From NCBI GenBank assembly GCA_040768905.1, contig JAXGMA010000001.1, forward strand, positions 383,464 to 447,463: DNA of 64,000 nucleotides. The letters run 5' to 3'. A program made the position numbers and the translations under genes. Positions 1 to 64,000 of the stretch are shown here, one piece after another (positions within the stretch are counted from its first letter, which is position 1; each line of letters starts with the position of its first letter). The stretch comes from Christensenellales bacterium. GTDB lineage: Bacteria > Bacillota > Clostridia > Christensenellales > SZUA-584. Under the pieces are notes generated by a model that was not told the origin of the DNA, did no database searches, and saw only the letters and a program-made list of their open reading frames with translations.

Positions 1-375
1 AATACTCAAAACGTTGCCGGAAAATGTCAGCTGGGCAAGCTCTGCGGTGTGGGGCAGCGAACGCTCAATCGCAGAAAGATAGGAAAGTATGTCTGAACGC
101 GATGCGTGAAGCGTTTGCAGGTCGGAAAGCTGGCTGCGAAGCTGAGCGACCTGCCCCATAGTCAGATTCAGGCTTTCCTGTGTGACGGTCGTCATCATAA
201 GCTCCGATTCAAGCGCATAAAGCTTGAGTTTCGCGCTGGAAAGCGAGCGCAAAGGAAGAACAATGCCCGCCAGCAGAATGACGGCAAAGAGGATCGCAAA
301 CAATACATAGCTGCGCTTTTTGCCTGAGCCGGCCGCGATCTTGCGGTGTTTTAGCAGATTGATGTCGTTTTTCAT
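1..375 (-). CDS. pilN: PilN-like type IV pilus alignment protein (partial, runs off window)
   Basis: ATG at 375 overlaps the pilM stop (ATGA); reads MKNDINLLKHRK, then a TM helix (YVLFAILFAVILLAGIVLP); INLL is the PilN PilM-binding motif; not in the ORF track. Confidence 0.8.
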   Translation of the reverse strand, partial: MKNDINLLKHRKIAAGSGKKRSYVLFAILFAVILLAGIVLPLRSLSSAKLKLYALESELMMTTVTQESLNLTMGQVAQLRSQLSDLQTLHASRSDILSYLSAIERSLPHTAELAQLTFSGNVLSI

Positions 376-1412
376 TTTTGGTCCTCTCTAAAGGTCGCTG
401 CATAGGCATTGAGCAGAAACGCAAAACCCCGGCTGACTGCTTTTTTATTGGCTGCCGCAAAAAGAGCCGCTGCGTTGCGCACCGGGATCTCAAGGTGTTC
501 CTGCATGTATTCCTCAAGCCCGGGCAAAAGAGCGCCGCCGCCCGCAAGAAACGCAGCTGTGATGGGTGTTTTGTTGCGGCTTTTGTAGTAGTCCAGCACA
601 CGGACAACCTCATGGAGCATGGCATCCACTTCATTGACGACAGCAGACTGCATCTGGCTGTTTGGGTGCTGCCCGATCAACAGGTTTGCTTCGCGCTTCG
701 TGGCTTCTGACGCAAGTATATCTTTGCCCGTTTTTTTGGAAATGGCTTCCGTAATGGTCTGGCCGGAACGCCTGATGTTGTTGCTGACATAATAGTCTCC
801 GTTGTGATAGATGCTTACACGTGTCGATTTTGAGCCTATATCGATGATGCAGATGCCGCCTTCACCGGGAATGTTGCCGCACTGCTGATTGTATTTAAGC
901 AGTTTTTCTCTTGCATTTTCGCAAGTATCGACGATGCTGAGGCTCAAACCTGCTTTGGAAAGCACTTTTCTAAAATTGTCGATCATCCGTTTGTGCGCGG
1001 TCGAAACAAGCACCTTGTACATTTCGATATCGTCTTCCTTGACCGTGCCGGCAATTTTGTAATCGATATGGTATTTGTCAGGGCTGACAGGAAGATATCC
1101 TGACATCTCATTGACGATATTTTGGTACAGTTCTTCTTCAGGCAGTATCGGCAGTGTCAAATGGCGGATGATGATATCGCTTCCGCTTAAAACAAGCGTG
1201 CATTTGCCAGACGAATGATGCGATTTTTTCCTCGCTGTCTTCAGTGATTTGATAAGGGCATCGTCGTAGACGATACTTAAGTCTTCAAGGCAGCCTTCGG
1301 GCAATTTGTGTACGGCAAATTTCGCTAAGCGTCCGTCAGCTGTTGTCTGCACGATTTTCAAATTCGCGTTGCCGATATCAAGGGCAACCGCTGCTGTAGG
1401 TTTAACTGGCAA
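372..1412 (-). CDS. pilM: Type IV pilus assembly actin-like protein PilM
   Basis: ALDIG, IDIGSKST and LAGGGA actin-fold motifs; position in pil locus. Confidence 0.9.
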   Translation of the reverse strand: MPVKPTAAVALDIGNANLKIVQTTADGRLAKFAVHKLPEGCLEDLSIVYDDALIKSLKTARKKSHHSSGKCTLVLSGSDIIIRHLTLPILPEEELYQNIVNEMSGYLPVSPDKYHIDYKIAGTVKEDDIEMYKVLVSTAHKRMIDNFRKVLSKAGLSLSIVDTCENAREKLLKYNQQCGNIPGEGGICIIDIGSKSTRVSIYHNGDYYVSNNIRRSGQTITEAISKKTGKDILASEATKREANLLIGQHPNSQMQSAVVNEVDAMLHEVVRVLDYYKSRNKTPITAAFLAGGGALLPGLEEYMQEHLEIPVRNAAALFAAANKKAVSRGFAFLLNAYAATFREDQK

Positions 1413-1435
1413 GTGAAGCCTCCTTAATCATTTGA

Positions 1436-2893
1436 CTATTGCCGCCCGGCAGCTGACACACTCTGGCTCATGATCACGCTTGCATCAATGACCGTTGCGC
1501 TGCTCCCTCCGGCACCGGTGAAAAGAAAAGAATTTTTTGGGTTTGACAGTGCGTTATTGACAACGGTCTGAGAATATTCTATGACCAGTGTATCTTGTTT
1601 GCTCGTTGTTGCATAGTAGATATTGCCTTTTGCGAACAAAGCACCGCCCACGGAGCAGCCTGCTGTAATAGCCACATCCCCGTAAGAATAAATGATACCG
1701 TTGATTGTCCCGTTGCCGAAATTGATCCGCGTGGATGAGTAAATCACGCCTGCGGAGTATACCTGTGATAATGAAATCGTTCCGGCTGCATAAAGACTCC
1801 CGGCGTAAGAGGTATTAGTGACTGTGATGTTTCCTCCGGCCATGATCAGGCCGTTGGCTGAAAAGCTTGAAGCAGAGATGCTGCCGTCGCACATAATATC
1901 GCCGTGAAATGTGCCGCCAGTGATCGTTAAGTTGCCGCGGCAGTAGAGATTGCCGTAGAAATTGCCGCCTCCGATCGTCAGATTTCCATCAGCATAGATA
2001 TCAGCGTACACATTGCCGATGCTCGGTATGTTGATATTGCCTTTTCCGTGGACGATTCCTCCGGCAATACCGCTGTTGCTGAGCGAAATATTGACGCCCG
2101 GTGCCGTGGTGATATAGATGGTACCGGCTGAGCCAGCCGAATAATTATAATTGTTCTGAGTGATATACACATTGACCGTGGGGAGGACAGGATCAGTATA
2201 AGAACTGTAGGACGCGACATCGGAGAGTGCATTGCCGGCCAGCGGATCAATGAGCAGCGAACCGCCCTGGTGCGAAAACCGAGAGTACCAGGGGCTTGCA
2301 TTGAGCTCGCGCAATTCTCCGGCGATCACATTGCCTGTGACGCTCATCTGGCGGTCGGTATCAAGATCAATGGCGCCGCCGATATAAAGAACAGTGTTCG
2401 GGACAAACCATGATCCTGATGTTAAATCCAGCCTTTTGACGATGACATTTCCGTTGACCTTATATTGCGTTCCGTCGGCTGTGGTCGATGTGGCAGAAAT
2501 AACAAACTCGCCCGCCTGTAAAGATGGATCAAAACTGCCTACTGAAAAGGAAGTGTCTGTGGCTGCGCCGCTGATGGCCGGTTCGATAAACGACTGGCTG
2601 GCCAAAGCATTGATATTGGCATAAAAGTTTTGATACAAAGCGTCATATATCGTGCCGCTTGAGTCTGCCATGGCCGCGTAATAGCTGGATACTTCATGTT
2701 TGATGTGTTCGATAGCGCTGTTGACGGCCGCTGCTGCCGCATAATAGGCATCGTTGGTCGTGGCGTCCGCCACGTTGCTCTTCAGCGTTCCCATCGAAAC
2801 GGTGGTGACAGCGAGCCCAAGCACCAGCAAAACAGTTACCGTGAGCAGCGCCATGACAAGCGCGGATCCTTTTTTATTTTTAAACATTCTCAT
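1436..2893 (-). CDS. PilX/PilK-like minor pilin with beta-helical C-terminal repeats (possible tip adhesin)
   Basis: KKG-SALVMALL PilX-type N-terminus without E5; many G-x-I-x-A-x-G-x-I repeats. Confidence 0.7.
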   Translation of the reverse strand: MRMFKNKKGSALVMALLTVTVLLVLGLAVTTVSMGTLKSNVADATTNDAYYAAAAAVNSAIEHIKHEVSSYYAAMADSSGTIYDALYQNFYANINALASQSFIEPAISGAATDTSFSVGSFDPSLQAGEFVISATSTTADGTQYKVNGNVIVKRLDLTSGSWFVPNTVLYIGGAIDLDTDRQMSVTGNVIAGELRELNASPWYSRFSHQGGSLLIDPLAGNALSDVASYSSYTDPVLPTVNVYITQNNYNYSAGSAGTIYITTAPGVNISLSNSGIAGGIVHGKGNINIPSIGNVYADIYADGNLTIGGGNFYGNLYCRGNLTITGGTFHGDIMCDGSISASSFSANGLIMAGGNITVTNTSYAGSLYAAGTISLSQVYSAGVIYSSTRINFGNGTINGIIYSYGDVAITAGCSVGGALFAKGNIYYATTSKQDTLVIEYSQTVVNNALSNPKNSFLFTGAGGSSATVIDASVIMSQSVSAAGRQ

Positions 2894-2917
2894 TTGACCA
2901 CCTGCTTTCGGCGGCTT

Positions 2918-3325
2918 TTAGCCTGCCAGCGACAAGGACGTTGATAATTCCGCGCCCTTTTCGTTTCTTATGGTGATGTGCAGCAGCTGTGCACTGATAC
3001 TGGCTTCGAAAAGAGCCATACCTCTAGCTATGACTGCATCATTACGGAGTATCTGATCGCTTTGCAGCTTGTATACGTCACTGCCGATGCTCAACACGTT
3101 GTCGATGCACGATATGCTGTCTGCATCTGCAAGGCGAAACCTGTTGGTGATTTCGGAAAGCACCTGCCGCATGTTTTGCTGCTCTTGCGCAGAGGCCGTG
3201 TTCATCGTGTACAGAACCAGGCCCTGCCCGAACAATCCGTACATCAAACCCGCCACAACGGCCAGCAGCGCCGCAACGATGACCAGCTCAATAAGGGTCA
3301 GCCCTTTTTTATTTGTCCATTTCAT
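2918..3325 (-). CDS. Minor prepilin
   Basis: KKG-LTLIEL class III signal peptide. Confidence 0.85.
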   Translation of the reverse strand: MKWTNKKGLTLIELVIVAALLAVVAGLMYGLFGQGLVLYTMNTASAQEQQNMRQVLSEITNRFRLADADSISCIDNVLSIGSDVYKLQSDQILRNDAVIARGMALFEASISAQLLHITIRNEKGAELSTSLSLAG

Positions 3326-4059
3326 GATACATCATTCCTGATGGTGATATAAGCTTCTGACTGTGCAATGGGCGTTGTCGCTGTAAAAGAGTCATAGACA
3401 CGCGATGTAACGCGGACCAGCGACTTATCGCCTCTGATGACGTCTTTGTGCTTGATGCCCTCGCCGCTTAGCACGATGAAGGCAGCATTGGCGCTTGTGC
3501 AGTAAACCACGGCCTTACAGCCGGTACCAAGATTAACTTGCGGTGCGTGGCCCTGCGGCATTTTCATCGCATTGATGACCAACACACAGTTGTTGTACGC
3601 GGATGTGCCTGTCAGAGCCAAGTCGTCGCCCGCAAAGCTGTAAAATCCGCCCGATATCTCGATGGAAATCTGTGCGGGGATCGCGTTGTAGAGCTGCCAT
3701 TTGCCGTCCGGCATCACAGCCAGCATTTTACCGTCTTCGCTAAGCAGCAGATGTGCATACACGCGGGACGATTCAAAAAGGCCGCTGCCTGCCCCGTGAG
3801 GCGTCATGGTTGCTGATAAGTAGTAATTGCCTGTTTGCTGCTTCGCTGGCAAATCAGCGAGGGCCTGCGCGTATGATGTGTTGTCAAGCTGTTCAAGATA
3901 ATCCTGCGCGATATAATTGGCGTTGAGGATGCCCCTCGCGGCAACATCTGTTTTGACTGCCTGCAGATAAATATTGAGCAGCGGAAGTGCGACCACGCTA
4001 AAGATAAAAACAGCGAGAACCACTTCGAGCAGCGTGTATCCTCTTTTGTTTTTTATCAT
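3322..4059 (-). CDS. Minor prepilin (PilV-like)
   Basis: KRG-YTLLEV class III signal peptide. Confidence 0.85.
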   Translation of the reverse strand: MIKNKRGYTLLEVVLAVFIFSVVALPLLNIYLQAVKTDVAARGILNANYIAQDYLEQLDNTSYAQALADLPAKQQTGNYYLSATMTPHGAGSGLFESSRVYAHLLLSEDGKMLAVMPDGKWQLYNAIPAQISIEISGGFYSFAGDDLALTGTSAYNNCVLVINAMKMPQGHAPQVNLGTGCKAVVYCTSANAAFIVLSGEGIKHKDVIRGDKSLVRVTSRVYDSFTATTPIAQSEAYITIRNDVS

Positions 4060-4844
4060 CCTATCAACCCCAGGTACCAGTTTATAAGTTCATTCCCGAA
4101 GAACACGCTCACGGTGACGCCCAGCGCAAGGAACGGCCCGAAAGGGATGGCATCTCCGCGCTTTTTTTGTTTAGCGGCAATAAGAATGATGCTTAAGATC
4201 GCACCCGTAAAAATGCCGATAAAATACGCGGGGATCACAAGGCGCCAGCCTGTGATCAGACCGCAAAAGGCCATCATCTTGATATCACCGCCGCCCATCG
4301 CCTCTTTTTTGAAAAGAAGAGCGCCAAGCAGCGCAATGAGTAAAAGAGGCAGAGCGCCTACGAAAAAGCCGATCACGTAACTGTGCCATGGATCGAAAAG
4401 TCCTGTTGCCGCTGTTATGGCAAGCTGTATGAAGCCGACCGTGAGCCCGGCAATCACAAGGCCGTTGGGGATTTCCATGTGGCGCATATCAATGACTGCG
4501 ATGACGATAAGCAGGCTTATCAGCGCTGCATAGACGGGCAGCACGGGAGAAAGGCCGAATCTTAAATAAAGCAGTAAAAACAGTATGCCGGTCAGCGCCT
4601 CTATCAAAGGATAAGCGGCAGATATCTTCTGTTTGCAGCCTCTGCATTTACCGCCGAGCCAAACGTAACTCAAAACGGGAACGAGATCGAAAGCGCCAAG
4701 CCGCCGCCCGCAAGCCGGACAAGAAGACGGTTTGCGCGCCAGCGAGAGCCCGAGAGGCAGCCTGTAAATGCAGACATTTAAAAAACTGCCGATGATCGTG
4801 CCGAATATGAAAATCAGTATACCGATAATAGGTTCCATCTTCAT
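4056..4844 (-). CDS. pilD: Prepilin peptidase/N-methyltransferase
   Basis: GSFLNVCIYRLP, two CxxC pairs, MGGGDIK, IPFGPFL. Confidence 0.95.
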   Translation of the reverse strand: MKMEPIIGILIFIFGTIIGSFLNVCIYRLPLGLSLARKPSSCPACGRRLGAFDLVPVLSYVWLGGKCRGCKQKISAAYPLIEALTGILFLLLYLRFGLSPVLPVYAALISLLIVIAVIDMRHMEIPNGLVIAGLTVGFIQLAITAATGLFDPWHSYVIGFFVGALPLLLIALLGALLFKKEAMGGGDIKMMAFCGLITGWRLVIPAYFIGIFTGAILSIILIAAKQKKRGDAIPFGPFLALGVTVSVFFGNELINWYLGLIG

Positions 4845-4923
4845 CCCTTGATCCCATTCATGTTATAAACTATATAACACAAAACTCAGCGAAAGAAACA
4901 AGTATTATATAACCATGAGTACC

Positions 4924-4962
4924 AAAAAAAGAAAGGGCGGAAGGCATAGTGCTTTCCGCCGT
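4924..4962 (-). terminator. Intrinsic terminator after major pilin gene
   Basis: On the minus strand a GGCGGAAAGCAC..GCCTTCCGCC hairpin is followed by TTTCTTTTTTT. Confidence 0.75.
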
Positions 4963-4981
4963 GTTCTTAAGTGTATAATGG

Positions 4982-5353
4982 TTATTCCTCGGGTGTGGCA
5001 ACGCTGGCCTTGGCTGCCGTGGCAACGCTGTCGCTGATTGAGACCCAGCCCCAAGCGGCCACTTCATCCTCTGAAACCACGATCTGAGGCCAGAAGCTTG
5101 TGCCTACTGCTGCTTTGGTAGCTGCAAGTTCGCCTTTGGTTGCAATGGCGCTTTCCGGGTTCAAAGCATTGTGTGTATTGATTGCCTGTGCAATCATTCT
5201 CGCATTGGCAAGCTGCACATTATCGCGTGCCTCTTGCGACATGTTGCTGAAAACCGGTATAGCGATTGCAGCCAGGATAGCGAGTATAGCGACGACCACA
5301 ATGAGTTCGATGAGCGTAAAGCCTTTTTTGTTCTTCTGCGCGCGTTTAAACAT
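4982..5353 (-). CDS. pilA: Probable major type IV pilin
   Basis: KKG-FTLIELIVVVAILAILAAIAIP; short; own AT-rich upstream region and terminator. Confidence 0.85.
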   Translation of the reverse strand: MFKRAQKNKKGFTLIELIVVVAILAILAAIAIPVFSNMSQEARDNVQLANARMIAQAINTHNALNPESAIATKGELAATKAAVGTSFWPQIVVSEDEVAAWGWVSISDSVATAAKASVATPEE

Positions 5354-5459
5354 TTTTTTCTCCTTTCAAGATACATGCATGTGACACCATTTACTGGTGC
5401 ATCAATAAATAACACCATTTTTATATATTGAAACAGGTATTTTATAACAATATTAATTT

Positions 5460-6674
5460 TTAACCTACGCTTTGGTATAAAGTCAGCATGGGCAGCAAGA
5501 CAGACAAAATGATCATCAGCACCATGACGGCGACGATGATAAGCAAAACGGGCTGGATGATAGAGACCAAGCCGGAGATCGCATTGCTGGCTTCTTCCTC
5601 AAAATACTCGGCAGTCTTTTCGAGCATTTGGTCAAGCGTGCCCGATTCTTCTCCTATCTTGGTCATCTGAACGAGCAGCGGCGGGAAAACGGCGGCCGCA
5701 TTGATCGCCATGTGCAAGGTGCGGCCTTTTTTGATCTGCTCCTCAACATCGTTAAGTTTTAATTCCGCCACCCTGTTGGAAACGACTTTGGATGCGATGC
5801 GCAGCGACTGCGTGAGAGATATGCCTGTTGCTGTGAGCGTGGAGAGCGTGCGGCTGAATCGCGCTGCGAGAAGTTTTGTCATGGTCTTTTTAAAAAGCGG
5901 AAGCTTGAGTTTAAGCTGATCTATCGACAAACGGCCTTTTTCGGTCGATTTATAAAACTTGAACAAAGAAAGAATCAGCAGCAGCGCACCCACGAGAACC
6001 ATCCACTGCTTCATGATGAAGTCGCTCAAGCCCAGCATCGCGACTGTGATGGCAGGGAGTTTAGCACCGACAGATTCGAAAACCGCCCTGAACTGCGGCA
6101 CGATGCTGATAAGCAGAAAGACAACCACAAGAACAGCGATGATACTGACGACGATAGGATAAGTCATCGCACTTTTAACCTTTTTGGCCAGTTTATACTC
6201 GCGTTCAAAGTGGGTGGCAAGCCGTTCAAGAGACAAATCCAAGGTTCCGCTTATTTCGCCTGCTTCGATCATCTTGACCATCAGGCCGGGCAGCATGCGC
6301 TCGTGTGTGGCGAAGGCCTCAGAAAGGCTTCTGCCCCGCTGAAGGTCTTCACCGACATTCTGGATGATCTTTTTAAGTTTGGCGTTTTCCGTTTGCTCCT
6401 CAAGCATTGAAAGTGCCTGCACCAGGGGCACGCCGGCCTTCAAGATGCTGGAAAACTGCGTGCAGAAAACGGCAAGGACGCGTTTGGGAAGCTTGGCGGA
6501 GCCTATGGTGATATCCGCCGAGCTTTTTGGCTGGATCTCAGCCAGATTCAATAAAAACAGCGATTTTGAGCGCAGGATATGCAGAACCTCCTGTCTGTCC
6601 GATGCTGTGATGATACCTTCAACTGTCTGCCCGGCGCGGTTTGATGCCTTGTACATAAATTTAATAGTGATCAC
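5460..6674 (-). CDS. pilC: Type IV pilus platform protein PilC (T2SSF)
   Basis: AGEISGTLD, SAMTYP, IGEESGTLD; duplicated T2SSF domains. Confidence 0.95.
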   Translation of the reverse strand: MITIKFMYKASNRAGQTVEGIITASDRQEVLHILRSKSLFLLNLAEIQPKSSADITIGSAKLPKRVLAVFCTQFSSILKAGVPLVQALSMLEEQTENAKLKKIIQNVGEDLQRGRSLSEAFATHERMLPGLMVKMIEAGEISGTLDLSLERLATHFEREYKLAKKVKSAMTYPIVVSIIAVLVVVFLLISIVPQFRAVFESVGAKLPAITVAMLGLSDFIMKQWMVLVGALLLILSLFKFYKSTEKGRLSIDQLKLKLPLFKKTMTKLLAARFSRTLSTLTATGISLTQSLRIASKVVSNRVAELKLNDVEEQIKKGRTLHMAINAAAVFPPLLVQMTKIGEESGTLDQMLEKTAEYFEEEASNAISGLVSIIQPVLLIIVAVMVLMIILSVLLPMLTLYQSVG

Positions 6675-6692
6675 CTCTTTTGGACTGCCGTA

Positions 6693-7742
6693 TCAAAGCA
6701 GCGTGGAAATATAGTTTTTATCAATTGAATAGGAAATGGCCGTTTCTCTTTTGATCCTGCCGTTTTTGTAAAGCGCTGCGAGCGAATCGTCCATCAGCTG
6801 ATTGCCGACATGCGCGGATGCCTGCATCGCGGAAACGACCTGATGCACCTTGTTTTCCCTGATCAGGTTGCGGATCGCGTGTGTAGCCACAAGCATCTCT
6901 ACGGCCGCGACGCGGGTTTTGTCGTCTGTAGAGAGCAGGAGCTGCTGTGAAATGACGGCCACTAGCGTCATCGAAAGCTGCATACGTATCTGCTGCTGCT
7001 GATGCGGCGGGAAAACGTCAATCACGCGGTCGATGGTTTTGGCGGCGCCTGTGGTGTGCAGTGTGGAGAACACAAGGTGACCGGTTTCCGCAGCTGTCAA
7101 AGCGATGCTGATGGTTTCAAGATCGCGCATTTCACCGATCAGTATGATGTCAGGATCCTGACGCATGGCGGCGCGCAGCGCAGCGGAATAATTGTATGAG
7201 TCAACGCCGATCTCGCGCTGGTTAACGATGCATTTATTGTGCTTGTGAAGATATTCGATAGGGTCTTCAAGCGTCAGGATGTGGCCGCTTCGCGTTTTAT
7301 TGATCAGGTCAATCATTGCCGCGAGCGTTGTGGACTTGCCGCTGCCGGTCGGGCCTGTTACAAGTATAAGCCCTCTGTTGAGCGTGCAAAGCGAACTGAC
7401 GACCGGAGGAAGCCCAAGTGCATCGATATCCGGCAGTTTGGAGTTAATAAGACGCATCGCAAGCGAAACACTGTGCCTTTGCATGAATGCATTGACACGA
7501 AATCGGTATTTGCCGGGTACTGAAACTGAAAAGTCACATTCGCCGTTTTTCTCAAAAGCAGCCCATTGGGTACTGTTCATAAGCTCTTTGGCAATCTGGG
7601 ACGAGAATTCCGGCGTAACTGTTGTTTCGCTTACAGGCACGAGCCCGCTGCTGACGCGCACAGTCGGAGGGATACCCACAGAAATGTGCAGGTCGGAAGC
7701 GCCCATAGCTGCTGTTTTTTCCATGAGGGCTGAGATGTTCAT
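6693..7742 (-). CDS. pilT: Twitching motility retraction ATPase PilT
   Basis: GPTGSGKSTT, EDPIE, RQDPDIILIGE, AIRNLIRE; start moved to ATG 7742, which overlaps the pilB stop. Confidence 0.95.
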   Translation of the reverse strand: MNISALMEKTAAMGASDLHISVGIPPTVRVSSGLVPVSETTVTPEFSSQIAKELMNSTQWAAFEKNGECDFSVSVPGKYRFRVNAFMQRHSVSLAMRLINSKLPDIDALGLPPVVSSLCTLNRGLILVTGPTGSGKSTTLAAMIDLINKTRSGHILTLEDPIEYLHKHNKCIVNQREIGVDSYNYSAALRAAMRQDPDIILIGEMRDLETISIALTAAETGHLVFSTLHTTGAAKTIDRVIDVFPPHQQQQIRMQLSMTLVAVISQQLLLSTDDKTRVAAVEMLVATHAIRNLIRENKVHQVVSAMQASAHVGNQLMDDSLAALYKNGRIKRETAISYSIDKNYISTLL

Positions 7743-9430
7743 GCGCTGTCTCCTTTGTAAGAATAAGAGGTGTTGATCACTTCCTGTATCGATATGTAGC
7801 CTTTTTCCATCAGTGAAATACATTCAGAAGCGATGGTCGTCATGTGTTGGTGTTTGACGGCATGATCCGCAATGGTATCCGGTGTGGCACCGCTCACGAT
7901 CATATCCCTAATTTCCCTGTCAATGATAAGGATCTCATGAACCGCTACGCGGCCTTTGGAACCTGAGTTGTTGCAGATTGAGCAGCCGCTGCCTTGGTAG
8001 ACGGGCTTATGATAAGATGGGGGAAGGCCGGCAGCAATCAGCTCAAAGCGGCTCGGCTGGTATTGCGTCTTGCAGTTCTGGCAGATGGTTTTGACAAGCC
8101 TTTGCGATAGTATGCCGACTAGCGACGCGGCAAGCATATAAGGAGGAACACCCATGTCGACAAGCCGCGAAATGGTGCCGGCAGCATCGTTGGTGTGTAT
8201 CGTTGACATCACAAGATGGCCTGTGATCGCGGCACGAATGGCGATCTCCACTGTTTCGCTGTCTCTGATCTCCCCGATCATGATGATGTCCGGATCCTGG
8301 CGGAGTATGGAGCGCAGACCCGAAGCGAAGGAGAGCCCAGCCTTGGTATTGACCTGGACCTGGTTGATGCCCGGCATAGAGTATTCAACAGGATCTTCCA
8401 CCGTGATGATGTTTTTGGTTGAATCATTCACTTCTCCAAGCATGGCATACAGCGTGGTTGATTTGCCGCTGCCTGTCGGCCCTGTGATCAGAATGATACC
8501 ATGCGGATTTCTCAGCAGCCCGTCAAATTTTTGTATATTCTGGGCAGAGAACCCGAGCCTGTCCTTGGAGACAAAGAAGTTTTCTTTATCGAGCAGACGC
8601 ATCACGATTTTTTCGCCGTGTACTGTGGGCATTGAAGACATACGGACGTCGATCTCATTGCTCGGTGTTATGATCCGGTATCTTCCGTCCTGCGGCACAC
8701 GCTTTTCGGCAATATCCATGTTGCCGATGATTTTCAGACGCGTGATCACTGCCGACTGCGCTTTTTTGGGTATCATCAGCGCACCAACGAGCTGGCCGTC
8801 GACGCGCATACGCACCCGTACGCTGTTTTCTCCCGGCTCGACGTGGATGTCGCTGGCCTTTGCCTTTGCAGCCTGTTCAAATATCGATGTCACGAGGCGC
8901 ACGATCGGGGCGTTCGAGATACTCGCAATGTCCGTTTCCGGCGCTGTGTCATCTGAATGGTCATCAGCGAGCTCTTTGATCGCTGTTTCAGCGAATTCAT
9001 TACCGTAAATCAGGCTGATGGCCGTATCAACGGTATGTTCAGAAGCGATCATGGGGAAGACTTCCATGCCGGAGACCACCCGCGCGTCCTCAATGGCGAT
9101 AAAATCAACAGGGTCTGCCATCGCGATAAAAAGCTTGCTTCCGTCTGTTCGCACGGGGGCCATCCTGTGCCTTTGCGCCAGCGAGACAGGCATAGTCTTC
9201 GAAAGCGACTTGCTTAACTTGATTGTATCTAAGTTGATATAGGGGATGCCAAGCTGGTATTGCATGACCTCCATGAGCTGCTGTTCTGTGATAAACCCCT
9301 TGGCTTTGAGTATCTTGCCCAGCCTTTCGCCGGATTGCTTTTGCTCGTTTAAACACACATCAAGCTGCTCGCTTGTGATGATCCCAAGATCTATAAGCAT
9401 TTCTCCTAGGTATTTATGCCTGATGGCCAC
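7739..9430 (-). CDS. pilB: Type IV pilus assembly ATPase PilB
   Basis: MshEN-like N-terminus (LGEMLIDLGII, RLGKILKAKGFI), Walker A GPTGSGKS, CxxC pairs. Confidence 0.95.
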   Translation of the reverse strand: MAIRHKYLGEMLIDLGIITSEQLDVCLNEQKQSGERLGKILKAKGFITEQQLMEVMQYQLGIPYINLDTIKLSKSLSKTMPVSLAQRHRMAPVRTDGSKLFIAMADPVDFIAIEDARVVSGMEVFPMIASEHTVDTAISLIYGNEFAETAIKELADDHSDDTAPETDIASISNAPIVRLVTSIFEQAAKAKASDIHVEPGENSVRVRMRVDGQLVGALMIPKKAQSAVITRLKIIGNMDIAEKRVPQDGRYRIITPSNEIDVRMSSMPTVHGEKIVMRLLDKENFFVSKDRLGFSAQNIQKFDGLLRNPHGIILITGPTGSGKSTTLYAMLGEVNDSTKNIITVEDPVEYSMPGINQVQVNTKAGLSFASGLRSILRQDPDIIMIGEIRDSETVEIAIRAAITGHLVMSTIHTNDAAGTISRLVDMGVPPYMLAASLVGILSQRLVKTICQNCKTQYQPSRFELIAAGLPPSYHKPVYQGSGCSICNNSGSKGRVAVHEILIIDREIRDMIVSGATPDTIADHAVKHQHMTTIASECISLMEKGYISIQEVINTSYSYKGDSA

Positions 9431-9618
9431 TCTGTGTCACCTTCTTACAAGACGTATTGTCACCCAACTATAGATTAATATAAACATCATGCTGTACCTT
9501 CAAACATTTATCCGTGTGTCTTATAAGCGGCATAAAGTGTCCGGGAACAGTATTTTTGCTTTACAGAGTTAAGCGTTTTATGTATACTTGAGTACGACAT
9601 TGATAAAAGGGGTTCGTT

Positions 9619-10119
9619 ATGCAAAAAAAACGTTTGAAGATACTGACCGCCGTCGTTCTCGTATTGTTACTGGCCTTGCTCGCAGCCGGCTGCGGAGCTG
9701 CCAGTATCCCAAAGCCCCAGCCCACGCAAGGCGCCAAAACAGTTACGGTGACGGGCAACTGTGATTTGGAGATAGAAGACAACACCATCATCGTATCGGG
9801 CGAGACAGATCTTATAGACGGTGCGTTGCTGCATGTGTCTGTCGTTTCTCAGGACGGCATGATCGTTGATTCGGTCAAGCTGACAAAAAGCGGGGATACT
9901 GTGGAGCAGCGTTTTATTATAACAGAAGAAAAATACGGTGACAGCGTGAAGACCATCACCGGTTTTATCGTGTGTGCGCCTTCTTTATACGGCGCGCAGC
10001 CGCAGGCTGTTTATGACGCTTACGGAAAGAGATTTGAAAACATTCAAGGCGATTTTGTCTGGAACGATAACGGCATCATCGTCCTGTTCGCTTCGGAAAC
10101 AGTGGAATTTGCACGATGA
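9619..10119 (+). CDS. Hypothetical lipoprotein
   Basis: Signal peptide with lipobox LAAG-C. Confidence 0.7.
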   Translation: MQKKRLKILTAVVLVLLLALLAAGCGAASIPKPQPTQGAKTVTVTGNCDLEIEDNTIIVSGETDLIDGALLHVSVVSQDGMIVDSVKLTKSGDTVEQRFIITEEKYGDSVKTITGFIVCAPSLYGAQPQAVYDAYGKRFENIQGDFVWNDNGIIVLFASETVEFAR

Positions 10120-10196
10120 TAGTGATAAAAAACCCCAATGGCCGCGGTAAAAGTATCCGCGGTCTTTTTTATTTTCAACGAAATCACGATGCGCCG

Positions 10197-11438
10197 TTAA
10201 AGCTCTTCTCCCGCAGGCAGAATGCCGCCGTTACGCCAAAGGCCTATCAGAAGATCCACCATGCGCCCGTAGCTTTTCACGCCGTCGCGCTGCTGGTTGG
10301 CTTTTAAGAATGCATCGTTGACTTGTGTTGCGGTCTCACTGACCGTGCTTTCATACCGTGCCCAGAAAAGACGATTGTTTTTAAGGTCGCGCTCAAGCCC
10401 TGCGGAATACTTATCCCGCAGCTCGAAATACAGGTCGGAGTCTGCGCTGTAAAGCGCGTTCATGGCGCGGATCAACGCCAGCATGGCGCCTGAATACTGT
10501 ACGGAAACATCATCAGCAAACGTACTTATAAAATATGCAAGGAAATCCGCCTCGTCTTCACGTGCAAAGCCGCGTTGGTGCGCCAACTCATGCAAACATG
10601 TCGCAGGAAACAGCAGCATAGGCGCCTTGGCGTTGACGTTGGCCTCTCCGGTAAACGGAAAGTAAACGCCGCTGATATGCGCCCAGGAAAGCCCTTTTGA
10701 ATAAAGGACCGGTTTGACGCGCCCGTAGCGGCCGCCTATCACAGAAAGCCCCGTTTGCCGCTCAGCTGTATCGTAATACTGCGCCGCACCGCGCATGATG
10801 TCATCCCGTGAGAAAGCGGGGGAGAAGATGCCGTTTTTATCTTCGGGTACGTTTGTGCGTAGTGCATTCGCACGGGATATCAGTGCATCGCTCGTGGCAT
10901 ACAGTTCGCTGACAGCCGCGGGTGACGCATCAAGCGAAAGCGTATCGGCAAGAGGCAGCCGCGCATAGTTAAAGCCCCAAAGCAGTGTGAATAAAGCATA
11001 GATCATAGACAATATACAAAGAAGGGCTGTTGTGCGGCGAAAGGCCACCTGCCACCACGCATGCTTTGCCAACACGGCGCGGACAATCATAAATATCAAA
11101 AACGCAGCTGTGAACAGCACAAAAGCATAAACAAGAAATTCACCGAGAGAGAAAGGCAATAGGCCGGTCAGAGAAGAGATGCCTGAGTTGACAAAAGGAA
11201 AAAAGCCGCGGGAATAGACCGATTCGACAAACTCCGGCACGAGGAACGCAAGCCGGAAAAGGGCGTAAAATACCGGCCCGGGCAGCAACCAGAAAAGGCG
11301 CTTAAGTTCGGTTTTTGTGTCCCAAGCGGACAAATCGGCAGCCCCCCCTCTTGTGTATTTCAAAGCAGCGATTTTGCGCGCCGGTCGTTTGACGGCGGCG
11401 TTTGCAGTTTTATGCGGTGTCATCATTGTACACAACAC
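10197..11438 (-). CDS. DUF3810-like membrane zinc-metallopeptidase-family protein
   Basis: WGFNYAR, PFTGEANVN, HELAHQRG..EDEA (HExxH); start uncertain. Confidence 0.75.
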   Translation of the reverse strand: MLCTMMTPHKTANAAVKRPARKIAALKYTRGGAADLSAWDTKTELKRLFWLLPGPVFYALFRLAFLVPEFVESVYSRGFFPFVNSGISSLTGLLPFSLGEFLVYAFVLFTAAFLIFMIVRAVLAKHAWWQVAFRRTTALLCILSMIYALFTLLWGFNYARLPLADTLSLDASPAAVSELYATSDALISRANALRTNVPEDKNGIFSPAFSRDDIMRGAAQYYDTAERQTGLSVIGGRYGRVKPVLYSKGLSWAHISGVYFPFTGEANVNAKAPMLLFPATCLHELAHQRGFAREDEADFLAYFISTFADDVSVQYSGAMLALIRAMNALYSADSDLYFELRDKYSAGLERDLKNNRLFWARYESTVSETATQVNDAFLKANQQRDGVKSYGRMVDLLIGLWRNGGILPAGEEL

Positions 11439-11484
11439 CGCTCTTTTGAGTCAAATGGTAATTTGCACAGGTTGGTTTTTGACG

Positions 11485-11513
11485 TTGACAGCAAGCACCA
11501 CGCCGTATATAAT
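11485..11513 (+). promoter_or_regulatory. sigmaA promoter of valS leader
   Basis: TTGACA (11485-11490), 17 bp, TATAAT (11508-11513). Confidence 0.85.
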
Positions 11514-11519
11514 TTTGGC

Positions 11520-11746
11520 AAATGCAATGACGAAGAGGAGTAGGGCGAGGCGCCGCCAAGAGAGAGGCCTAAATTGCTGAGAGGGCTTTGCGGAGAGTAC
11601 GCTTAAAAGTCGCTTCGTGAGCACCGGCGGGGATAAGCCGCCGGCGCGGGCCGTGCGTTATTGCGGCATTCAAGAGCGGGCATATAAAGCGCCCGAAACA
11701 AGGTGGTACCGCGGTGATTTCCGTCCTTTTACGGGGCGGTTTTTTT
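11520..11746 (+). promoter_or_regulatory. T-box riboswitch (Val)
   Basis: AGTA/AGAGA/GCTGAGA stem I motifs; T-box AAGGTGGTACCGCG at ~11700; terminator CCGTCC..GGGCGG-T run; a Val codon (GTC or GTA) in the specifier region; upstream of valS. Confidence 0.92.
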
Positions 11747-11777
11747 AGTTTTTGATGTTTTGACGGAGGAAAATGAT

Positions 11778-14408
11778 ATGTGTGCAAAAGAATTGAGCAA
11801 AGTGTATGACCCGAAAGAAGCCCAGCAGCGGCTGTATGATGAATGGGAAAGCAGCGGTTATTTCCGCGCGGAGAGAGATGAGACCAAACAGCCGTTTACC
11901 ATCGTAATCCCTCCGCCCAATATCACGGGGCAGCTGCACATGGGCCATGCGCTCGACAATATGATGCAGGATGCCATCATACGCACAAAACGCATGCAGG
12001 GTTTTGCTGCGCTCTGGCTGCCGGGTACCGATCACGCGAGCATCGCCACGGAGGTCAAGATCGTTGAGAAGCTGAGTGAGGAAGGTACATCAAAGGAGCA
12101 ACTCGGGCGAGAAAAATTCCTTGAGCGCGCATGGGAATGGAAGAAGCAGTACGGCGGGCGCATCGTTGAGCAGCTCAAAAAGCTCGGATCCTCGTGCGAT
12201 TGGTCGCGGGAGCGTTTCACGATGGACGAGGGCTGTTCAAAAGCCGTCAATGCTTTTTTCATACGGCTTTACCAAAAAGGGCTGATATACAAGGGAGACC
12301 GCATCATCAACTGGTGCCCGGACTGCGAAACGGCGCTTTCTGACGCCGAGGTTGAGCATACAGAGCACGATGCACATCTTTGGTATTTCCGCTACCCGGC
12401 TCAGGACGGCGGCGAAGGTATCGTGGTGGCGACGACGCGACCGGAGACCATGCTCGGTGACACGGCCGTGGCGGTCAACCCCAAGGACAAACGCTACCGG
12501 CACCTCATCGGCAAAAACGTCATATTGCCTATCATGGACAGGCCGATACCCGTCGTGGCGGACGACTATGTGGACATGGCGTTTGGCACCGGCGCGGTCA
12601 AAATCACGCCCGCGCATGACCCGAATGATTTTGATGTCGCGGAGAGGCACGGGCTGCCTGTTATACGCGTGCTTGATGACAGCGGTGTCATCAACCCCAG
12701 CGGCGGAAAATATGACGGTGTACATAAAGACGAAGCGCGCGGCTTGATCATCAAGGAGATAGAAAGCCTGGGACTGCTAGTCAAAACGGAAGACTACAGA
12801 CATAACGTGGGGCATTGCTACCGCTGCGACAGCGTGGTGGAGCCTATCGTATCCAAACAATGGTTCGTGGCGATGAAGAGCCTGGCGCAGCCTGCTATAG
12901 AAGCCGTGCGTTCGGGCGAGATCAAATTTGTACCCAAACGCAGCGAAAGCGTTTATTTCAACTGGCTCGAAAACATCCGCGACTGGTGCATATCGCGCCA
13001 GCTATGGTGGGGACACCGCATACCCGCGTGGTACTGCAATGGCTGCGGAGAAATGGCGGTTGCCGAGAAAGCGCCGGAAAAATGCGCCTGCGGCGGCAGC
13101 GCCTTCACACAGGATGAGGACGTGCTCGATACGTGGTTCTCAAGCGGGCTCTGGCCGTTCTCGACGCTCGGCTGGCCGGAGCAGACCGAAGACTTCAAAT
13201 ATTTTTACCCGACAAATGTGCTGGTAACAGGTTATGATATCCTGTTTTTCTGGGTGGCGCGCATGATCATATCCGGATACGAGTGCACGGGGCAAAAACC
13301 ATTTGAGTATGTGAGCATACACGGCCTTGTGCGCGATGCGCAGGGGCGAAAGATGAGCAAGTCGCTCGGCAACGGGATCGATCCGCTTGAGCTGATCGAA
13401 CAGTACGGTGCGGATGCGCTCCGCTTCTCGCTGGCGGCGGGCGTACGTATCGGCGGAGACCTGCGTTTTTCTGACGAGAAGGTGCTTGCCGCGCGCAACT
13501 TCGCCAACAAGATCTGGAACGCTGCGCGTTTTGTGCTGATGAATACGGGCGGCGATGTCATACCCATCGATGAAGAAAAGCTTGATATTGCGGATAAATG
13601 GATACTCTCACGCCTTTCAGCCTTAACTTCAGACATCACGGTGCTGATGGACAAATTCGAGCTGGGCATGGCGGCGCAGAGACTGCATGATTTTCTCTGG
13701 AGCGAATACTGCGACTGGTACATTGAAATGGCCAAACCGCGTCTGCTGGGCGGGGATGAGGCCGACAGGCAGACGGCGCTCTGTGTGCTCAACACTGTGC
13801 TTTCGGATACATTGAAACTGCTGCATCCGTTCATGCCGTTCATCACCGAAGAGATCTTTATGTCATTGCCGGGTGCGCAAGGCAGCATCATGGTTTCACC
13901 CTGGCCGAAGCCGGGCAAATTGTATAAGGCCGAAGAAAAGGCGATGGAAAGCGTGATGGAGCTGATACGCGGCATCCGCAACATTCGAGCCGAGATGAAC
14001 GTGCCCGCGAACAAACGCGCTGCGCTCAAGATACTTGCTTCCCATGAATCACGCGGTGGTTTTGAGATGTGCGCCAAATATATCGAGCGGTTGGCCTATG
14101 CGTCGGGACTTACGTTTATCTCGGACAAAACAGAAATACCGCAGAACGCCGTATCGGTCATAGGATCAGGGGCAGAGGCGTTCATGCCTTTGGGTGAGCT
14201 GATAGATATCGGCAAAGAGCTCAACCGGCTTGAAGCGGAGGCACAGCGGCTTGAAGCTGAAATTCGCCGCGCCGAGGGCAAGCTTAGCAATCCAGGTTTT
14301 ACGCAGAAGGCGCCGGATCACGTGGTAGAGGAAGAGCGCGTCAAGCTCGCGAACTTTAAGGATATGCTCGGCGCTGTGCGGCAGCGCCAGGGCGAGCTTA
14401 AGCAATGA
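11778..14408 (+). CDS. valS: Valine--tRNA ligase
   Basis: PPPNITGQLHMGH, KMSKS, C-terminal coiled coil; GGAGG RBS before ATG 11778. Confidence 0.98.
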   Translation: MCAKELSKVYDPKEAQQRLYDEWESSGYFRAERDETKQPFTIVIPPPNITGQLHMGHALDNMMQDAIIRTKRMQGFAALWLPGTDHASIATEVKIVEKLSEEGTSKEQLGREKFLERAWEWKKQYGGRIVEQLKKLGSSCDWSRERFTMDEGCSKAVNAFFIRLYQKGLIYKGDRIINWCPDCETALSDAEVEHTEHDAHLWYFRYPAQDGGEGIVVATTRPETMLGDTAVAVNPKDKRYRHLIGKNVILPIMDRPIPVVADDYVDMAFGTGAVKITPAHDPNDFDVAERHGLPVIRVLDDSGVINPSGGKYDGVHKDEARGLIIKEIESLGLLVKTEDYRHNVGHCYRCDSVVEPIVSKQWFVAMKSLAQPAIEAVRSGEIKFVPKRSESVYFNWLENIRDWCISRQLWWGHRIPAWYCNGCGEMAVAEKAPEKCACGGSAFTQDEDVLDTWFSSGLWPFSTLGWPEQTEDFKYFYPTNVLVTGYDILFFWVARMIISGYECTGQKPFEYVSIHGLVRDAQGRKMSKSLGNGIDPLELIEQYGADALRFSLAAGVRIGGDLRFSDEKVLAARNFANKIWNAARFVLMNTGGDVIPIDEEKLDIADKWILSRLSALTSDITVLMDKFELGMAAQRLHDFLWSEYCDWYIEMAKPRLLGGDEADRQTALCVLNTVLSDTLKLLHPFMPFITEEIFMSLPGAQGSIMVSPWPKPGKLYKAEEKAMESVMELIRGIRNIRAEMNVPANKRAALKILASHESRGGFEMCAKYIERLAYASGLTFISDKTEIPQNAVSVIGSGAEAFMPLGELIDIGKELNRLEAEAQRLEAEIRRAEGKLSNPGFTQKAPDHVVEEERVKLANFKDMLGAVRQRQGELKQ

Positions 14409-15526
14409 AATACATCCATATCGCTGGCACCAACGGCAAAGGCTCGACAGCAGAATACTTATACCGTATCATCATGGCGGCTGGCAAGCGCTGCGGCTGT
14501 TTTACCTCACCGCATCTTATATCGCCAAATGAGCGGCTGCGCGCAGACGGATGCTGTATAGAAAAAGGGGAATATGACGCGCTGCTTTCCAAAGTGCGCG
14601 AAAAAAAACTGCCTGTCAACGAGACGCTTTTTGCGGCACAGACCGCGGCAGCGCTTGTCTGGTTTGAACGCCTGGGGCTCGAATATGCCGTTTTGGAAAC
14701 GGGCCTTGGCGGGCGGCTTGACCCGACAAATGTCGTGCAGCCTGTTCTGAGCTTACTGACCACGATAGACTACGACCATACAAATATACTGGGCAAAAAG
14801 CTCGAGCAGATCGCTTATGAAAAAAGCGGCATCATCAAAAAGGGCGTGCCCGTCTTAAGCGTGCCTCAGCATCCGGACGTGGCGGCTGTGATCGCCGCAC
14901 ACTGTGAAAAAGCAGATACGCAGCTTGTCACGCTGCCTCATATCAGCATAGTGTCCGCTTCGCTTGAAGGGCTCAAGTTCGTATTTGAGGGACAGGTTTT
15001 TGATGTTGTTGCGCTTGGCAGCCATCAGGCGCAGAACGCGGCGCTCGCGCTTTTGGCAGCGCGTCAGCTCGGCATGCCGGATGATGCGATATACAGGGGG
15101 CTTGCAGATACGCGGCTTTTCTGCCGTGCACAGTTCATCAAAGGCGGCCCCGATATGCTGCTTGACGGCGCTCATAACAGCGCGGCGGTGGACGCACTGC
15201 TCGGGGTGCTTTCTGATTACTTCCGGAGGCGTGAAAAGATCCTGTTGTTTGCGTGCATGGCTGATAAAGACTATGAAGTGATGGCGGATAAGCTTGCGCC
15301 GCATTTTACAAAGGTGTTTGTCACACAGGCAGATTATCAGCGCGGCGCGGATGCGGATTCGCTGCAAAAGCTTTTTGCGCAGCATACGGTCTGCGAAGCT
15401 GTGCAGGATCCATTGCAGGCGTTTTATGCCGCAAAAAAGGCAGCGGATGAAAAAGATATGCTGCTCGTGGCGGCGGGTTCGTTCTATCTTGTGGGGCGGA
15501 TACTGCCTTTGGTATCCGGTGCTTAA
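14405..15526 (+). CDS. folC: Folylpolyglutamate synthase/dihydrofolate synthase
   Basis: IAGTNGKGST, FTSPHL, ETGLGGRLDPTN, DGAHN; standard valS-folC synteny. Confidence 0.95.
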   Translation: MKYIHIAGTNGKGSTAEYLYRIIMAAGKRCGCFTSPHLISPNERLRADGCCIEKGEYDALLSKVREKKLPVNETLFAAQTAAALVWFERLGLEYAVLETGLGGRLDPTNVVQPVLSLLTTIDYDHTNILGKKLEQIAYEKSGIIKKGVPVLSVPQHPDVAAVIAAHCEKADTQLVTLPHISIVSASLEGLKFVFEGQVFDVVALGSHQAQNAALALLAARQLGMPDDAIYRGLADTRLFCRAQFIKGGPDMLLDGAHNSAAVDALLGVLSDYFRRREKILLFACMADKDYEVMADKLAPHFTKVFVTQADYQRGADADSLQKLFAQHTVCEAVQDPLQAFYAAKKAADEKDMLLVAAGSFYLVGRILPLVSGA

Positions 15527-15580
15527 CAAACATATAGTTTTCGCATAGACGCTTGCTTTAAAAATACGGAGGGTCAATTC

Positions 15581-15835
15581 ATGTTTTTGTTTGACAAACG
15601 CGAAATATTCAAAGGCTGGGCTTTTGGGGATTTCTGCGGCGTCAGGGACGCCCTTGAGGCGGCGGGTATCGATTACCGGTATAAGATCGGCAGCAATATG
15701 GCGGAAGCGAGAGCCGGAAGGATCAGGCCCTGTCCTGGTTCAAGCCAGAGCAAAGATTTTACCGTTTACGTTAAAAAACAGGATTTTGAGCAGGCGCAGT
15801 ATGTGCTTTCCAAAAGGCGGCAGGCCAAAAGCTAA
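15581..15835 (+). CDS. Small hypothetical protein (DUF2007-like)
   Basis: GGAGG RBS; LEAAGIDY ... VYVKKQDFEQA pattern. Confidence 0.55.
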   Translation: MFLFDKREIFKGWAFGDFCGVRDALEAAGIDYRYKIGSNMAEARAGRIRPCPGSSQSKDFTVYVKKQDFEQAQYVLSKRRQAKS

Positions 15836-15987
15836 AAGGAAAAATAGCGATAGTATGTTCGCCTTTCTTCTTGCTAATTAGGCATTCATTGTGTTATAAT
15901 GGCTGACGGAAGGCAGGGAAAGACATGCCGTACCTCGCGTCTGGTACGGTTTTTTTATAAACAGGGGATAAGAAAAGGAGATTTGTT

Positions 15988-16293
15988 ATGAGGATTGACC
16001 ATATTGTTTGCTTCAAGTTCAAGGACGGTACAAAGCCGGAAATGATCGAGCGGCATATGCAAAGCTTTGCAGCGCTTAGCGGCATGATTCCCGAAATCGC
16101 GGGTTATACGGCAGGGCGTACATGTAAGGTCTCATATGAAAAGACGGCCGATTATGACGTGATGCATTGTGTGAAATTCGCTTCGCAAGAAGCACTGGAA
16201 ACTTATTTCTTTCATGAGGCGCATCAGGCATTCATTGAAGAAAACAAGGATCTTTGGCAGGATGTGATCGTCATCAACGCTGACATACAATAG
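15988..16293 (+). CDS. Dabb-family stress-responsive A/B barrel protein
   Basis: HIVCFKFK ... F.S.EAL..Y..H.AH; AGGAG RBS. Confidence 0.85.
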   Translation: MRIDHIVCFKFKDGTKPEMIERHMQSFAALSGMIPEIAGYTAGRTCKVSYEKTADYDVMHCVKFASQEALETYFFHEAHQAFIEENKDLWQDVIVINADIQ

Positions 16294-16308
16294 CAAGGGG
16301 CGAAGCTG

Positions 16309-18273
16309 TTGGATTTTAAGCTGTATGCCAAATTCAAGCCTGCCGGCAGCCAGCCACAAGCCATTGAAGCGCTGGTATCCGGTATTGAGGCTGGGAAAAA
16401 ACATCAGGTTTTGCTCGGTGTGACGGGCAGCGGGAAAACTTTCACCGCAGCGGGCGTGATTGCACGGTTAAACCGGCCTACGCTTGTTTTGGCGCACAAC
16501 AAGACGCTTGCTGCCCAGCTGTGCAGCGAGTTCAAAGAATTTTTCCCCGAAAACGCCGTCGAGTTTTTCGTCAGCTATTATGACTATTACCAGCCTGAGG
16601 CCTATGTGCCGGGTAAGGATCTGTATATTGAAAAGGATGCGAGCATCAATGACGAGATAGACAGGCTGCGCCACAGTGCGACCTCGGCGCTGCAGGAAAG
16701 GCGCGATGTGATCGTGGTGGCTTCCGTGTCGTGTATCTATTCTATTGGCGACCCGGCTGAATACCGCAATCTGAGCGTGTCGCTGCGTCCCGGCATGAAA
16801 ATAAAACGCGACGATCTGCTCTCAAGGCTCGTGGACATCAGCTACGCGCGCGGCGACATGGACTTTACGCGCGGGCGTTTCCGTGTGCGCGGCGACACTG
16901 TGGAAGTGTTCCCCGCGAGCACGGCGGAAAATGCGGTGCGTATCGAGTTCTTCGGTGACGAGGTGGAGAGGATACTCGAGGTCGATACCGTCACAGGGCG
17001 CGCCACGGCCACGCGGCAGCATCTCGCGGTGTTTCCGGCGACGCACTATGCCGTGGAGCGCGAGAACATGCTCGCCCAGCTTGACAACATACGTGACGAC
17101 TTATCGGCGCAGATAGAAACCCTCAAATCGCAGGGCAAGCTTTTGGAAGCCGAACGGCTCAAACAGCGCACCGTGTATGATATGGAGATGCTGCGCGAAC
17201 TTGGCTATTGCAGCGGCATCGAGAATTATGCGCGCTATTTTGACGGCCGCAGACCGGGAGACCCGCCATACACGCTGCTTGATTATTTTCCGGACGATTA
17301 CCTGCTTTTCATCGACGAATCACATGTGATGATGCCGCAGGTGCGCGCGATGTACAAAGGCGATTTCTCCCGCAAGGATATGCTCGTGCAGTATGGTTTC
17401 CGCCTTCCTTCCGCTTACGACAACCGGCCGCTTACGTTCGATGAGTTTACGGCGCGGCAAGGGCAGACGGTGTATGTAAGCGCGACGCCCGCCGCCTACG
17501 AGCGCGGGCTTGCAGGCAGCGTCGTTGAGCAGATCGTGCGCCCCACAGGGCTTGTTGATCCCGGGATCACCGTGATGCCCGCAAAGGGGCAGGTGGAGCA
17601 TCTTTTGGGTGAGATTCGCGCGGTGGCAAAAATGGGTTTTCGCACGCTTGTGACCACGCTGACCAAGAAGATGTCTGAACGTCTCACGGATTATTATAAA
17701 GAGCTTGGGCTGCGCGTCAAATACATGCACTCGGATATCGATACGCTCGAACGCATGGAGATCATCCGCGGGCTGCGGCTCGGAGAGTTTGACGTGCTCG
17801 TGGGCATCAACCTGCTTCGCGAGGGGCTCGATCTGCCCGAAGTCGCGCTGGTCGCCATACTCGATGCCGACAAAGAGGGTTTTTTACGCAACGAGACCTC
17901 TCTGATACAAACCATCGGGCGCGCCGCGCGCAATGTGGAGGGGCGCGTACTCATGTACGCGGATATCATGACCGGATCCATGCGCCGCGCGATCGACGAA
18001 ACGGAACGCCGCCGAGCAATGCAAATCGCATACAACGAAGAACACGGCATCACACCGCAGAGCATCATAAAGGATACGCGCAGCATGATATCGGTCACCA
18101 AACCTGTCAAAGAAGACAACAAACTGACGCACGCCGAGGCGCTCAAAAAAGCGGCTATCATCGAAAAGCAGATGCGGCAGGCCGCGATGGAGCTTGAATT
18201 CGAGGCGGCCGCCGCGCTCAGGGACGAACTCTTCAGGTTAAAGGAAATCATCAGAAAAGGGAACAAGCCATAA
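16309..18273 (+). CDS. uvrB: Excinuclease ABC subunit B
   Basis: [23 protein letters not shown]-terminal UVR domain. Confidence 0.98.
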
Positions 18274-18278
18274 CACTT

Positions 18279-21098
18279 ATGGAATTTATCAAAATCAAGG
18301 GTGCGCGGGAGCACAATCTCAAAAACATTGATGTAAAGATACCGCGTGACAAACTCGTCGTCATCACTGGGCTTTCAGGCAGCGGCAAATCGTCGCTCGC
18401 TTTTGATACCATTTATGCCGAAGGGCAGCGGCGCTATGTGGAATCGCTCTCGGCGTATGCGCGCCAGTTTTTGGGGCAGATGGACAAACCGGATGTGGAT
18501 TCCATTGACGGCCTCTCGCCCGCCATTTCCATAGACCAGAAAACAACGAGTAAAAATCCGCGCTCGACCGTAGGCACAGTCACGGAGATACACGATTATC
18601 TGCGGCTGCTGTTTGCGCGCGCCGGAGAGGTGCATTGCACACAGTGCGGCAAGAAAATTGAGAGACAGACAGTTGACCAGATCGTGGACGATATCGCAAG
18701 ACGGCCTGAGGGTACGCGGCTGATGATACTCGCGCCCGTGATCAGCGGCCGCAAGGGAGAACACAAAAAAACGTTTGAGGAGCTTTCCAGATCGGGCTAC
18801 ACGCGGGTGATGGTCGACGGCGCGATATACACGCTTGATGAGGAGATCACGCTTGACAAAAATAAAAAGCATACGATCGACGTCGTGATCGACCGCATCG
18901 TGCTTTCTGCCGATTCTCAGGCCAGGCTGCATGATTCGGTGGAAACAGGGCTTGCGCGTGGCGAGGGCGTTATCAAGGTGGTTGACTTAAGCGACAACTC
19001 AGAGCAGCGGTATTCGCAGAACTATGCATGCATTGACTGCGGCATCAGCATCGAGGAGATTTCTCCGCGCATGTTCTCGTTCAATGCGCCGTACGGCGCC
19101 TGCCCGCACTGCCATGGCCTTGGCACGATCATGAAGGTGGATGAAGACATCGTCATACCGGACAAAACAAAATCGCTCGCGCAGGGCGCGGTGCGCGTCA
19201 TGGGATGGAATTCAGCCGCCATGGACAGCTGGGGTACGCAGTATTTTAAAGGCATGGCCAAACACTTTGGCTTTGATATGGATATGCCTTTTAAAGACCT
19301 GAGCAAAGATGTTCAGAGCAAGATACTGTACGGTACCGGCAGCGAGCGTTTTGAGGTGGATTATTCTTCCGAATTCGGACAGGGCACGTTCTACAACAGC
19401 TTTGAAGGTATCATACCGAGTATCGAGCGGCGTTATATGCAGACCGAATCCGAAGGCATGAAGGCCGAATATGAAAAATATATGGCCACGCTGCTTTGCC
19501 CCGTTTGCGGCGGCACGCGCTATAAACCTGAGCCGCTCGCGGTGCGAATCGGAGGAAAAAACATCGCCGAAGTTTCAGACCTTTCGATCAGCCAAGCGCT
19601 TGCGTTTTTCGAGAATTTGAAGCTTACCGAAAAACAGCGACTGATCGCCGACCGGGTTTTAAAAGAGCTCTCCGCCAGGCTTAATTTCCTGCGCAATGTG
19701 GGGCTGGTGTATCTGACGCTCTCGCGCGCGGCCGGTACGCTCTCGGGCGGCGAAGCGCAGCGCATACGGCTTGCCACGCAGATAGGCTCCGGGCTGACAG
19801 GCGTGTTGTACATACTCGACGAACCGAGCATCGGCCTGCACCAACGCGATAACGGAAGGCTGCTTGCCACCTTAAAGGAGCTTTTGGCGCTTGGCAATAC
19901 GCTTATTGTGGTCGAGCATGACGAGGAGACCATACGCAGCGCCGATTATGTGATAGACATGGGCCCGGGGGCAGGCGTGCACGGCGGGCGTGTTGTCGCA
20001 GCGGGAACGCCATTAGAGATCAGCGCGAATACTGAATCCGTGACGGGGCAGTATCTCTCGGGTGTAAAAAAGATCACGGTACCCAAAAAACGCCGCAAAC
20101 CCAGGGCATATTTTACGGTGAAAGGCGCATCGGAAAACAATCTTAAGAATCTGGATGCAACTTTTCCGCTGGGCGTCATCACAGCGGTCACTGGGGTATC
20201 AGGCAGCGGAAAATCCACGCTGGTCAACGAGATACTCTATAAGGCACTTGCCAAAAGTATTTACGGCGCGAAAGACAAGCCGGGCAGGCATTCAGCCATT
20301 GAGGGCGCGGAACAGATCGACAAGGTGATCAGCATCGACCAGAGCCCCATCGGACGCACGCCGCGCTCCAATCCTGCCACATATACCGGCGTTTTTACGC
20401 CCATACGCGATATTTTCGCCGCCACAAAGGACGCGCGAGTGCGCGGGTTTAACAAGGGGCGCTTCTCATTCAACGTCAAAGGCGGGCGGTGTGAAGCGTG
20501 CAAGGGCGATGGTATCATAAAGATAGAAATGCATTTTCTTCCCGATGTCTATGTGCCGTGCGAGGTCTGCAAAGGCGCGCGTTACAATCGGGAAACGTTG
20601 GAAGTCAAATACAAGGGCAAAAGCATACAGCAGGTGCTTGACATGACGGTGGAAGAGGCACTCGGTGTTTTTGAAAGTTTGCCTTCAATACGAAACATAC
20701 TCCAAGTGCTTTGCGATGTGGGGCTTGGCTATATACGGCTTGGGCAGCCTTCGACAACGCTTTCGGGAGGCGAGGCGCAGCGCGTCAAGCTTGCGACATA
20801 TCTTTCCAAACGCCAGACAGGAAACACGCTGTTCATACTGGATGAGCCGACGACGGGGCTGCATGCTGCGGATGTGAAAAAGCTTGTGGCCATACTTGCG
20901 CGGCTTGCGGACAAGGGCAACTCGGTGATCGTCATTGAACACAATCTCGATGTGATCAAGTGCGCCGATCATTGCATTGACTTAGGCCCCGACGGCGGCG
21001 ATGGGGGCGGGCGTATCGTGGCGCAGGGCACGCCTGAGCAATTAAGCAAAATTGAAGGCAGCGCAACAGGCATTTATCTGCGCTGTGTTTTGGAGTAA
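18279..21098 (+). CDS. uvrA: Excinuclease ABC subunit A
   Basis: GARE HNLKN, two ABC domains with LSGGEAQR, zinc fingers. Confidence 0.98.
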
Positions 21099-21151
21099 TA
21101 CAGGGTTTTTAACCAGCGAAGAGAGCGGATTGCAGCGGAGGGATATATCCG

Positions 21152-22339
21152 ATGAAAACGAACACGAAGATGTGGGGGAAAGTGGCTGCCGTTGATTTGC
21201 TGCTGCTTTGTTTTTCTTTTACCGTATCCTTGACAGGACAGATGTTTCGGGCCATAAAGCAGACTTATTCCTTGAGTCTGACACAGGGCAGCCTGCTGCT
21301 CTCGATACAGAGCATTGGGGGCATTGTTTTCGCGATCTTGTGCATCCTTATCATCGATGCCTTCAACAGGGCAAAGACGCTGATTATCATGGGGTTTGCG
21401 CTTTGCGGTTTAATGATCGCCGTTGGCGCGATCCCGCCAATCTTCGCCCTTTTTGCCATATTTGCCGTTCTTGGTTTTTCAGGAGCTGCGGTGAACACGC
21501 TCACCAATTCAGTGATGTCTGAAACTGTTCCAAATAAAACCGGAAGATATATAAATTTTATGCATTTTATATTCAGCCTCGGTGCACTGACTGCGCCGAT
21601 ACTGTCTCAAGCTCTCTTCGCGGCTTTCGGGCTTTCCGGCGTGTTCCTTTTTTTCGGCGGGTTTGCGCTTTGCTGTACAGCATATGCAGCAGCGGCCTTT
21701 TCGGACAGGATGAGGCAAAAACTGATGAGCGGCAGTTTGTCACTGAAACGACGCATGAAAGAAACATGGGCTGTCATAAAAATACCCGGTATGAAACAGG
21801 TGTTCTTGATCGCGGTATTTGTTTGCGCGTGGCAGCTCTCGGCCATATATTTTATTTCATCATTCTTCACCGAGATAAAAAACCAGCCGATGGACGGTGC
21901 TTTTGCGCTGTCGCTGCTGTTTTTCGGCATGATGCTCTCAAGGCTTGTATATGCCCGCATAGCGGACAGATTTTCCAAAGGATACGTATTAATGCTGACC
22001 AATATCGCAGGACTGCTGGCATGGGTTTGTATTTTTCTGGTGCCGGGCATTGCGGAAAAGATGATTTTTCTGGGACTTGCTGCGGTATTATGCGGCAATA
22101 ACACACCGATAATGTATGCAAGCGCATGCATGACAGCGCCTAAAAACACCGCGGCAGCGTCCGGGATCGCGACTCTTGGATATTATATTGCCCTGCTCAC
22201 ATTCTTGCCTTTTATCGGTTCATTGGGTGATACCTTCGGGTTAGAAAATGTCCTGATCTTTTGTGCCGTGCCTCTGCTGCTGGCCATTCCTGCGGCGTAC
22301 GCTTTTCACAGAAAGGTCTATGCAAACAAACAAAATTAA
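21152..22339 (+). CDS. MFS transporter
   Basis: About 12 hydrophobic segments, 395 aa. Confidence 0.85.
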   Translation: MKTNTKMWGKVAAVDLLLLCFSFTVSLTGQMFRAIKQTYSLSLTQGSLLLSIQSIGGIVFAILCILIIDAFNRAKTLIIMGFALCGLMIAVGAIPPIFALFAIFAVLGFSGAAVNTLTNSVMSETVPNKTGRYINFMHFIFSLGALTAPILSQALFAAFGLSGVFLFFGGFALCCTAYAAAAFSDRMRQKLMSGSLSLKRRMKETWAVIKIPGMKQVFLIAVFVCAWQLSAIYFISSFFTEIKNQPMDGAFALSLLFFGMMLSRLVYARIADRFSKGYVLMLTNIAGLLAWVCIFLVPGIAEKMIFLGLAAVLCGNNTPIMYASACMTAPKNTAAASGIATLGYYIALLTFLPFIGSLGDTFGLENVLIFCAVPLLLAIPAAYAFHRKVYANKQN

Positions 22340-22397
22340 CCCGTACTCCACTCACCCGGATTGAATCTTTTTAGCTCTTTTTCAGCAAGAGCGTTTT

Positions 22398-23264
22398 TCA
22401 GGCTTTTTTCCCTGGCAGCATGAGCAGCATCGATGTACGCTTTTTGTAATCTGCATAGCCTTGCCTGGTCGCCATAAGGCGTTCTTCCATCATAGGTATG
22501 CTGATAAATAAGAACAGCAGCGTCATGAGCACAGGCGCGATGAGCGTCCACCAGCGGTCTGGTGCCACTCCAAGCTGTATGAGATAAATGCCCCACCAGA
22601 ATGATACTTCTCCTAAGTAATTCGGATGCCGTGAAAACTTCCAAAGCCCGGTTTCAATATGGCGCCCGCTTTCGTTGCTGAACCTAAAACGCCGCATCTG
22701 TGCGTCTGAGAATATTTGCAGCAGCACAGCGGCCGCGCACACGGCTGCGCCCAGCGCCGTAACCAGGCTGATCGCGCCAGCCGACAATGCACTGTAATAG
22801 GCGGGCACCATGTTGGCGAACACGATCAGAGTCGGCATAAGCATGATGCCGAAAAAGTTGACAAACTGCCAAATTTTCGGATTTTTTTGCTTAAGCATCG
22901 TATAACGCCAATCCTGATGCGCCATGCCGCGCCAGCCGATGATCCAATTGAGCGTGAGCCTCAAGCCCCAAAAAAGCAGCACGGCAAGAAGCAGAATGTC
23001 ACTCGGGCTTGCATAACCTTTGCCCCAAACAAAGCAAATAAAAAGCACCGGCGGCGCAACGCTCCAATAAGGATCATACAAGCTTGAGTTTTTGAAAATC
23101 AGGCTCAATACATAAATGACCACAGTGGCTGCAGCATCAGCGCCAAGAAAGCGCCAGATGGGCAAGCCAGGTATGAGCGCATAGACGGCGAGCCCCGCAA
23201 AAAATGCAGCCGTATAAGCTGCAAGCACGATCAGTAAAGAAAGCCCCTTCGATAATTTGACCAT
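22398..23264 (-). CDS. DUF1295 / steroid 5-alpha-reductase-like membrane protein
   Basis: NSSLYDPYWS, DWRY, GLWKFSRHPNYLGE; start moved to ATG 23264, which has a GAGG RBS. Confidence 0.85.
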   Translation of the reverse strand: MVKLSKGLSLLIVLAAYTAAFFAGLAVYALIPGLPIWRFLGADAAATVVIYVLSLIFKNSSLYDPYWSVAPPVLFICFVWGKGYASPSDILLLAVLLFWGLRLTLNWIIGWRGMAHQDWRYTMLKQKNPKIWQFVNFFGIMLMPTLIVFANMVPAYYSALSAGAISLVTALGAAVCAAAVLLQIFSDAQMRRFRFSNESGRHIETGLWKFSRHPNYLGEVSFWWGIYLIQLGVAPDRWWTLIAPVLMTLLFLFISIPMMEERLMATRQGYADYKKRTSMLLMLPGKKA

Positions 23265-23776
23265 ATGATACCTCACAAAGAATAATGATGATACGTTTAT
23301 TATACTACACAAAGGGGCCTGCACACATAGTTTTTTGTGGAATAACAGATTCATTCGATACGAAGCCTCGCCCGGCTGGTTTTCGGCTTTGCTTTGTCGC
23401 CAAAACCTTTAACAGCACATCAATTCACGCAGTCTCGTTGCATGAATAACGCAGAGCCATCTCCCCAATTCTGTATACCTCACTTAACCAGCGCTTCTCT
23501 GGGCCGTAGATTTTGATAAGATATGAGGCACGTATTACAATTCTAATAGTTATTCGTGCAAAGGACCAGAAGGAATAAAGTGATGGCTGATAAAGCAAAA
23601 ATTAAGAACTCATTAATAGCATACTGGACAGAGCCGACATGTTGGCAGACGAGAAAGAAATCATTGATCTTCCTTTAAAGGAAAAGGTCTCTAAAAATGC
23701 AAACAAGGTGCACAAAGAACAGCTTACTTTATGGGAACAGAATGTGATTGGCTGCTTCCGTACCGCGTTGTAGCGA

Positions 23777-24421
23777 TCATTTAAAACTGCCCATGAATTT
23801 AAAAAGATCCTCGGGTTTAAAATTTTTCATCGATCCCATCATGCGCATCATATTTTGCATATTGCGGTATTTTTTCTGTTCATCGGGAGGCATAAACAAA
23901 GACATGGCTTCAAACATATACTCGGGTGATGAAACATCCATTTGCCGAAGCTTCTCAAAGCGGCGTATCATACGTCCGAAATTCTCCTGCATCCGTGCGG
24001 ACTGAGAAAGGCCATGCATCATGGCTGCGGTGTCTTTTGAGGCGTAACGTTGCAAAACATCAAGCAGCGCCTGCTGGCGCGACAGGCGTGAAAATGACGA
24101 AAGCCCCGTACCGCTGCGTTTTGGCGGTTCAACGGGCGGCTGGCGCCGGTAATGCTCTGTCAGCCGCAGTGTGCAAAATATGCTCTGTATGGCTTTTCTG
24201 TCATCATCGCTTACAAAGGGTTCGATACTTTTGAGCATATCCAGCACAGACTCGCGGCTTTGGCCGTCTTTTAGCGTCATCGAGAGCAGAAAGCTCAGCT
24301 CGGGAGAGAACGAGGCTTGTTTTGCGAGATCGCCATAATTGTATGTGGGCTCGGGCGGCGCGGTATAACGGTTGCGCGGCTGTGCCGGCGCGGGGCGCGG
24401 CCCGAAGGGAAACCTGAGCAT
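23777..24421 (-). CDS. Hypothetical protein (resembles helical, Met-rich clostridial sporulation-associated proteins)
   Basis: AGGAG RBS; LKSIEPF and Met-rich tail; function inferred only. Confidence 0.55.
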   Translation of the reverse strand: MLRFPFGPRPAPAQPRNRYTAPPEPTYNYGDLAKQASFSPELSFLLSMTLKDGQSRESVLDMLKSIEPFVSDDDRKAIQSIFCTLRLTEHYRRQPPVEPPKRSGTGLSSFSRLSRQQALLDVLQRYASKDTAAMMHGLSQSARMQENFGRMIRRFEKLRQMDVSSPEYMFEAMSLFMPPDEQKKYRNMQNMMRMMGSMKNFKPEDLFKFMGSFK

Positions 24422-24527
24422 ATGTGGAGACTCCTTTTTGTTCGTTGCTATATGATATGCTTATGCTGATATTGCTGTGAACAATGCGGCGCATCGCGAA
24501 TATATATAAACCCTGGGAGGTGGTTTT

Positions 24528-24866
24528 ATGCCAAAAAAGGATTTAAGGCAACTCAAGAAAAAAAAACTTACGGATATAAACAAGGATGAGATCAAAAAAG
24601 CGGCTGAAAAGGCCAATATCAATATTGAAGACATCAAGGATGAAAACATTGAGGGCTTTGAAGAAGTCTTGGAGAGATACGGCGGAAAAAGCGAGACCGA
24701 GCTGATGGGCGACCTTGAAGAAATGATCAGCAAAGGGCGGCAGGAAGGCACATTCTCCGACGAGATGCTTGAAGCATTTACGCAGAATGTGCTGCCTATG
24801 ATGGATGAAGAACAGCGCGAAAAGCTCGAAACCATCACGCGTTTGCTGAAAATGAACAAGATTTAG
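24528..24866 (+). CDS. Hypothetical acidic helical protein
   Basis: GGAGGTG RBS; 112 aa. Confidence 0.7.
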   Translation: MPKKDLRQLKKKKLTDINKDEIKKAAEKANINIEDIKDENIEGFEEVLERYGGKSETELMGDLEEMISKGRQEGTFSDEMLEAFTQNVLPMMDEEQREKLETITRLLKMNKI

Positions 24867-25028
24867 GTTTTATCAGAAAAATTATATATTCGTATGGGAT
24901 ACGGATCAAGTCAGCAGAAAAAAGCACAGCAAAGATTAACTTTGGAGAGTCTCCGTAAATAGAATATATGGTGTGAATTCATTATGCCGTATGGTATAAT
25001 GCAAAAAGATTACGGAGAGGATGAGTAT

Positions 25029-26087
25029 ATGGGCAAAACTGTTGTGCTGACAGGAGGCGGGACGGCTGGTCACGTGACGCCAAACCTTGCAATCATTCCA
25101 AAGCTTGAAAAAATGGGATTTCATATCGAATATATAGGGACGAAGACAGGTATCGAAAGAGAAATCATCACGCGGGCAGGTGTGCCGTACCATATCATCA
25201 GTGCAGGCAAGCTGCGGCGTTATTTCAGCCTGAAAAATTTTATTGACCCTGTCAAAATCGTAGCCGGCTGCTTAAAAGCAAAAAGCATACTCAAAAAGCT
25301 GCGCCCGTCGGCGGTTTTTTCTAAAGGCGGTTTTGTAGGGGTGCCGGTCGTTTTTGCGGCGCATTGCCTGAAAATTCCTGTAGTGCTGCATGAGTCTGAC
25401 ATCACACCGGGCCTTGCCAACAGGCTTTGCATACCGCGCGCAAAAACCGTCTGCGTGTCATTTGAGCCTACGCTGAAATTGATTCCGGACGGAAAAGGCG
25501 TGCACACAGGCTTGCCGATACGCGGCAACCTGCTTGAGGGCGACAGGCAAAAAGGGATGGCGCAGAGCGGTTTTTCAGGCAATAAACCTGTGCTCCTTAT
25601 CATGGGAGGCAGCCTCGGCGCACAGGCGTTAAACGAAGTGCTCGATGCGGTTATGCCTGAGCTGACACGCAAATACGATGTGATACATATCCGCGGCCAG
25701 AATAATATGGCGTGCTGTTGTGCACCGACGGGCTGCAAGCCTTTCGGTTATGTGGATGAAGAGCTTGCCGATTTATATGCCGCAGCAGATATCATGCTTT
25801 CCCGTGCGGGCGCAACAGCTGTTTTTGAGATACTGGCGCTTGCGCTTCCGGCCTTGCTCGTACCGCTTCCCAGCACATCAAGCCGCGGAGACCAGCTGCA
25901 AAATGCGCGTTATTTTAAGGATAATGGTTTTGCCCATGTGCTGCATCAGGAAGACATGACAGAAAAGTCATTGCTTGACGCCATAGATACGCTCTATGCC
26001 GATAAGGACACGCTTAAGGACAGAATGAGAAAAGAAAACCGCGCCGACGCTGCCGCCCTGGTGGCAAAGGTGATCGCAGATGCATAA
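25029..26087 (+). CDS. murG: UDP-GlcNAc:lipid I N-acetylglucosaminyltransferase
   Basis: TGGGTAGHVTP, KGGFV, HESD, GGSLGA, SRAGA. Confidence 0.95.
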   Translation: MGKTVVLTGGGTAGHVTPNLAIIPKLEKMGFHIEYIGTKTGIEREIITRAGVPYHIISAGKLRRYFSLKNFIDPVKIVAGCLKAKSILKKLRPSAVFSKGGFVGVPVVFAAHCLKIPVVLHESDITPGLANRLCIPRAKTVCVSFEPTLKLIPDGKGVHTGLPIRGNLLEGDRQKGMAQSGFSGNKPVLLIMGGSLGAQALNEVLDAVMPELTRKYDVIHIRGQNNMACCCAPTGCKPFGYVDEELADLYAAADIMLSRAGATAVFEILALALPALLVPLPSTSSRGDQLQNARYFKDNGFAHVLHQEDMTEKSLLDAIDTLYADKDTLKDRMRKENRADAAALVAKVIADA

Positions 26088-27540
26088 GCAAGGAAAGCTT
26101 GATGTGCTCGTGCTCAAGTATATGGCGCAGTCGGGAGCGGAAGCGAAACAGACGCTTGAAGAGATCCTCGCGCAGCCGGACGCCATTTTGAACATATACG
26201 GCATGATACAGAGTGAAAACCGCCGCGCAGCGCTCAAAACGCTCGCAGACATCGCGAAAAAGAAGCAGGGCAAGGAGATTCTTATGCCGCTTGTGATCCG
26301 CGATGCGGATATGCTGATTGCGATCCCGGATGATAAAGCGCGCAAATCGGCATATAAACTGATCGGGCTTTGTGCGCCTGATACTTGTGCGGACAAGCTT
26401 TCCGCCGCGCTGGAAAATGAGAAAACGCGCTATGTGCGCCCGTCCATTATACTGGCACTTGGCAATTCGGCAGATCCTGCGCGTTATCTTGGCAGCTATA
26501 TGATCGAACCGGGAGAGCAAAAACACTTAGAGCAGGAGAAGCAGGCGCTGAAAAAAGCGCTTGACAAAACAATGACCCAAAAGAGCGGCCTTTCGCCGAA
26601 ATGGCCCGAGTTTTGCCTGCTGACATACACAAAGCGCGAGGCGCTGGCCTTAGAGCTTGCGGCCAGCCGCTGTGCCTACGAGTTTAAAGAAGGTTTGTTT
26701 GAGGTGCGTGCGGAAAAAGCCCGAAATCTGCGCTGTTATTTAGATATGCTTTTCGAAATCGGCGCAGAAGATGATTATGCCGCTGCGGCAAAGATGCTCG
26801 ATGACATGGGTTGCCGGGGGTACAGCTACCGCATCGAGACAGGCAGCTTAGCCCCGCCAAAACGTTTGAGCGCTATACGCGCATTATCTGCCGGATTAGA
26901 AAAACATGGTTACACGGACAACCCCTCCGCATACGCTTTCGAGCTGCGTTTTTGGAAAGGGCGCCTTTGCGCTGTTTTTGAAGACAGCCGCTTTGCGTAC
27001 CGCAAAGAATCAATAGCCGCCAGCATCAATCCGGTGACTGCGGCTTCAATCATGCGAATGAGCGCACCATACATGCGCGAAGGGGCAGACGTTCTTGATC
27101 CTTTTTGCGGCAGCGGGACAATGCTTATTGAGCGGGCATTCCTTATGCATGCCAGCACGCTGACAGGCGTTGATATCTCCGCGCGCGCCATAAAGGCGGC
27201 ATGTACCAACCGCAGGGCAAGCGGTATGCGCATCTCTCTTTTGCAAAAGGACATTTTAAGCTTTGACGCAGCGCAGTATGATGAGGTGATCGCCAATATG
27301 CCTTTCGGCATACGCGTTTTGGCACATTCGGATAATTTAAAGCTTTATTCCGCTTTTTTAAAAAGACTTCCGGGGCTGCTTAAAAAGGGAGGGTATGCGT
27401 TTTTGCTCACACAGGAAAAAAAGCTTATGCGCAGCGTTATTGATAGCACACCCTCGCTTAAAATCATAGCCGAAGAAGATTTTGAATCCGGCGGGCTTTG
27501 CCCAAGGCTTTATATCATAAAAAAGGAGCAAACAGTATGA
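26080..27540 (+). CDS. HEAT-like N-terminus plus UPF0020/TRM11-type SAM methyltransferase
   Basis: DPFCGSGT and ANMPFG motifs. Confidence 0.8.
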   Translation: MHKQGKLDVLVLKYMAQSGAEAKQTLEEILAQPDAILNIYGMIQSENRRAALKTLADIAKKKQGKEILMPLVIRDADMLIAIPDDKARKSAYKLIGLCAPDTCADKLSAALENEKTRYVRPSIILALGNSADPARYLGSYMIEPGEQKHLEQEKQALKKALDKTMTQKSGLSPKWPEFCLLTYTKREALALELAASRCAYEFKEGLFEVRAEKARNLRCYLDMLFEIGAEDDYAAAAKMLDDMGCRGYSYRIETGSLAPPKRLSAIRALSAGLEKHGYTDNPSAYAFELRFWKGRLCAVFEDSRFAYRKESIAASINPVTAASIMRMSAPYMREGADVLDPFCGSGTMLIERAFLMHASTLTGVDISARAIKAACTNRRASGMRISLLQKDILSFDAAQYDEVIANMPFGIRVLAHSDNLKLYSAFLKRLPGLLKKGGYAFLLTQEKKLMRSVIDSTPSLKIIAEEDFESGGLCPRLYIIKKEQTV

Positions 27541-28490
27541 GCGATTTAATAAGCTTCGGAGAGCTTCTTATCGATTTCACGCCTGCGGGGGAGAAGGACG
27601 GGCGCAAGCTTTTTATGCAGAATGCGGGTGGTGCTGTGGCCAATGTCGCCGTGGGTGTGGCGAGGCTCGGCATATCATCGGCGTATACGGGTATGGTGGG
27701 CAACGATGCTTTCGGGCATTACCTCAAAGATGTGCTGATACGATACGGCGTGGATGTATCAAGGCTTATCATGACGGATGACTACAACACCACGCTGGCC
27801 ATTGTTCACCTTTTTGACAACGGTGACAGGGATTTTACTTTTTACCGCAAGCCTGGGGCAGACATCATGTTCACAGCCGACATGCTGGATGAGCAACAAA
27901 TAAAGCAGGCGCGCGTGTTTCACTTTGGGTCACTGTCCATGACTGACGAGCCTGCGCGGAGCGCGACGCTGCGTGCTTTGGAAATTGCAAAAAGCGCAGG
28001 CGCCACCATATCATACGATCCCAACTACCGCGCGCCGTTATGGCGCAGTAAGCAAGAAGCAAAAGAAAACATGCTGCGAGGGCTTGATTATGCAGATATC
28101 TTAAAGATTTCCGACAACGAAGCAGAGTTCATGTTTGGGTCTATGCCGCCAATGGATGCCGCCAAAATGCTCGTCTCAAGAGGCTTAAAGCTGGTGTTTG
28201 TCACGATGGGCGCAGAGGGTGCCGTTTACGCAAATACAAAGGGTGCCGGCCACTCAAAAACGTTTGATGCAATAAGGGTTGACGCTACGGGCGCGGGCGA
28301 CTGTTTTACAGCAGGTGTGCTCTATGGATACTTAAAGAAAGGCAAATCGCTTGAATCGCTGACGCTTGATGATATCAGCGGTTTCGCGCGTTTTGCGAAT
28401 GCAGCGGCTTCTGTATGCGTTGAGTCCAAAGGCGGCATTCCTTCAATGCCAACTCTGGAGCAGGTCCAAAGCAAGCTGGCGGGCAGATAA
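27537..28490 (+). CDS. PfkB-family carbohydrate kinase (fructokinase-like)
   Basis: GGAVANVA, DPNYR, DATGAGDCF. Confidence 0.92.
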   Translation: MSDLISFGELLIDFTPAGEKDGRKLFMQNAGGAVANVAVGVARLGISSAYTGMVGNDAFGHYLKDVLIRYGVDVSRLIMTDDYNTTLAIVHLFDNGDRDFTFYRKPGADIMFTADMLDEQQIKQARVFHFGSLSMTDEPARSATLRALEIAKSAGATISYDPNYRAPLWRSKQEAKENMLRGLDYADILKISDNEAEFMFGSMPPMDAAKMLVSRGLKLVFVTMGAEGAVYANTKGAGHSKTFDAIRVDATGAGDCFTAGVLYGYLKKGKSLESLTLDDISGFARFANAAASVCVESKGGIPSMPTLEQVQSKLAGR

Positions 28491-28569
28491 TGCGTATATC
28501 CGTACATTGACAATAAAGGCCTAAAGCTATAATATTTATAAAAAACAAATTTTGCTGAAAGGCGGTTAG

Positions 28570-30030
<1,461 letters not shown>

Positions 30031-30036
30031 AATCAC

Positions 30037-31569
30037 GTGAGAGAAAAAATTATCGTACTGGATTTCGGGGGGCAGTACAACCAGCTGATCGCGCGCCGTG
30101 TGCGGGATTTGCACGTCTATGCGGAAATACTCCCATATGATACGCCTCTGGAACGTATTATCGAGATGGCCCCCATCGGGATCATCTTTACGGGGGGGCC
30201 GAGTAGTGTGACGGATGCGGATGCACCTTGCTGTGACGCCCGTCTTTTTGAAGCCGGCATACCGATCCTCGGCATCTGTTATGGCAGCCAGCTTCTGGGG
30301 AGTGCGCTTGGGGGCAGCGTCAAACGTGCGCAAAACCGGGAATACGGAAAGACAAACATCAGCTATGATGTCACATGCCCGTTGTTTGCGGGTATTGAGC
30401 AGCAGTCTGTTTGCTGGATGAGCCATACCTATTATGTGGATGCACCGCCGCCGGGCTTTGTTGTTTCGGCCTCCACAAATAGCTGTGAGGTTGCGGCTTT
30501 TTCGGACGAAAAAAGAAAACTGTACGGCGTACAATTCCATCCGGAAGTTGTGCACACGCGTTTTGGCAATGAGATACTCAAAAACTTTCTTTACCTCATT
30601 TGCGGCGCGAAGGGCGGCTGGACGATGCAGAACTATGTGGAAGCCGCCGTTGAGGATATAAGGCACCGTGTGGGCAGCGGACGTGTGTTGCTCGGGCTTT
30701 CGGGCGGGGTGGATTCTTCGGTGGCAGCCGTACTGCTTGATAAGGCGGTGGGCAATCGCCTCACATGCATCTTTGTTGACCACGGGCTGCTGCGCAAGGA
30801 CGAAGCTAAGCAGGTCAAAGAGGTTTTTGATGATGCCTATGACATGAATCTGATATGTGTGGATGCGTCAGGGCGCTTTCTAGATAAGCTTGCGGGCGTG
30901 ACAGAACCCGAGAAAAAGCGCAAGATCATCGGCGAGGAGTTTATTCGCGTCTTTGAAGAAGAAGCCGCCAAGATAGGCGCTGTCGATTTTCTCGCGCAGG
31001 GCACCATCTATCCGGATGTCATCGAGTCGGGCAATGGCAATGCTGCGGTCATTAAAAGCCACCACAACGTAGGAGGCCTGCCCGATCATGTGGATTTCCG
31101 CGAGATCATTGAGCCGCTGCGTGAGCTGTTTAAGGACGAAGTTCGCGTGCTTGGCGAGACGCTCGGCATGCCGCACCATATCGTCTGGCGCCAGCCTTTT
31201 CCCGGGCCCGGCCTTGCCATTCGCATCATCGGAGAAGTGACGCGCGAGAAGGTCTGCACTTTGCAGATAGCAGACCATATTTTCCGGGAGGAAATCGCTT
31301 TTGCGGGGTTGGATGCGGCTATCTGGCAGTATTTCGCGGTTTTGACCGATATGCGCAGCGTAGGCGTCATGGGCGACGAGCGCACTTATGAGCATACGGT
31401 CGCGCTCCGCGCTGTCACGAGCGTTGACGGCATGACCGCCGACTGGGCACAGATTCCGCATGAGGTGCTCGGCAAAGTCTCCTCTCGTATCATCAACGAG
31501 GTGGCTGGCATCAACCGTATCGTCTACGACATCACATCAAAACCGCCTGCCACGATCGAGTGGGAATGA
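30037..31569 (+). CDS. guaA: GMP synthase (glutamine-hydrolysing)
   Basis: LDFGGQY, GICYG, QFHPE, SGGVDS, ends KPPATIEWE. Confidence 0.98.
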
Positions 31570-31647
31570 TTTGAACGGCTGAGAAAAGCCAGTAACCATG
31601 CGGCTTTCCGGCTCCTCAAGTAGTCTCGTGGCAACGTTATGGCAACA
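31557..31647 (+). repeat. attL: core, imperfect palindrome and arm-type repeats
   Basis: Core at 31557; GAAAAGCC..GGCTTTCC palindrome 31583-31609; TGGCAAC x2 with 11-bp period at 31629-31646. Confidence 0.8.
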
Positions 31648-31666
31648 TTGATTGTATTATCCATAT

Positions 31667-31709
31667 AAAAAGAGCTAACTGATTTTGAGTGTCAGTTAGC
31701 TCTTTTTTT
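31667..31709. terminator. Bidirectional intrinsic terminator
   Basis: AAAAAGAGCTAACTGA..TCAGTTAGCTCTTTTT. Confidence 0.85.
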
Positions 31710-31723
31710 GTTTGTGCTGCTAG

Positions 31724-32233
31724 TCATTCGGTGGGTTCAGCGTTTTTCTCTGCTCGACGGGCATCAAGCTCAGCTTTGAGCCGTTCAGCCTCGATGCGTG
31801 GGTAGTTATAACGCCAATCATCATATTCCTGTTTGGTGATTTTACCGTGGTTCAACTTCTTGGCTTCATGCGACCAAGCGTTGAACATATCAAACATAGA
31901 AAGATAGGTGCTCCCATTGGTTTTATCAAGCGTCAGGCAAAGCTCTCCGTCAATGCTGTTGATTTTGAGGCCGTACAAGTCCTCAAGTGCGAACAGCGTA
32001 TGCATGAGGCCGATATGGCTGTCGATTTCAGGGACGTCAAGCGCTTTTGGGCTAACATCCATGGCATTGGCCAGATCAGACACAAGCTTTTCCTTCGGCG
32101 TTCTTGTACCGGATTCATATTGCGCCATGCGGACATCAGCGGTCTTTTCATCAAAACCAATGGCCATACCCAGGTATTTCTGGGTCATTCCACGTAAGTT
32201 GCGAATAAAGCGTATTCTCTCGCCTATCGCCAT
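31724..32233 (-). CDS. XRE-family HTH repressor of the element
   Basis: IGERIRFIRNLRGMTQ..RMAQYESG.RTP; AGGAG RBS before ATG 32233; divergent from xis-int. Confidence 0.9.
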   Translation of the reverse strand: MAIGERIRFIRNLRGMTQKYLGMAIGFDEKTADVRMAQYESGTRTPKEKLVSDLANAMDVSPKALDVPEIDSHIGLMHTLFALEDLYGLKINSIDGELCLTLDKTNGSTYLSMFDMFNAWSHEAKKLNHGKITKQEYDDWRYNYPRIEAERLKAELDARRAEKNAEPTE

Positions 32234-32266
32234 AATTACCAACTCCTGTTTTTTGATGAGACGAGT

Positions 32267-32392
32267 GTAACATATATGTTTAAGCGAAGTCAATAAATAT
32301 TAAACAAAAAAGTTTATTATTCTCCTGAAAACCGCTTGACTTTAACATAATTGCTTAGTATAATAGCGGCAAAACCTAAACAAATAGGTTTA
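32267..32392 (+). promoter_or_regulatory. xis-int promoter with four palindromic operators
   Basis: TTGACT (32336), 17 bp, TATAAT (32359); TAAAC-N6-GTTTA-like sites at 32267, 32301, 32342, 32377. Confidence 0.75.
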
Positions 32393-32681
32393 GTACCTTG
32401 AAAACTGAATTCGCAGCCGGTCAGATACCGGAAACGCCTACCTTGCTTAGATTGCCTCCCCGGAGGGGCAGTGCGAGGGGGGAATTTCCGAGAAAACGCG
32501 CCTTGGTCAAACAAGGCCGGGCGCAGGAACAGGACCGGGATGAAAGCGAAAAAAACTGTTGAGTCCGGAAAGCACTCCGGGACGGGCTTGACAACATTTA
32601 ATCAATAAGAGGGAGATTTCTAAAAAATTAGCTATTGATAACTACGAAATACCGCTGCAAAAACGGAAGGAGGAACGAACG

Positions 32682-32882
32682 GTGAGCAATATGTTAATGA
32701 GCGTTGATGATGTTGCGAAAGAAATTGGTGTGTCCAAATCCTATGCATACAAGTTGATTCGGAAACTCAATGGAGAGCTGAAAAGTATGGGATATTTTAC
32801 GGTGTCAGGTAAAGTAAGTAGAAAGTACTTCTTAGAGAAAGTATGTTATGGCGAACATGATAAAACGGAAAGGATGGGATAG
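32682..32882 (+). CDS. Excisionase-like HTH protein
   Basis: 66 aa, VDDVAKEIGVSKSYAYKLIR; directly upstream of int; strong RBS. Confidence 0.8.
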   Translation: MSNMLMSVDDVAKEIGVSKSYAYKLIRKLNGELKSMGYFTVSGKVSRKYFLEKVCYGEHDKTERMG

Positions 32883-32884
32883 GG

Positions 32885-33961
32885 ATGGCGGCATATAAAG
32901 AAGCCGATACAAATACATGGCGCGTCATCTATCGGTATACCGACTGGATGGGGGAGCGCAAGCAAACAAGTAAACGAGGGTTCCCAACCAAACGGGATGC
33001 GCTCGCTTGGGAACGGGAGCAGCTTCAAAAAACCAAGGCCGATCTGGATATGACCTTTGAGAGCTTTATTCAGACTTATACGGCTGATATGCAAAGTCGC
33101 ATCAAAGAAAACACATGGGGGACAAAGGAGCACATAATCCGTACCAAATTGCTGCCCTATTTTGGGAAGCGCAAGATGTGCGAAATACAGCCCAAGGAAA
33201 TTATCTCATGGCAGAATGAGATGATAAATTACAAGGATGCCACTGGCAAAGTTTATTCACCAGTGTATCTGAAAACGCTTCATAACCAGCTTAGCGCCAT
33301 CTTTAATCATGCGGTGAAGTATTACGGCCTCTCACTCAATCCTGCGGCAAAGGTAGGGAACATGGGAAAGGCAAAAAGCAGGGAGATGCTTTTCTGGACA
33401 AAAGACGAATATCAAAAATTTGTGGATGCCATGATGGAAAAGCCTATCTCTTTCTACGCTTTTGAAATGCTCTACTGGTGCGGCATTCGTGAAGGTGAGC
33501 TGTTAGCATTGACACCCGCTGATTTCGATTTTATAAGAGGCACAGTTTCCATCACAAAGTCATATCAGCGGCTCAAAGGCAGAGATGTCATTACTGAACC
33601 AAAGACTCTAAAGAGCAATCGAGTTATCAAAATGCCACAGTTTCTCTGTGCAGAAATGCAGGACTTTATAAGATCGTTATACGGAATAGAGCAAGACGAT
33701 CGGATATTCACCATCACAAAACACTACCTGCATCACGAGATGGACAGGGGAGCAAAACAGACGGGAGTAAAGCGTATTCGTATTCATGATTTGCGGCATT
33801 CTCACATCTCACTGTTGATTGACATGGGATTTTCAGCTATCGCCATTGCGGATCGCGTCGGACACGAGAGTATTGAAATCACATACAATTATGCTCACTT
33901 GTTTCCGTCGAGGCAAACTGAAATGGCGGACAGGCTGGACACTGAACAAGGAGGATTTTGA
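32885..33961 (+). CDS. Tyrosine integrase
   Basis: Arm-binding N-terminus (KRGFPTKRDA), GIREGE, PKT, HDLRHSH, RVGH, Y nucleophile. Confidence 0.95.
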   Translation: MAAYKEADTNTWRVIYRYTDWMGERKQTSKRGFPTKRDALAWEREQLQKTKADLDMTFESFIQTYTADMQSRIKENTWGTKEHIIRTKLLPYFGKRKMCEIQPKEIISWQNEMINYKDATGKVYSPVYLKTLHNQLSAIFNHAVKYYGLSLNPAAKVGNMGKAKSREMLFWTKDEYQKFVDAMMEKPISFYAFEMLYWCGIREGELLALTPADFDFIRGTVSITKSYQRLKGRDVITEPKTLKSNRVIKMPQFLCAEMQDFIRSLYGIEQDDRIFTITKHYLHHEMDRGAKQTGVKRIRIHDLRHSHISLLIDMGFSAIAIADRVGHESIEITYNYAHLFPSRQTEMADRLDTEQGGF

Positions 33962-33963
33962 AT

Positions 33964-34290
33964 ATGTCGCTAAAGGTATATGACGGCAAAGGTCGTTGGA
34001 GAAACAAAACCGTGGCGTTCCGAATATCGCCTGAGGAGGATGAGCAGCTTGAAACCGCTGTTCGGCTCTCCGGCCTGACCAAGCAGGACTATATCATCCG
34101 ACGGATACAAAGTCGTGACGTGGTGGTGCAAGGTAATCCCCGAGTGTACAAAGCACTGCGCAATGAACTAGCCGCCGTGCTTACGGAGTTGCAGAGTATT
34201 GCCGCGGATCAGCTGGTTGACGATGAACTGCTGGCCACAATCGAGCTGATTGCCATAACCATAAATGGCATGAAGGGAGAGTGTGAATGA
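33964..34290 (+). CDS. Ribbon-helix-helix MobC-like protein
   Basis: KTVAFRISPEE..SGLTKQDYI. Confidence 0.7.
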   Translation: MSLKVYDGKGRWRNKTVAFRISPEEDEQLETAVRLSGLTKQDYIIRRIQSRDVVVQGNPRVYKALRNELAAVLTELQSIAADQLVDDELLATIELIAITINGMKGECE

Positions 34291-35441
34291 GCTTGATTAA
34301 AGAAAAAGTGATCGATCCTAATATGTCTGCTGGAACAGACAATGGAAAGTCACTTTCACCCGATAATAAAACAAGTATACTTGAAAAAAAGTCGGAAATC
34401 AACGTTGATTCTGATCTGGATGACTGGCAAGAATATTTGCAAATGATCAGTTCGCCGGACTATCTATACACGATATCACTTACAGAGCTGTATGATACAG
34501 CGTATCGACCCAAGATTATGGTTGTCGATAATCTTCTTTGCTCTGGAGTGTATCTGTTTGCGGGAACACCAAAGGTGGGCAAATCCTTTTTTATGGCTCA
34601 ACTTGGGTACCATGTGAGCAGCGGTGTTCCCCTGTGGGAGTATCCTGTTCATAAAGGTACGGTGCTGTATCTTGCCTTGGAAGATGATTACGCAAGGTTG
34701 CAAAAACGTCTATCCCGTATGTTTGGTATGGACGGTATTGATAACTTTCACTTTGCAACTCATGCCAAAAACCTGCGGGAAGGTCTGGACGGTCAGTTAA
34801 AAAAGTTTATGCGGGAGCATCCCGATACAAAATTGATTATCATCGATACCCTTCAAAGAATCCGTGAGGGCGGCGGCGAGAAATATAGTTACGCCAGCGA
34901 TTATGAAATCGTAACACGGCTCAAGCAAACGGCAGACCAGTATAACATATGCATCCTTCTAGTCCATCACACGCGAAAGCAAAGTGCGGAGGATTGTTTT
35001 GACACCATATCTGGCACCAATGGATTGCTTGGAGCTGCGGATGGCGCTTTCATCATGCTGAAAGAGAAGAGAACGGATAACAAAGCGGTGCTGGATATTG
35101 TTGGACGAGATCAACAGGATCAGCGGCTATACCTTCAATTTGACCGTGAGTGCTGCGTATGGCAGCTTACAAAAGCGGAAACGCAATTATGGAACGAATT
35201 GCCTGACCCGCTACTGGGGTCTGTTGCAAAATTGCTCACGCCGGAAGCTACTGAATGGGTTGGCAGCGCAACCGAATTGATTGATAGATTGGATGAGATA
35301 GATATTCAACCCAACGTATTGACACGAAAATTGAATATTAGTGCGGATAGGCTGTGGAATGAATACGGCATCCGTATAGAGACCAAGCGTACTCACGCCG
35401 GAAGGATGGTTAAGCTCAAGCTTGATAGATTGGAGCCGTGA
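34287..35441 (+). CDS. RepA-type (AAA_25) replicative helicase
   Basis: GTPKVGKS, YLALED, IIIDTL, LVHHTRK, GAAD. Confidence 0.85.
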   Translation: MSLIKEKVIDPNMSAGTDNGKSLSPDNKTSILEKKSEINVDSDLDDWQEYLQMISSPDYLYTISLTELYDTAYRPKIMVVDNLLCSGVYLFAGTPKVGKSFFMAQLGYHVSSGVPLWEYPVHKGTVLYLALEDDYARLQKRLSRMFGMDGIDNFHFATHAKNLREGLDGQLKKFMREHPDTKLIIIDTLQRIREGGGEKYSYASDYEIVTRLKQTADQYNICILLVHHTRKQSAEDCFDTISGTNGLLGAADGAFIMLKEKRTDNKAVLDIVGRDQQDQRLYLQFDRECCVWQLTKAETQLWNELPDPLLGSVAKLLTPEATEWVGSATELIDRLDEIDIQPNVLTRKLNISADRLWNEYGIRIETKRTHAGRMVKLKLDRLEP

Positions 35442-35520
35442 CAATCGTGTCGGTCGTGTCGATATTTTTGATAGTGGTGGCAGTATGAAAAAAACCGTCA
35501 CCATCGTCACGACCGTCACG
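35437..35520. repeat. Iteron-like inverted 9-bp repeat arrays (putative ori)
   Basis: CGTGACAAT CGTGTCGGT CGTGTCGAT facing CCGTCACCA TCGTCACGA CCGTCACG, right after repA. Confidence 0.65.
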
Positions 35521-35600
35521 GGAGAGGGAGGGGATCACTATGTAAAAACAACACGACGGATTTGGATTATAAAAGATAAATAACAGAAAGGATTTACGAG

Positions 35601-36488
35601 ATGGCAGTAATCAAAATTGGAGTCGATAACGGCAACTACAATACAAAATCCTCGGAGCGGATGCTCTACGCCTCGGGGTACACCATGAGCGACAGGGAGT
35701 TTATCACCAGCGATATGCAACTGTTTTATGACGGCGCATACTATGCCATCGGTGGCAAACGCATGAACTTTCAACAGGAAAAAACCAAGGAGCAGGACAC
35801 CTTTATCTTAACTCTTCCGGCTATCGCAAACGCAATTAAAGAGGTGGGCGTATCGTATGCAGATGTATTGCTCGGTGTGGGCTTACCTATCGACATCTAT
35901 GGGACGCAGAAGGAAGCGTTTCGTCAATACTTCCTGCGGGATGATGTTCGCTTTCGCTTCGAGGACGCGGGTTACCATTGCCGGGTTGTGGACTGTAAGG
36001 TGTTCGCGCAGGGACACGCCGCGCTCTGTAAGTATTATCAGCAGCTTAAAGAGTACAACAACATCACACTAGTGGATATCGGTGGGTACACCGTGGATAT
36101 TCTAACGCTGCACGATTTCAAGGTGGACAGAGGGAGCTGCGCCAGCCTGCGCATGGGTACGATTACGCTGTTTAACGAAGTACGCGGCGAGCTGCAACAG
36201 CAAAATATCATATTGTCGGACGCGCTCATCGCTGACGCTATGCAGGGACGTATCCAACACGCTGAAAAAGAAAAAATCCGAGTAATTGTAGAGCGTCAAA
36301 TGCAGCGGTATGTGAAAGAGTTGCTTAACGCTTTGCGCGAACGCGGACTGGATTTGAAGCTACCTACCGTGTTTGCGGGTGGCGGCGCAGAACTGCTGGG
36401 GCATCGTCTTCATTCGCGGGAGGTAAATACCATCGTTATCCTTGATCGTTTCGCTAATGCCGAAGGCTATAAGCTTCTACTAGGGTGA
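35601..36488 (+). CDS. ParM/StbA actin-like ATPase
   Basis: GVDNGNYNTK, VDIGGYTVD, FAGGGA, FANAEGY. Confidence 0.9.
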   Translation: MAVIKIGVDNGNYNTKSSERMLYASGYTMSDREFITSDMQLFYDGAYYAIGGKRMNFQQEKTKEQDTFILTLPAIANAIKEVGVSYADVLLGVGLPIDIYGTQKEAFRQYFLRDDVRFRFEDAGYHCRVVDCKVFAQGHAALCKYYQQLKEYNNITLVDIGGYTVDILTLHDFKVDRGSCASLRMGTITLFNEVRGELQQQNIILSDALIADAMQGRIQHAEKEKIRVIVERQMQRYVKELLNALRERGLDLKLPTVFAGGGAELLGHRLHSREVNTIVILDRFANAEGYKLLLG

Positions 36489-36492
36489 GGAT

Positions 36493-36786
36493 ATGCGAGA
36501 GAGACGGTATCTGACGTTCGACATGGAAAACCTGCGTCACCGTGAGGCCTTCGACCTTTTCTCAGCACAGTCCGGAAAGCGACGTAGCGAATATGTTGTG
36601 GAGTGCATCCTTCAGGCACAGCAGGAAAATCGACTGGAGGAAACAATTCGGAAGGTGTTGACAGAAGCGTTGAAGGATATTTCCTTATCCGCTCTCGTCA
36701 TGGAGAAAAAAACGACAGATTTACAGATAACGGAGAGCTTATCCGATCTGCCGGACGTGCTGCTGTCCTCTCTGGAAGAAATATGA
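36493..36786 (+). CDS. Putative ParR-like adaptor
   Basis: Small gene directly after parM with RHH-like RSEYVVECI and acidic tail. Confidence 0.55.
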   Translation: MRERRYLTFDMENLRHREAFDLFSAQSGKRRSEYVVECILQAQQENRLEETIRKVLTEALKDISLSALVMEKKTTDLQITESLSDLPDVLLSSLEEI

Positions 36787-36976
36787 ACCATGATGGTGCA
36801 TAGATCAATATACAAAGCGGCTGTTTGCACCACTATGGTGCATTTTTATTTTCAGAGTGTTGCGCACATATGCAAAAGTGCTGTTGGGTTGGCGGATACA
36901 ACGAAGGGAGGCGGTATGTTTTGAAGCCTCGCAGAGCCCCGCGGGAGCGCCCACTGGGCATCTTTCAGCTCGTCTG

Positions 36977-37015
36977 AAAGTGTCATAGTGGGTAATACAC
37001 TTCCTTCGGAAGTGT
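36977..37015 (+). other. Putative MOBV oriT
   Basis: AAGTGTCATAGTGGGTAATACACTT resembles the pMV158-family oriT; overlapping inverted repeats; ~40 bp upstream of the relaxase. Confidence 0.65.
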
Positions 37016-37053
37016 CCGTCTCCCCAGCGCCGTTTGAAAGGAGTTATTGATGT

Positions 37054-38274
37054 ATGTCTAAGGTTGATCGCACAGTTGTTCGCAACAAAGCCTATCCACG
37101 CAACAATTTCTCTATTCGGGAGCGCCACAACGAGCGCAAGAACGAGATTTACTCCAATCCCGACATTGTACAGGAAAGAAGTGATCTTAATATTCGCTTC
37201 AAAAGCTGCGACGGTACATATTCACAAACTTTTGACCGACTGCTTGAAGAAGGAACGATCAGTACACGGGGCTTAAAGCCAGACGCGGATGTGTTTGCCG
37301 AGTTGGTGTTCGATGTAAACACGTCTTATTTTGACGAACACGGCGGATACAATTACGCCAAGCATTTCTTTGCCGAAGCGTACAAGATGGCTGTTCAGGA
37401 AGTGGGTGGAGAGCAAAATATCCTGTCAGCGGTCATGCACGCTGACGAGCGCAACAAGAGCTTGTCAGAGGAGCTTAATCGCTATGTTTATCACTATCAT
37501 CTGCACGTTGTATATGTCCCTGTGGTGGAGAAGGAAATCCGCTGGACAAAGCGCTGTAAGGACAAGACGCTGGTTGGCACGATCAAGGAAGTGATCCATC
37601 AGGTCAGCCATTCCAAGAAGTGGGCATCTGTAAAAGCGCTGGATGAGAACGGAGAGCCGATACGGACAGAGGACGGGAAGGCTGTGCTGATTCCGTCCTA
37701 TTCACTCCTGCAAGATAGGTTTTTTGAGCATATGAAAAACGCCGGGTTCAAGGATTTTGAGCGCGGCGTTCGCGGAAGCACGACGCAGCACCTATCGGTG
37801 TTGGATTACAAGATTCAGCAAGACAACGCGAAGCTGACGCGTATCGAGAAGGAGGTAGAGTCTCAGCAAAAGGAGCTGGACACTGTTTCCAAGCAGCTCA
37901 CCGTAGAGTGGCGGATTGGCAAGACGTTTCAAGAGCTTGATAAACTGGGCCGGAAAAAGATGTTTGGCAAAGTGACACTGGCTGAGAAGGATTTCAAGGA
38001 AGTAATATCCCTCGCAAAGGAAGGTGTTTTATCGCGCGGCCAAATTCATACGCTCAAACAGCAGGCGCAGAAAGTAACGGCAAGGGTTTGGGAATTAGAA
38101 GATAAGCTGACCACGCTATTTATGAGTACGAGAGATTTCAAGGAAGCTATGAAATTAGCGCCGCAGAGAGTGGAAGCGGTCTTCGCGGAGATATTCTCGC
38201 GGGATCGAGAAGAACGTGAAGCAAGGCGCAATATGCGCCATATCGGCAGAAAGCGTGATGAGCGCGAACGATGA
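37054..38274 (+). CDS. MobV/Pre relaxase (plasmid recombination enzyme family)
   Basis: HNER motif, MHADE..HYHLH, C-terminal coiled coil. Confidence 0.9.
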   Translation: MSKVDRTVVRNKAYPRNNFSIRERHNERKNEIYSNPDIVQERSDLNIRFKSCDGTYSQTFDRLLEEGTISTRGLKPDADVFAELVFDVNTSYFDEHGGYNYAKHFFAEAYKMAVQEVGGEQNILSAVMHADERNKSLSEELNRYVYHYHLHVVYVPVVEKEIRWTKRCKDKTLVGTIKEVIHQVSHSKKWASVKALDENGEPIRTEDGKAVLIPSYSLLQDRFFEHMKNAGFKDFERGVRGSTTQHLSVLDYKIQQDNAKLTRIEKEVESQQKELDTVSKQLTVEWRIGKTFQELDKLGRKKMFGKVTLAEKDFKEVISLAKEGVLSRGQIHTLKQQAQKVTARVWELEDKLTTLFMSTRDFKEAMKLAPQRVEAVFAEIFSRDREEREARRNMRHIGRKRDERER

Positions 38275-38280
38275 TTAAAA

Positions 38281-38312
38281 TAAGGCTCGCCATCTTTGGT
38301 GAGCCTTACTTT
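38281..38312 (+). terminator. Putative terminator after mob
   Basis: TAAGGCTC-GCCATCTTTGGT-GAGCCTTA followed by CTTT. Confidence 0.6.
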
Positions 38313-38493
38313 ACTATGAGCTATATGCATTTGTTAAATTTAACTATCATTTGTATTGTCTATATTTCGCTAAGGCGATATAATGAGAAAAATATCACAT
38401 AATCACACTCTCTGTGAGGAAAATCAAAATGGCCGATGCGGTAAAAGCATAACAAATAACCAAATACGATAAAACAGCAAAGGAAGCGCAGAC

Positions 38494-39966
38494 ATGATAA
38501 CTGGCGAATTGAAGAACAAAGTCGATAAACTGTGGGAGATGTTCTGGACAGGAGGACTCACAAACCCTCTGGACGTTATTGAGCAAATTACGTATCTCAT
38601 GTTTATCCGTGACCTCGACCAGACCGATAACACCCGGCAGAAGGAAAGCGGTATGCTGGGGATTCCATATACCAGCATATTCATAAATAAGGAACATTTG
38701 AAATGGTCTATGCTGCGGGACAAACCTGCGGAAACGATGTATCAGACCATGCAGGGCGAAGTGTTTCCGTTTATCAAGGAATTGAACGGCAACAGCGGCA
38801 CTTATGCCAAGTACATGAGCGATGCAATTTTCAAAGTGCCTACGCCACAGTTGCTGGATAAAATCGTGACAGCATTGGATGAGATGTATGAACTGATTGA
38901 TAAGCTGCCGGATAAAAAGGACGCGCGTGGCGATTTGTATGAATACATGCTCTCCAAGCTTTCTACGGCGGGTACCAACGGCCAGTTCCGCACACCGAGG
39001 CATATCATCCGCATGATGGTGGAGCTGCTCGACTTACAGCCGGACGATATCATTTGTGACCCAGCCTGCGGCACCAGCGGCTTCTTGGTGGCGGCGGGGG
39101 AATACCTCAAGGAACACCATCTTGACGAGATTTTTTATAACAAGGATGCCAAAATGCATTACGACAGCACCATGTTCACAGGCTACGACATGGATCGTAC
39201 CATGCTGCGCATCGGGGCAATGAACATGATGACCCACGGCATCACTAATCCAAATATCATTTACAAAGACAGCCTGTCCGATCAGAACACCGACGCGGGC
39301 AAATATACCAAAATACTGACCAATCCGCCGTTTAAGGGCAGCCTGGATTATGACATTGTGTCTACGGACCTCATAAAGGTAACCAAAACAAAAAAGACGG
39401 AGCTGCTGTTTCTGGCGCTGTTTTTACGCATGCTGAATAACGGCGGGCGCTGTGCGTCCATCGTACCGGATGGAGTGCTGTTTGGCTCATCCACGGCGCA
39501 TAAGAGCATACGCAAAGAAATCGTGGAGAACCACCGGCTGGAGGCTATCATATCCATGCCTTCCGGCGTGTTCAAGCCTTATGCCGGCGTGAGCACCGCC
39601 GTGATTATCTTCACTAAGACCGGTGCAGGCGGCACCGACAAGGTCTGGTTCTACGACATGCAGAGCGACGGCTATAGCCTCGATGATAAGCGCACGCCGC
39701 TGGAGCAAAGCGATATCCCTGATATCATAGCGCGTTTCCATGCGCTGGCGCAGGAAGAAGACCGTGAACGTACCGAGCAGAGCTTTCTTGTACCCAAGGA
39801 TGAAATCGTGGGTAATGACTACGACCTTTCTATCAACAAGTACAAGCAAAGCGCTTATGCGGAGGAAGATTACCCCCATCCGCTTGAAATTATGTTGGAG
39901 ATTAACGAACTGGAGATGGAGATCACAGCTGGGCTTGCGGAGCTGGAGGAGTTGCTCCATGAGTAA
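38494..39966 (+). CDS. hsdM: Type I R-M methyltransferase
   Basis: GQFRTPR, DPACGTSGFL, NPPF (N6-adenine type). Confidence 0.95.
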   Translation: MITGELKNKVDKLWEMFWTGGLTNPLDVIEQITYLMFIRDLDQTDNTRQKESGMLGIPYTSIFINKEHLKWSMLRDKPAETMYQTMQGEVFPFIKELNGNSGTYAKYMSDAIFKVPTPQLLDKIVTALDEMYELIDKLPDKKDARGDLYEYMLSKLSTAGTNGQFRTPRHIIRMMVELLDLQPDDIICDPACGTSGFLVAAGEYLKEHHLDEIFYNKDAKMHYDSTMFTGYDMDRTMLRIGAMNMMTHGITNPNIIYKDSLSDQNTDAGKYTKILTNPPFKGSLDYDIVSTDLIKVTKTKKTELLFLALFLRMLNNGGRCASIVPDGVLFGSSTAHKSIRKEIVENHRLEAIISMPSGVFKPYAGVSTAVIIFTKTGAGGTDKVWFYDMQSDGYSLDDKRTPLEQSDIPDIIARFHALAQEEDRERTEQSFLVPKDEIVGNDYDLSINKYKQSAYAEEDYPHPLEIMLEINELEMEITAGLAELEELLHE

Positions 39967-41095
39967 GTGGGAGATGGTTAGGCTGGGTGATATTGGTGAG
40001 TATGCTCCAAAATCTCATATAAAAGCTGGAGAAGGACAAAATAGAGGGAAATACAAATTTTTTACTTCTAGTAATAAACAAAATAAATATTTAGATAAGT
40101 TTTTATTTGATTTTCCCTCATTGATTTTCGGGACTGGAGGTAACGCAAGTATACATTATTGTGATACTCCATTTTCGGTTTCTACAGATTGCTTGGTATT
40201 CTATACAAATGATCCAACGATAAACCTAAAAACAATATACAGGTATTTAAACGGCAATATTTATTTACTTGAACAAGGCTTCAAAGGTGCAGGCCTTAAA
40301 CATATATCAAAAAAATACCTATCGAATGAAGTTTTTGTTCCTTTGCCGTCACCATCAGAACAGCAGAAAATTGTCGATATATTTGACTGTGCCGATGACC
40401 TCATACAAACGCGCAAGGCTCAGATTGACAAGCTGGATTTGCTGATAAAGTCGCAGTTTATCGAGATGTTTGGTTCTTCAGCAAAAGACTCTGACAGTTG
40501 GCCAGAAATGAAGATTAATGATATCTCAAAAGATATGCGCACTGGGCCTTTTGGTAGCGCATTGCTTCATTCTGAATTTGTTGACAATGGTGTCTTTGTA
40601 CTTGGTATTGACAATGCTGTTGAGAATCACTTTTCTTATAATCGTATGAGGTATATTACTGAAGAAAAATATGAACAATTAAAGCGTTATACTGTTCATT
40701 CTGGCGACGTGATTATAACGATTATGGGTACGATTGGTCGTTCGGCAGTTATCCCGGATAATTTTCCAAAAGCAATTAACACCAAACATCTAGCTTGTTT
40801 AACTCTTAAGAAAAATAGTGCGAACCCTTATTTTATCTGCTACGCATTACAAGTGCATCCACTTATATTGAAGCAGTTACAATCGCAGTCAAAAGGCGCA
40901 ATAATGGCTGGTTTAAATCTTAATATCATAAAAAATCTCCGCATGCCAGTACCTCCACTAAAACTTCAAAATAAGTTTGTGGATTTTTTCATCCAGATTA
41001 ATAGACTAAAAGATTCTTTGCAGCAATCCCATGAAAAGCTTGAACTCAACTACAAATCTTTAACTCAAAAATGCTTTAGGGGGGAGATATTCTGA
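39959..41095 (+). CDS. hsdS: Type I R-M specificity subunit
   Basis: ATG 39959 overlaps hsdM; WEMVRLGD, VPLPSPSEQQKI and PVPPLKLQNKF conserved regions; two TRDs. Confidence 0.92.
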   Translation: MSKWEMVRLGDIGEYAPKSHIKAGEGQNRGKYKFFTSSNKQNKYLDKFLFDFPSLIFGTGGNASIHYCDTPFSVSTDCLVFYTNDPTINLKTIYRYLNGNIYLLEQGFKGAGLKHISKKYLSNEVFVPLPSPSEQQKIVDIFDCADDLIQTRKAQIDKLDLLIKSQFIEMFGSSAKDSDSWPEMKINDISKDMRTGPFGSALLHSEFVDNGVFVLGIDNAVENHFSYNRMRYITEEKYEQLKRYTVHSGDVIITIMGTIGRSAVIPDNFPKAINTKHLACLTLKKNSANPYFICYALQVHPLILKQLQSQSKGAIMAGLNLNIIKNLRMPVPPLKLQNKFVDFFIQINRLKDSLQQSHEKLELNYKSLTQKCFRGEIF

Positions 41096-41096
41096 T

Positions 41097-42731
41097 ATGA
41101 GAATCAGATGGGATGAACTGATCAAATTGATGACGCCAAAGCTAAGCCGTGAGAACTTTATTGCACAGGTTGTAGAACACGGTTATTTTGCTGAACAGTT
41201 TCCCACCTGCTTTTCTTCAAAAATATTCGCACAGAAATTAGACAATTTGCTACCCTGTATTTCATGTTCAAGCAAAAAAGTAAAAAAAGAAGATAAAACT
41301 ACGCTGCCTACTACACTATCAAGCTATAAAAACGATATATCAAGGCGAATACTTTCGTTGCCTAATCCAAAAGCCTTTTTGCGTCTTGCCGTGCTTATGC
41401 AAGAGAATTGGGATGAAATCCAAGAATTTGCCGAGAGTCCTAACTCCCTTTCCCCCATCACCTATATACATAAATATAAGTCAAGTCAAAGAGCTTCCTT
41501 AAATAGCGAAAATCTGAGGGAAAGCCAATTCTCTAAAAGTGATTTTGTTGATGGTATAAAAAACTGTATTGAAGCCTCGTTGGGTTACAATTATCGGCTA
41601 AAGCTAGACATTTCAAATTGCTATAATTCGATATACACACATTCCGTTGCATGGGCAGTATGCGGTAAAGCTCAAGCAAAGGAATATATGCGTACAAAAC
41701 AGCCACAAGCCTTACGACCAAAATATGATTTGGCTGATAAATTAGATTCTTTCATGAGATATCAAAAAAACAACGAAACAAATGGAATTTTGGTTGGGCC
41801 TTTCACATCTCGAATTTTTTCTGAAATTATCCTTGCTGCAATAGATAAAGCATTGGATGAGGAAGGATATCAGTTTAGAAGGTATGTAGATGATTACAAA
41901 TTCTATTTTCGTACAGATTCTGAAGCTCAAGCAAATTTACCAAAGATTGAACGCACACTCAACGAATACAACTTAAATATAAACACTGAGAAAATTGAAA
42001 TTGTCCGTTTTCCTTTTGAGGTGATATCTCAAATAAAAGAGATTTTTGATAGTACTTTTGAAAAGGCAGGTGTATTTGGCGTACTTAACGCCGCCTCTCA
42101 GCTATACTCAAATGGAGAAAAGGGAGCCTTTAAATATGTGCTTAAATATATCAAGAACAAAAAACCCACTCTAGATGATTTTACGTTAGTAATTTCCTCG
42201 TTAATTAACATTATGATTTTAGAGCCAAAATGCGGAAGACACATTATTTCCTATTTCAAAAAACATATGTATTCTTGGAAAAAGGACATCATTACCGAGC
42301 TAATTAATAATGAGTTATCCAATAGCATTAGCAACGAACTACAAGAAGAAGCATTGCTTTTCATGCAAATTATTAAAGAATTAAAGCTCAGCTTATCTGC
42401 ATGTAATCTTATAGATATTCTCGGTTGTTTAAATGATTTTGCAATAATCGTTGCACTTGATATTTGGAAAAGCAGAAGAAGCTCAGTTATAAGAACCCAA
42501 GGTGAAGCAAGAAAAATAAATCAAGCAATTGAACAACTATGCCTTAGTCTTCAAGGAGAACAGTATTCTGGTGCAAGGTGGCTATTGCTATACGAAATAA
42601 AGATTCATGGATTGGTACCACTTGGGAAACAACCAACACCAAATGCGGATAGCTTCTTTGATAAAATGTATTATAGCAAAGTCACTTTTTATCAAAGCAT
42701 CGGTCGCAAACTGTATTATCCAAGGAGGTGA
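41097..42731 (+). CDS. Abi/UG (DRT)-class reverse transcriptase with helical C-terminal domain
   Basis: RRILSLPNP, LDISNCYNSIYTHS, GILVGPFTSRIFSEIIL, RYVDDY, LNINTEK; ~230 aa helical tail ending WLLLYE. Confidence 0.88.
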   Translation: MRIRWDELIKLMTPKLSRENFIAQVVEHGYFAEQFPTCFSSKIFAQKLDNLLPCISCSSKKVKKEDKTTLPTTLSSYKNDISRRILSLPNPKAFLRLAVLMQENWDEIQEFAESPNSLSPITYIHKYKSSQRASLNSENLRESQFSKSDFVDGIKNCIEASLGYNYRLKLDISNCYNSIYTHSVAWAVCGKAQAKEYMRTKQPQALRPKYDLADKLDSFMRYQKNNETNGILVGPFTSRIFSEIILAAIDKALDEEGYQFRRYVDDYKFYFRTDSEAQANLPKIERTLNEYNLNINTEKIEIVRFPFEVISQIKEIFDSTFEKAGVFGVLNAASQLYSNGEKGAFKYVLKYIKNKKPTLDDFTLVISSLINIMILEPKCGRHIISYFKKHMYSWKKDIITELINNELSNSISNELQEEALLFMQIIKELKLSLSACNLIDILGCLNDFAIIVALDIWKSRRSSVIRTQGEARKINQAIEQLCLSLQGEQYSGARWLLLYEIKIHGLVPLGKQPTPNADSFFDKMYYSKVTFYQSIGRKLYYPRR

Positions 42732-42736
42732 ACACT

Positions 42737-45700
42737 ATGCGCACCAATTTCGATTTTTTAACCAAAGATCCGCAGTTTGAACCCTTCGCCGAGGCGGCTG
42801 TTTCGGCGGAGCGTGTGCTGCCTATTTCGCCTGCCCTGTGCGCCACCGCGTGCCGTGCGGCGCTGGAGTTTGCCGTCAAATGGGTCTATAGCGTCGATGG
42901 TTCCCTCAAAAAGCCATACGAGGACAAGCTAGTTACGTTGGTCGGCACCGAGGATTTCAAAGATTTGCTTCCTGTAGGTATGATGCAAAAGCTGAATTAC
43001 CTGCGTAAGGTAGGCAATAACGCCACCCATAATGCCAAGGGCGTGAGCCGGGATCAAGCGATACTGGCCTTGCAAAACCTCCACAGCTTTATGGACTTTG
43101 TGGCGTATTGCTATGGCGTGGATTATAACGAAGTTTCCTTTGATAGATCGTTGCTGGAGGAAAAACCGGCACCTGTTCCTGTGATACCGCCGGAAATGGA
43201 AGAAGTGGATTTCCAGACGCTGCTGGATGAGAACTTCCCCAAGCGCGAGAAGCTTACCGCCAAGCGTGTGGCGCAACTTAAGCAAGGCTATACCGTCAAG
43301 CCTATGGATATGACGGAGACGCAGACCCGCAAGGCGTATATCGACGTCATGCTGCAGGACGCCGGCTGGCAGCGCGGCCCCAACTGGGCCGAAGAATATC
43401 CCATCGACGAAATGCCCAACAAGTCAGGCAAAGGCGCGGCCGATTATGTGCTGCTGGGCGATAACGGACTGCCGCTGGCAGTCATTGAGGCCAAGCGCAC
43501 CAGCGTCAATGTGGAAAAAGGGCGTCAGCAGGCAGTGCTGTATGCGGACTTTCTGGAGAAGAAATTTGGACAGCGCCCAATCATCTTTATGACCAATGGC
43601 TACGAGACGCGTATCTGGAGTGATAAGTACTATCCTGAGCGGTTGGTATCCGGTATCTATTCCAAACGGGATTTGGAAAAAGACTTTAACATCATGAAAA
43701 GCCGTACTGCATTGAATGCGGTGCGGGTCAACGATGACATATCGAACCGATACTATCAGAAAGAAGCCATACAGGCAATATGCGATGCGTTTGACGATCG
43801 CAACCGGCGCAAGGCGCTGCTGGTCATGGCCACCGGCAGCGGTAAGACGAGGACGGTCATTTCCCTTGCGGATGTGCTGATTCGGCACGGATGGGTAAAG
43901 AATCTGCTGTTTCTCGCCGACCGCAATGCTTTGGTAACACAAGCCAAGCGTGCCTTTCATAACCTGATGCCCAATCTTTCTCTATGCAACCTTACCGAGG
44001 GGAAGGAGGAGGCCAGCGCCCGCGCGATATTTTCAACCTACCAAACCATGATGAACTGCATTGATTCTACACGTGATGAGCAGGGGCAGCGGCTGTTTAC
44101 GCCGGGGCATTTTGACCTGATTATCGTCGATGAGGCGCACCGAAGCATCTATAACAAGTATAAGGACATTTTCACCTACTTTGACGCGCTGCTGGTCGGA
44201 TTAACCGCGACACCTAAGGATGAAATAGATAAAAACACCTACGGCATTTTTGATCTGGAAAGCGGTGTGCCCACTTATGGATACGAGCTTTCTCAGGCGG
44301 TGCAGGACGGGTATCTGGTGGACTTTGTATCCATCGAAACTGAATTAAAATTTATGACTAAGGGCATAGCTTATGCGGAGCTTTCTCCGGAGGAGCAAGA
44401 GGAGTATGAAAACACGTTTGCCGATGAGGACGGCAACGTGCCGGAGAACATCGATTCCAGTGCCATAAATGAGTGGATTTTCAATCAAGATACCATCAAA
44501 AAGGCGCTGCATATCCTCATGCAGCATGGGCAGCGTGTAGACTTTGGTGAGAAAATCGGTAAGACGATTATCTTCGCCAAGAGTCACAAGCATGCCGAAA
44601 AAATAATGAAAGTCTGGGCTCAGGAGTTCTCCGATTACCCGAGCCACTATGCGCGGGTAATCGATAACTATACCAACTACGCCCAAAGCCTGATCGACGA
44701 TTTTTCTGATAAAAACAAGTTACCGCAGATAGCTATCTCGGTGGACATGCTTGATACCGGTATCGATGTGCCAGAAATCTTAAACCTTGTCTTTTTCAAA
44801 AAGGTGATGAGTAGGGGTAAATTCTGGCAAATGATTGGCCGTGGAACGCGCACCTGCGAAAAACTTATCGACGGAGAGGACAAACAGCGGTTTTATATTT
44901 TTGACCTGTGCCGAAACTTTGAGTTTTTCCGGCTTCATGCTAAGGGCCGCGAGGCCGGAACGGTGAGCACGTTGCAGGAGCGGATGTTCAATACGAAAGT
45001 TGAAATGGTTTACAAACTACAAGAGATCGGGTTTCAGACGGATACGCTAAAAGAGTACCGCAAAGTGCTTGTGCAGGATCTGGCGGCACAAGTGAAGGCG
45101 CTGCCAAGGGATAATTTTGCGGTAAAGCAGCATCTCCGTATCATAGATAAATATCAGTCCGAGGATGATTTTGATACCTTGACCTATGAGAACACGCTGC
45201 AGATTGCCGAACATATTGCTCCGCTCGTGTTGCCATCGGGCGATGATATTTCAGCGGCTCGGTTTGATATGCTGATCTACCAGATTGAGCTTGCTATGTT
45301 GGCTGGGAAAAGCACAAAGCGTGCAAAAAACGATGTGGTTCGCAAAGCGTCTGAGCTATCAAGGTATGGCAACATACCAGCAATCGCGCAGCAGCAGGAG
45401 CTCATCGAGCAGATTGTACATAACGGTTTTCTTGAGCGGGCGGGCATTTCGGACTATGAGGATGTCCGTATTAAGCTGAGAGATCTAATTAAGTTTATTC
45501 CAGAAGATGAACGTGTGCGATATGACACAAACTTTGCCGACGATATCCTATCCATAGAATGGAATGAGTCTGAGCTTGATAATGATGATTTGGTCAATTA
45601 CAAGAAAAAAATCAGCTATTATATCCTTCAGCATCAGGATATTACGGCCATTGCAAAGCTTAAAGGTAATAAGCCGTTGACTTCTGAAGATGTACGTTCT

Positions 45701-46054
45701 CTCGAGCACATCTTATGGAGCGAGCTGGGTACAAAGGAGCAATATGACGCTCAGTATGGGAAGACCCCTCTGGGTGAACTTGTGCGCTCTATTGTGGGGC
45801 TCAGTCAGCAGGCCGCCAACGAGGCGTTTTCTCGCTTCCTCAATGATGTTGCGATTGACAGTCAACAGATGTTTTTTGTCCGGCAGGTTGTTAATTATAT
45901 CGTCAGAAACGGCATGATGAAAGACTTAGCAGTATTACAGGAAAGCCCTTTTACCGATATGGGTAGTATCAGTGAACTATTTGATGATGCGACAATGTTT
46001 ATGGATTTGCGGACAGTTATTGAAGGGATAAACCGAAATGCCATGGTGGCTTGA
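42737..46054 (+). CDS. hsdR: Type I R-M restriction subunit (EcoEI/EcoAI-like, DUF4145-like N-terminus)
   Basis: ADYVL..IEAKR nuclease, MATGSGKT, DEAH, QMIGRGTR. Confidence 0.95.
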   Translation: MRTNFDFLTKDPQFEPFAEAAVSAERVLPISPALCATACRAALEFAVKWVYSVDGSLKKPYEDKLVTLVGTEDFKDLLPVGMMQKLNYLRKVGNNATHNAKGVSRDQAILALQNLHSFMDFVAYCYGVDYNEVSFDRSLLEEKPAPVPVIPPEMEEVDFQTLLDENFPKREKLTAKRVAQLKQGYTVKPMDMTETQTRKAYIDVMLQDAGWQRGPNWAEEYPIDEMPNKSGKGAADYVLLGDNGLPLAVIEAKRTSVNVEKGRQQAVLYADFLEKKFGQRPIIFMTNGYETRIWSDKYYPERLVSGIYSKRDLEKDFNIMKSRTALNAVRVNDDISNRYYQKEAIQAICDAFDDRNRRKALLVMATGSGKTRTVISLADVLIRHGWVKNLLFLADRNALVTQAKRAFHNLMPNLSLCNLTEGKEEASARAIFSTYQTMMNCIDSTRDEQGQRLFTPGHFDLIIVDEAHRSIYNKYKDIFTYFDALLVGLTATPKDEIDKNTYGIFDLESGVPTYGYELSQAVQDGYLVDFVSIETELKFMTKGIAYAELSPEEQEEYENTFADEDGNVPENIDSSAINEWIFNQDTIKKALHILMQHGQRVDFGEKIGKTIIFAKSHKHAEKIMKVWAQEFSDYPSHYARVIDNYTNYAQSLIDDFSDKNKLPQIAISVDMLDTGIDVPEILNLVFFKKVMSRGKFWQMIGRGTRTCEKLIDGEDKQRFYIFDLCRNFEFFRLHAKGREAGTVSTLQERMFNTKVEMVYKLQEIGFQTDTLKEYRKVLVQDLAAQVKALPRDNFAVKQHLRIIDKYQSEDDFDTLTYENTLQIAEHIAPLVLPSGDDISAARFDMLIYQIELAMLAGKSTKRAKNDVVRKASELSRYGNIPAIAQQQELIEQIVHNGFLERAGISDYEDVRIKLRDLIKFIPEDERVRYDTNFADDILSIEWNESELDNDDLVNYKKKISYYILQHQDITAIAKLKGNKPLTSEDVRSLEHILWSELGTKEQYDAQYGKTPLGELVRSIVGLSQQAANEAFSRFLNDVAIDSQQMFFVRQVVNYIVRNGMMKDLAVLQESPFTDMGSISELFDDATMFMDLRTVIEGINRNAMVA

Positions 46055-46094
46055 GGTAAAAAAGGTTTTGATTTGAACTTTCAAAGGAGGTTCT

Positions 46095-46307
46095 ATGGCT
46101 ACATATGAAGCGATACAGGAATATGTGAAAAGGAAATACAACGTCAGTATCAAATCATGCTGGATCGCTCACATGAAGGAGGTTTGCGGTTTGGATGTGA
46201 AAATGTCTCCCAAACGATATGATGAAAACAAGAGAACCAACCCCTGCCCCGACAGCAAAAAGTACATGATCGAAGACGCGTTCCGGCACTTTGGTATGGT
46301 CGGATAG
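46095..46307 (+). CDS. Small stand-alone protein resembling the C-terminal extension of RumA/RlmD
   Basis: AGGAGG RBS; ATY..I..YV...IA..K..CG...CP..K...I..A..HFGM pattern. Confidence 0.65.
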   Translation: MATYEAIQEYVKRKYNVSIKSCWIAHMKEVCGLDVKMSPKRYDENKRTNPCPDSKKYMIEDAFRHFGMVG

Positions 46308-46351
46308 CTCTCGGATAGTTTTCATATTACAGTGGCGCTCTTGATAATATA

Positions 46352-46360
46352 TGATATAAT
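46352..46360 (+). promoter_or_regulatory. Extended -10 promoter for satD
   Basis: TG-A-TATAAT directly before the repeat array. Confidence 0.6.
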
Positions 46361-46362
46361 AT

Positions 46363-46471
46363 TGATGCGGTTTTAATGGCATCATGGGCAGTGATGCGGT
46401 TTTAATAGCATCATGGGCAGTGATGCGGTTTTAATGGCATCATAGGCAGTGATGCGGTTTTAATGGCATCA
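46363..46471. repeat. Tandem array of four 22-bp palindromes, 29-bp period
   Basis: TGATGC-GGTTTTAAT(G/A)-GCATCA at 46363, 46392, 46421, 46450 with T(G/A)GGCAG linkers. Confidence 0.95.
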
Positions 46472-46512
46472 AGCAATGGCGCAGGAAAAAACGACAAAGA
46501 GAGGAAGATAAA

Positions 46513-47193
46513 ATGTACTGTGCAATTATTGGAGACATAGTTGAATCTAAAAAGATCACAAAAAGAGAAGAAATCCAGAATAAATTGGCTAAGAAGTTAA
46601 CTCAAATAAATAAGGAAATACCCAATATTGCATCCAACTTTTCGATAACACTCGGAGATGAGTTTCAAGGTCTGTTACAGTCGTGTGATCATGTTATAAA
46701 AATAGTAAATGCAGTTAAATTAGAAATGTATCCAATTAAAATTCGTTTTGGAGTAGGTCTAGGGGAAATGAGCACCTCTATAAACAAAGAGCTTCCACTT
46801 GGTTCTGACGGTAAAGCATATCATAATGCAAGATCTGCAATAGACGAGATAAAGAAAATCGAAAAACAATATGAGCCACCTGCCATAAATGTAATGATAA
46901 AAATACAAAATGAGATTCTACTCAGTGATAGAAAATATATTGATGTAAATTTGCTGAATATCAATTTTAGTGCATGTTCATTTATTGAGAAGTCATGGAC
47001 TCTAAAGCAAATAGAGGTATTAAAACTAAAGGAGAAAAACCTTACCCAAAGGCAGATTGCTGAAAAGCTAAATATAACTCAATCAAATGTGCAAAGAAGA
47101 ATAGATGCAGCTGGTTATTATACTTATAACTATTGTTTGAATAATATTCAAATATATTTAAAAGAATTATGGGAGACGATGAATGTATACTAA
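46513..47193 (+). CDS. satD: SatD-family protein (nucleotide-cyclase-like palm domain plus C-terminal HTH)
   Basis: AIIGDIVESK, GDEFQG, RFGVGLG, DGKAYHNAR, TQRQIAEKLNITQSNV. Confidence 0.85.
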   Translation: MYCAIIGDIVESKKITKREEIQNKLAKKLTQINKEIPNIASNFSITLGDEFQGLLQSCDHVIKIVNAVKLEMYPIKIRFGVGLGEMSTSINKELPLGSDGKAYHNARSAIDEIKKIEKQYEPPAINVMIKIQNEILLSDRKYIDVNLLNINFSACSFIEKSWTLKQIEVLKLKEKNLTQRQIAEKLNITQSNVQRRIDAAGYYTYNYCLNNIQIYLKELWETMNVY

Positions 47194-47926
47194 TTTTCTT
47201 ATGCTTTTACTTATATCACACTTTATAGGGGATTATTATTTGCAGAGTGCAGAACTTGCTGAACTAAAACAAAAAAAGTCTATTTACGTCTTAAAACATG
47301 GAATAATATATCCTTTACCATGCTTAATACTGCTAAGTTTAGTTTTTAATGTATCATTATTATTATATTTTGGATTATATTGTGTTTTGCATATAGGAGT
47401 GGATCTCCTAAAAAGTTTTGTATTGAAAACGCACAACTCGGATCATAAAAAGAATAAAGCCATTTATGTTATAGATCAATTACTACACATACTTACTATT
47501 GTGGTGCTATCAATAATATACTCATCCAATTATGGTGATGTAAAGTTTCTGGGTTTTATTGAATCATGGATAACTATTAACAGCATTAATGCTCACGAGA
47601 TACTTAGACTAATACTTTTGATAGTAATCATTTTCAAGCCTACCAATATGACTTTCAAAGTGCTATTCGATAACCTAAAAATAAAAAGAGATAATAAGGA
47701 AAATACTGATCCTATAAAAAATATGGGCGCAACTATAGGTAATCTGGAAAGAGCGCTTATGATAGTATTGCTAATTCTGCAACAGTATACGGCGATAGGT
47801 CTTGTAATTGCTGGGAAATCAATTGCAAGATTTAATAGTAATATTGCAGTCGAATACTTTATAATTGGAACATTTTATAGTATATTAGCCACAATCATAC
47901 CGTTTACATTATTATGGGCATTATGA
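47183..47926 (+). CDS. DUF3307 membrane protein (SatE-like)
   Basis: SHFIGDYYLQ, H..VD, DQLLH, GATIGNLER, KSIARF, EYFIIGT; overlaps satD. Confidence 0.85.
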   Translation: MYTNFLMLLLISHFIGDYYLQSAELAELKQKKSIYVLKHGIIYPLPCLILLSLVFNVSLLLYFGLYCVLHIGVDLLKSFVLKTHNSDHKKNKAIYVIDQLLHILTIVVLSIIYSSNYGDVKFLGFIESWITINSINAHEILRLILLIVIIFKPTNMTFKVLFDNLKIKRDNKENTDPIKNMGATIGNLERALMIVLLILQQYTAIGLVIAGKSIARFNSNIAVEYFIIGTFYSILATIIPFTLLWAL

Positions 47927-48125
47927 TAGAGGAGTATATTATGACCAATTATTCCTTTATGAATCAAGAAAGAGGTGCAGTGAGTTTCTAGGCGCCTGAG
48001 TACGCCATTGATTTGTAATATCGCATCAACTATTATAAACAAGTTTGGAGGGTTTTAATTTGAATACACACAAGCATAGTGTTATGCTATAATGCAAAAG
48101 AAGGTCTTTATTATGAGTTGGTTTC

Positions 48126-48262
48126 CGGCAACATTCTGGCAACAAAAAATCAGATAGCCAAAAAGCTATGGGTAACTGATACAATACAAATACCACGAGC
48201 CATATTACATAAGCAGAAATGTTTAAGTCATGCTCTCAAGGAGCGAGTGGGAATGATTGAAC
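48126..48262 (+). repeat. attR copy A
   Basis: GGCAAC x2 arm, TAAGC-N6-GTTTA at 48210, core CGAGTGGGAATGATT at 48244. Confidence 0.85.
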
Positions 48263-48422
48263 AGATAATATAAATAATATGGATAACACAGAGAAACGCC
48301 ACGACTATTCGCGGCGTTTTTTGATAAGGCACCTGAAAACCATATCGTCAAATATGCGAAATATTGACAAACTTCGCTTAAACCAATACACTATACACAG
48401 ATTACCAGTGTGTGGGTATTAT

Positions 48423-49157
48423 ATGAAGATATTAGATTTTGTTGATCTCACAAATCTTAATACACGTACTGAGGCAGAGCGGGCAAAGTTGTTGTGTTTT
48501 TATCATTATAATGAAACTGACGAACGTCAATTTTCTATGACTTTGATATCTGATCTTATGCAGCAATTTGGTTTTAATATTCCAAATGTTTCACGTCTTA
48601 AAGATAAACTCATAAAGGGAAAGGATAAAATATTTCTGCCTATTAAGGGATCCAAAGGTGAGTATAAGTTTATTCCGGCCATATTGCAAGGGCTTGAGAG
48701 AGAATATAGTCATGCTTGGAATGATACAGAAACAATTGTGTCGGATAGTGAGTTAATTGAAGAAATAAAGTTTTGTGGAAAGCGCAATTCTACTACGCGG
48801 TTAATTCAGCAAATAAATTCTTCATACAAGAATCATTGTTACGATGCTTGCGCAGTACTTATGCGACGGCTGTTTGAGGTAATATTGATCCTTACCTACC
48901 AAAATTTGAACATCGATAATGAAATCAAATCAAATGATAAATACATAATGTTAAAAGATATCGTTAAAAATGCAAGACAGAATAAAAAGCTAAAATTAAC
49001 TCTAATAAAAGATGAGTTTGATAAATTTAGAGATGTCGGGAATTATTCGGCGCATAGCATTGATTATACAGCAGGTAAAAAAGATATTGATGATGTAAAA
49101 CTTAAATATAGGGTGATGCTTGAAGAGCTATATAACAAAGCGGGGTTGATAGTATGA
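48423..49157 (+). CDS. wHTH-like plus DUF4145/HEPN-like protein
   Basis: YDACAVLMRRLFE and RDVGNYSAH (RxxGNxxAH); start at 48423 or 48279. Confidence 0.7.
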   Translation: MKILDFVDLTNLNTRTEAERAKLLCFYHYNETDERQFSMTLISDLMQQFGFNIPNVSRLKDKLIKGKDKIFLPIKGSKGEYKFIPAILQGLEREYSHAWNDTETIVSDSELIEEIKFCGKRNSTTRLIQQINSSYKNHCYDACAVLMRRLFEVILILTYQNLNIDNEIKSNDKYIMLKDIVKNARQNKKLKLTLIKDEFDKFRDVGNYSAHSIDYTAGKKDIDDVKLKYRVMLEELYNKAGLIV

Positions 49158-50101
49158 TAGAAGACAAAACGGAAATTCGTGTTAAATTCAAAATAGGTGA
49201 AATCGAATTTGAAGCGCAAGGAACGGCTGATTTGGTTGAAAGGGAACGTAGTATCTTTTCTAATACGCTCCTACCATCTGCTGTTGATGCTATTGTACGT
49301 ACCCGTAGTGTTGCTCAAGCAAACAAATATGTTGAAGCTGTTGAGCAACCTTCGAAGATATTAGCTGAAGAGACAAGTAAGAAGAATGCTATAGATACTA
49401 TATCTACATCTAAAGAAAACGATTATTCGCGGATGAATCTTGCATCTTACTTAAAGGGTTTTGGTACTTTAACTGAACAAGACTTCACATTGTTTGCAGC
49501 CTATTTTGATGAAATGAAAAATGGTACTAAGTATTTTACAATAGAAGATTTGGAAAGATATTATTCTGAGGCACGAAGAACAGTACCATCAAATCCTAGC
49601 ATGTCGCTTAACCGATTAGCTAAGAAAAGACACATTATGGATGCTGTTGACGTTGAGCAAAAGAAGCCTAAACCATATATAGTATCCAGTGATGGTATAG
49701 AATACATAAAAGAATATCAGCCTAAACAAGAGAATGAGAAGAAATCGCCAAAAACACGAAAACCTCGTTTAAAAGTAGAGTCTGCATATTCAGGCCTAAA
49801 TATTAATGAGTTAAACCTTCAGAATTATCCTGAAGTAAAGTCACTAAAAGTTTTTAAAGAAAAAATGATGATGGTACTATTTATCCTAACTGTTGAAAAC
49901 AAGGGGGAATGGTTTACGGTAGGGGATATACTTTATCTTATGTCAGATGTTTTTGGTGAACATGTAACAAGAAATATGATAAATGGAGTATTCAAAAGAG
50001 ATAAATTATGGTTTAAGGCTGAAAACATTGATGGAAATAAAAAAGAAATGAAGCGTAAGTTATTAAATAAAGGTTTTGATTATGCAAAAGCGCTTTTATA
50101 A
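49154..50101 (+). CDS. Hypothetical protein with probable wHTH domains
   Basis: Overlaps the upstream stop (ATGA); KIGEIEFEAQG N-terminus; NPSMSLNRLAKK..YIVSSDG. Confidence 0.65.
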   Translation: MIEDKTEIRVKFKIGEIEFEAQGTADLVERERSIFSNTLLPSAVDAIVRTRSVAQANKYVEAVEQPSKILAEETSKKNAIDTISTSKENDYSRMNLASYLKGFGTLTEQDFTLFAAYFDEMKNGTKYFTIEDLERYYSEARRTVPSNPSMSLNRLAKKRHIMDAVDVEQKKPKPYIVSSDGIEYIKEYQPKQENEKKSPKTRKPRLKVESAYSGLNINELNLQNYPEVKSLKVFKEKMMMVLFILTVENKGEWFTVGDILYLMSDVFGEHVTRNMINGVFKRDKLWFKAENIDGNKKEMKRKLLNKGFDYAKALL

Positions 50102-50128
50102 CAATGCAAGATAAATAATACCGAACCT

Positions 50129-50252
50129 CGGCAACATTTTGGCAATAAAAAACCAGATAGCCGAAAAGATATGGATGACGGATACAATACAAATACCACG
50201 AGACATAATGCCTAAACAGAAATGTTAAGATTCGCTTCCGAAGAGCGAGTGG
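50129..50252 (+). repeat. attR copy B (diverged direct repeat of copy A)
   Basis: About 125 bp alignable with 48126-48250, ending GAGCGAGTGG. Confidence 0.85.
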
Positions 50253-50299
50253 ATAATATTGATAATAAAAATAATGAGGATATGAAGGAGAAAGTAAGA

Positions 50300-52042
50300 G
50301 TGAGCAAGCTAAATGTTGATCAAAAGACAATTAAAGACTTGCTGACTGATAAATCAGCAAATTTTCTTATTCCTGATTATCAGCGCCCATATGCTTGGGA
50401 AGAGGATGAGTGCCAGACGCTTTGGGATGACATATTTAGCTTTGCTTTTCCTGATAATAATAAAGATTCTTTTAAAGCAAGTGACGAATACTTTCTTGGT
50501 GCTATCGTTACGTTTAAGAATGATGGAGGACAATCAGAGGTCATAGACGGCCAGCAACGTCTAACGACGATTCTGCTGCTTTTGAGGGCGTTCTACGATA
50601 GGTTTAAACGTATGGCTGATCAACCTTCAAAGGATATGAGGAAGAATATTTCACAGTGCATTTGGCGAACCGACGAGTTCGGAAATGCCGATATGGCGAA
50701 CTTAAAGATTGACTCCGAGGTTGCAACCGATGATGAGAAAGAGGAATTTTTGTCTATCCTAAGAAGCGGGGTGTCTGCGAAGACGGCCAACAGTAAATAC
50801 GTCAAGAACTATCGCTTCTTCGAAACAAAAATAAATACCTTTGTTGATGAGTATCCGTCATATTTTGCTTATTTGCCAGCGCGGATCTTGAACAACTGTA
50901 TTCTTTTGCCTATTGAGGCTGACTCACAGGATACAGCACTTAGGATTTTCTCGACGCTGAATGATCGCGGCTTGCCTCTTGCGGATGCCGATATCTTCAA
51001 GGCACAATTCTATAAATATTATGAGAAGAAAGGGACGAAGAGCGAATTCATCGACAACTGGAAGGAACTATCTTCTGTCACCGAGAGAATATTTCATCCA
51101 AGCAACGGTACTCCGATGGATGAATTATTCACAAAACATATGTACTACATCCGAGCTTCTGAAGGCAATAAATCCACTACAACGGAAGCGCTGCGCAAAT
51201 TCTATGAGTACGATAAATATCGTAGGCTTCTTATGGAGCATACGATAGATGACTTGATGATTCTGCTCGATTTCTGGGAGTCTGTGGTTGAACAAGAAGT
51301 GAAGCGCTTTTCAGAGGATGTACTACAAAAGTTATTCGTGCTGAAATACGCTCCCAATGGTATGTGGGAATACATCACTTCGGTGTATTTTTTATCTTAC
51401 AGGGACAACAAAGGCGGTTTGGATAATACAGCTTTTGCAAAATTCTTATCGAAGATAACAGCTTTCATATTTGCGTACTCCCTTACGAATCCGGGCGTGA
51501 ATGCGCTACGCACACCTGTATATGCAGAGATGATTAAAGTATATGACAAACAACGATGTGATTTTGCAGATTTTAAATTTAACGAAGAGCATATTCGAAA
51601 GGTGCTGGAAAACTATAAATTTACAAACAACAGGTTAGTAACCCGGTCCCTGATTACATGGTATGCGTTTTCGTTTGAGGGGCAAAAAAGGCCACCATCT
51701 GATAGTAGCGGTTTCGACATCGAGCATATCTACGCTAAAGAGCGTCACAACAAGGAAAATAAACTTCTGAATCCTGAAAAGATTGAGGAACTAGGCAACA
51801 AGATTCTGCTTGAAAAATCCATTAACATTCGCGCTTCGGATTACAGATTCGAAGATAAGAAAAAATACTATAATGGATATACCGATGCGAAAGGGAAAGT
51901 GCATCCTGCAAGTATAATTAAAGAGTATCGCCATTTGACGCAAAAAGAAGACTTTTTGGAAGTAGATATTGATGAACGAGACATGCAGATACACAACAAG
52001 TTTGTTGAATATCTTAGAGTAGAAGGATTGTTGAAGGAGTAA
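50300..52042 (+). CDS. GmrSD-family type IV restriction endonuclease (DUF262 + DUF1524/HNH)
   Basis: IPDYQRPYAW, IDGQQRLTT, FSTLNDRG, DIEHI, LGNKILL..N; AAGGAG RBS before GTG 50300. Confidence 0.88.
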   Translation: MSKLNVDQKTIKDLLTDKSANFLIPDYQRPYAWEEDECQTLWDDIFSFAFPDNNKDSFKASDEYFLGAIVTFKNDGGQSEVIDGQQRLTTILLLLRAFYDRFKRMADQPSKDMRKNISQCIWRTDEFGNADMANLKIDSEVATDDEKEEFLSILRSGVSAKTANSKYVKNYRFFETKINTFVDEYPSYFAYLPARILNNCILLPIEADSQDTALRIFSTLNDRGLPLADADIFKAQFYKYYEKKGTKSEFIDNWKELSSVTERIFHPSNGTPMDELFTKHMYYIRASEGNKSTTTEALRKFYEYDKYRRLLMEHTIDDLMILLDFWESVVEQEVKRFSEDVLQKLFVLKYAPNGMWEYITSVYFLSYRDNKGGLDNTAFAKFLSKITAFIFAYSLTNPGVNALRTPVYAEMIKVYDKQRCDFADFKFNEEHIRKVLENYKFTNNRLVTRSLITWYAFSFEGQKRPPSDSSGFDIEHIYAKERHNKENKLLNPEKIEELGNKILLEKSINIRASDYRFEDKKKYYNGYTDAKGKVHPASIIKEYRHLTQKEDFLEVDIDERDMQIHNKFVEYLRVEGLLKE

Positions 52043-52098
52043 ATGCTTAGGGCACCTGTGAAGAAAAGCACATAGAGTATATTCACAAAGCAATCAGG

Positions 52099-52325
52099 TT
52101 GATAACAGGCCCTTGATAGCATTTTGATAACAGAAGATCAGCGAACACCGTAGAGGGTGGATAACTGGTATTAAATTGAGTAAAAACCTATCACGAAATC
52201 TAAACAGAATTGTTTAGATTAAGCTTTGAATTTGCGAGTGGAAGTGAGCACAAGAAACTCGGAAAGCCGCATGAATACTGGGTTTTTAGAGAGTTTCAGC
52301 CTCCGGTGATACTGTTTTGATACTA
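52099..52325 (+). repeat. Two-armed att junction C with TGATA-type arms
   Basis: TTGATAAC/TTGATAGC repeats, TAAAC-N6-GTTTA at 52201, core CGAGTGG at 52235, palindrome 52261-52287, TGATACT x2 from 52307. Confidence 0.75.
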
Positions 52326-52369
52326 TAACGTCAAAGAAATTATCGGAGAGTAATTCCATAACAGACATG

Positions 52370-52413
52370 AAAATGTCCGACGAAACAACAAGCTTGTTTT
52401 GCCGGACATTTTT
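52370..52413. terminator. Hairpin/terminator at the 3' end of the second XRE gene
   Basis: AAAATGTCCG..CGGACATTTT. Confidence 0.65.
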
Positions 52414-52910
52414 TATTTTTGTTTATTTGTTCGTTTTGCATCAAGCTCAGCTTTGAATCGTTCGGCCTCAATACGAGGATAGTTGTAACGCCAAGTGTCG
52501 TATTCCTCTTTAGTGATTGTGCCAGCTTTGAGTTTTTCGGCTTCATGCTGCCAAGCACTGAGCATATCAAACATGGAAAGGTAGGTGCTTTCTCTGGTTT
52601 TATCAAGCGTCAGGCAAAGCTTTCCGTCAATGCTGTTGATTTTGAGGCCGTACAAGCCCTCAAGTGCGAACAAGGTGTGCATGAGGCCGACATAACTTTC
52701 AATGTTAGGAACTTTAAGCGCATATGGACTGACGTCTAAGACATTGGCGAGATTAGAGACCAGCTTGTCCTTGGGCGTTCTGGTACCGGACTCATATTGC
52801 GCCATGCGGACATCAGCGGTCTTTTCATCAAAACCAATGGCTTGTCCGAGCCATTTTTGCGTCATACCGCGCAGATTTCGGATAAACCGGATTCTTTCAC
52901 CAATTGACAT
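52413..52910 (-). CDS. Second XRE repressor, paralog of 31724-32233
   Basis: About 80% aa identity by manual alignment; same position relative to an att arm. Confidence 0.9.
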   Translation of the reverse strand: MSIGERIRFIRNLRGMTQKWLGQAIGFDEKTADVRMAQYESGTRTPKDKLVSNLANVLDVSPYALKVPNIESYVGLMHTLFALEGLYGLKINSIDGKLCLTLDKTRESTYLSMFDMLSAWQHEAEKLKAGTITKEEYDTWRYNYPRIEAERFKAELDAKRTNKQK

Positions 52911-53541
52911 AGCTATTCCCCTATCCTGTTAAATTGCCCGATGCTGTGATTGGGGAAATAAAAGCGAAATATAAAAGGTTTTATACTCATATATGCACGA
53001 AGACGGTATACAATTACATCGACAAAAATGCATTTCTGAAAATGACAATTAAGATTTGCCGGTAAAACACTTTCCGTTCGGTCTATGCTGCGGCCTTTGA
53101 GGTTGCTAAATTCCCAAAAGGCGCATTAAATGCATAATTATTCGAGACGTATCTTTTGATACAGAACAGCAGATGAGATATTTGCAGCATAGGTGTAGCT
53201 GGTATTATATGGTGGGCAATTAAACTTGCAATCTGCAAAACCTGGGGTTATATGCGTACTTTTATTGACAGTTTAATTCTATTGTGATTTAATATAAATG
53301 AAAAAAGATGAAGAAAAATGCAATAACTATGAAGTAAAATTAAGTATAATAAATAAATAAATATGGAAAATGCATGACAAATGCATAAGAAAATGATGGA
53401 ACATGTAGCAATATTGTGCTCAATTAATCAAATAACAAGAAAAACGTGCGAACGGCTATGAATATCAATAAAATAGACGAAGGTAAATGAAAATATAAAG
53501 AAGTAAAAAGAAGGAAAGTCATAGCGATACGTGAATCGAGC

Positions 53542-54363
53542 ATGAGTATTATGGTAGAAGATATTTCTATAAAGCAAAATTGTATGCCGTCTGATTTATA
53601 CTGTAATAATTTGAATCAAAATAGCATGCCGAAACGGCATTTGCCTTTTTCTTTGGATGTCAGTGGAGCACGAAAAGTTCTTCGGCAAGAACACAAATTT
53701 TCAATCACACAAATACAATTCAGACAGCACAGCGCATCGGTATCAATAGTAATGAATACAGACAAGAATAATGGACGTGACGGGTATATGGTGCGTTCAT
53801 TATATTTTGATACCCTCAACGATTACGATTATTGGACAAAAATTGACGGTGTAGACTCGCGCAGAAAAATCCGCTTGCGGATTTACAATACCGACAGCGC
53901 ATTTGCGCAGCTTGAAATGAAACAAAAACAGTCTATATACCAGTTAAAACGCTCGATAAAAATTAAACGCGAAGATGCGATTATGCTGTCGGAAGGGCAG
54001 TATACCCCGCTGCTTTGCTATGATGACCCCTTCGCGGTCGAGTGTTATACGCTGCTCAGCACGAGAGGTTACGTACCCAAAACCATCGTTCAATATCAAA
54101 GGCTGGCGTTTGTGGGCAAAGGAGAAGACATACGGATTACTTTTGACCATGAGCTTAAGGCATCCGAGAGCTGCTTTGATCTTTTCTCGGACAAACTGTG
54201 TTTGTATCCGATCAAAGATTCATTCAATGCTGTATTAGAGGTAAAGTACAATGGTTTCTTATTTAGTTACATAAAGGAATTGCTGCAACGGTTCGAAAAA
54301 AGTCCTGTGGCTTCAAGTAAATACTGTATGGCCCGCACAGTGACGCTTGGAACATATATCTAA
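53542..54363 (+). CDS. VTC / polyphosphate-polymerase-domain protein
   Basis: RQEHKF, VRSLYFD, RRKIRLRIY, RITFD, LEVKY, SKY. Confidence 0.88.
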   Translation: MSIMVEDISIKQNCMPSDLYCNNLNQNSMPKRHLPFSLDVSGARKVLRQEHKFSITQIQFRQHSASVSIVMNTDKNNGRDGYMVRSLYFDTLNDYDYWTKIDGVDSRRKIRLRIYNTDSAFAQLEMKQKQSIYQLKRSIKIKREDAIMLSEGQYTPLLCYDDPFAVECYTLLSTRGYVPKTIVQYQRLAFVGKGEDIRITFDHELKASESCFDLFSDKLCLYPIKDSFNAVLEVKYNGFLFSYIKELLQRFEKSPVASSKYCMARTVTLGTYI

Positions 54364-54374
54364 AGGGAGGCAAT

Positions 54375-55052
54375 ATGAAAGACATACTGTTAGACTTGTT
54401 TGAATCAACAAACGATACATTGGATTTAGGGCAGATTGCGACCAATATTGGCTTTGCGGCTGTGCTTGGTATTGCAATTTTTTTGTCCTATTGGGTCAGC
54501 CATACCGGCACGATATACAGCAAGAAATTTAACGTATCTTTGGTTACGCTCACCATTTTGACCGCAACGGTAATGTCTACGATTAGCAATAATATCGCAT
54601 TATCTTTAGGCATGGTTGGAGCGCTTTCAATCGTTCGGTATCGTACAGCGGTAAAAGATACGCGCGATACGGCATATATTTTCTGGAGCATCATAGCGGG
54701 CATATGCAGCGGCGCAGGTGATTATGTTGTGGGATCGGTTGGCTCGGCCATCGTTTTTGTTCTTCTGCTGATATTAGGGAGGGTAAAGAACGACAACAGA
54801 GTGCTGATTGTCGTTCGGGGCGCGTTAGCACATGAAAAGGATATTGAGGTGGCCATATTCGATCTATTCAAAAACCGAGCTTCATTGAAAGTTAAAAACT
54901 CCACATCTGAATCAATCGAATTTATCTATGAGGTATCAAAGAAAGCGTATAAAGATGTTCAGAAGAAAGAAACAGGATTGTTCGATTTGATTTATAAAAT
55001 CGGGGATATCGATTATGTGAATGTCGTTACTCAAAATGATGATATCGCATAG
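54375..55052 (+). CDS. DUF4956 membrane protein
   Basis: NIALSLGMVGALSIVRYRTAVKD. Confidence 0.88.
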   Translation: MKDILLDLFESTNDTLDLGQIATNIGFAAVLGIAIFLSYWVSHTGTIYSKKFNVSLVTLTILTATVMSTISNNIALSLGMVGALSIVRYRTAVKDTRDTAYIFWSIIAGICSGAGDYVVGSVGSAIVFVLLLILGRVKNDNRVLIVVRGALAHEKDIEVAIFDLFKNRASLKVKNSTSESIEFIYEVSKKAYKDVQKKETGLFDLIYKIGDIDYVNVVTQNDDIA

Positions 55053-55066
55053 GAGTATGACGCCCT

Positions 55067-56518
55067 ATGAAGTATAGGATTCTGTGTTTTATTATAATAA
55101 TACCAGTTTTGTTGCTGTCGTTATTTTTATCAAAGAATAAAAACGGTTTAATAAGCCGTACGCACCAACATTTAGCGTATAAAGAAAAGACTCAGAGCGA
55201 ACAGGACAAAGACGTGTTTTGGACGCATTTACCGATCATCAAGCTGGATATGGACGGACAGGAACCGGAGGTTTTCAGGGTCGTATATGAAAACGGCATA
55301 TCCGATTCTGTTTCCGCCGACATAAAAGGCACGGTAGAGGTGATAGACAACGAAGAACAAAACAATCATCTTGCCGATCAGCCATCGATGCGCGTTTTAT
55401 CGAACATCAGAGTCAGAGGAAATTCGTCAAAACAATACAATAAAAAGAATTATAAACTCAGTTTTATCTATGAAGACGGCAGTGAAAACAAGCAAACCGG
55501 ACTGCTGGGGATGGAGCCGCATGACGAATGGGCTTTGCACGGCCCGTATCTTGACAGAACGATGATCCGAAACTATTTGTGTATGAATATTACGGGACAG
55601 GTGCTGCCTTATACGCCCGATGTCAGGTTCTGCGAACTTTTTGTGAACGGAGAATACCGGGGCCTTTATGTTGCCATGGAGACCATCGCAAGAGGAAGGG
55701 GTAGAGTGGATATAAAACGGAATGAGGACGGAGATAAAATATCAAGTTATTTGTTGCAGCAAAACTGGTATATTGATAGTCCGAATACAATAGAACCTTT
55801 TACTTGGTACACAAAAATGGCGGATTATTCTACGAGCATACGAATTATGTATCCGGGCAGCAGGTTAACTCCTGAGATCAAAGAGTCAATCACACAGGAG
55901 ATCAGTTCATACGAAAAGGCGCTGTATTCTTTTGATTATAACGACCCGGTGCATGGGTATCAGTCTTTTTATGATGTGGGTTCCTTTGTGGATTATGCAA
56001 TAATCAACGAATTTTTTCAAAACGGGGATGCCGGTTCGTTATCCACATATTTTTACAAAGATTTACGCGGCAAGCTGCATATAGGGCCTGTCTGGGATTT
56101 TAACAATGCGTTTGATAATTTTAATGAACCGGTACCGGATTTTACTACTATGCATTCCTTAAGATATAATATGCTCATAAAAGACAAGGAATTTGTTGAA
56201 CGACTCATAAGACGATACCGTGAATTGAGAAAAACCGTACTTAGCGAGGACTATCTTTTTGATTATATAGATGACACTGTGGCGTTTATCGAACCCGCGC
56301 TGGAACGCAATTTCGAGGTTTGGCCCGATACATTTGACTATGAAATAATGCAGGATGAAATCAGGCTTGATTATGAGTGGCGCAACCCAAAAAACTATGA
56401 AGAAGCGGTCGATAAGTTGAAGGAATTCATAAAAAAACGCGGCAGCTGGCTGGATAAACATATAGAAACTTTGCGTCAGTTCTGCCACGAATCTGCGACT
56501 AAGAAACACAACCGATAA
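55067..56518 (+). CDS. CotH-family kinase, membrane-anchored
   Basis: RVRGNSS..KKNY, DRTMIRN, NGEYRGLY..E, GPVWDFN. Confidence 0.88.
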   Translation: MKYRILCFIIIIPVLLLSLFLSKNKNGLISRTHQHLAYKEKTQSEQDKDVFWTHLPIIKLDMDGQEPEVFRVVYENGISDSVSADIKGTVEVIDNEEQNNHLADQPSMRVLSNIRVRGNSSKQYNKKNYKLSFIYEDGSENKQTGLLGMEPHDEWALHGPYLDRTMIRNYLCMNITGQVLPYTPDVRFCELFVNGEYRGLYVAMETIARGRGRVDIKRNEDGDKISSYLLQQNWYIDSPNTIEPFTWYTKMADYSTSIRIMYPGSRLTPEIKESITQEISSYEKALYSFDYNDPVHGYQSFYDVGSFVDYAIINEFFQNGDAGSLSTYFYKDLRGKLHIGPVWDFNNAFDNFNEPVPDFTTMHSLRYNMLIKDKEFVERLIRRYRELRKTVLSEDYLFDYIDDTVAFIEPALERNFEVWPDTFDYEIMQDEIRLDYEWRNPKNYEEAVDKLKEFIKKRGSWLDKHIETLRQFCHESATKKHNR

Positions 56519-56546
56519 GCCTGAAGTTTGGGTATGCAACTTAAGG

Positions 56547-58739
56547 ATGTGGCCAATGATATCGATGAAGAAATACTTAATAGTCTGTTTGATTTTGCTT
56601 ATAGCTTTTATTGCGGGCTATAATCTATACTACTATACCGACTTTTATATTGGCTTGTTTGCACCTGAAGTGACCACCTTTATGAAAACAGATGAAGAAA
56701 ACATATATATGTTCAAAGACGGACAGTATCAGGAGTTTGAAATAAAGGGTGTCAATATGGGCGCCGGCGTTCCCGGGCATTTCGCGACCGATTATGCCAT
56801 TACCAAAAAGCAGTATTTAAGGTGGTTTGACCAGATCAAGCAGATGGGGGCCAACACGATACGTGTTTATACCATACTGGGCCCGGCATTTTATGAAGCA
56901 GTATATGAATACAACACCGGCAATGATGATCCTGTCTATATCATACATGGACTTTGGCTCAACGATTATGTGCACTTCTCTCATCGGGACGCGTACCACA
57001 ATGATATTTTAGGTGCGCTTGAGCGTGACAGCCGAAAATTGGTCGATGTGATCTGGGGCAACCGAAACATATATCTTGGCAAAGAGGCCGGCACCGGTTT
57101 ATACAGGCGCAACATATCCCCGTGGGTCATCGGTTATATACTGGGCGTAGAATGGGAGGATTTAACCGTCATATATACCGATCGCAAATATGAAGGGAAA
57201 AAGGATGGTTTTCAAGGCAAATACATGTATACAACGTCCGAGGCTTCACCTTTTGAAGCGTTTTTGGCTCGCATAGGCAACGGTATCATAGATTATGAGA
57301 CGAAGAGGTATGGTGTGCAAAGGCTTGTTGCTTTTTCCAACTGGCCGACAACCGACCCGTTTGATTATAACCACGCCATTACGTATTTTTTCAATAAGGT
57401 TGCCAAAGTTGATGTTGAGCACATAAAAACGACCAATCGTTTTATTTCGGGCACTTTTGCGTCTTACCACGTGTATCCTTATTATCCTGATTATTTGAGT
57501 TATGAGGAAGGTTTGAGCCTGCGGCTGGATCTGGACGGAAAAATCAACACCTATTATTCGTATTTAAAAATGCTCAAAGAGCACCATGACATGCCGGTTG
57601 TTATCAGCGAATATGGTCTGCCCTCCTCGCGCGGCATGACGCAGAGGTATAAGTACGGTGCCCGGCATCAGGGCGGTATGTCGGAGTATGAACAGGCGGC
57701 CGCACTTGTGGACTGTTATAACGACATAAAAAATGCCGGATGCGCGGGCAGTATCGTTTTTTCATGGCAGGATGAGTGGTTTAAACGTACGTGGAACAGT
57801 ATGCATGCCATAGACATGCTAAACACAGCCTATTGGAGCGACTATCAAACAAATGAGCAGTATTTTGGGCTGCTTTCTTTTGATCCTGGCGAAGAAAAAA
57901 GCATCTGTTATGTGGACGGCGATATCAAGGAATGGGAAAACATTGAACCGCTGATCAAGCAAGACGATCTGGTACTGTCTATGATGTATGACGAAAAATT
58001 TATATACTTTATGGTTGAGGGCAAAGACATTTCAGACAAGGATGATCTGTACCTGCCGATCGATGTCACGCCAAAGACGGGAGCAAAATACTGCGACAGT
58101 TATAACATGTTTTTTGACAGAGGTGTTGATTTTATTATAAAAATCAGCGGTGCGGATGAAAGCAATGTGGTTGTGCAGGAACGTTATGAGGTGCTGCGCG
58201 CTGCTTATGGTCAGGAGGTGCTTGAGATAAACCCCTATCAAACGCCTCCCGAAAAGGATACGCCCAAATTCAACCCTATCAATATGATACTTCGGATGAC
58301 AGTGCTGATGGATGAAAATGATGTTGCGCATTTGACGCCGAGAGAGTTCTCAAAGCTTGAGCATATTTTAGCGGAAGTCTATGAAACAGGCAAGCTGGTT
58401 GAAGGCAACGCAAATCCATACAAACAGAATTACAATTCGCTGGCTGATTTTAGTTATGGAGAAGATTGTGTCGAAATTAAAGTGCCATGGCAGCTTCTTA
58501 ACTTTTCCAATCCCAACGAGATGAAAATACATGATGACTATTACGAGAATTTTGGTATCAGCTATATCAATATTAATGAATTGTATATAGGCGCGGCCAA
58601 AAACCCAGCGGCTGGCAGTGAGATCGAAACGACAGCATTTTCGCTCGAAGCCTGGGGTCAAAAAGTGACGTATCATGAGCGCCTAAAACCCGCTTATTAT
58701 GTTTTGCAAAAATTATGGTCGGAGGGAGCAACGCAATGA
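56547..58739 (+). CDS. Secreted TIM-barrel glycoside-hydrolase-like protein
   Basis: IKGVNMG, GANTIRVYT, G.EW, YHVYPYYP, ISEYG, WQDEWFK (GH-A clan-like Glu pair). Confidence 0.7.
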   Translation: MWPMISMKKYLIVCLILLIAFIAGYNLYYYTDFYIGLFAPEVTTFMKTDEENIYMFKDGQYQEFEIKGVNMGAGVPGHFATDYAITKKQYLRWFDQIKQMGANTIRVYTILGPAFYEAVYEYNTGNDDPVYIIHGLWLNDYVHFSHRDAYHNDILGALERDSRKLVDVIWGNRNIYLGKEAGTGLYRRNISPWVIGYILGVEWEDLTVIYTDRKYEGKKDGFQGKYMYTTSEASPFEAFLARIGNGIIDYETKRYGVQRLVAFSNWPTTDPFDYNHAITYFFNKVAKVDVEHIKTTNRFISGTFASYHVYPYYPDYLSYEEGLSLRLDLDGKINTYYSYLKMLKEHHDMPVVISEYGLPSSRGMTQRYKYGARHQGGMSEYEQAAALVDCYNDIKNAGCAGSIVFSWQDEWFKRTWNSMHAIDMLNTAYWSDYQTNEQYFGLLSFDPGEEKSICYVDGDIKEWENIEPLIKQDDLVLSMMYDEKFIYFMVEGKDISDKDDLYLPIDVTPKTGAKYCDSYNMFFDRGVDFIIKISGADESNVVVQERYEVLRAAYGQEVLEINPYQTPPEKDTPKFNPINMILRMTVLMDENDVAHLTPREFSKLEHILAEVYETGKLVEGNANPYKQNYNSLADFSYGEDCVEIKVPWQLLNFSNPNEMKIHDDYYENFGISYININELYIGAAKNPAAGSEIETTAFSLEAWGQKVTYHERLKPAYYVLQKLWSEGATQ

Positions 58740-59878
58740 CGGTTGAGGTAATCATATACAGCTGTATCTATGTGTGTTGTTGTATCATCTTGTTCGACCT
58801 GATATATTTGTCTAATGCATGGTATTGCGAAAAGGTGTTGCCGGGAAGAACGGCTTATTTGGAAAAACAGATTAAGAAGTATATAGAAGACCAAACGGAT
58901 GTTGAACGCATTGATAAGTTCATTAAAAGGTTACACAGGCGTCTGAAAGATCTCAATTGGATTTTTGCCTACTTTCATGCCTCTATGCGCATAAGAAAAG
59001 AGTATGCGAAGGAACCTGTGCAAATGCTTGGGTTCGCAAATTTAAATATCACGTTGTTTAAAGAATTGTCTGTACGGTACAAAAGAATGAAAAATGAAAG
59101 TAAAGCGTTTTTTGCATATATCGTGTTTGAACTCATGCCAAATAGCTGCGAAGACGAACTTTATCTTAAGATTTTCAACGACCTGATAAAGAACTTGATA
59201 TCGTTTATGCATTCGAAATCTGTTTTTGTACGGTGTAATGCATTCCGAGCCATTGTAAAGACAGGATCTGTGGATTATGTATACCACTCTTTAACCGTTA
59301 TTAACAACAATGTGCATCTGCGGAACGGCAAATTTTTCAGTGATTATCTGCTGGAATTTACGGGAGACACCGATGAGCTGGTAAACAGGATTCTAAAGAG
59401 TTTCTTTGAATTTTCTTCAGATATGCAGGTTGCCATCATCAATTATCTGCGGCTGCTTCCGCCCTTAGGGCTTAAGGTTCGTTGTTATCCTGTGATACTT
59501 AAAGTTCTTTGTTCGCCCAAAACGAACGGTGAAGCCACCATAGCGGCCATCAGGTTTTTTGGGAAGCATAAGTGTGACGATGCTTATGAAAAACTTTTAG
59601 AGTTTCTTGAGGTAGACAATGAAGATTCAATGGGGTTTAATTATGCGGCTGTCGCTGCAGGCGCGCTTAGGAACTACGGTTCTCAAAGAACAATTGACGC
59701 ATTATTGAAAAAGCTCAGCAGCCGAGACTGGTATGTGCGCTATAATTGTGCTGATTCGCTGATTTATCTCAAGGTGGACTATGAAGAGATCGTTTCAAAA
59801 AGCACCGATCCATTTGCAAAGGAGATGATCATTCACAGAAGCGAAGTTTACAAACTGAGGAAAGGAGAAACCGCATGA
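58736..59878 (+). CDS. Membrane-anchored HEAT-repeat protein
   Basis: N-terminal TM; SVFVRCNA and DWYVRYNCA repeats. Confidence 0.75.
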   Translation: MTVEVIIYSCIYVCCCIILFDLIYLSNAWYCEKVLPGRTAYLEKQIKKYIEDQTDVERIDKFIKRLHRRLKDLNWIFAYFHASMRIRKEYAKEPVQMLGFANLNITLFKELSVRYKRMKNESKAFFAYIVFELMPNSCEDELYLKIFNDLIKNLISFMHSKSVFVRCNAFRAIVKTGSVDYVYHSLTVINNNVHLRNGKFFSDYLLEFTGDTDELVNRILKSFFEFSSDMQVAIINYLRLLPPLGLKVRCYPVILKVLCSPKTNGEATIAAIRFFGKHKCDDAYEKLLEFLEVDNEDSMGFNYAAVAAGALRNYGSQRTIDALLKKLSSRDWYVRYNCADSLIYLKVDYEEIVSKSTDPFAKEMIIHRSEVYKLRKGETA

Positions 59879-61314
59879 TAGAGGTCGTAAAAACAATATA
59901 CACGTGGATAGAGGCATTCTTTCTTGTGTATTTGGCGGTATTTTCATTCTTTTTGATTACTTCTGTGACAGTCGGCGCCATATCACTAAATGATCAGAAA
60001 CGCCGAAACAAAATGTTCAATGACTTAAAAAGCGACTATTATATACCGATCAGTGTAATCGTACCTGCTCATAACGAAGAGATGACCGTCGTTGATTCTG
60101 TTACCTCTTTACTGTCGCAAAAGTACAAGCTGTTCGAGATCATCGTGGTGGATGATGGTTCCAAAGACAACACGGCTAAGATGCTGATAGACAGTTTTGG
60201 GTTGAAGAAAATCACCAGGCCTATACGCAAGAAAATACCCTGTACGCCCGAGGATGCGGTTTATGTCTCCTATGATTACAAAGTGCCCATTACATTGGTT
60301 ACCAAAAAAAACGGAGGCAAAGCGGATGCGTTAAATCTGGGCATCAGTGCTTCCGAATACCCTTATGTGATCTGTATTGACGCTGACTCAATGCTGCAGA
60401 ATGACGCTATGGAAAAAATAGCGAGCTGCGCGATGGAATCGGATGACGTGATCGCGGTCGGCGGGCTGGTCCGTATAGTCAATGATGTTGTGGTGGAAAA
60501 CGGCGTTGTGGTGGATTATAAACTGCCCAAAAAGCTTCTGCTGTGTATGCAGGTGTTTGAGTACGACCGATCGTTTTTAGCGACTCGGCTTTTATTTGAT
60601 AAGTTTAACGGTAACTTGATTGTATCAGGTGCTTTTGGTTTGTTCAGAAAAGATATTCTAATAACAATGGGCGGGTACAACGCTGATACCATAGGCGAGG
60701 ACATGGATATTATTGTGCGTATGCACGCTGTTGCTAGAACAAACAACATACCATACAGAATACGTTATGCGGCAGATGCCGTTTGCTGGAGTCAAGTGCC
60801 AAGCTCATTTAAAGATCTGGCGAAACAGCGCCGCAGATGGCATATTGGTCTTATGGAAAGCATAAGGAACCACAGGCGTATATTGTTCAATCCTTCATAT
60901 GGAACACTCAGCCTAATATCGTTTTCGTACTATGTGGTTTACGAGCTGTTTTCTCCTGTCATTGAGTTTTTTGGGCTCACCGCCATTATTGTCGCTTCGG
61001 CGTTCAGACTGACAAACGTTCCTTTTATGCTCATGCTTCTTGGAATTTACGTTGTGTTTAACTCGATCGTGTCATTAACAGCGTTTTTCTCTCGTGTATA
61101 CGCTATGAACGTAAAATTAAAAAGAAAAGATATTTTTAAGGCGATGTTCATATCGTTTTTTGAAAACATAGGGCTGAGGTTGATGCTGGTATTTGTGCGG
61201 TTCTCTGCAATAATAGGATACAAAAGAAGAAAGAGTGAATGGGGAGTTATAGAGCGCACAAAGCATGAAACAAACTCCACCGTATCTCATGACAGCGTAG
61301 TCCATAAGAGGTAA
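59875..61314 (+). CDS. Processive GT2 glycosyltransferase (PgaC/IcaA-like)
   Basis: PAHNE, DDGS, NGGKADALN, DAD, GED, QRRRW. Confidence 0.92.
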   Translation: MIEVVKTIYTWIEAFFLVYLAVFSFFLITSVTVGAISLNDQKRRNKMFNDLKSDYYIPISVIVPAHNEEMTVVDSVTSLLSQKYKLFEIIVVDDGSKDNTAKMLIDSFGLKKITRPIRKKIPCTPEDAVYVSYDYKVPITLVTKKNGGKADALNLGISASEYPYVICIDADSMLQNDAMEKIASCAMESDDVIAVGGLVRIVNDVVVENGVVVDYKLPKKLLLCMQVFEYDRSFLATRLLFDKFNGNLIVSGAFGLFRKDILITMGGYNADTIGEDMDIIVRMHAVARTNNIPYRIRYAADAVCWSQVPSSFKDLAKQRRRWHIGLMESIRNHRRILFNPSYGTLSLISFSYYVVYELFSPVIEFFGLTAIIVASAFRLTNVPFMLMLLGIYVVFNSIVSLTAFFSRVYAMNVKLKRKDIFKAMFISFFENIGLRLMLVFVRFSAIIGYKRRKSEWGVIERTKHETNSTVSHDSVVHKR

Positions 61315-61318
61315 TGGA

Positions 61319-62329
61319 ATGAAAAAGATTTGGTTTGTTGTCATGCTTATCATGCTCGGGTTGCTTGTAGCGGCAATGCACATATATATATTTGATAATG
61401 GCTCAGAGCAGCCAGCCAATAATAATGCGTCAACCGGGCCGGCGGATTTTGATGACGAAAGTGTTGAAAAAACAGTTGACGAATCCGATACCGGTTATGT
61501 GCCGGGTATCGTATCGGGCGACGAGGTTTTTCAAAACATTAATGAAGAGGGGTATCAAAAAGGTTTGTTCTCGTGGGAAAACAACGCATACGATTCCGAG
61601 AATAGATCTGACATGTATTTAGCGATCCATTCTCTTGAAATCAACGAAGTGTATCAGGATTTTAATGGCGCAGAGCCCAACGATGAAGATGCGCTTGATC
61701 TTGCCCGCGAGCTAAAGATTATGGATGTGGACTTATATCTGCTTACGGGACACAGCGAGTGGGCGTATGAAGCGGATGGCGCGCCGATGCTTGATGAGAT
61801 CGAGCGTGCAGCAGCGTTCAGGGACGCATGGGGTGAGAATACGCTCAAAGGCATCGTATTCGATATCGAACCTTACGGATCGCAAAGATGGAAGCAGGGC
61901 GAGAAAACCGTGTTGATGGAGAACTATGTGTCGGGCATGAAGGTTGCCTACCAAGCGGCTAAAAGCGAGGGGTTTAGAGTGATATTGTGTATCCCTACTT
62001 GGTACGATAAACACTACAACGAATATTTTGTTCGCTTGAGCGATTGCTGTGACGAAATATCTGTAATGAATTATGTTCGCGAAGACGAATACGTCAATAT
62101 GGTCGATGAAGTGGAGTACGCCAGAAAGATGGATATGGGTGTCACATGTATATTGGAATTTCAAGAGGTAGGAAAGCATGAACTTGCCGAGGAGCACACG
62201 TATTACATTGATGGTATAGATGCGGCGGTGACCAGTTTTAATAATCTTTATCGTGAGTTTAACTATCCGAGGTTAAAGCTCGCATTTCATTATTTAAAGC
62301 CGCTTAAACAGCTGCTGTTAGATTGGTAG
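61319..62329 (+). CDS. Secreted hypothetical protein (TIM-barrel glycosidase-like)
   Basis: Signal anchor; GIVFDIEPY, ISVMNY. Confidence 0.6.
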   Translation: MKKIWFVVMLIMLGLLVAAMHIYIFDNGSEQPANNNASTGPADFDDESVEKTVDESDTGYVPGIVSGDEVFQNINEEGYQKGLFSWENNAYDSENRSDMYLAIHSLEINEVYQDFNGAEPNDEDALDLARELKIMDVDLYLLTGHSEWAYEADGAPMLDEIERAAAFRDAWGENTLKGIVFDIEPYGSQRWKQGEKTVLMENYVSGMKVAYQAAKSEGFRVILCIPTWYDKHYNEYFVRLSDCCDEISVMNYVREDEYVNMVDEVEYARKMDMGVTCILEFQEVGKHELAEEHTYYIDGIDAAVTSFNNLYREFNYPRLKLAFHYLKPLKQLLLDW

Positions 62330-62354
62330 TATTGAAACGGAAGGAGAATGACCT

Positions 62355-64000
62355 ATGCAGGTGAACGTTCCCATAAAGATTTATAAAGCGCGCATGAAAA
62401 ATGCTTTAGCAGGGTTGTTGATAATAATATGCGTGGCCGCCTTTGCAGGGTGCCGGCAAGAGACAGAGCTTTCAAACATATCAGATCTCAAAGCAGTGCC
62501 CGATGGGCGCGATATTGTGGTTTCATGGGCTCCGTCAAAAGATGCCAATTGTTATTATGTTTACAGAGCAAATCATGATGGAGACTACGCCTATTGGGGT
62601 GTGACTGAGAGAACAAAAATTAGGGATGTAACGGTATTGGAGGGCGAACAGTATTCGTACACTGTTTACCCTGCTCTTAAAACCAAAAACGGGTATGTGC
62701 GTGGTTCGGTTTACTTATCATCGGATCATGTGCCCGTGCTTATAAAACCGGCTATAACATCTGTTCAGGTTTCGGATGTCGGCTGCGTCATAAGATGGGA
62801 GTTTATTGAAGGCGCTTTGAAATATTCAGTATATAAAAAGCAACCTGGGAAGGACTTTGCGTATATAGGGGATTCTTCGTTCAACCACTATATAGATTCG
62901 TCATATGAAGATGGGAGTGTGTGTGAATATGTTGTGCAGATGAGCACGGTAATGAATGGACAAACGTTTACATCAGTGCTTAGCGAAGCAGTGCCGACGG
63001 TATCTGAACCAAAGATCATTCAAGCTGCCAGGGAAGATGCCTATACGGCTGTGATCACATGGGAAGGCATTGCTGATGAGCAAAAATACAGCGTTTATAG
63101 GGCAGTGGCACCAGATGGAGAATATGAGTTGGTTGGAGAAACAGATAAACCGTTGTTTCGTGATACAAACGCAAATTTTGAAATCTTAGATCAAATAACA
63201 GGGCAGCTGATGGGGACGGCCGATTATTATTACAAAGTTCAGGCGTATAAAGACATTGAACGATCTGTTTCATATTCGAAAGATTCGCAAGAAATGGCGC
63301 TGGATTCAACAGCGCCGATAAGCAAGTTTTTTGTGGCAAGGTATGTGGATTTTGTGGATAAAAGCCAGGTTATTGGTAACGATGCGGATATGATTTACAG
63401 CAATGAGTTTGAACAGGATCTTATATATTTAAAGCAGAATGGCTATGTGACCGTCACATCCAAAGAAGTGACTGATTATATCAATAACATTGCGCCGTTG
63501 CCTGAAAAAGCGGTGATGCTGACGATTGATGATGCAAGGTATGGTGTCTATGAGTATGCTTTTCCGCTTCTTCAAAAGTACGGCATGAAGGCAGTATTGG
63601 GTGTTGTTGGCGAATATGCCGACAATGCAAGCAAGGAACCTGCAATGGCGCGAAAATATTGCAACTGGGAAGAAATTTCAAGCATGGCTGCATCGGGTTG
63701 TTTTGAGCTCGCATCAGGCAGCTATTATTTAAATGATACGCAAGATACCAGTGTGGACAAGCGCGAGGGTGTTTTAAAGCATCCCTTTGAAACATCAGAA
63801 CAGTATTCAAAGCTTCTGGGTGATGATATTGCGCTTTTAAACGATAAGCTTATCGGCATAGACGGCAAAACACCCGCCGTTTTCGTGTATCCTTATTCGG
63901 CAAGAGATGCTGAGACGGATGATGTGTTAATAAATGAATTTGGGTTTAAGTTGTTGCTTGGCGATGACGATTCGCGCAAAACGCGCATGAACCATTTTGT
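62355..64000 (+). CDS. Lipoprotein with FN3-like repeats and polysaccharide deacetylase domain (partial)
   Basis: ATG 62355 after AAGGAG; lipobox FAG-C; later LKQNGY, LPEKAVMLTIDDA, FPLLQKYGMKA, FVYPY; runs off window; not in ORF track. Confidence 0.8.
   Translation, partial: MQVNVPIKIYKARMKNALAGLLIIICVAAFAGCRQETELSNISDLKAVPDGRDIVVSWAPSKDANCYYVYRANHDGDYAYWGVTERTKIRDVTVLEGEQYSYTVYPALKTKNGYVRGSVYLSSDHVPVLIKPAITSVQVSDVGCVIRWEFIEGALKYSVYKKQPGKDFAYIGDSSFNHYIDSSYEDGSVCEYVVQMSTVMNGQTFTSVLSEAVPTVSEPKIIQAAREDAYTAVITWEGIADEQKYSVYRAVAPDGEYELVGETDKPLFRDTNANFEILDQITGQLMGTADYYYKVQAYKDIERSVSYSKDSQEMALDSTAPISKFFVARYVDFVDKSQVIGNDADMIYSNEFEQDLIYLKQNGYVTVTSKEVTDYINNIAPLPEKAVMLTIDDARYGVYEYAFPLLQKYGMKAVLGVVGEYADNASKEPAMARKYCNWEEISSMAASGCFELASGSYYLNDTQDTSVDKREGVLKHPFETSEQYSKLLGDDIALLNDKLIGIDGKTPAVFVYPYSARDAETDDVLINEFGFKLLLGDDDSRKTRMNHF

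What the first reader, a model, noticed from the sequence alone, without database searches (positions are those of the whole stretch)
38494..46054. Abi/DRT-class reverse transcriptase embedded inside a type I R-M operon (hsdM-hsdS-RT-hsdR)
Seen: a 544-aa RT (SIYTHS, GILVGP..SRI..E, YVDD, helical C-terminus) starts 1 bp after the hsdS stop and ends 5 bp before the hsdR ATG, so there is no room for its own promoter or an adjacent ncRNA. The RT and the hsdS TRDs are visibly more AT-rich than hsdM and hsdR. Known: this motif set marks Abi/UG RTs (AbiK, Abi-P2, DRT4-like), some of which are protein-primed, template-independent antiphage polymerases. The hsdS-hsdR slot is where PrrC sits in EcoprrI, held latent by the R-M complex until phage anti-restriction triggers it. 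Inference: an RT-based guard of a type I R-M enzyme, or a coupled two-layer defence, carried on a mobile element. I cannot assign the RT subclade.
Basis: partly seen in the sequence, partly recalled or inferred. Interest (0 to 1): 0.85.

Follow-up and report, generated by a model that had tools for sequence, protein, structure and literature searches.

The report
Defence reverse transcriptase inside restriction operon
A reverse-transcriptase-like antiphage gene of the little-studied UG30 group sits exactly in the short spacer between two genes of a type I restriction-modification operon on a mobile island, most likely as a self-sufficient second defence layer that rides along with the operon.

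Summary
hsdM (38494-39966), hsdS (39959-41095), a 544-aa RT (41097-42731) and hsdR (42737-46054) are packed with -8, +1 and +5 nt between them. The RT and hsdS are AT-rich (GC 0.35 against 0.49-0.50).

The RT subclade is resolved: UG30, a class 1 UG/Abi group (PADLOC E 6e-180). Its nearest solved relatives are DRT4/UG15, DRT6 and AbiK. The catalytic YVDD and the residues aligned to the DRT4 RNase pair are invariant in 50 of 50 UG30 sequences.

The operon lies on a ~16.7-kb integrase- and relaxase-bearing island at the 3' end of guaA.

The guard idea is not supported as a family trait. Only 7 of 54 other UG30 loci have an hsdS nearby. A ~91%-identical operon in another metagenome appears to lack the RT. 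None of 29 sampled operons of this HsdR family has it, and their hsdS-hsdR slot holds other cargo (SieB-like, GmrSD-like, PBECR2 nuclease).

The link does recur. It needs at least four changes on the RT tree, and DRT4 genes also sit right after hsdS.

Best reading: an autonomous DRT4/DRT6-like abortive-infection enzyme embedded in the operon, a phenomenon already described as "guilt by embedding". It is a new member of a known kind and of moderate interest.

The parts
38356..38384 (+). Best promoter-like site (10 of 12 consensus positions), upstream of hsdM. It is the presumed promoter of a four-gene transcript.
   Evidence: It follows a terminator-like hairpin at 38281-38308, after the relaxase gene. 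This is a consensus match only, and the scan as a whole is not above chance.
38494..39966 (+). hsdM, type I methyltransferase subunit (490 aa)
   Evidence: N6_Mtase 7.8e-66, HsdM_N 2.6e-14, PADLOC MTase_I 3.1e-179.
39959..41095 (+). hsdS, specificity subunit (378 aa, two target-recognition domains). It overlaps hsdM by 8 nt and is AT-rich.
   Evidence: Methylase_S 1.6e-32 in two stretches; ATG at 39959; GC 0.354.
41080..41086 (+). Purine-rich Shine-Dalgarno-like run inside the end of hsdS, 10 nt before the RT start. In RT-less relatives the hsdS end is followed within about 17 nt by hsdR.
   Evidence: Read directly from the sequence; compared with L002.
41097..42731 (+). UG30 class 1 UG/Abi reverse transcriptase (544 aa). 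RT palm/fingers cover roughly residues 20-310, with YVDD at 263-266. The helical repeat domain covers roughly 313-526. Candidate priming Tyr127 lies in a low-confidence loop. His182 and Asp217 align to the DRT4 RNase pair.
42717..42736 (+). Remnant of the native hsdS-hsdR spacer, with the hsdR Shine-Dalgarno (AAGGAGG). The RT reading frame runs 4 codons into it and uses its TGA as stop.
   Evidence: 13 of 17 positions before the hsdR ATG are identical to the L002 hsdS-hsdR spacer (my count by eye); only the window RT and its 94% relative carry the extra C-terminal residues.
42737..46054 (+). hsdR, restriction/translocase subunit (1105 aa) with an N-terminal DUF4145 domain
   Evidence: ResIII 1.9e-40, SWI2_SNF2, HSDR_N, EcoEI_R_C 5.9e-20, DUF4145 1.5e-9 (residues 26-118), REase_I 5.9e-156.
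31554..48258 (.). Integrative mobilizable island of about 16.7 kb at the 3' end of guaA. It is bounded by an 18-nt direct repeat (31554-31571 and 48241-48258, 17 of 18 identical). It carries an HTH gene, tyrosine integrase (32885-33961), NikA-like protein, AAA_25, actin-like ParM, Mob_Pre relaxase (37054-38274), the hsd-RT operon, and a SatD/DUF3307 pair.
   Evidence: GC drops at about 31500. The boundaries are inferred from the repeat, not shown by an empty site.

Best explanation
The 544-aa ORF is an intact UG30-group, class 1 UG/Abi reverse transcriptase. It was inserted, as coding sequence only, into the ~17-nt hsdS-hsdR spacer of an otherwise ordinary type I R-M operon carried on an integrative mobilizable island at guaA.

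It is transcribed with hsdM-hsdS-hsdR and translated by coupling to hsdS (inferred from the spacing).

By homology to DRT4/UG15, DRT6/UG12 and AbiK it most likely works on its own, not through the R-M enzyme. The proposed steps, all inferred, are:
1. It assembles as a hexamer.
2. It makes short random ssDNA without a template, primed on one of its own side chains (candidate Tyr127), using the YVDD site.
3. On infection, a phage ssDNA-binding protein and/or a rise in dNTPs switches on an effector activity, probably the His182/Asp217 RNase site.
4. The infected cell is stopped (abortive infection).

Embedding gives co-expression and co-transfer with a first-line DNA-cutting defence. The pair therefore acts as two layers, but neither needs the other.
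For: Identity:
- PADLOC RT_UG30 scores 6.1e-180 over 5-493 of 493 model positions. The next best are Drt6 at 3.5e-88 and Drt4 at 2.8e-80.
- A profile of 31 homologs hits DRT4/UG15 chains at 1.7e-48, the DRT6 chain 9wy8 at 1.9e-41 and AbiK at 6e-24.
- The AF2 model has pLDDT 84.3 and pTM 0.85, with a helical C-terminal half.
- Foldseek ranks UG15, DRT6, DRT4, AbiK and Abi-P2 first, with TM 0.55-0.79.

Conserved chemistry:
- D171, Y180, H182, W186, D217, R221, E227, V264, D265, D266 and K299 are identical in 50 of 50 UG30 rows; Y263 in 49 of 50. The aligned residues are the same in 4 of 4 DRT4 rows, except V264, which is Ile there.
- H182 and D217 align to DRT4 H160 and D192, the reported RNase pair.
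- Tyr127 is present in 43 of 50 rows and lies in a loop with pLDDT under 50.

Published mechanism of the relatives:
- DRT4 and DRT6 are single-gene systems. They make protein-primed, untemplated ssDNA and are triggered by phage SSB-like proteins.

Autonomy of the RT:
- 47 of 54 other UG30 loci have no hsdS hit in the fetched flank.
- Neighbours include NUDIX, Schlafen-type helicase, AIPR, HD, AbiTii, RloB and housekeeping genes.
- Bacillus plasmid copies stand alone.
- The window RT is 48-57% identical over at least 95% of its length to copies I classed as stand-alone or whose contigs are too short to judge.

Autonomy of the R-M:
- Contig record 19 of run X7 matches hsdM and hsdR at about 91% and jumps from 41096 to 42737.
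- 0 of 29 other operons of this HsdR family in 400 sampled genomes have the RT within 1.5 kb.

The slot is a general embedding site:
- 14 of those 29 have extra DNA or no hsdS within 1.5 kb of hsdR.
- The cargo scanned includes SieB-like, GmrSD_N, PBECR2 nuclease, KilA-N and unknown ORFs.

Insertion anatomy.

The phenomenon is described for type I R-M in Payne et al. 2024 (passages) and for TgvAB (passages).
Against: - No UG30 enzyme has been tested in any paper I found, so every biochemical step is by analogy.
- DRT4's priming Tyr125 aligns to Ser137 of the window RT. That position is S in 20, C in 20, N in 4 and I in 3 of 50 rows (3 gaps), so it is not conserved.
- The alternative, Tyr127, is missing in 7 of 50 rows, including the Bacillales branch. 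The priming residue is therefore unsettled.
- H182 lies in a motif conserved across the class. Its conservation may reflect polymerase structure rather than an RNase role.
- The R-M link is more than random co-location. It needs at least 4 changes on the RT tree and involves at least two HsdR architectures. RTs of very different identity (65% and 27%) are attached to homologous operons. DRT4 genes sit 5 nt after hsdS in 3 of 4 loci of another group. This could mean a functional tie that genomic data cannot see.
- In the X7 contig the length between hsdM and hsdR is about 590 nt more than simple absence of the RT predicts, and the tool reports 'between: not known'. Something else may occupy the slot there.
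Confidence: 0.6

Rival explanations
1. PrrC-like guard. The RT is held latent by the type I enzyme and is released when a phage anti-restriction protein disables it, as PrrC is by EcoprrI and T4 Stp.
For: - It occupies the same kind of position as prrC, embedded in a type I locus (passages). The exact hsdS-hsdR order of prrC is my recollection.
- It is packed for coupled translation.
- In the window's RT clade all four copies with known context are R-M-linked: the window, L002, L003 and the X9 relative.
- RTs of 65% and 27% identity are attached to homologous operons.
- DRT4 genes directly follow hsdS in L060, L061 and L063.
Against: - PrrC is reported as almost exclusively embedded. For UG30, 7 of 54 loci have an hsdS nearby.
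- The RT's position is not fixed. It follows hsdS in the window and L059. It follows hsdR in L002, L003 and L024. It lies behind other inserted genes in L038 and L040.
- No R-M subunit or domain is shared by all cases. DUF4145 is absent from the L038 HsdR.
- Embedded and non-embedded RTs are alike along their whole length.
- DRT4 and DRT6 act alone, with SSB-type triggers.
- The RT has no sequence relation to PrrC.
Confidence: 0.1
2. Functional cross-talk without a latent complex. For example, the RT's ssDNA or RNase activity is tuned by products of restriction (DNA ends, degraded DNA, dNTP changes), or the RT protects against phages selected by the R-M. Selection would then favour the pair beyond simple co-transfer.
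For: - Class 1 RTs (UG30, DRT4, DRT3b) recur in or next to type I operons.
- DRT4 is reported to respond to dNTP levels and to ssDNA-binding proteins.
- TgvAB protected less without its surrounding cluster for several phages (passage).
Against: There is no direct evidence. The same slot holds unrelated cargo. I did not measure enrichment against other single-gene defences, and such co-location is generally expected in defence islands.
Confidence: 0.17
3. Inactive passenger, or a templated retroelement (retron, group II intron or class 2 DRT-like RT that uses an ncRNA).
For: The gene is AT-rich relative to its neighbours, so it is a recent arrival. UG30 is untested.
Against: - The frame is intact and all family-invariant residues are present.
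- A ~91% relative keeps the frame and both junctions.
- There is no non-coding space, and no Rfam hit at E<=1 on either strand.
- Retron and group II RTs match only the palm region, at E about 5e-7 to 2e-6.
- The fold is that of class 1, with a helical repeat domain.
Confidence: 0.05

Closest known systems
UG30 group of class 1 UG/Abi reverse transcriptases (Mestre et al. 2022, PMC9226505)
   Same: The best full-length PADLOC model match is RT_UG30. It clusters with six other sequences that also score best as RT_UG30. It has an RT domain plus a C-terminal helical repeat domain.
   Different: In the passages I read, the paper only defines the group and predicts defence from individual loci. It gives no mechanism and does not mention type I R-M embedding. 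Its supplementary figure with those loci could not be opened.
DRT4 (UG15), single-gene antiphage RT (PMC12783706; bioRxiv 2026.10.21.760695 and 2026.10.27.754916)
   Same: It is the best solved relative by sequence profile and by fold. The YxDD site and the residues aligned to the RNase pair H160/D192 are conserved. It is a single gene with no ncRNA.
   Different: About 24% identity. The Drt4 models score 100 orders of magnitude worse than UG30. The priming Tyr125 position is not conserved in UG30.
DRT6 (UG12) and AbiK
   Same: They share the class 1 architecture. DRT6 is the second-best PADLOC model and second in the fold ranking. Both are reported as hexamers that make protein-primed, untemplated DNA.
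   Different: They are separate groups. AbiK primes from an N-terminal Tyr; the 7z0z entry title names a Y44F variant. No equivalent was identified here.
PrrC in the EcoprrI type I locus
   Same: It is a gene embedded in a type I R-M operon that acts as an abortive second line.
   Different: It is an unrelated protein (ABC ATPase plus anticodon nuclease). PrrC is almost always embedded and is held latent by the R-M enzyme. UG30 is mostly not embedded.
Defence genes embedded in type I R-M: TgvAB in Vibrio cholerae VPI-2 (PMC11411939) and 'guilt by embedding' (Payne et al. 2024, bioRxiv 10.1101/2024.01.29.577857)
   Same: These are same-strand insertions of autonomous defence genes inside hsd operons. 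They are proposed to give linked transfer, co-regulation and complementary coverage. This is what the comparative data show here.
   Different: The cargo here is a class 1 RT. The main text of Payne et al. mentions only a single embedded DRT type III. Their figure and supplement that break embedded systems down by type were not available to me.

Membership tests
UG/Abi class 1 RT, group UG30 | Best, full-length match to the group's profile | tested here: met
   RT_UG30 scores 6.1e-180 over residues 18-534 and model positions 5-493 of 493. The next best is Drt6 at 3.5e-88.
UG/Abi class 1 RT, group UG30 | RT palm with a YxDD catalytic motif | tested here: met
   YVDD lies at 263-266. D265 and D266 are identical in 50 of 50 rows. 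RVT_1 scores 3.6e-14.
UG/Abi class 1 RT, group UG30 | C-terminal alpha-helical repeat domain in place of the thumb | tested here: met
   The AF2 model has helices from 313 to 526 at pLDDT mostly 84-97. Full-length fold matches to UG15, DRT6 and AbiK have TM 0.70-0.79.
UG/Abi class 1 RT, group UG30 | Placement inside the UG30 branch of the published UG/Abi tree | not testable with these tools
   The published tree and alignment are supplementary files, which are closed. My own tree places it with six other sequences that score best as UG30, apart from DRT4 (support 100).
DRT4 (UG15) | Best match to the Drt4 profiles | tested here: not met
   The Drt4 models score 2.8e-80 or worse, against 6.1e-180 for UG30.
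DRT4 (UG15) | Conserved priming tyrosine (Tyr125) | tested here: not met
   The aligned position is Ser137. Across 50 UG30 rows it is S in 20, C in 20, N in 4, I in 3 and a gap in 3. It is Y in 4 of 4 DRT4 rows.
DRT4 (UG15) | His/Asp RNase pair (H160, D192) | tested here: met
   They align to H182 and D217, identical in 50 of 50 rows. This shows conservation only, not activity.
DRT4 (UG15) | Hexamer; untemplated protein-primed ssDNA synthesis; SSB-type trigger | not testable with these tools
   Two copies of the protein exceed the size limit of the complex predictor. Biochemistry is needed.
PrrC-like guard of type I R-M | Gene embedded within a type I hsd operon | tested here: met
PrrC-like guard of type I R-M | Family found almost exclusively embedded in type I R-M | tested here: not met
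   7 of 54 other UG30 loci have an hsdS hit in the flank. Among the 41 loci with at least 3 kb of upstream flank, 6 do. The five further loci checked (L121-L125: two plasmid, one same-genus, two viral) have no Hsd hit.
PrrC-like guard of type I R-M | Latent complex with the R-M enzyme, released by anti-restriction proteins | not testable with these tools
   I ran no complex prediction, because no subunit is a consistent neighbour. Pull-downs and Ocr/ArdA co-expression are needed.
Type I restriction-modification system | Intact hsdM, hsdS (two target-recognition domains) and hsdR on one strand | tested here: met
Integrative mobilizable element | Integrase, relaxase and flanking direct repeats at a conserved gene end | tested here: met
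   Phage_integrase 3e-18, NikA-like 3.3e-11 and Mob_Pre 2.9e-34. An 18-nt repeat of the guaA end lies at 31554 and 48241. No empty site was examined.

The most novel reading that the evidence does not exclude
Class 1 UG/Abi RTs (UG30 here, DRT4 in other loci) have repeatedly been recruited into the hsdS-hsdR slot because they monitor the type I enzyme or its inhibition. That would make them an RT-based, PrrC-like guard whose untemplated ssDNA synthesis or RNase is released when anti-restriction proteins disable HsdMSR.
Probability: 0.1. Interest if true: 0.8.

Novelty: new member of a known kind. Interest (0 to 1): 0.42.

Why it matters
UG30 is a predicted but, as far as my four searches found, untested defence RT group. 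This locus offers a compact natural construct: one promoter, four genes and an intact R-M.

Natural comparators exist. An RT-less allele and an RT-bearing allele are each about 91% identical to this operon, and related operons carry the RT behind hsdR.

Together these make a clean test possible of whether a DRT4-like enzyme acts alone or reads the state of a restriction enzyme.

The locus also shows how a defence gene can be spliced, as bare coding sequence, into a 17-nt intergenic spacer while keeping translational coupling on both sides. And it adds class 1 RTs to the cargo of the type I 'embedding' slot.

Tried and rejected
- **Group II intron, retron, DGR or class 2 DRT with ncRNA.** Rejected. 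There is no non-coding space and no Rfam hit at E<=1 in 36000-48000. The PDB profile search matches those RTs only in the palm, at about 5e-7 to 2e-6.
- **Close DNA relatives in E. coli genomes and protein relatives in phage records.** None found. IMG/VR gave only 2 UG30-like loci among 6.
- **RNA evidence of expression.** No RNA holder is listed among the sequencing runs, so nothing can be said about expression.
- **Parts of the stretch without contig cover in runs X1 and X5**. Not interpreted.
- **Complex prediction of the RT with Hsd subunits.** Considered and not run. No subunit is a consistent neighbour across the R-M-linked loci, RT plus HsdM or two RT copies exceed 1000 residues, and my report does not claim binding.
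- **Contexts of the very closest protein hits** (P0001 at 94%, P0002-P0004 at 69-75%). The laid contigs of run X9 stand in for one such relative.
- **My HsdS, HsdM and HsdR profiles.** I built them iteratively from the loci themselves, so they may miss distant families. The HsdR profile clearly does: it missed the L038, L021, L076 and L063 HsdR proteins that Pfam later found. I therefore used the HsdS hit as the marker for a type I system and spot-checked neighbours with Pfam.
- **Dereplication.** Loci were not dereplicated. L013 and L033 are identical, as are L015 and L036, and L051 and L053. L011, L012 and L014 are near-identical.
- **Literature.** Searches returned no paper that describes a UG30 or other RT embedded in a type I R-M operon. 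The hits for hsdS/hsdR in the AbiA and AbiK papers were only strain genotypes.
- **Closed supplements.** Those of Mestre 2022 (defence-context figure and tables) and of Payne 2024 (embedded systems by type) may already show this arrangement.

Full report
**What is there**

The window holds four same-strand genes with almost no space between them.
- hsdM, 38494-39966.
- hsdS, 39959-41095. Its ATG lies 8 nt inside hsdM.
- A 544-aa ORF, 41097-42731.
- hsdR, from the ATG at 42737 to 46054.

The hsdS stop and the ORF's ATG are separated by one base. A purine-rich ribosome-binding run lies 10 nt upstream. The ORF's TGA is followed by 5 nt and the hsdR ATG, and AAGGAGG lies inside the ORF's last codons.

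Pfam and PADLOC identify a complete type I system:
- HsdM: N6_Mtase 7.8e-66.
- HsdS: two Methylase_S stretches.
- HsdR: ResIII, HSDR_N, EcoEI_R_C and an N-terminal DUF4145.

GC is 0.354 for hsdS and 0.351 for the ORF, against 0.500 for hsdM and 0.488 for hsdR. No Rfam family matches 36000-48000 on either strand at E<=1. The best promoter-like site lies just upstream of hsdM, although the scan as a whole is not above chance.

**Which reverse transcriptase**

- The ORF matches the PADLOC model RT_UG30 over its whole length (6.1e-180). Drt6 (3.5e-88), Drt4 (2.8e-80), UG31 and AbiK follow far behind.
- UG30 was defined by Mestre et al. 2022 as a new class 1 UG/Abi group. It was predicted to be defensive from individual loci. 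In the passages I read there is no experiment on it.
- A protein search found 359 relatives among the 8000 candidates scored. The best were 94%, 75%, 75%, 69% and 65% identical, and named hits came from Bacillota and Spirochaetota.
- A profile of 31 of them hits solved DRT4/UG15 chains (1.7e-48), the chain 9wy8 (1.9e-41) and AbiK.
- The AlphaFold2 model is confident (pLDDT 84.3, pTM 0.85). It has a palm/fingers half and a helical half at residues 313-526.
- Foldseek ranks UG15, 'hexameric DRT6' (9wy8), DRT4, AbiK and Abi-P2 first, with TM 0.55-0.79.
- The window ORF is therefore a class 1 UG/Abi RT of group UG30. It is not a member of DRT4 or DRT6, but those are its closest characterised relatives.

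**Residues**

I aligned 50 UG30 sequences and 4 DRT4 sequences taken from the fetched loci.
- D171, Y180, H182, W186, D217, R221, E227, V264, D265, D266 and K299 are identical in 50 of 50 UG30 rows. Y263 is identical in 49 of 50. The DRT4 rows carry the same residues at the aligned positions, except Ile in place of V264.
- H182 and D217 align to DRT4 H160 and D192. A 2026 preprint describes these as the catalytic pair of the effector RNase (section 7; alignment).
- DRT4's priming Tyr125 (section 9 of PMC12783706) aligns to Ser137, which is not conserved in UG30.
- Tyr127, ten residues upstream, is present in 43 of 50 rows and lies in one of four segments with pLDDT under 50. It is my candidate primer, but this is inference. 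The Bacillales branch lacks it.

**The surroundings**

- Upstream lie guaB and guaA. Then come an HTH gene, a tyrosine integrase, a NikA-like protein, an AAA_25 protein, an actin-like ParM and a Mob_Pre relaxase.
- Downstream lie a 70-aa ORF, four 29-nt tandem repeats, and a SatD/DUF3307 pair. After that come DUF5677/DUF4145, a 315-aa ORF and a GmrSD-type enzyme.
- The last 18 nt of guaA are repeated at 48241-48258, with 17 of 18 identical. This bounds an island of about 16.7 kb.
- A 98-nt repeat (48126 and 50129) and a duplicated HTH gene (31745 and 52422) suggest further islands stacked behind it.
- 'Carried on a mobile element' is therefore supported.

**How the RT got there**

- The two closest RTs in the species-representative genomes are L002 and L003, both 65% identical. 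They lie in operons whose HsdM and HsdR are 85-87% identical to the window's; in L003, HsdR matches in two pieces at 65% and 78%.
- In those operons the order is hsdM-hsdS-hsdR-RT.
- In L002, hsdS is followed by a 17-nt spacer and then hsdR. By my count, 13 of those 17 positions equal the last 17 nt before the window's hsdR ATG.
- So the window RT's final four codons and its stop codon are old spacer. Only the window RT and its 94% relative carry that C-terminal extension.
- The inserted piece is therefore bare coding sequence, from 41097 to about 42717.

Public contigs support both states.
- In run X9, two contigs at about 91% identity cover 41066-41604 and 41597-44793. Both junctions are kept, while the second target-recognition domain of hsdS differs.
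- In run X7, a 7348-nt contig matches hsdM and hsdR at about 91% and jumps from 41096 to 42737, skipping exactly the RT.
- Two caveats apply to the X7 contig. The short side of that joint is 31 nt. The contig also has about 590 nt more between hsdM and hsdR than simple absence predicts, so other sequence may lie in the slot.

**How often UG30 is R-M-linked**

Scans of species genomes and metagenomes gave 54 other UG30-like loci.
- Seven have an hsdS hit in the fetched flank: L002, L003, L021, L024, L038, L040 and L059.
- Among the 41 loci with at least 3 kb of upstream flank, six do.
- Six of the seven are same-strand, tightly packed clusters:

| Locus | Gene order |
|---|---|
| L002, L003, L024 | hsdR then RT |
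| L038 | hsdS, RhuM, hsdR, YgjP, RT |
| L040 | hsdM, hsdS, ABC-type ATPase, small ORF, RT |
| L059 | hsdS then RT (contig ends) |

- The other loci sit next to NUDIX (5 loci), Schlafen-type helicases, AIPR, an HD protein, AbiTii, RloB or plain housekeeping genes.
- Two Bacillus plasmid copies stand alone.
- Among 40 relatives of the host genome, one other has a UG30 gene. It is 61% identical, cut by a contig end, and lies 685 nt behind a glycine dehydrogenase gene.
- On a quick maximum-likelihood tree of 54 rows, the R-M-operon label needs 4 changes. The shuffled mean is 5.8, and 10 of 500 shuffles were as low. The window, L002 and L003 form a clade with support 99.

**The R-M side**

- 40 of 401 sampled genomes of the phylum (own genome included) have an HsdR of this family at E<=1e-50.
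- In the 29 loci other than the window's own, none has the RT within 1.5 kb.
- The slot between hsdS and hsdR varies (my count):

| State of the hsdS-hsdR slot | Loci (of 29) |
|---|---|
| Tight (about 30 nt or less) | 12 |
| Gap of about 120 nt | 1 |
| At least about 200 nt extra, or no hsdS within 1.5 kb | 14 |
| Cut by a contig end | 2 |

- Ten slot ORFs were scanned. They include a SieB-like protein, a 613-aa GmrSD-like enzyme, a PBECR2 nuclease, a KilA-N protein, an integrase next to a second hsdS, and five ORFs with no Pfam match.
- Other class 1 RTs use the same neighbourhood:
  - DRT4 genes lie 5 nt after hsdS in L060, L061 and L063.
  - In L063, DRT4, a GmrSD-like gene and a Schlafen-type gene all lie between hsdS and hsdR.
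  - L062 has hsdS, Shedu, DRT4.
  - L076 has a DRT3 pair right after hsdR.

**Reading**

The slot is a general docking place for autonomous defence genes. This phenomenon is described for type I R-M by Payne et al. 2024 ('guilt by embedding'). In that paper PrrC is the example that is almost always embedded, and a single embedded DRT type III is mentioned (passages). TgvAB in Vibrio cholerae is another example (passages).

The UG30 RT behaves like facultative cargo. Most copies are not embedded, the R-M exists without it, and embedded and free copies are alike along their whole length.

The characterised relatives work alone.
- They make protein-primed, untemplated ssDNA.
- They are hexamers.
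- They are triggered by phage SSB-like proteins and, in one report, by raised dNTP levels.
- DRT4 is reported to have an RNase as its effector.

I therefore favour an autonomous DRT4/DRT6-like abortive-infection enzyme that gains expression and transfer from the operon (confidence 0.6).

A PrrC-like guard is not excluded (0.1). Several observations are more than a single accident and deserve an experiment:
- the repeated capture;
- homologous operons carrying RTs of 65% and 27% identity;
- the exact preservation of translational coupling.

**Novelty**

The RT group and the embedding phenomenon are both in print. The specific combination, and the anatomy of the insertion, were not found in four literature searches. 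The closed supplements of Mestre 2022 and Payne 2024 may contain it.

I rate it a new member of a known kind, of moderate interest. It is chiefly a ready-made test case for whether class 1 RTs ever read the state of a restriction enzyme, and a first handle on the untested UG30 group.

Noticed in passing
window 31554-31571 and 48241-48258; 32885-38274: An island of about 16.7 kb sits at the 3' end of guaA. It is bounded by an 18-nt repeat of the guaA end (17 of 18 identical). It carries a tyrosine integrase, NikA-like protein, AAA_25, actin-like ParM and Mob_Pre relaxase.
   Followed up: partly
window 48126-48223 and 50129-50226; 31745-32044 and 52422-52721: A 98-nt repeat (87% identical) and a duplicated HTH gene segment (300 nt, 81% identical) suggest several islands stacked in tandem behind guaA. 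The next segment holds DUF5677/DUF4145, a 315-aa ORF with no Pfam match, and a GmrSD-type type IV enzyme at 50222-52042.
   Followed up: partly
window 46363-46471: Four tandem 29-nt units, each with a 7-bp hairpin followed by a T-rich tail, lie between a 70-aa ORF (46095-46307) and the SatD-family gene. They could be stacked terminators or protein-binding repeats.
   Followed up: no
window 42737-43300 (HsdR residues 26-118): The HsdR of this family carries an N-terminal DUF4145 domain ahead of the nuclease domain. A weak DUF4145/DUF5677 match recurs in the ORF at 48279-49157. I recall, but did not check, that DUF4145 has been grouped with HEPN-like domains. If so, the restriction subunit may carry its own RNase-type module.
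   Followed up: no
L009 7631-8035, L010 7596-7982, L013 7601-7981, L032 856-1269, L033 5601-5981: A small NUDIX gene lies directly upstream of the UG30 RT (gaps -8 to +21 nt) in 5 of 54 UG30 loci. L013 and L033 carry identical RTs. This may be a two-gene UG30 variant.
   Followed up: partly
L063 3160-12795; L062; L060; L061: DRT4 (UG15) genes lie 5 nt after hsdS. In L063 the order is hsdM, hsdS, DRT4, GmrSD-like, Schlafen/AlbA_2, hsdR. In L062 it is hsdS, Shedu, DRT4, PD-(D/E)XK nuclease.
   Followed up: partly
L076 8-7305; L028 6248-11222: DRT3 pairs (a 403-414-aa gene plus Drt3b) lie directly beside type I hsdR genes. In L076 the order is hsdS, HEPN (pEK499_p136-like), hsdR, 414-aa gene, Drt3b.
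   Followed up: partly
L088, L104, L116, L117, L118, L119: In the same HsdR family the hsdS-hsdR slot carries other cargo: a SieB-like protein, a 613-aa GmrSD-like enzyme, a PBECR2 nuclease, a KilA-N protein and several ORFs with no Pfam match.
   Followed up: partly
L119 2026-5382: Two hsdS genes flank a tyrosine recombinase gene within a type I operon, the layout of a phase-variable specificity shufflon.
   Followed up: no
window 46513-47926: A SatD-family gene with a C-terminal HTH, overlapped by a DUF3307 gene, lies at the island's right end. Both are very AT-rich (GC 0.29-0.31) and of unknown role.
   Followed up: no

Follow-up and report, generated by a model that had tools for sequence, protein, structure and literature searches.

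A probable composite island of tandemly accreted elements at the 3' end of guaA in an uncultured clostridial genome

Results

A tandem array downstream of guaA

We propose, with a probability of roughly 0.8, that the region downstream of guaA in this genome is a composite genomic island formed by tandem accretion of guaA-targeting elements, the passengers of which are CIME-like. Six guaA-type cores and five segments (E1 to E5) are found at this one locus: CGAGTGG occurs at the guaA end (31557) and at 48244 (site A), 50246 (site B) and 52235 (site C) of the window, i.e., the whole stretch of 64,000 nt that was analysed (Table 1), and two further sites lie just 3' of its end, at the extended coordinates 65535 (C2) and 69987 (D). 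The three serial sites A, B and C that a sequence-only reading of the window had described are therefore real and correctly placed, but that reading understated the array, which runs on past them and past the window. The whole island measures 38 kb and holds six att sites, versus 16.7 kb for E1. We observe directly its anatomy, the arm classes of its sites, the breakpoints between modules in relatives and the absence of a second integrase. Accretion with cis-mobilisation is a mechanism already described, and the locus is no new integron-like machine.

Table 1. Coordinates of guaA, the attachment sites and the gene modules of the array within the window.
Feature	Position	Strand	Content or basis
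guaA (GMP synthase)	30037..31569	+	Pfam GATase + GMP_synt_C
attL of E1	31557..31683	+	15-bp direct repeat CGAGTGGGAATGATT common with site A, hairpin, GGCAAC-N5-GGCAAC at 31630
HTH_3 repressor-like gene of E1	31724..32293	-	Pfam
Small HTH protein, excisionase-like (weak)	32682..32882	+	HTH_17, E 9.5e-5, below Pfam cut-off
Tyrosine integrase	32885..33961	+	Arm-DNA-bind_4 + Phage_int_SAM_3 + Phage_integrase, full-length
E1 maintenance/mobilisation module	33958..38274	+	NikA-like, AAA_25 (RepA-like), actin-like ALP, small ORF, Mob_Pre relaxase
E1 cargo, type I R-M (hsdM, hsdS, hsdR)	38494..46054	+	Pfam, PADLOC
E1 cargo, SatD-family + DUF3307 genes	46513..47926	+	Pfam
Site A, attR of E1	48105..48258	+	left-arm type L-G, GGCAAC x2, box, core GAGTGGGAATGA
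E2 left end (R-mini)	48245..48325	+	AT-rich stretch + terminator hairpin (terminator scan)
E2 cargo	48423..50101	+	DUF4145/DUF5677-like (HEPN-type) protein + partner of no known family
Site B	50129..50252	+	L-G arm (GGCAAC/GGCAAT), degenerate core GAGTGGAT
E3 cargo, GmrSD-family nuclease	50300..52042	+	GmrSD_N + GmrSD_C; PADLOC HEC-06/Orf5/SspE models
Site C	52096..52247	+	L-T arm (TTGATAAC-type repeats x3), perfect box, core GAGTGGAA
E4 left end	52236..52910	.	R-Y arm (GATACT x2) + truncated repressor gene
E4 cargo	53542..64000, on past window	+	VTC, DUF4956, CotH, HEAT protein, GT2, polysaccharide deacetylase

Two classes of attachment sites

The attachment core consists of the last codons of guaA (E-W-E-stop). 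With at most one mismatch, the core 10-mer gave 4 matches versus a shuffle mean of 2.82, and 25 of 100 shuffles reached 4; a core of 7-10 bp is by itself no more than chance would give, and significance rests on the arms of 125-150 nt, which match at E-values of 1e-29 to 1e-56 and occur nowhere else in the genome according to a whole-genome search. Sites A and B align over the claimed length of about 125 bp, with 82.4% identity over 125 nt (E 1.6e-29 versus the whole 2.47-Mb genome) and 87% over 98 ungapped nt; in a global alignment, B is 76% identical to A and 79% to the arm found in G004. D represents a third A-type site (85% identical to A over 130 nt) and has an intact core. Site C has only the box and the core in common with A (72% over 47 nt) and belongs to a different arm type, of which C2 is the second example (92% identical to C over 148 nt). 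Arm repeats had been placed about 117-121 bp upstream of all three cores, which is right for A and B, where GGCAAC-N5-GGCAAC(T) is located 117 and 116 bp upstream and GGCAAC arms are indeed found at both, but wrong for C, where the stretch 111-136 bp upstream holds three TTGATA(A/G)C repeats instead. Of the three TAAAC-N6-GTTTA boxes, that of C is perfect and those of A and B are imperfect.

Of the five sites downstream of guaA, three (A, B and D) thus belong to the class of E1 itself, with GGCAAC repeats, and C and C2 to a second class with TGATA(A)C repeats, for which tblastn found no matching integrase in this genome. The link between arm repeats and integrases is drawn from one G-class enzyme, that of E1, and three T-class ones (G011, G017 and G403; ~70% aa); the other R-G elements examined (G023, G012, G030) have no integrase within 20 kb. 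Core B is mutated at positions 7 and 8 and core C at position 7, so that these inner junctions may be fossilised. The arms of A, B and D are 74-84% identical to one another and no closer together than to arms in other genomes, which suggests that they arrived independently. That the sites are in-situ duplicates or random short-core matches is scarcely credible: the chance-level frequency of the core would allow it, but the arm matches are far too strong, no arm is closer to its neighbours here than to arms in other genomes, and the flanking cargo is unrelated.

E1, the predicted autonomous element

Judged by its gene set and its repeats, E1, the guaA-proximal segment, is a predicted complete integrative mobilizable element (IME) and the sole unit of the array that appears autonomous. 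Its 16.7 kb encode an integrase, a Xis-like protein, a Mob_Pre relaxase, a type I R-M system with a UG30 reverse transcriptase, and SatD. The integrase is E1's own, of the lambda type with an arm-binding N-terminus, and the sole member of its family in the genome (the next best protein is 25% identical); the small HTH protein may act as its Xis, because its gene is placed before the integrase gene. Mob_Pre and a NikA-like protein are present without genes for a conjugative pore, as no T4SS family matched any of the 14 E1 ORFs scanned; no oriT was located. The flanking 15-bp direct repeats lie at 31557 and 48244, and the attL carries a right arm of type R-G. Within the cargo, the UG30-class reverse transcriptase gene (41097-42731) sits between hsdS and hsdR, and a palindromic tandem repeat (29-bp x 3.8, 46363-46471) lies upstream of the SatD and DUF3307 genes.

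Integrase-less segments E2 to E5

The other four segments show two marks of CIMEs: their boundaries are att sites related to those of ICE/IME, and they have no integrase or transfer genes. A Pfam search of every ORF of 90 aa or more detected neither recombinase nor transfer genes in E2 to E5, and tblastn with Int and Mob returned only E1's copies at the locus, which bears out the claim that no integrase or mobilisation gene lies between A and B or between B and C (Pfam, tblastn). E4 (13.3 kb, no recombinase) keeps one ICE/IME remnant, a truncated repressor gene (52413-52910, minus strand) 81% identical to that of E1 over 300 nt; E2, E3 and E5 keep none. An IS fragment, site C2, E5 and site D follow in this order 3' of the window, and E5 (4.5 kb) encodes a beta-helix protein, a Mutator transposase and a Big_2 protein. 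Right ends are of type L-G in E2 and E5 and L-T in E3 and E4; left ends are R-Y in E4, R-mini in E2 and E5, and a degenerate R-mini in E3. The left ends of E2, E3 and E5 lack GGCAAC repeats and do not derive from R-G, so these three segments would not be simple deletion derivatives of an E1-type element.

The left end of E2 matches the DNA that immediately follows guaA in G003/G004 (82% over 76 nt) and, at 75% identity, the left end of E5. In three independent cases the homology of R-mini breaks off at one and the same place, immediately past the terminator. Because the terminator hairpin of E2 spans 48294-48319, its first ORF probably starts at 48423; the TTGACA-N17-TACACT promoter-like site after the terminator may be due to chance (17 such sites versus 16.4 expected in shuffles). 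We infer a putative defence role for the E2 cargo, the Pfam matches of which are below the cut-off and the Atlas clusters of which are partly labelled DUF4145, or hypothetical; PADLOC gave no match.

Between B and C lies the GmrSD module already recognised in the sequence-only reading, with both Pfam domains; its start is at 50282 or 50300, not at 50222, hence there is no overlap with core B. The whole E3 cassette recurs in another species (G037) at 93.3% nucleotide identity over 1969 nt, starting at the core and with a different left neighbour, versus 68-77% identity for housekeeping DNA of the same two genomes. Defence units of 2 kb without a recombinase can thus still cross species, which bears on the spread of defence genes.

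E2, E5 and a 2.2-kb insert in G003/G004 have their ends alone in common (left 76-81 nt, right 124-154 nt), the cargo being unrelated. These three may form a dedicated non-autonomous, single-cargo lineage with R-mini on the left and L-G on the right, using the integrases of G-class IMEs in trans and swapping cargo, instead of being one-off products of decay; we consider this possible, though on balance we do not favour it. The same pair of ends is found three times around unrelated cargo with homology ending at the same points, none of the three has an integrase, and R-mini occurs directly after guaA in four genomes of three genera, whereas native-looking flanks differ even within the genus. 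The common endpoint of R-mini would also fit such a lineage better than random decay. Yet the sample is small, with solid R-mini matches in 4 of the 401 genomes of the order and in 0 stretches of the metagenome pattern scan; R-mini lacks GGCAAC repeats, so that a circle would be without arm sites on one side; and in G028, where no closing site follows within 20 kb, the R-mini after guaA could be a native terminator. In a bolder version, which seems doubtful to us, the small units (E2, E5, the G003/G004 insert and perhaps E3) would come from a common stock of single-cargo cassettes that have standardised ends but no integrase, exploit the guaA-specific integrases of IMEs across Clostridia and trade cargo; if true, this would amount to a gene-cassette economy on lambda-type att sites instead of attC.

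Boundaries in related genomes

The sequence-only reading had proposed to compare the guaA-downstream regions of relatives for breakpoints at CGAGTGG. Breakpoints do fall on the cores for L158 at A, for E3 in G037 and for E5 in G014, as expected of discrete modules between serial att sites of guaA-targeting elements. The metagenome contig L158 carries a relative of E1 (90-93% nucleotide identity; 93.3% over 5529 nt; SatD 99% and hsdR 94% aa identity) that lacks the reverse transcriptase gene and has no E2 beside it. Its arm is 98.7% identical to A over 152 nt, identity ends after GAGCGAGTGGGAATGATT (48258) and a different element comes next, which marks core A as the right boundary of E1. The left end of E5 is found directly after guaA in another genus (G014; 87% over 76 nt, plus extended homology). 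These same comparisons make it improbable that the 38 kb from attL to D are transferred as one unit, with A, B, C and C2 as internal relics: D has the arm class of E1 and an intact core, and transfer of ICE-CIME composites is documented (PMC5704250), but the L158 relative of E1 ends at A, E3 and E5 occur elsewhere in other contexts, and the arms are no more than 74-84% alike.

A recognisable element arm lies directly after guaA in 21 of the 29 genomes of the family (R-G arms in 6 of 29), and a search of named genome records for the box and core pattern gave 61 stretches, nearly all from Clostridia. Decay of elements at guaA is seen directly: G024 and G032 retain an attL-attR scar without cargo, G013 has fragments of the repressor and ALP genes, and in G011 the repressor is joined to the relaxase gene and the integrase is missing. 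The R-Y and L-T end pair of E4 recurs in G002 with an integrase 82% identical to that of E1. In G403, an E2-like cassette with GGCAAC arms lies behind a T-class IME, so adjoining elements may have arms that differ; at 66% nucleotide identity, versus 68% for housekeeping genes, this unit could be old and vertically inherited.

Proposed mechanism

Elements would integrate by site-specific recombination, catalysed by a tyrosine recombinase, into the last codons of guaA (core GAGTGGGA plus RTRA). Each successive arrival would rebuild the guaA end and push older elements downstream, leaving a hybrid junction in which the attR arm of the newcomer, the core and the left end of the older element are joined. 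Int and Xis of E1 should resolve attL x A and release E1 alone, and attL x B (E1 and E2) or attL x D (the whole 38-kb array) would be possible in principle, mobilising passengers in cis; all three excisions are plausible because A, B and D carry the attL/attR arm type of the resident integrase. We infer here which of the repeats are bound by Int, the sequence in which the elements arrived and whatever excision may still take place; no excision product was seen, the sequencing runs that contain this locus being low-depth contigs in which A, B and C show no joints. Both the three-step accretion/CIME model and the use of guaA as an IME target are in print (PMC5704250, PMC5357655).

The sequence-only reading had gone further and seen an integron-like collector, a dedicated platform selected for its role, at which single defence cassettes would be captured and shuffled by the resident integrase. 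E2 and E3 do each hold one small defence-type unit between cores, module boundaries are cores in relatives, and an E2-like cassette lies directly behind an IME again in G403. Nevertheless, we abandon this interpretation as quite unlikely. The lambda-type integrase is part of a mobile IME that occurs elsewhere without E2 (L158), instead of a fixed platform; the sites are attR-type arms of about 125 nt, not attC; C and C2 belong to the other arm class, whose integrase is absent; and E2 opens with a terminator hairpin. Moreover, E4, E5 and mini-segments of G013, G024, G011 and G004 carry non-defence cargo: genes for an oxidase and surface proteins, an operon for oxaloacetate decarboxylase and ORFs of unknown function.

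Discussion

The locus thus offers a well-delimited case of the 3' end of a housekeeping gene growing into an island, in poorly studied anaerobic Clostridia. It also holds a warning for annotation, as the integrase alone would suggest an element of 16.7 kb where the island has 38 kb and six att sites.

Among known systems, the closest likeness is to accretion of ICE/IME and CIME, CIME accretion having reportedly been defined on ICESt1 and ICESt3 of Streptococcus thermophilus (in work attributed to Pavlovic 2004 and Bellanger 2011). As described in the review PMC5704250, those arrays likewise have the 3' end of a housekeeping gene as target and combine an autonomous element with adjoining units that retain att sites but have no integrase; they too have hybrid junctions, deteriorate through internal deletions and offer more than one possible pair of sites for excision. 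Unlike those arrays, the present one lies at guaA in uncultured Clostridia, comprises five units and two arm classes, includes two passengers with a recurrent left end that does not stem from the resident attL, and is known from sequence alone. IMEs that target guaA include ATE-1, the Brucella IncP island, GIsul2 and the streptococcal Tyr_3 family (listed in PMC5704250 and PMC5357655). E1 resembles them in the tyrosine integrase acting on the guaA 3' end and in IME gene content, a likeness of description, and differs in joining Mob_Pre, a NikA-like protein and AAA_25 with a type I R-M system that carries a reverse transcriptase.

Composite SCCmec/SCC islands occupy the 3' end of rlmH, where stacked cassettes are delimited by successive direct repeats of the gene's end; some of these cassettes have no recombinase genes and may depend on those of a neighbour. 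The guaA array likewise has target-end repeats delimiting a stack with recombinase-less units; SCC, however, relies on Ccr serine recombinases, and its short repeats have no lambda-type arms, whereas here we find a tyrosine integrase and arms of about 125 nt. Tycheposons of marine cyanobacteria also stack tyrosine-recombinase elements and integrase-less remnants at one site, forming variable islands, a likeness drawn from their general description; their targets are other than guaA (tRNA genes) and their lineage is different. Integrons, finally, place small gene units one after another, with recombination sites in between and an integrase gene close by, in an attI/attC architecture. The array matches them in the row of small units, the sites in between and the nearby integrase gene, but it has no IntI-type platform, the arm-binding integrase lying 14 kb from the first cassette and moving with its IME, and no promoterless attC cassettes, as judged by the type of site: the arms that separate its units are homologous to the attR of an IME.

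Organization of the guaA island

Two further attachment sites, C2 and D, lie just beyond the end of the window on the single 2.47-Mb contig that makes up this genome, so that the array behind guaA amounts to six cores and five tandem segments (E1 to E5, see the table). A 15-bp direct repeat, CGAGTGGGAATGATT, delimits the first segment, E1, with one copy at the guaA end (attL) and the other at site A. Its genes encode, in order, a divergent HTH repressor, a 66-aa HTH protein (weak HTH_17 match), a tyrosine-type integrase with an arm-binding N-terminus, a maintenance and mobilisation module (NikA-like protein, AAA_25 protein, actin-like ALP, Mob_Pre relaxase), a type I restriction-modification (R-M) system with a UG30-class reverse transcriptase (RT) between hsdS and hsdR, and finally SatD and DUF3307 proteins, next to site A. 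This gene set is that of an integrative mobilizable element (IME). A second integrase of the same family is absent from the genome, where the next best match is 25% identical; the repressor remnant of E4, by comparison with the E1 repressor, is 81% identical over 300 nt. Directly 5' of the SatD/DUF3307 pair we observed a tandem repeat, each unit of which is itself an inverted repeat, and which looks like an operator or iteron array.

Features of the guaA island; positions marked "ext." are in extended coordinates that run past the window end.
Feature	Position	Size	Content
guaA	30037-31569		last codons E-W-E-stop, ...CGAGTGGGAATGA
Core attL	31557		GAGTGGGAATGA
E1		16.7 kb	full IME with defence cargo
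Region next to RT gene	39740-41095		within 35-39% GC patch of the R-M operon
RT gene	41097-42731		within the same patch
Tandem repeat	46363-46471	29 bp x 3.8	96% matches; TGATGC...GCATCA in every unit
Core A	48244		GAGTGGGAATGA
Terminator hairpin	48294-48319		upstream of first E2 gene
Probable start, first E2 protein	48423
E2		2.0 kb	two ORFs (HEPN-like pair)
Core B	50246		GAGTGGATAATA
E3		2.0 kb	GmrSD
Core C	52235		GAGTGGAAGTGA
E4		13.3 kb	truncated IME repressor copy; VTC, DUF4956, CotH, HEAT, GT2 and deacetylase genes; IS fragment
Core C2	65535 (ext.)		GAGTGGGAGTAG
E5		4.5 kb	beta-helix protein, Mutator transposase, Big_2 protein
Core D	69987 (ext.)		GAGTGGGAGTGA
Displaced chromosomal block	~1,027,400-1,043,400 (ext.)		inverted; follows the guaA island in two relatives

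IS remnants (rve, Mutator, and a transposase-like stub past D) mark the right end of the island. In two relatives, G004 and G028, a conserved chromosomal block comes after the guaA island; here the block is inverted and about 1 Mb distant. These features point to a large rearrangement that had one of its breakpoints at the island.

Attachment sites and their arms

All three CGAGTGG motifs that the sequence-only reading had placed downstream of guaA, at the cores of A, B and C, are present. The core 10-mer with at most one mismatch has four matches against 2.8 expected, a number reached by 25 of 100 shuffles; the short core alone is not significant, and it is the arms on its left side that carry the signal. 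When compared by BLAST against the whole genome, these arms matched at the guaA locus only. The proposed alignment of A and B over about 125 bp was recovered (82% over 125 nt, E = 1.6e-29), and similar relationships link A to D (85% over 130 nt, E = 1.4e-36) and C to C2 (92% over 148 nt, E = 1.2e-56). A, B and D all have a GGCAAC-N5-GGCAAC repeat, some 117 bp before the core, together with a palindromic box and a conserved ACCACGAG block; C and C2 display three TTGATA(A/G)C repeats instead and have only the box and core in common with A. Of the three sites in the earlier reading, A and B share their arm repeats, and C has an arm of another type. No Rfam family was found in 31400-53000, hence the arms do not correspond to a known RNA. 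Cores B and C differ from the rest at position 7, and B at 8 too, within the sole stretch common to all sites; these changes may hinder strand exchange there. A (T)GGATAAC motif is found again in every arm type and in the right end R-mini; in the L-G and L-T arms defined below it sits about 70 bp before the core, in R-mini at +33. It presumably resembles a DnaA-box-like 9-mer, and may bind an accessory protein.

Each core, in this genome and its relatives, was typed from its flanks (150 nt on the left, 120 nt on the right), which distinguished left arms with GGCAAC (L-G), TGATAAC (L-T) or GATACT (L-Y) repeats. The right ends consist of a hairpin followed by two GGCAAC (R-G, the attL of E1), a hairpin followed by two TGATAACAG (R-T), two GATACT followed by a repressor gene (R-Y, the left end of E4), or a short AT-rich stretch with a terminator (R-mini, after A and C2, and degenerate after B). 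GGCAAC is found at both ends of E1, and an IME in G403, a genome of another family, with an integrase 70.5% identical to that of E1, has TGATAACA repeats at both of its ends. The arm repeats would thus fit arm-type Int sites co-varying with the integrase, as judged from these few cases. In a search for a simple "barcode" pairing per element, matching repeats occurred at both ends of E1 and of the G403 IME; E4 and genome G002 pair GATACT with TGATAAC, which we read as a single class, TGATA(A)C. The end pairings R-T...L-Y and R-Y...L-T both occur.

The guaA hotspot in relatives

Apart from this genome, 39 of the family were searched for the A-type arm: 10 have it, three of them in two copies. 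Sampling across the order, with no more than two candidates scored for each genome, found it in 16 of 401, a count that includes this genome. Among 40 genomes, guaA was matched in 35, and its end could be read in 29 family genomes (30 loci). In 21 of these 29 a recognisable element end directly follows the gene (R-G in six, R-T in five, R-Y in four, an R-Y variant in two, and R-mini in four); two others gave marginal matches (14 and 19 nt) and the remaining six none. The array of G011 extends over 96 kb or more and includes att junctions of two arm classes, six or more in all. A scan of named genome records for the box and core pattern returned 61 stretches, two of which look like chance. Almost all come from Clostridia MAGs, with labels such as Christensenellaceae, Oscillospiraceae, Lachnospiraceae and Monoglobaceae. 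The sequences to the right of the core vary widely among these stretches, many of which have their own direct-repeat pair. The corresponding L-G scan of metagenomes gave two stretches, one of which (L157) was dropped with a match of just 18 nt; the other is the contig L158.

For four draft genomes (G036, G039, G018 and G019), the match to the 199-aa guaA query ends between residues 115 and 147, and these contigs may break shortly before the 3' end of the gene, as repeated att sites would cause. In G037, the GuaA protein (contig C7, locus L170) is 57% identical to that of this genome and the product of the adjacent upstream gene 86% identical over 227 aligned aa; this guaA would be either unusually diverged or replaced.

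Breakpoints at the cores and traces of decay

If the segments were separate units, breakpoints in relatives should fall at the cores, and the loci in L158, G037 and, as described below, G014 agree with this prediction of the earlier reading. L158 carries a relative of E1 (93.3% nt identity over 5.5 kb) whose proteins are 90% (relaxase), 96% (hsdM), 94% (hsdR), 99% (SatD) and 96% (DUF3307) identical. The L158 arm matches A at 98.7%, and identity ends directly after GAGCGAGTGGGAATGATT (own position 48258), beyond which lies a T-type end with another repressor gene. Since identity stops after core A and another element comes next, E1 ends at A and occurs without E2. The RT gene is absent from L158 and hsdS is just 35% identical; hsdS and RT in E1 look like a swapped specificity/RT module inside an operon otherwise 90-96% conserved. 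The second locus, in G037, holds E3 at 93.3% nt identity over 1969 nt: homology begins at an intact core and runs into an L-T arm where the contig stops, with LuxR, MMPL, CheX and ABC genes, and no integrase, as left neighbours. As identity between these genomes is only 68-77% in housekeeping DNA, E3 has moved horizontally.

Arms A, B and D are 74-84% alike, and match foreign arms at 99% (A with L158), 85%, 79% and 84% (A, B and D with G004). Each is at least as close to foreign arms as to the others, which indicates that the units arrived independently.

Decay is visible in several relatives. Two of them, G024 and G032 (loci L036/L065 and L039/L061), have an R-G end after guaA and its core, onto which the inner half of an L-G arm and a second core are fused; the resulting scar, about 170 bp long, has no cargo and precedes a T-type left end. 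Past an R-Y end, G013 keeps pieces of the repressor and ALP genes; in G011 the repressor is joined to the relaxase gene and the integrase region is gone; and the L-G arm cores of G023 and G009 are mutated or lost.

Small segments and their cargo

The assignment of E3 to GmrSD is borne out by Pfam matches to both domains and by the PADLOC models HEC-06/Orf5/SspE. The HEPN-type label of the E2 pair is reasonable, while its role in defence stays putative: the first protein matches DUF5677 and DUF4145, both below the Pfam cut-offs, and resembles Atlas clusters with DUF4145 in 10-29% of members, the second falls in hypothetical Bacillota clusters of the Atlas, and PADLOC gave no match for either, nor for SatD or DUF3307. 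The first E2 protein probably starts past the terminator hairpin and a promoter-like TTGACA-N17-TACACT site, although promoter-like sites were overall no more frequent than in shuffles.

E2, E5 and a 2.2-kb insert directly behind guaA in G003/G004 have only their ends in common (left 76-81 nt at 75-82%, right 124-154 nt at 81-85%), with no similarity between these ends. In G014, an R-mini 87% identical to that of C2, with further homology to the left part of E5, lies directly after guaA. In G403, guaA is followed by a T-class IME and a core; then come a stretch of about 1 kb, genes homologous to the two of E2 (65% and 48% aa identity) and an L-G arm with two GGCAAC, closed by a final core, GAGTGGAA; this E2-like unit is as diverged (66% nt) as housekeeping genes (68%).

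R-mini was also considered as the native guaA terminator, that is, the attB flank. Its sequence is 74-87% conserved in three genera, and native-looking flanks differ within a genus, so we treat it as an element end. Simple decay of an E1-type element does not explain it. A bolder reading, which we keep alive, is that a lineage of non-autonomous single-cargo cassettes exists, given that R-mini homology stops at the same point in three cargo contexts. However, R-mini is rare (4 solid genomes of 401) and has no GGCAAC repeats, and scanning metagenomes for R-mini next to a core gave 0 stretches, with an exact pattern that may be too narrow. In G028, moreover, no closing site lies within 20 kb of the R-mini behind guaA, which may there be a native terminator.

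The cargo of small segments in relatives is varied: an FAD/BBE oxidase in G013 (2.2 kb, R-G...L-G), an LPXTG surface protein with an oxaloacetate decarboxylase operon in G024, a single 2254-aa ORF in G011 (8.3 kb), and two unknown small ORFs in G004. PADLOC found no match among the tested cargo of these segments. The non-defence cargo of E4, E5 and the G013 and G024 segments speaks against the idea of a defence-cassette collector.

Probable accretion and comparison with known systems

Passages of PMC5704250 and PMC5357655 list guaA as an IME target and describe a three-step model, in which an element integrates, decays to a cis-mobilizable element (CIME) and is joined by a newcomer integrating at the kept att site. 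The anatomy of the island, as read from its sequence, matches this model. The E1 integrase should act on attL and A; B and D have arms of the same class, so that composite excision would be plausible by analogy with ICE-CIME tandems. Five anaerobic-digester runs contained 0.33-0.61 of the sampled words of the stretch; the four that were mapped, all Logan contigs at depth 3-6, gave no joints at A, B or C and are uninformative on excision at this low depth. One run showed loose ends at 48323 and 52098, which proved to be cross-matches of the paralogous C2 site rather than variants.

The sequence-only reading had likened the locus to an integron, whose defining features it lacks. Rather, the guaA locus works like ICE/IME-CIME accretion, and like the composite islands of SCC elements.
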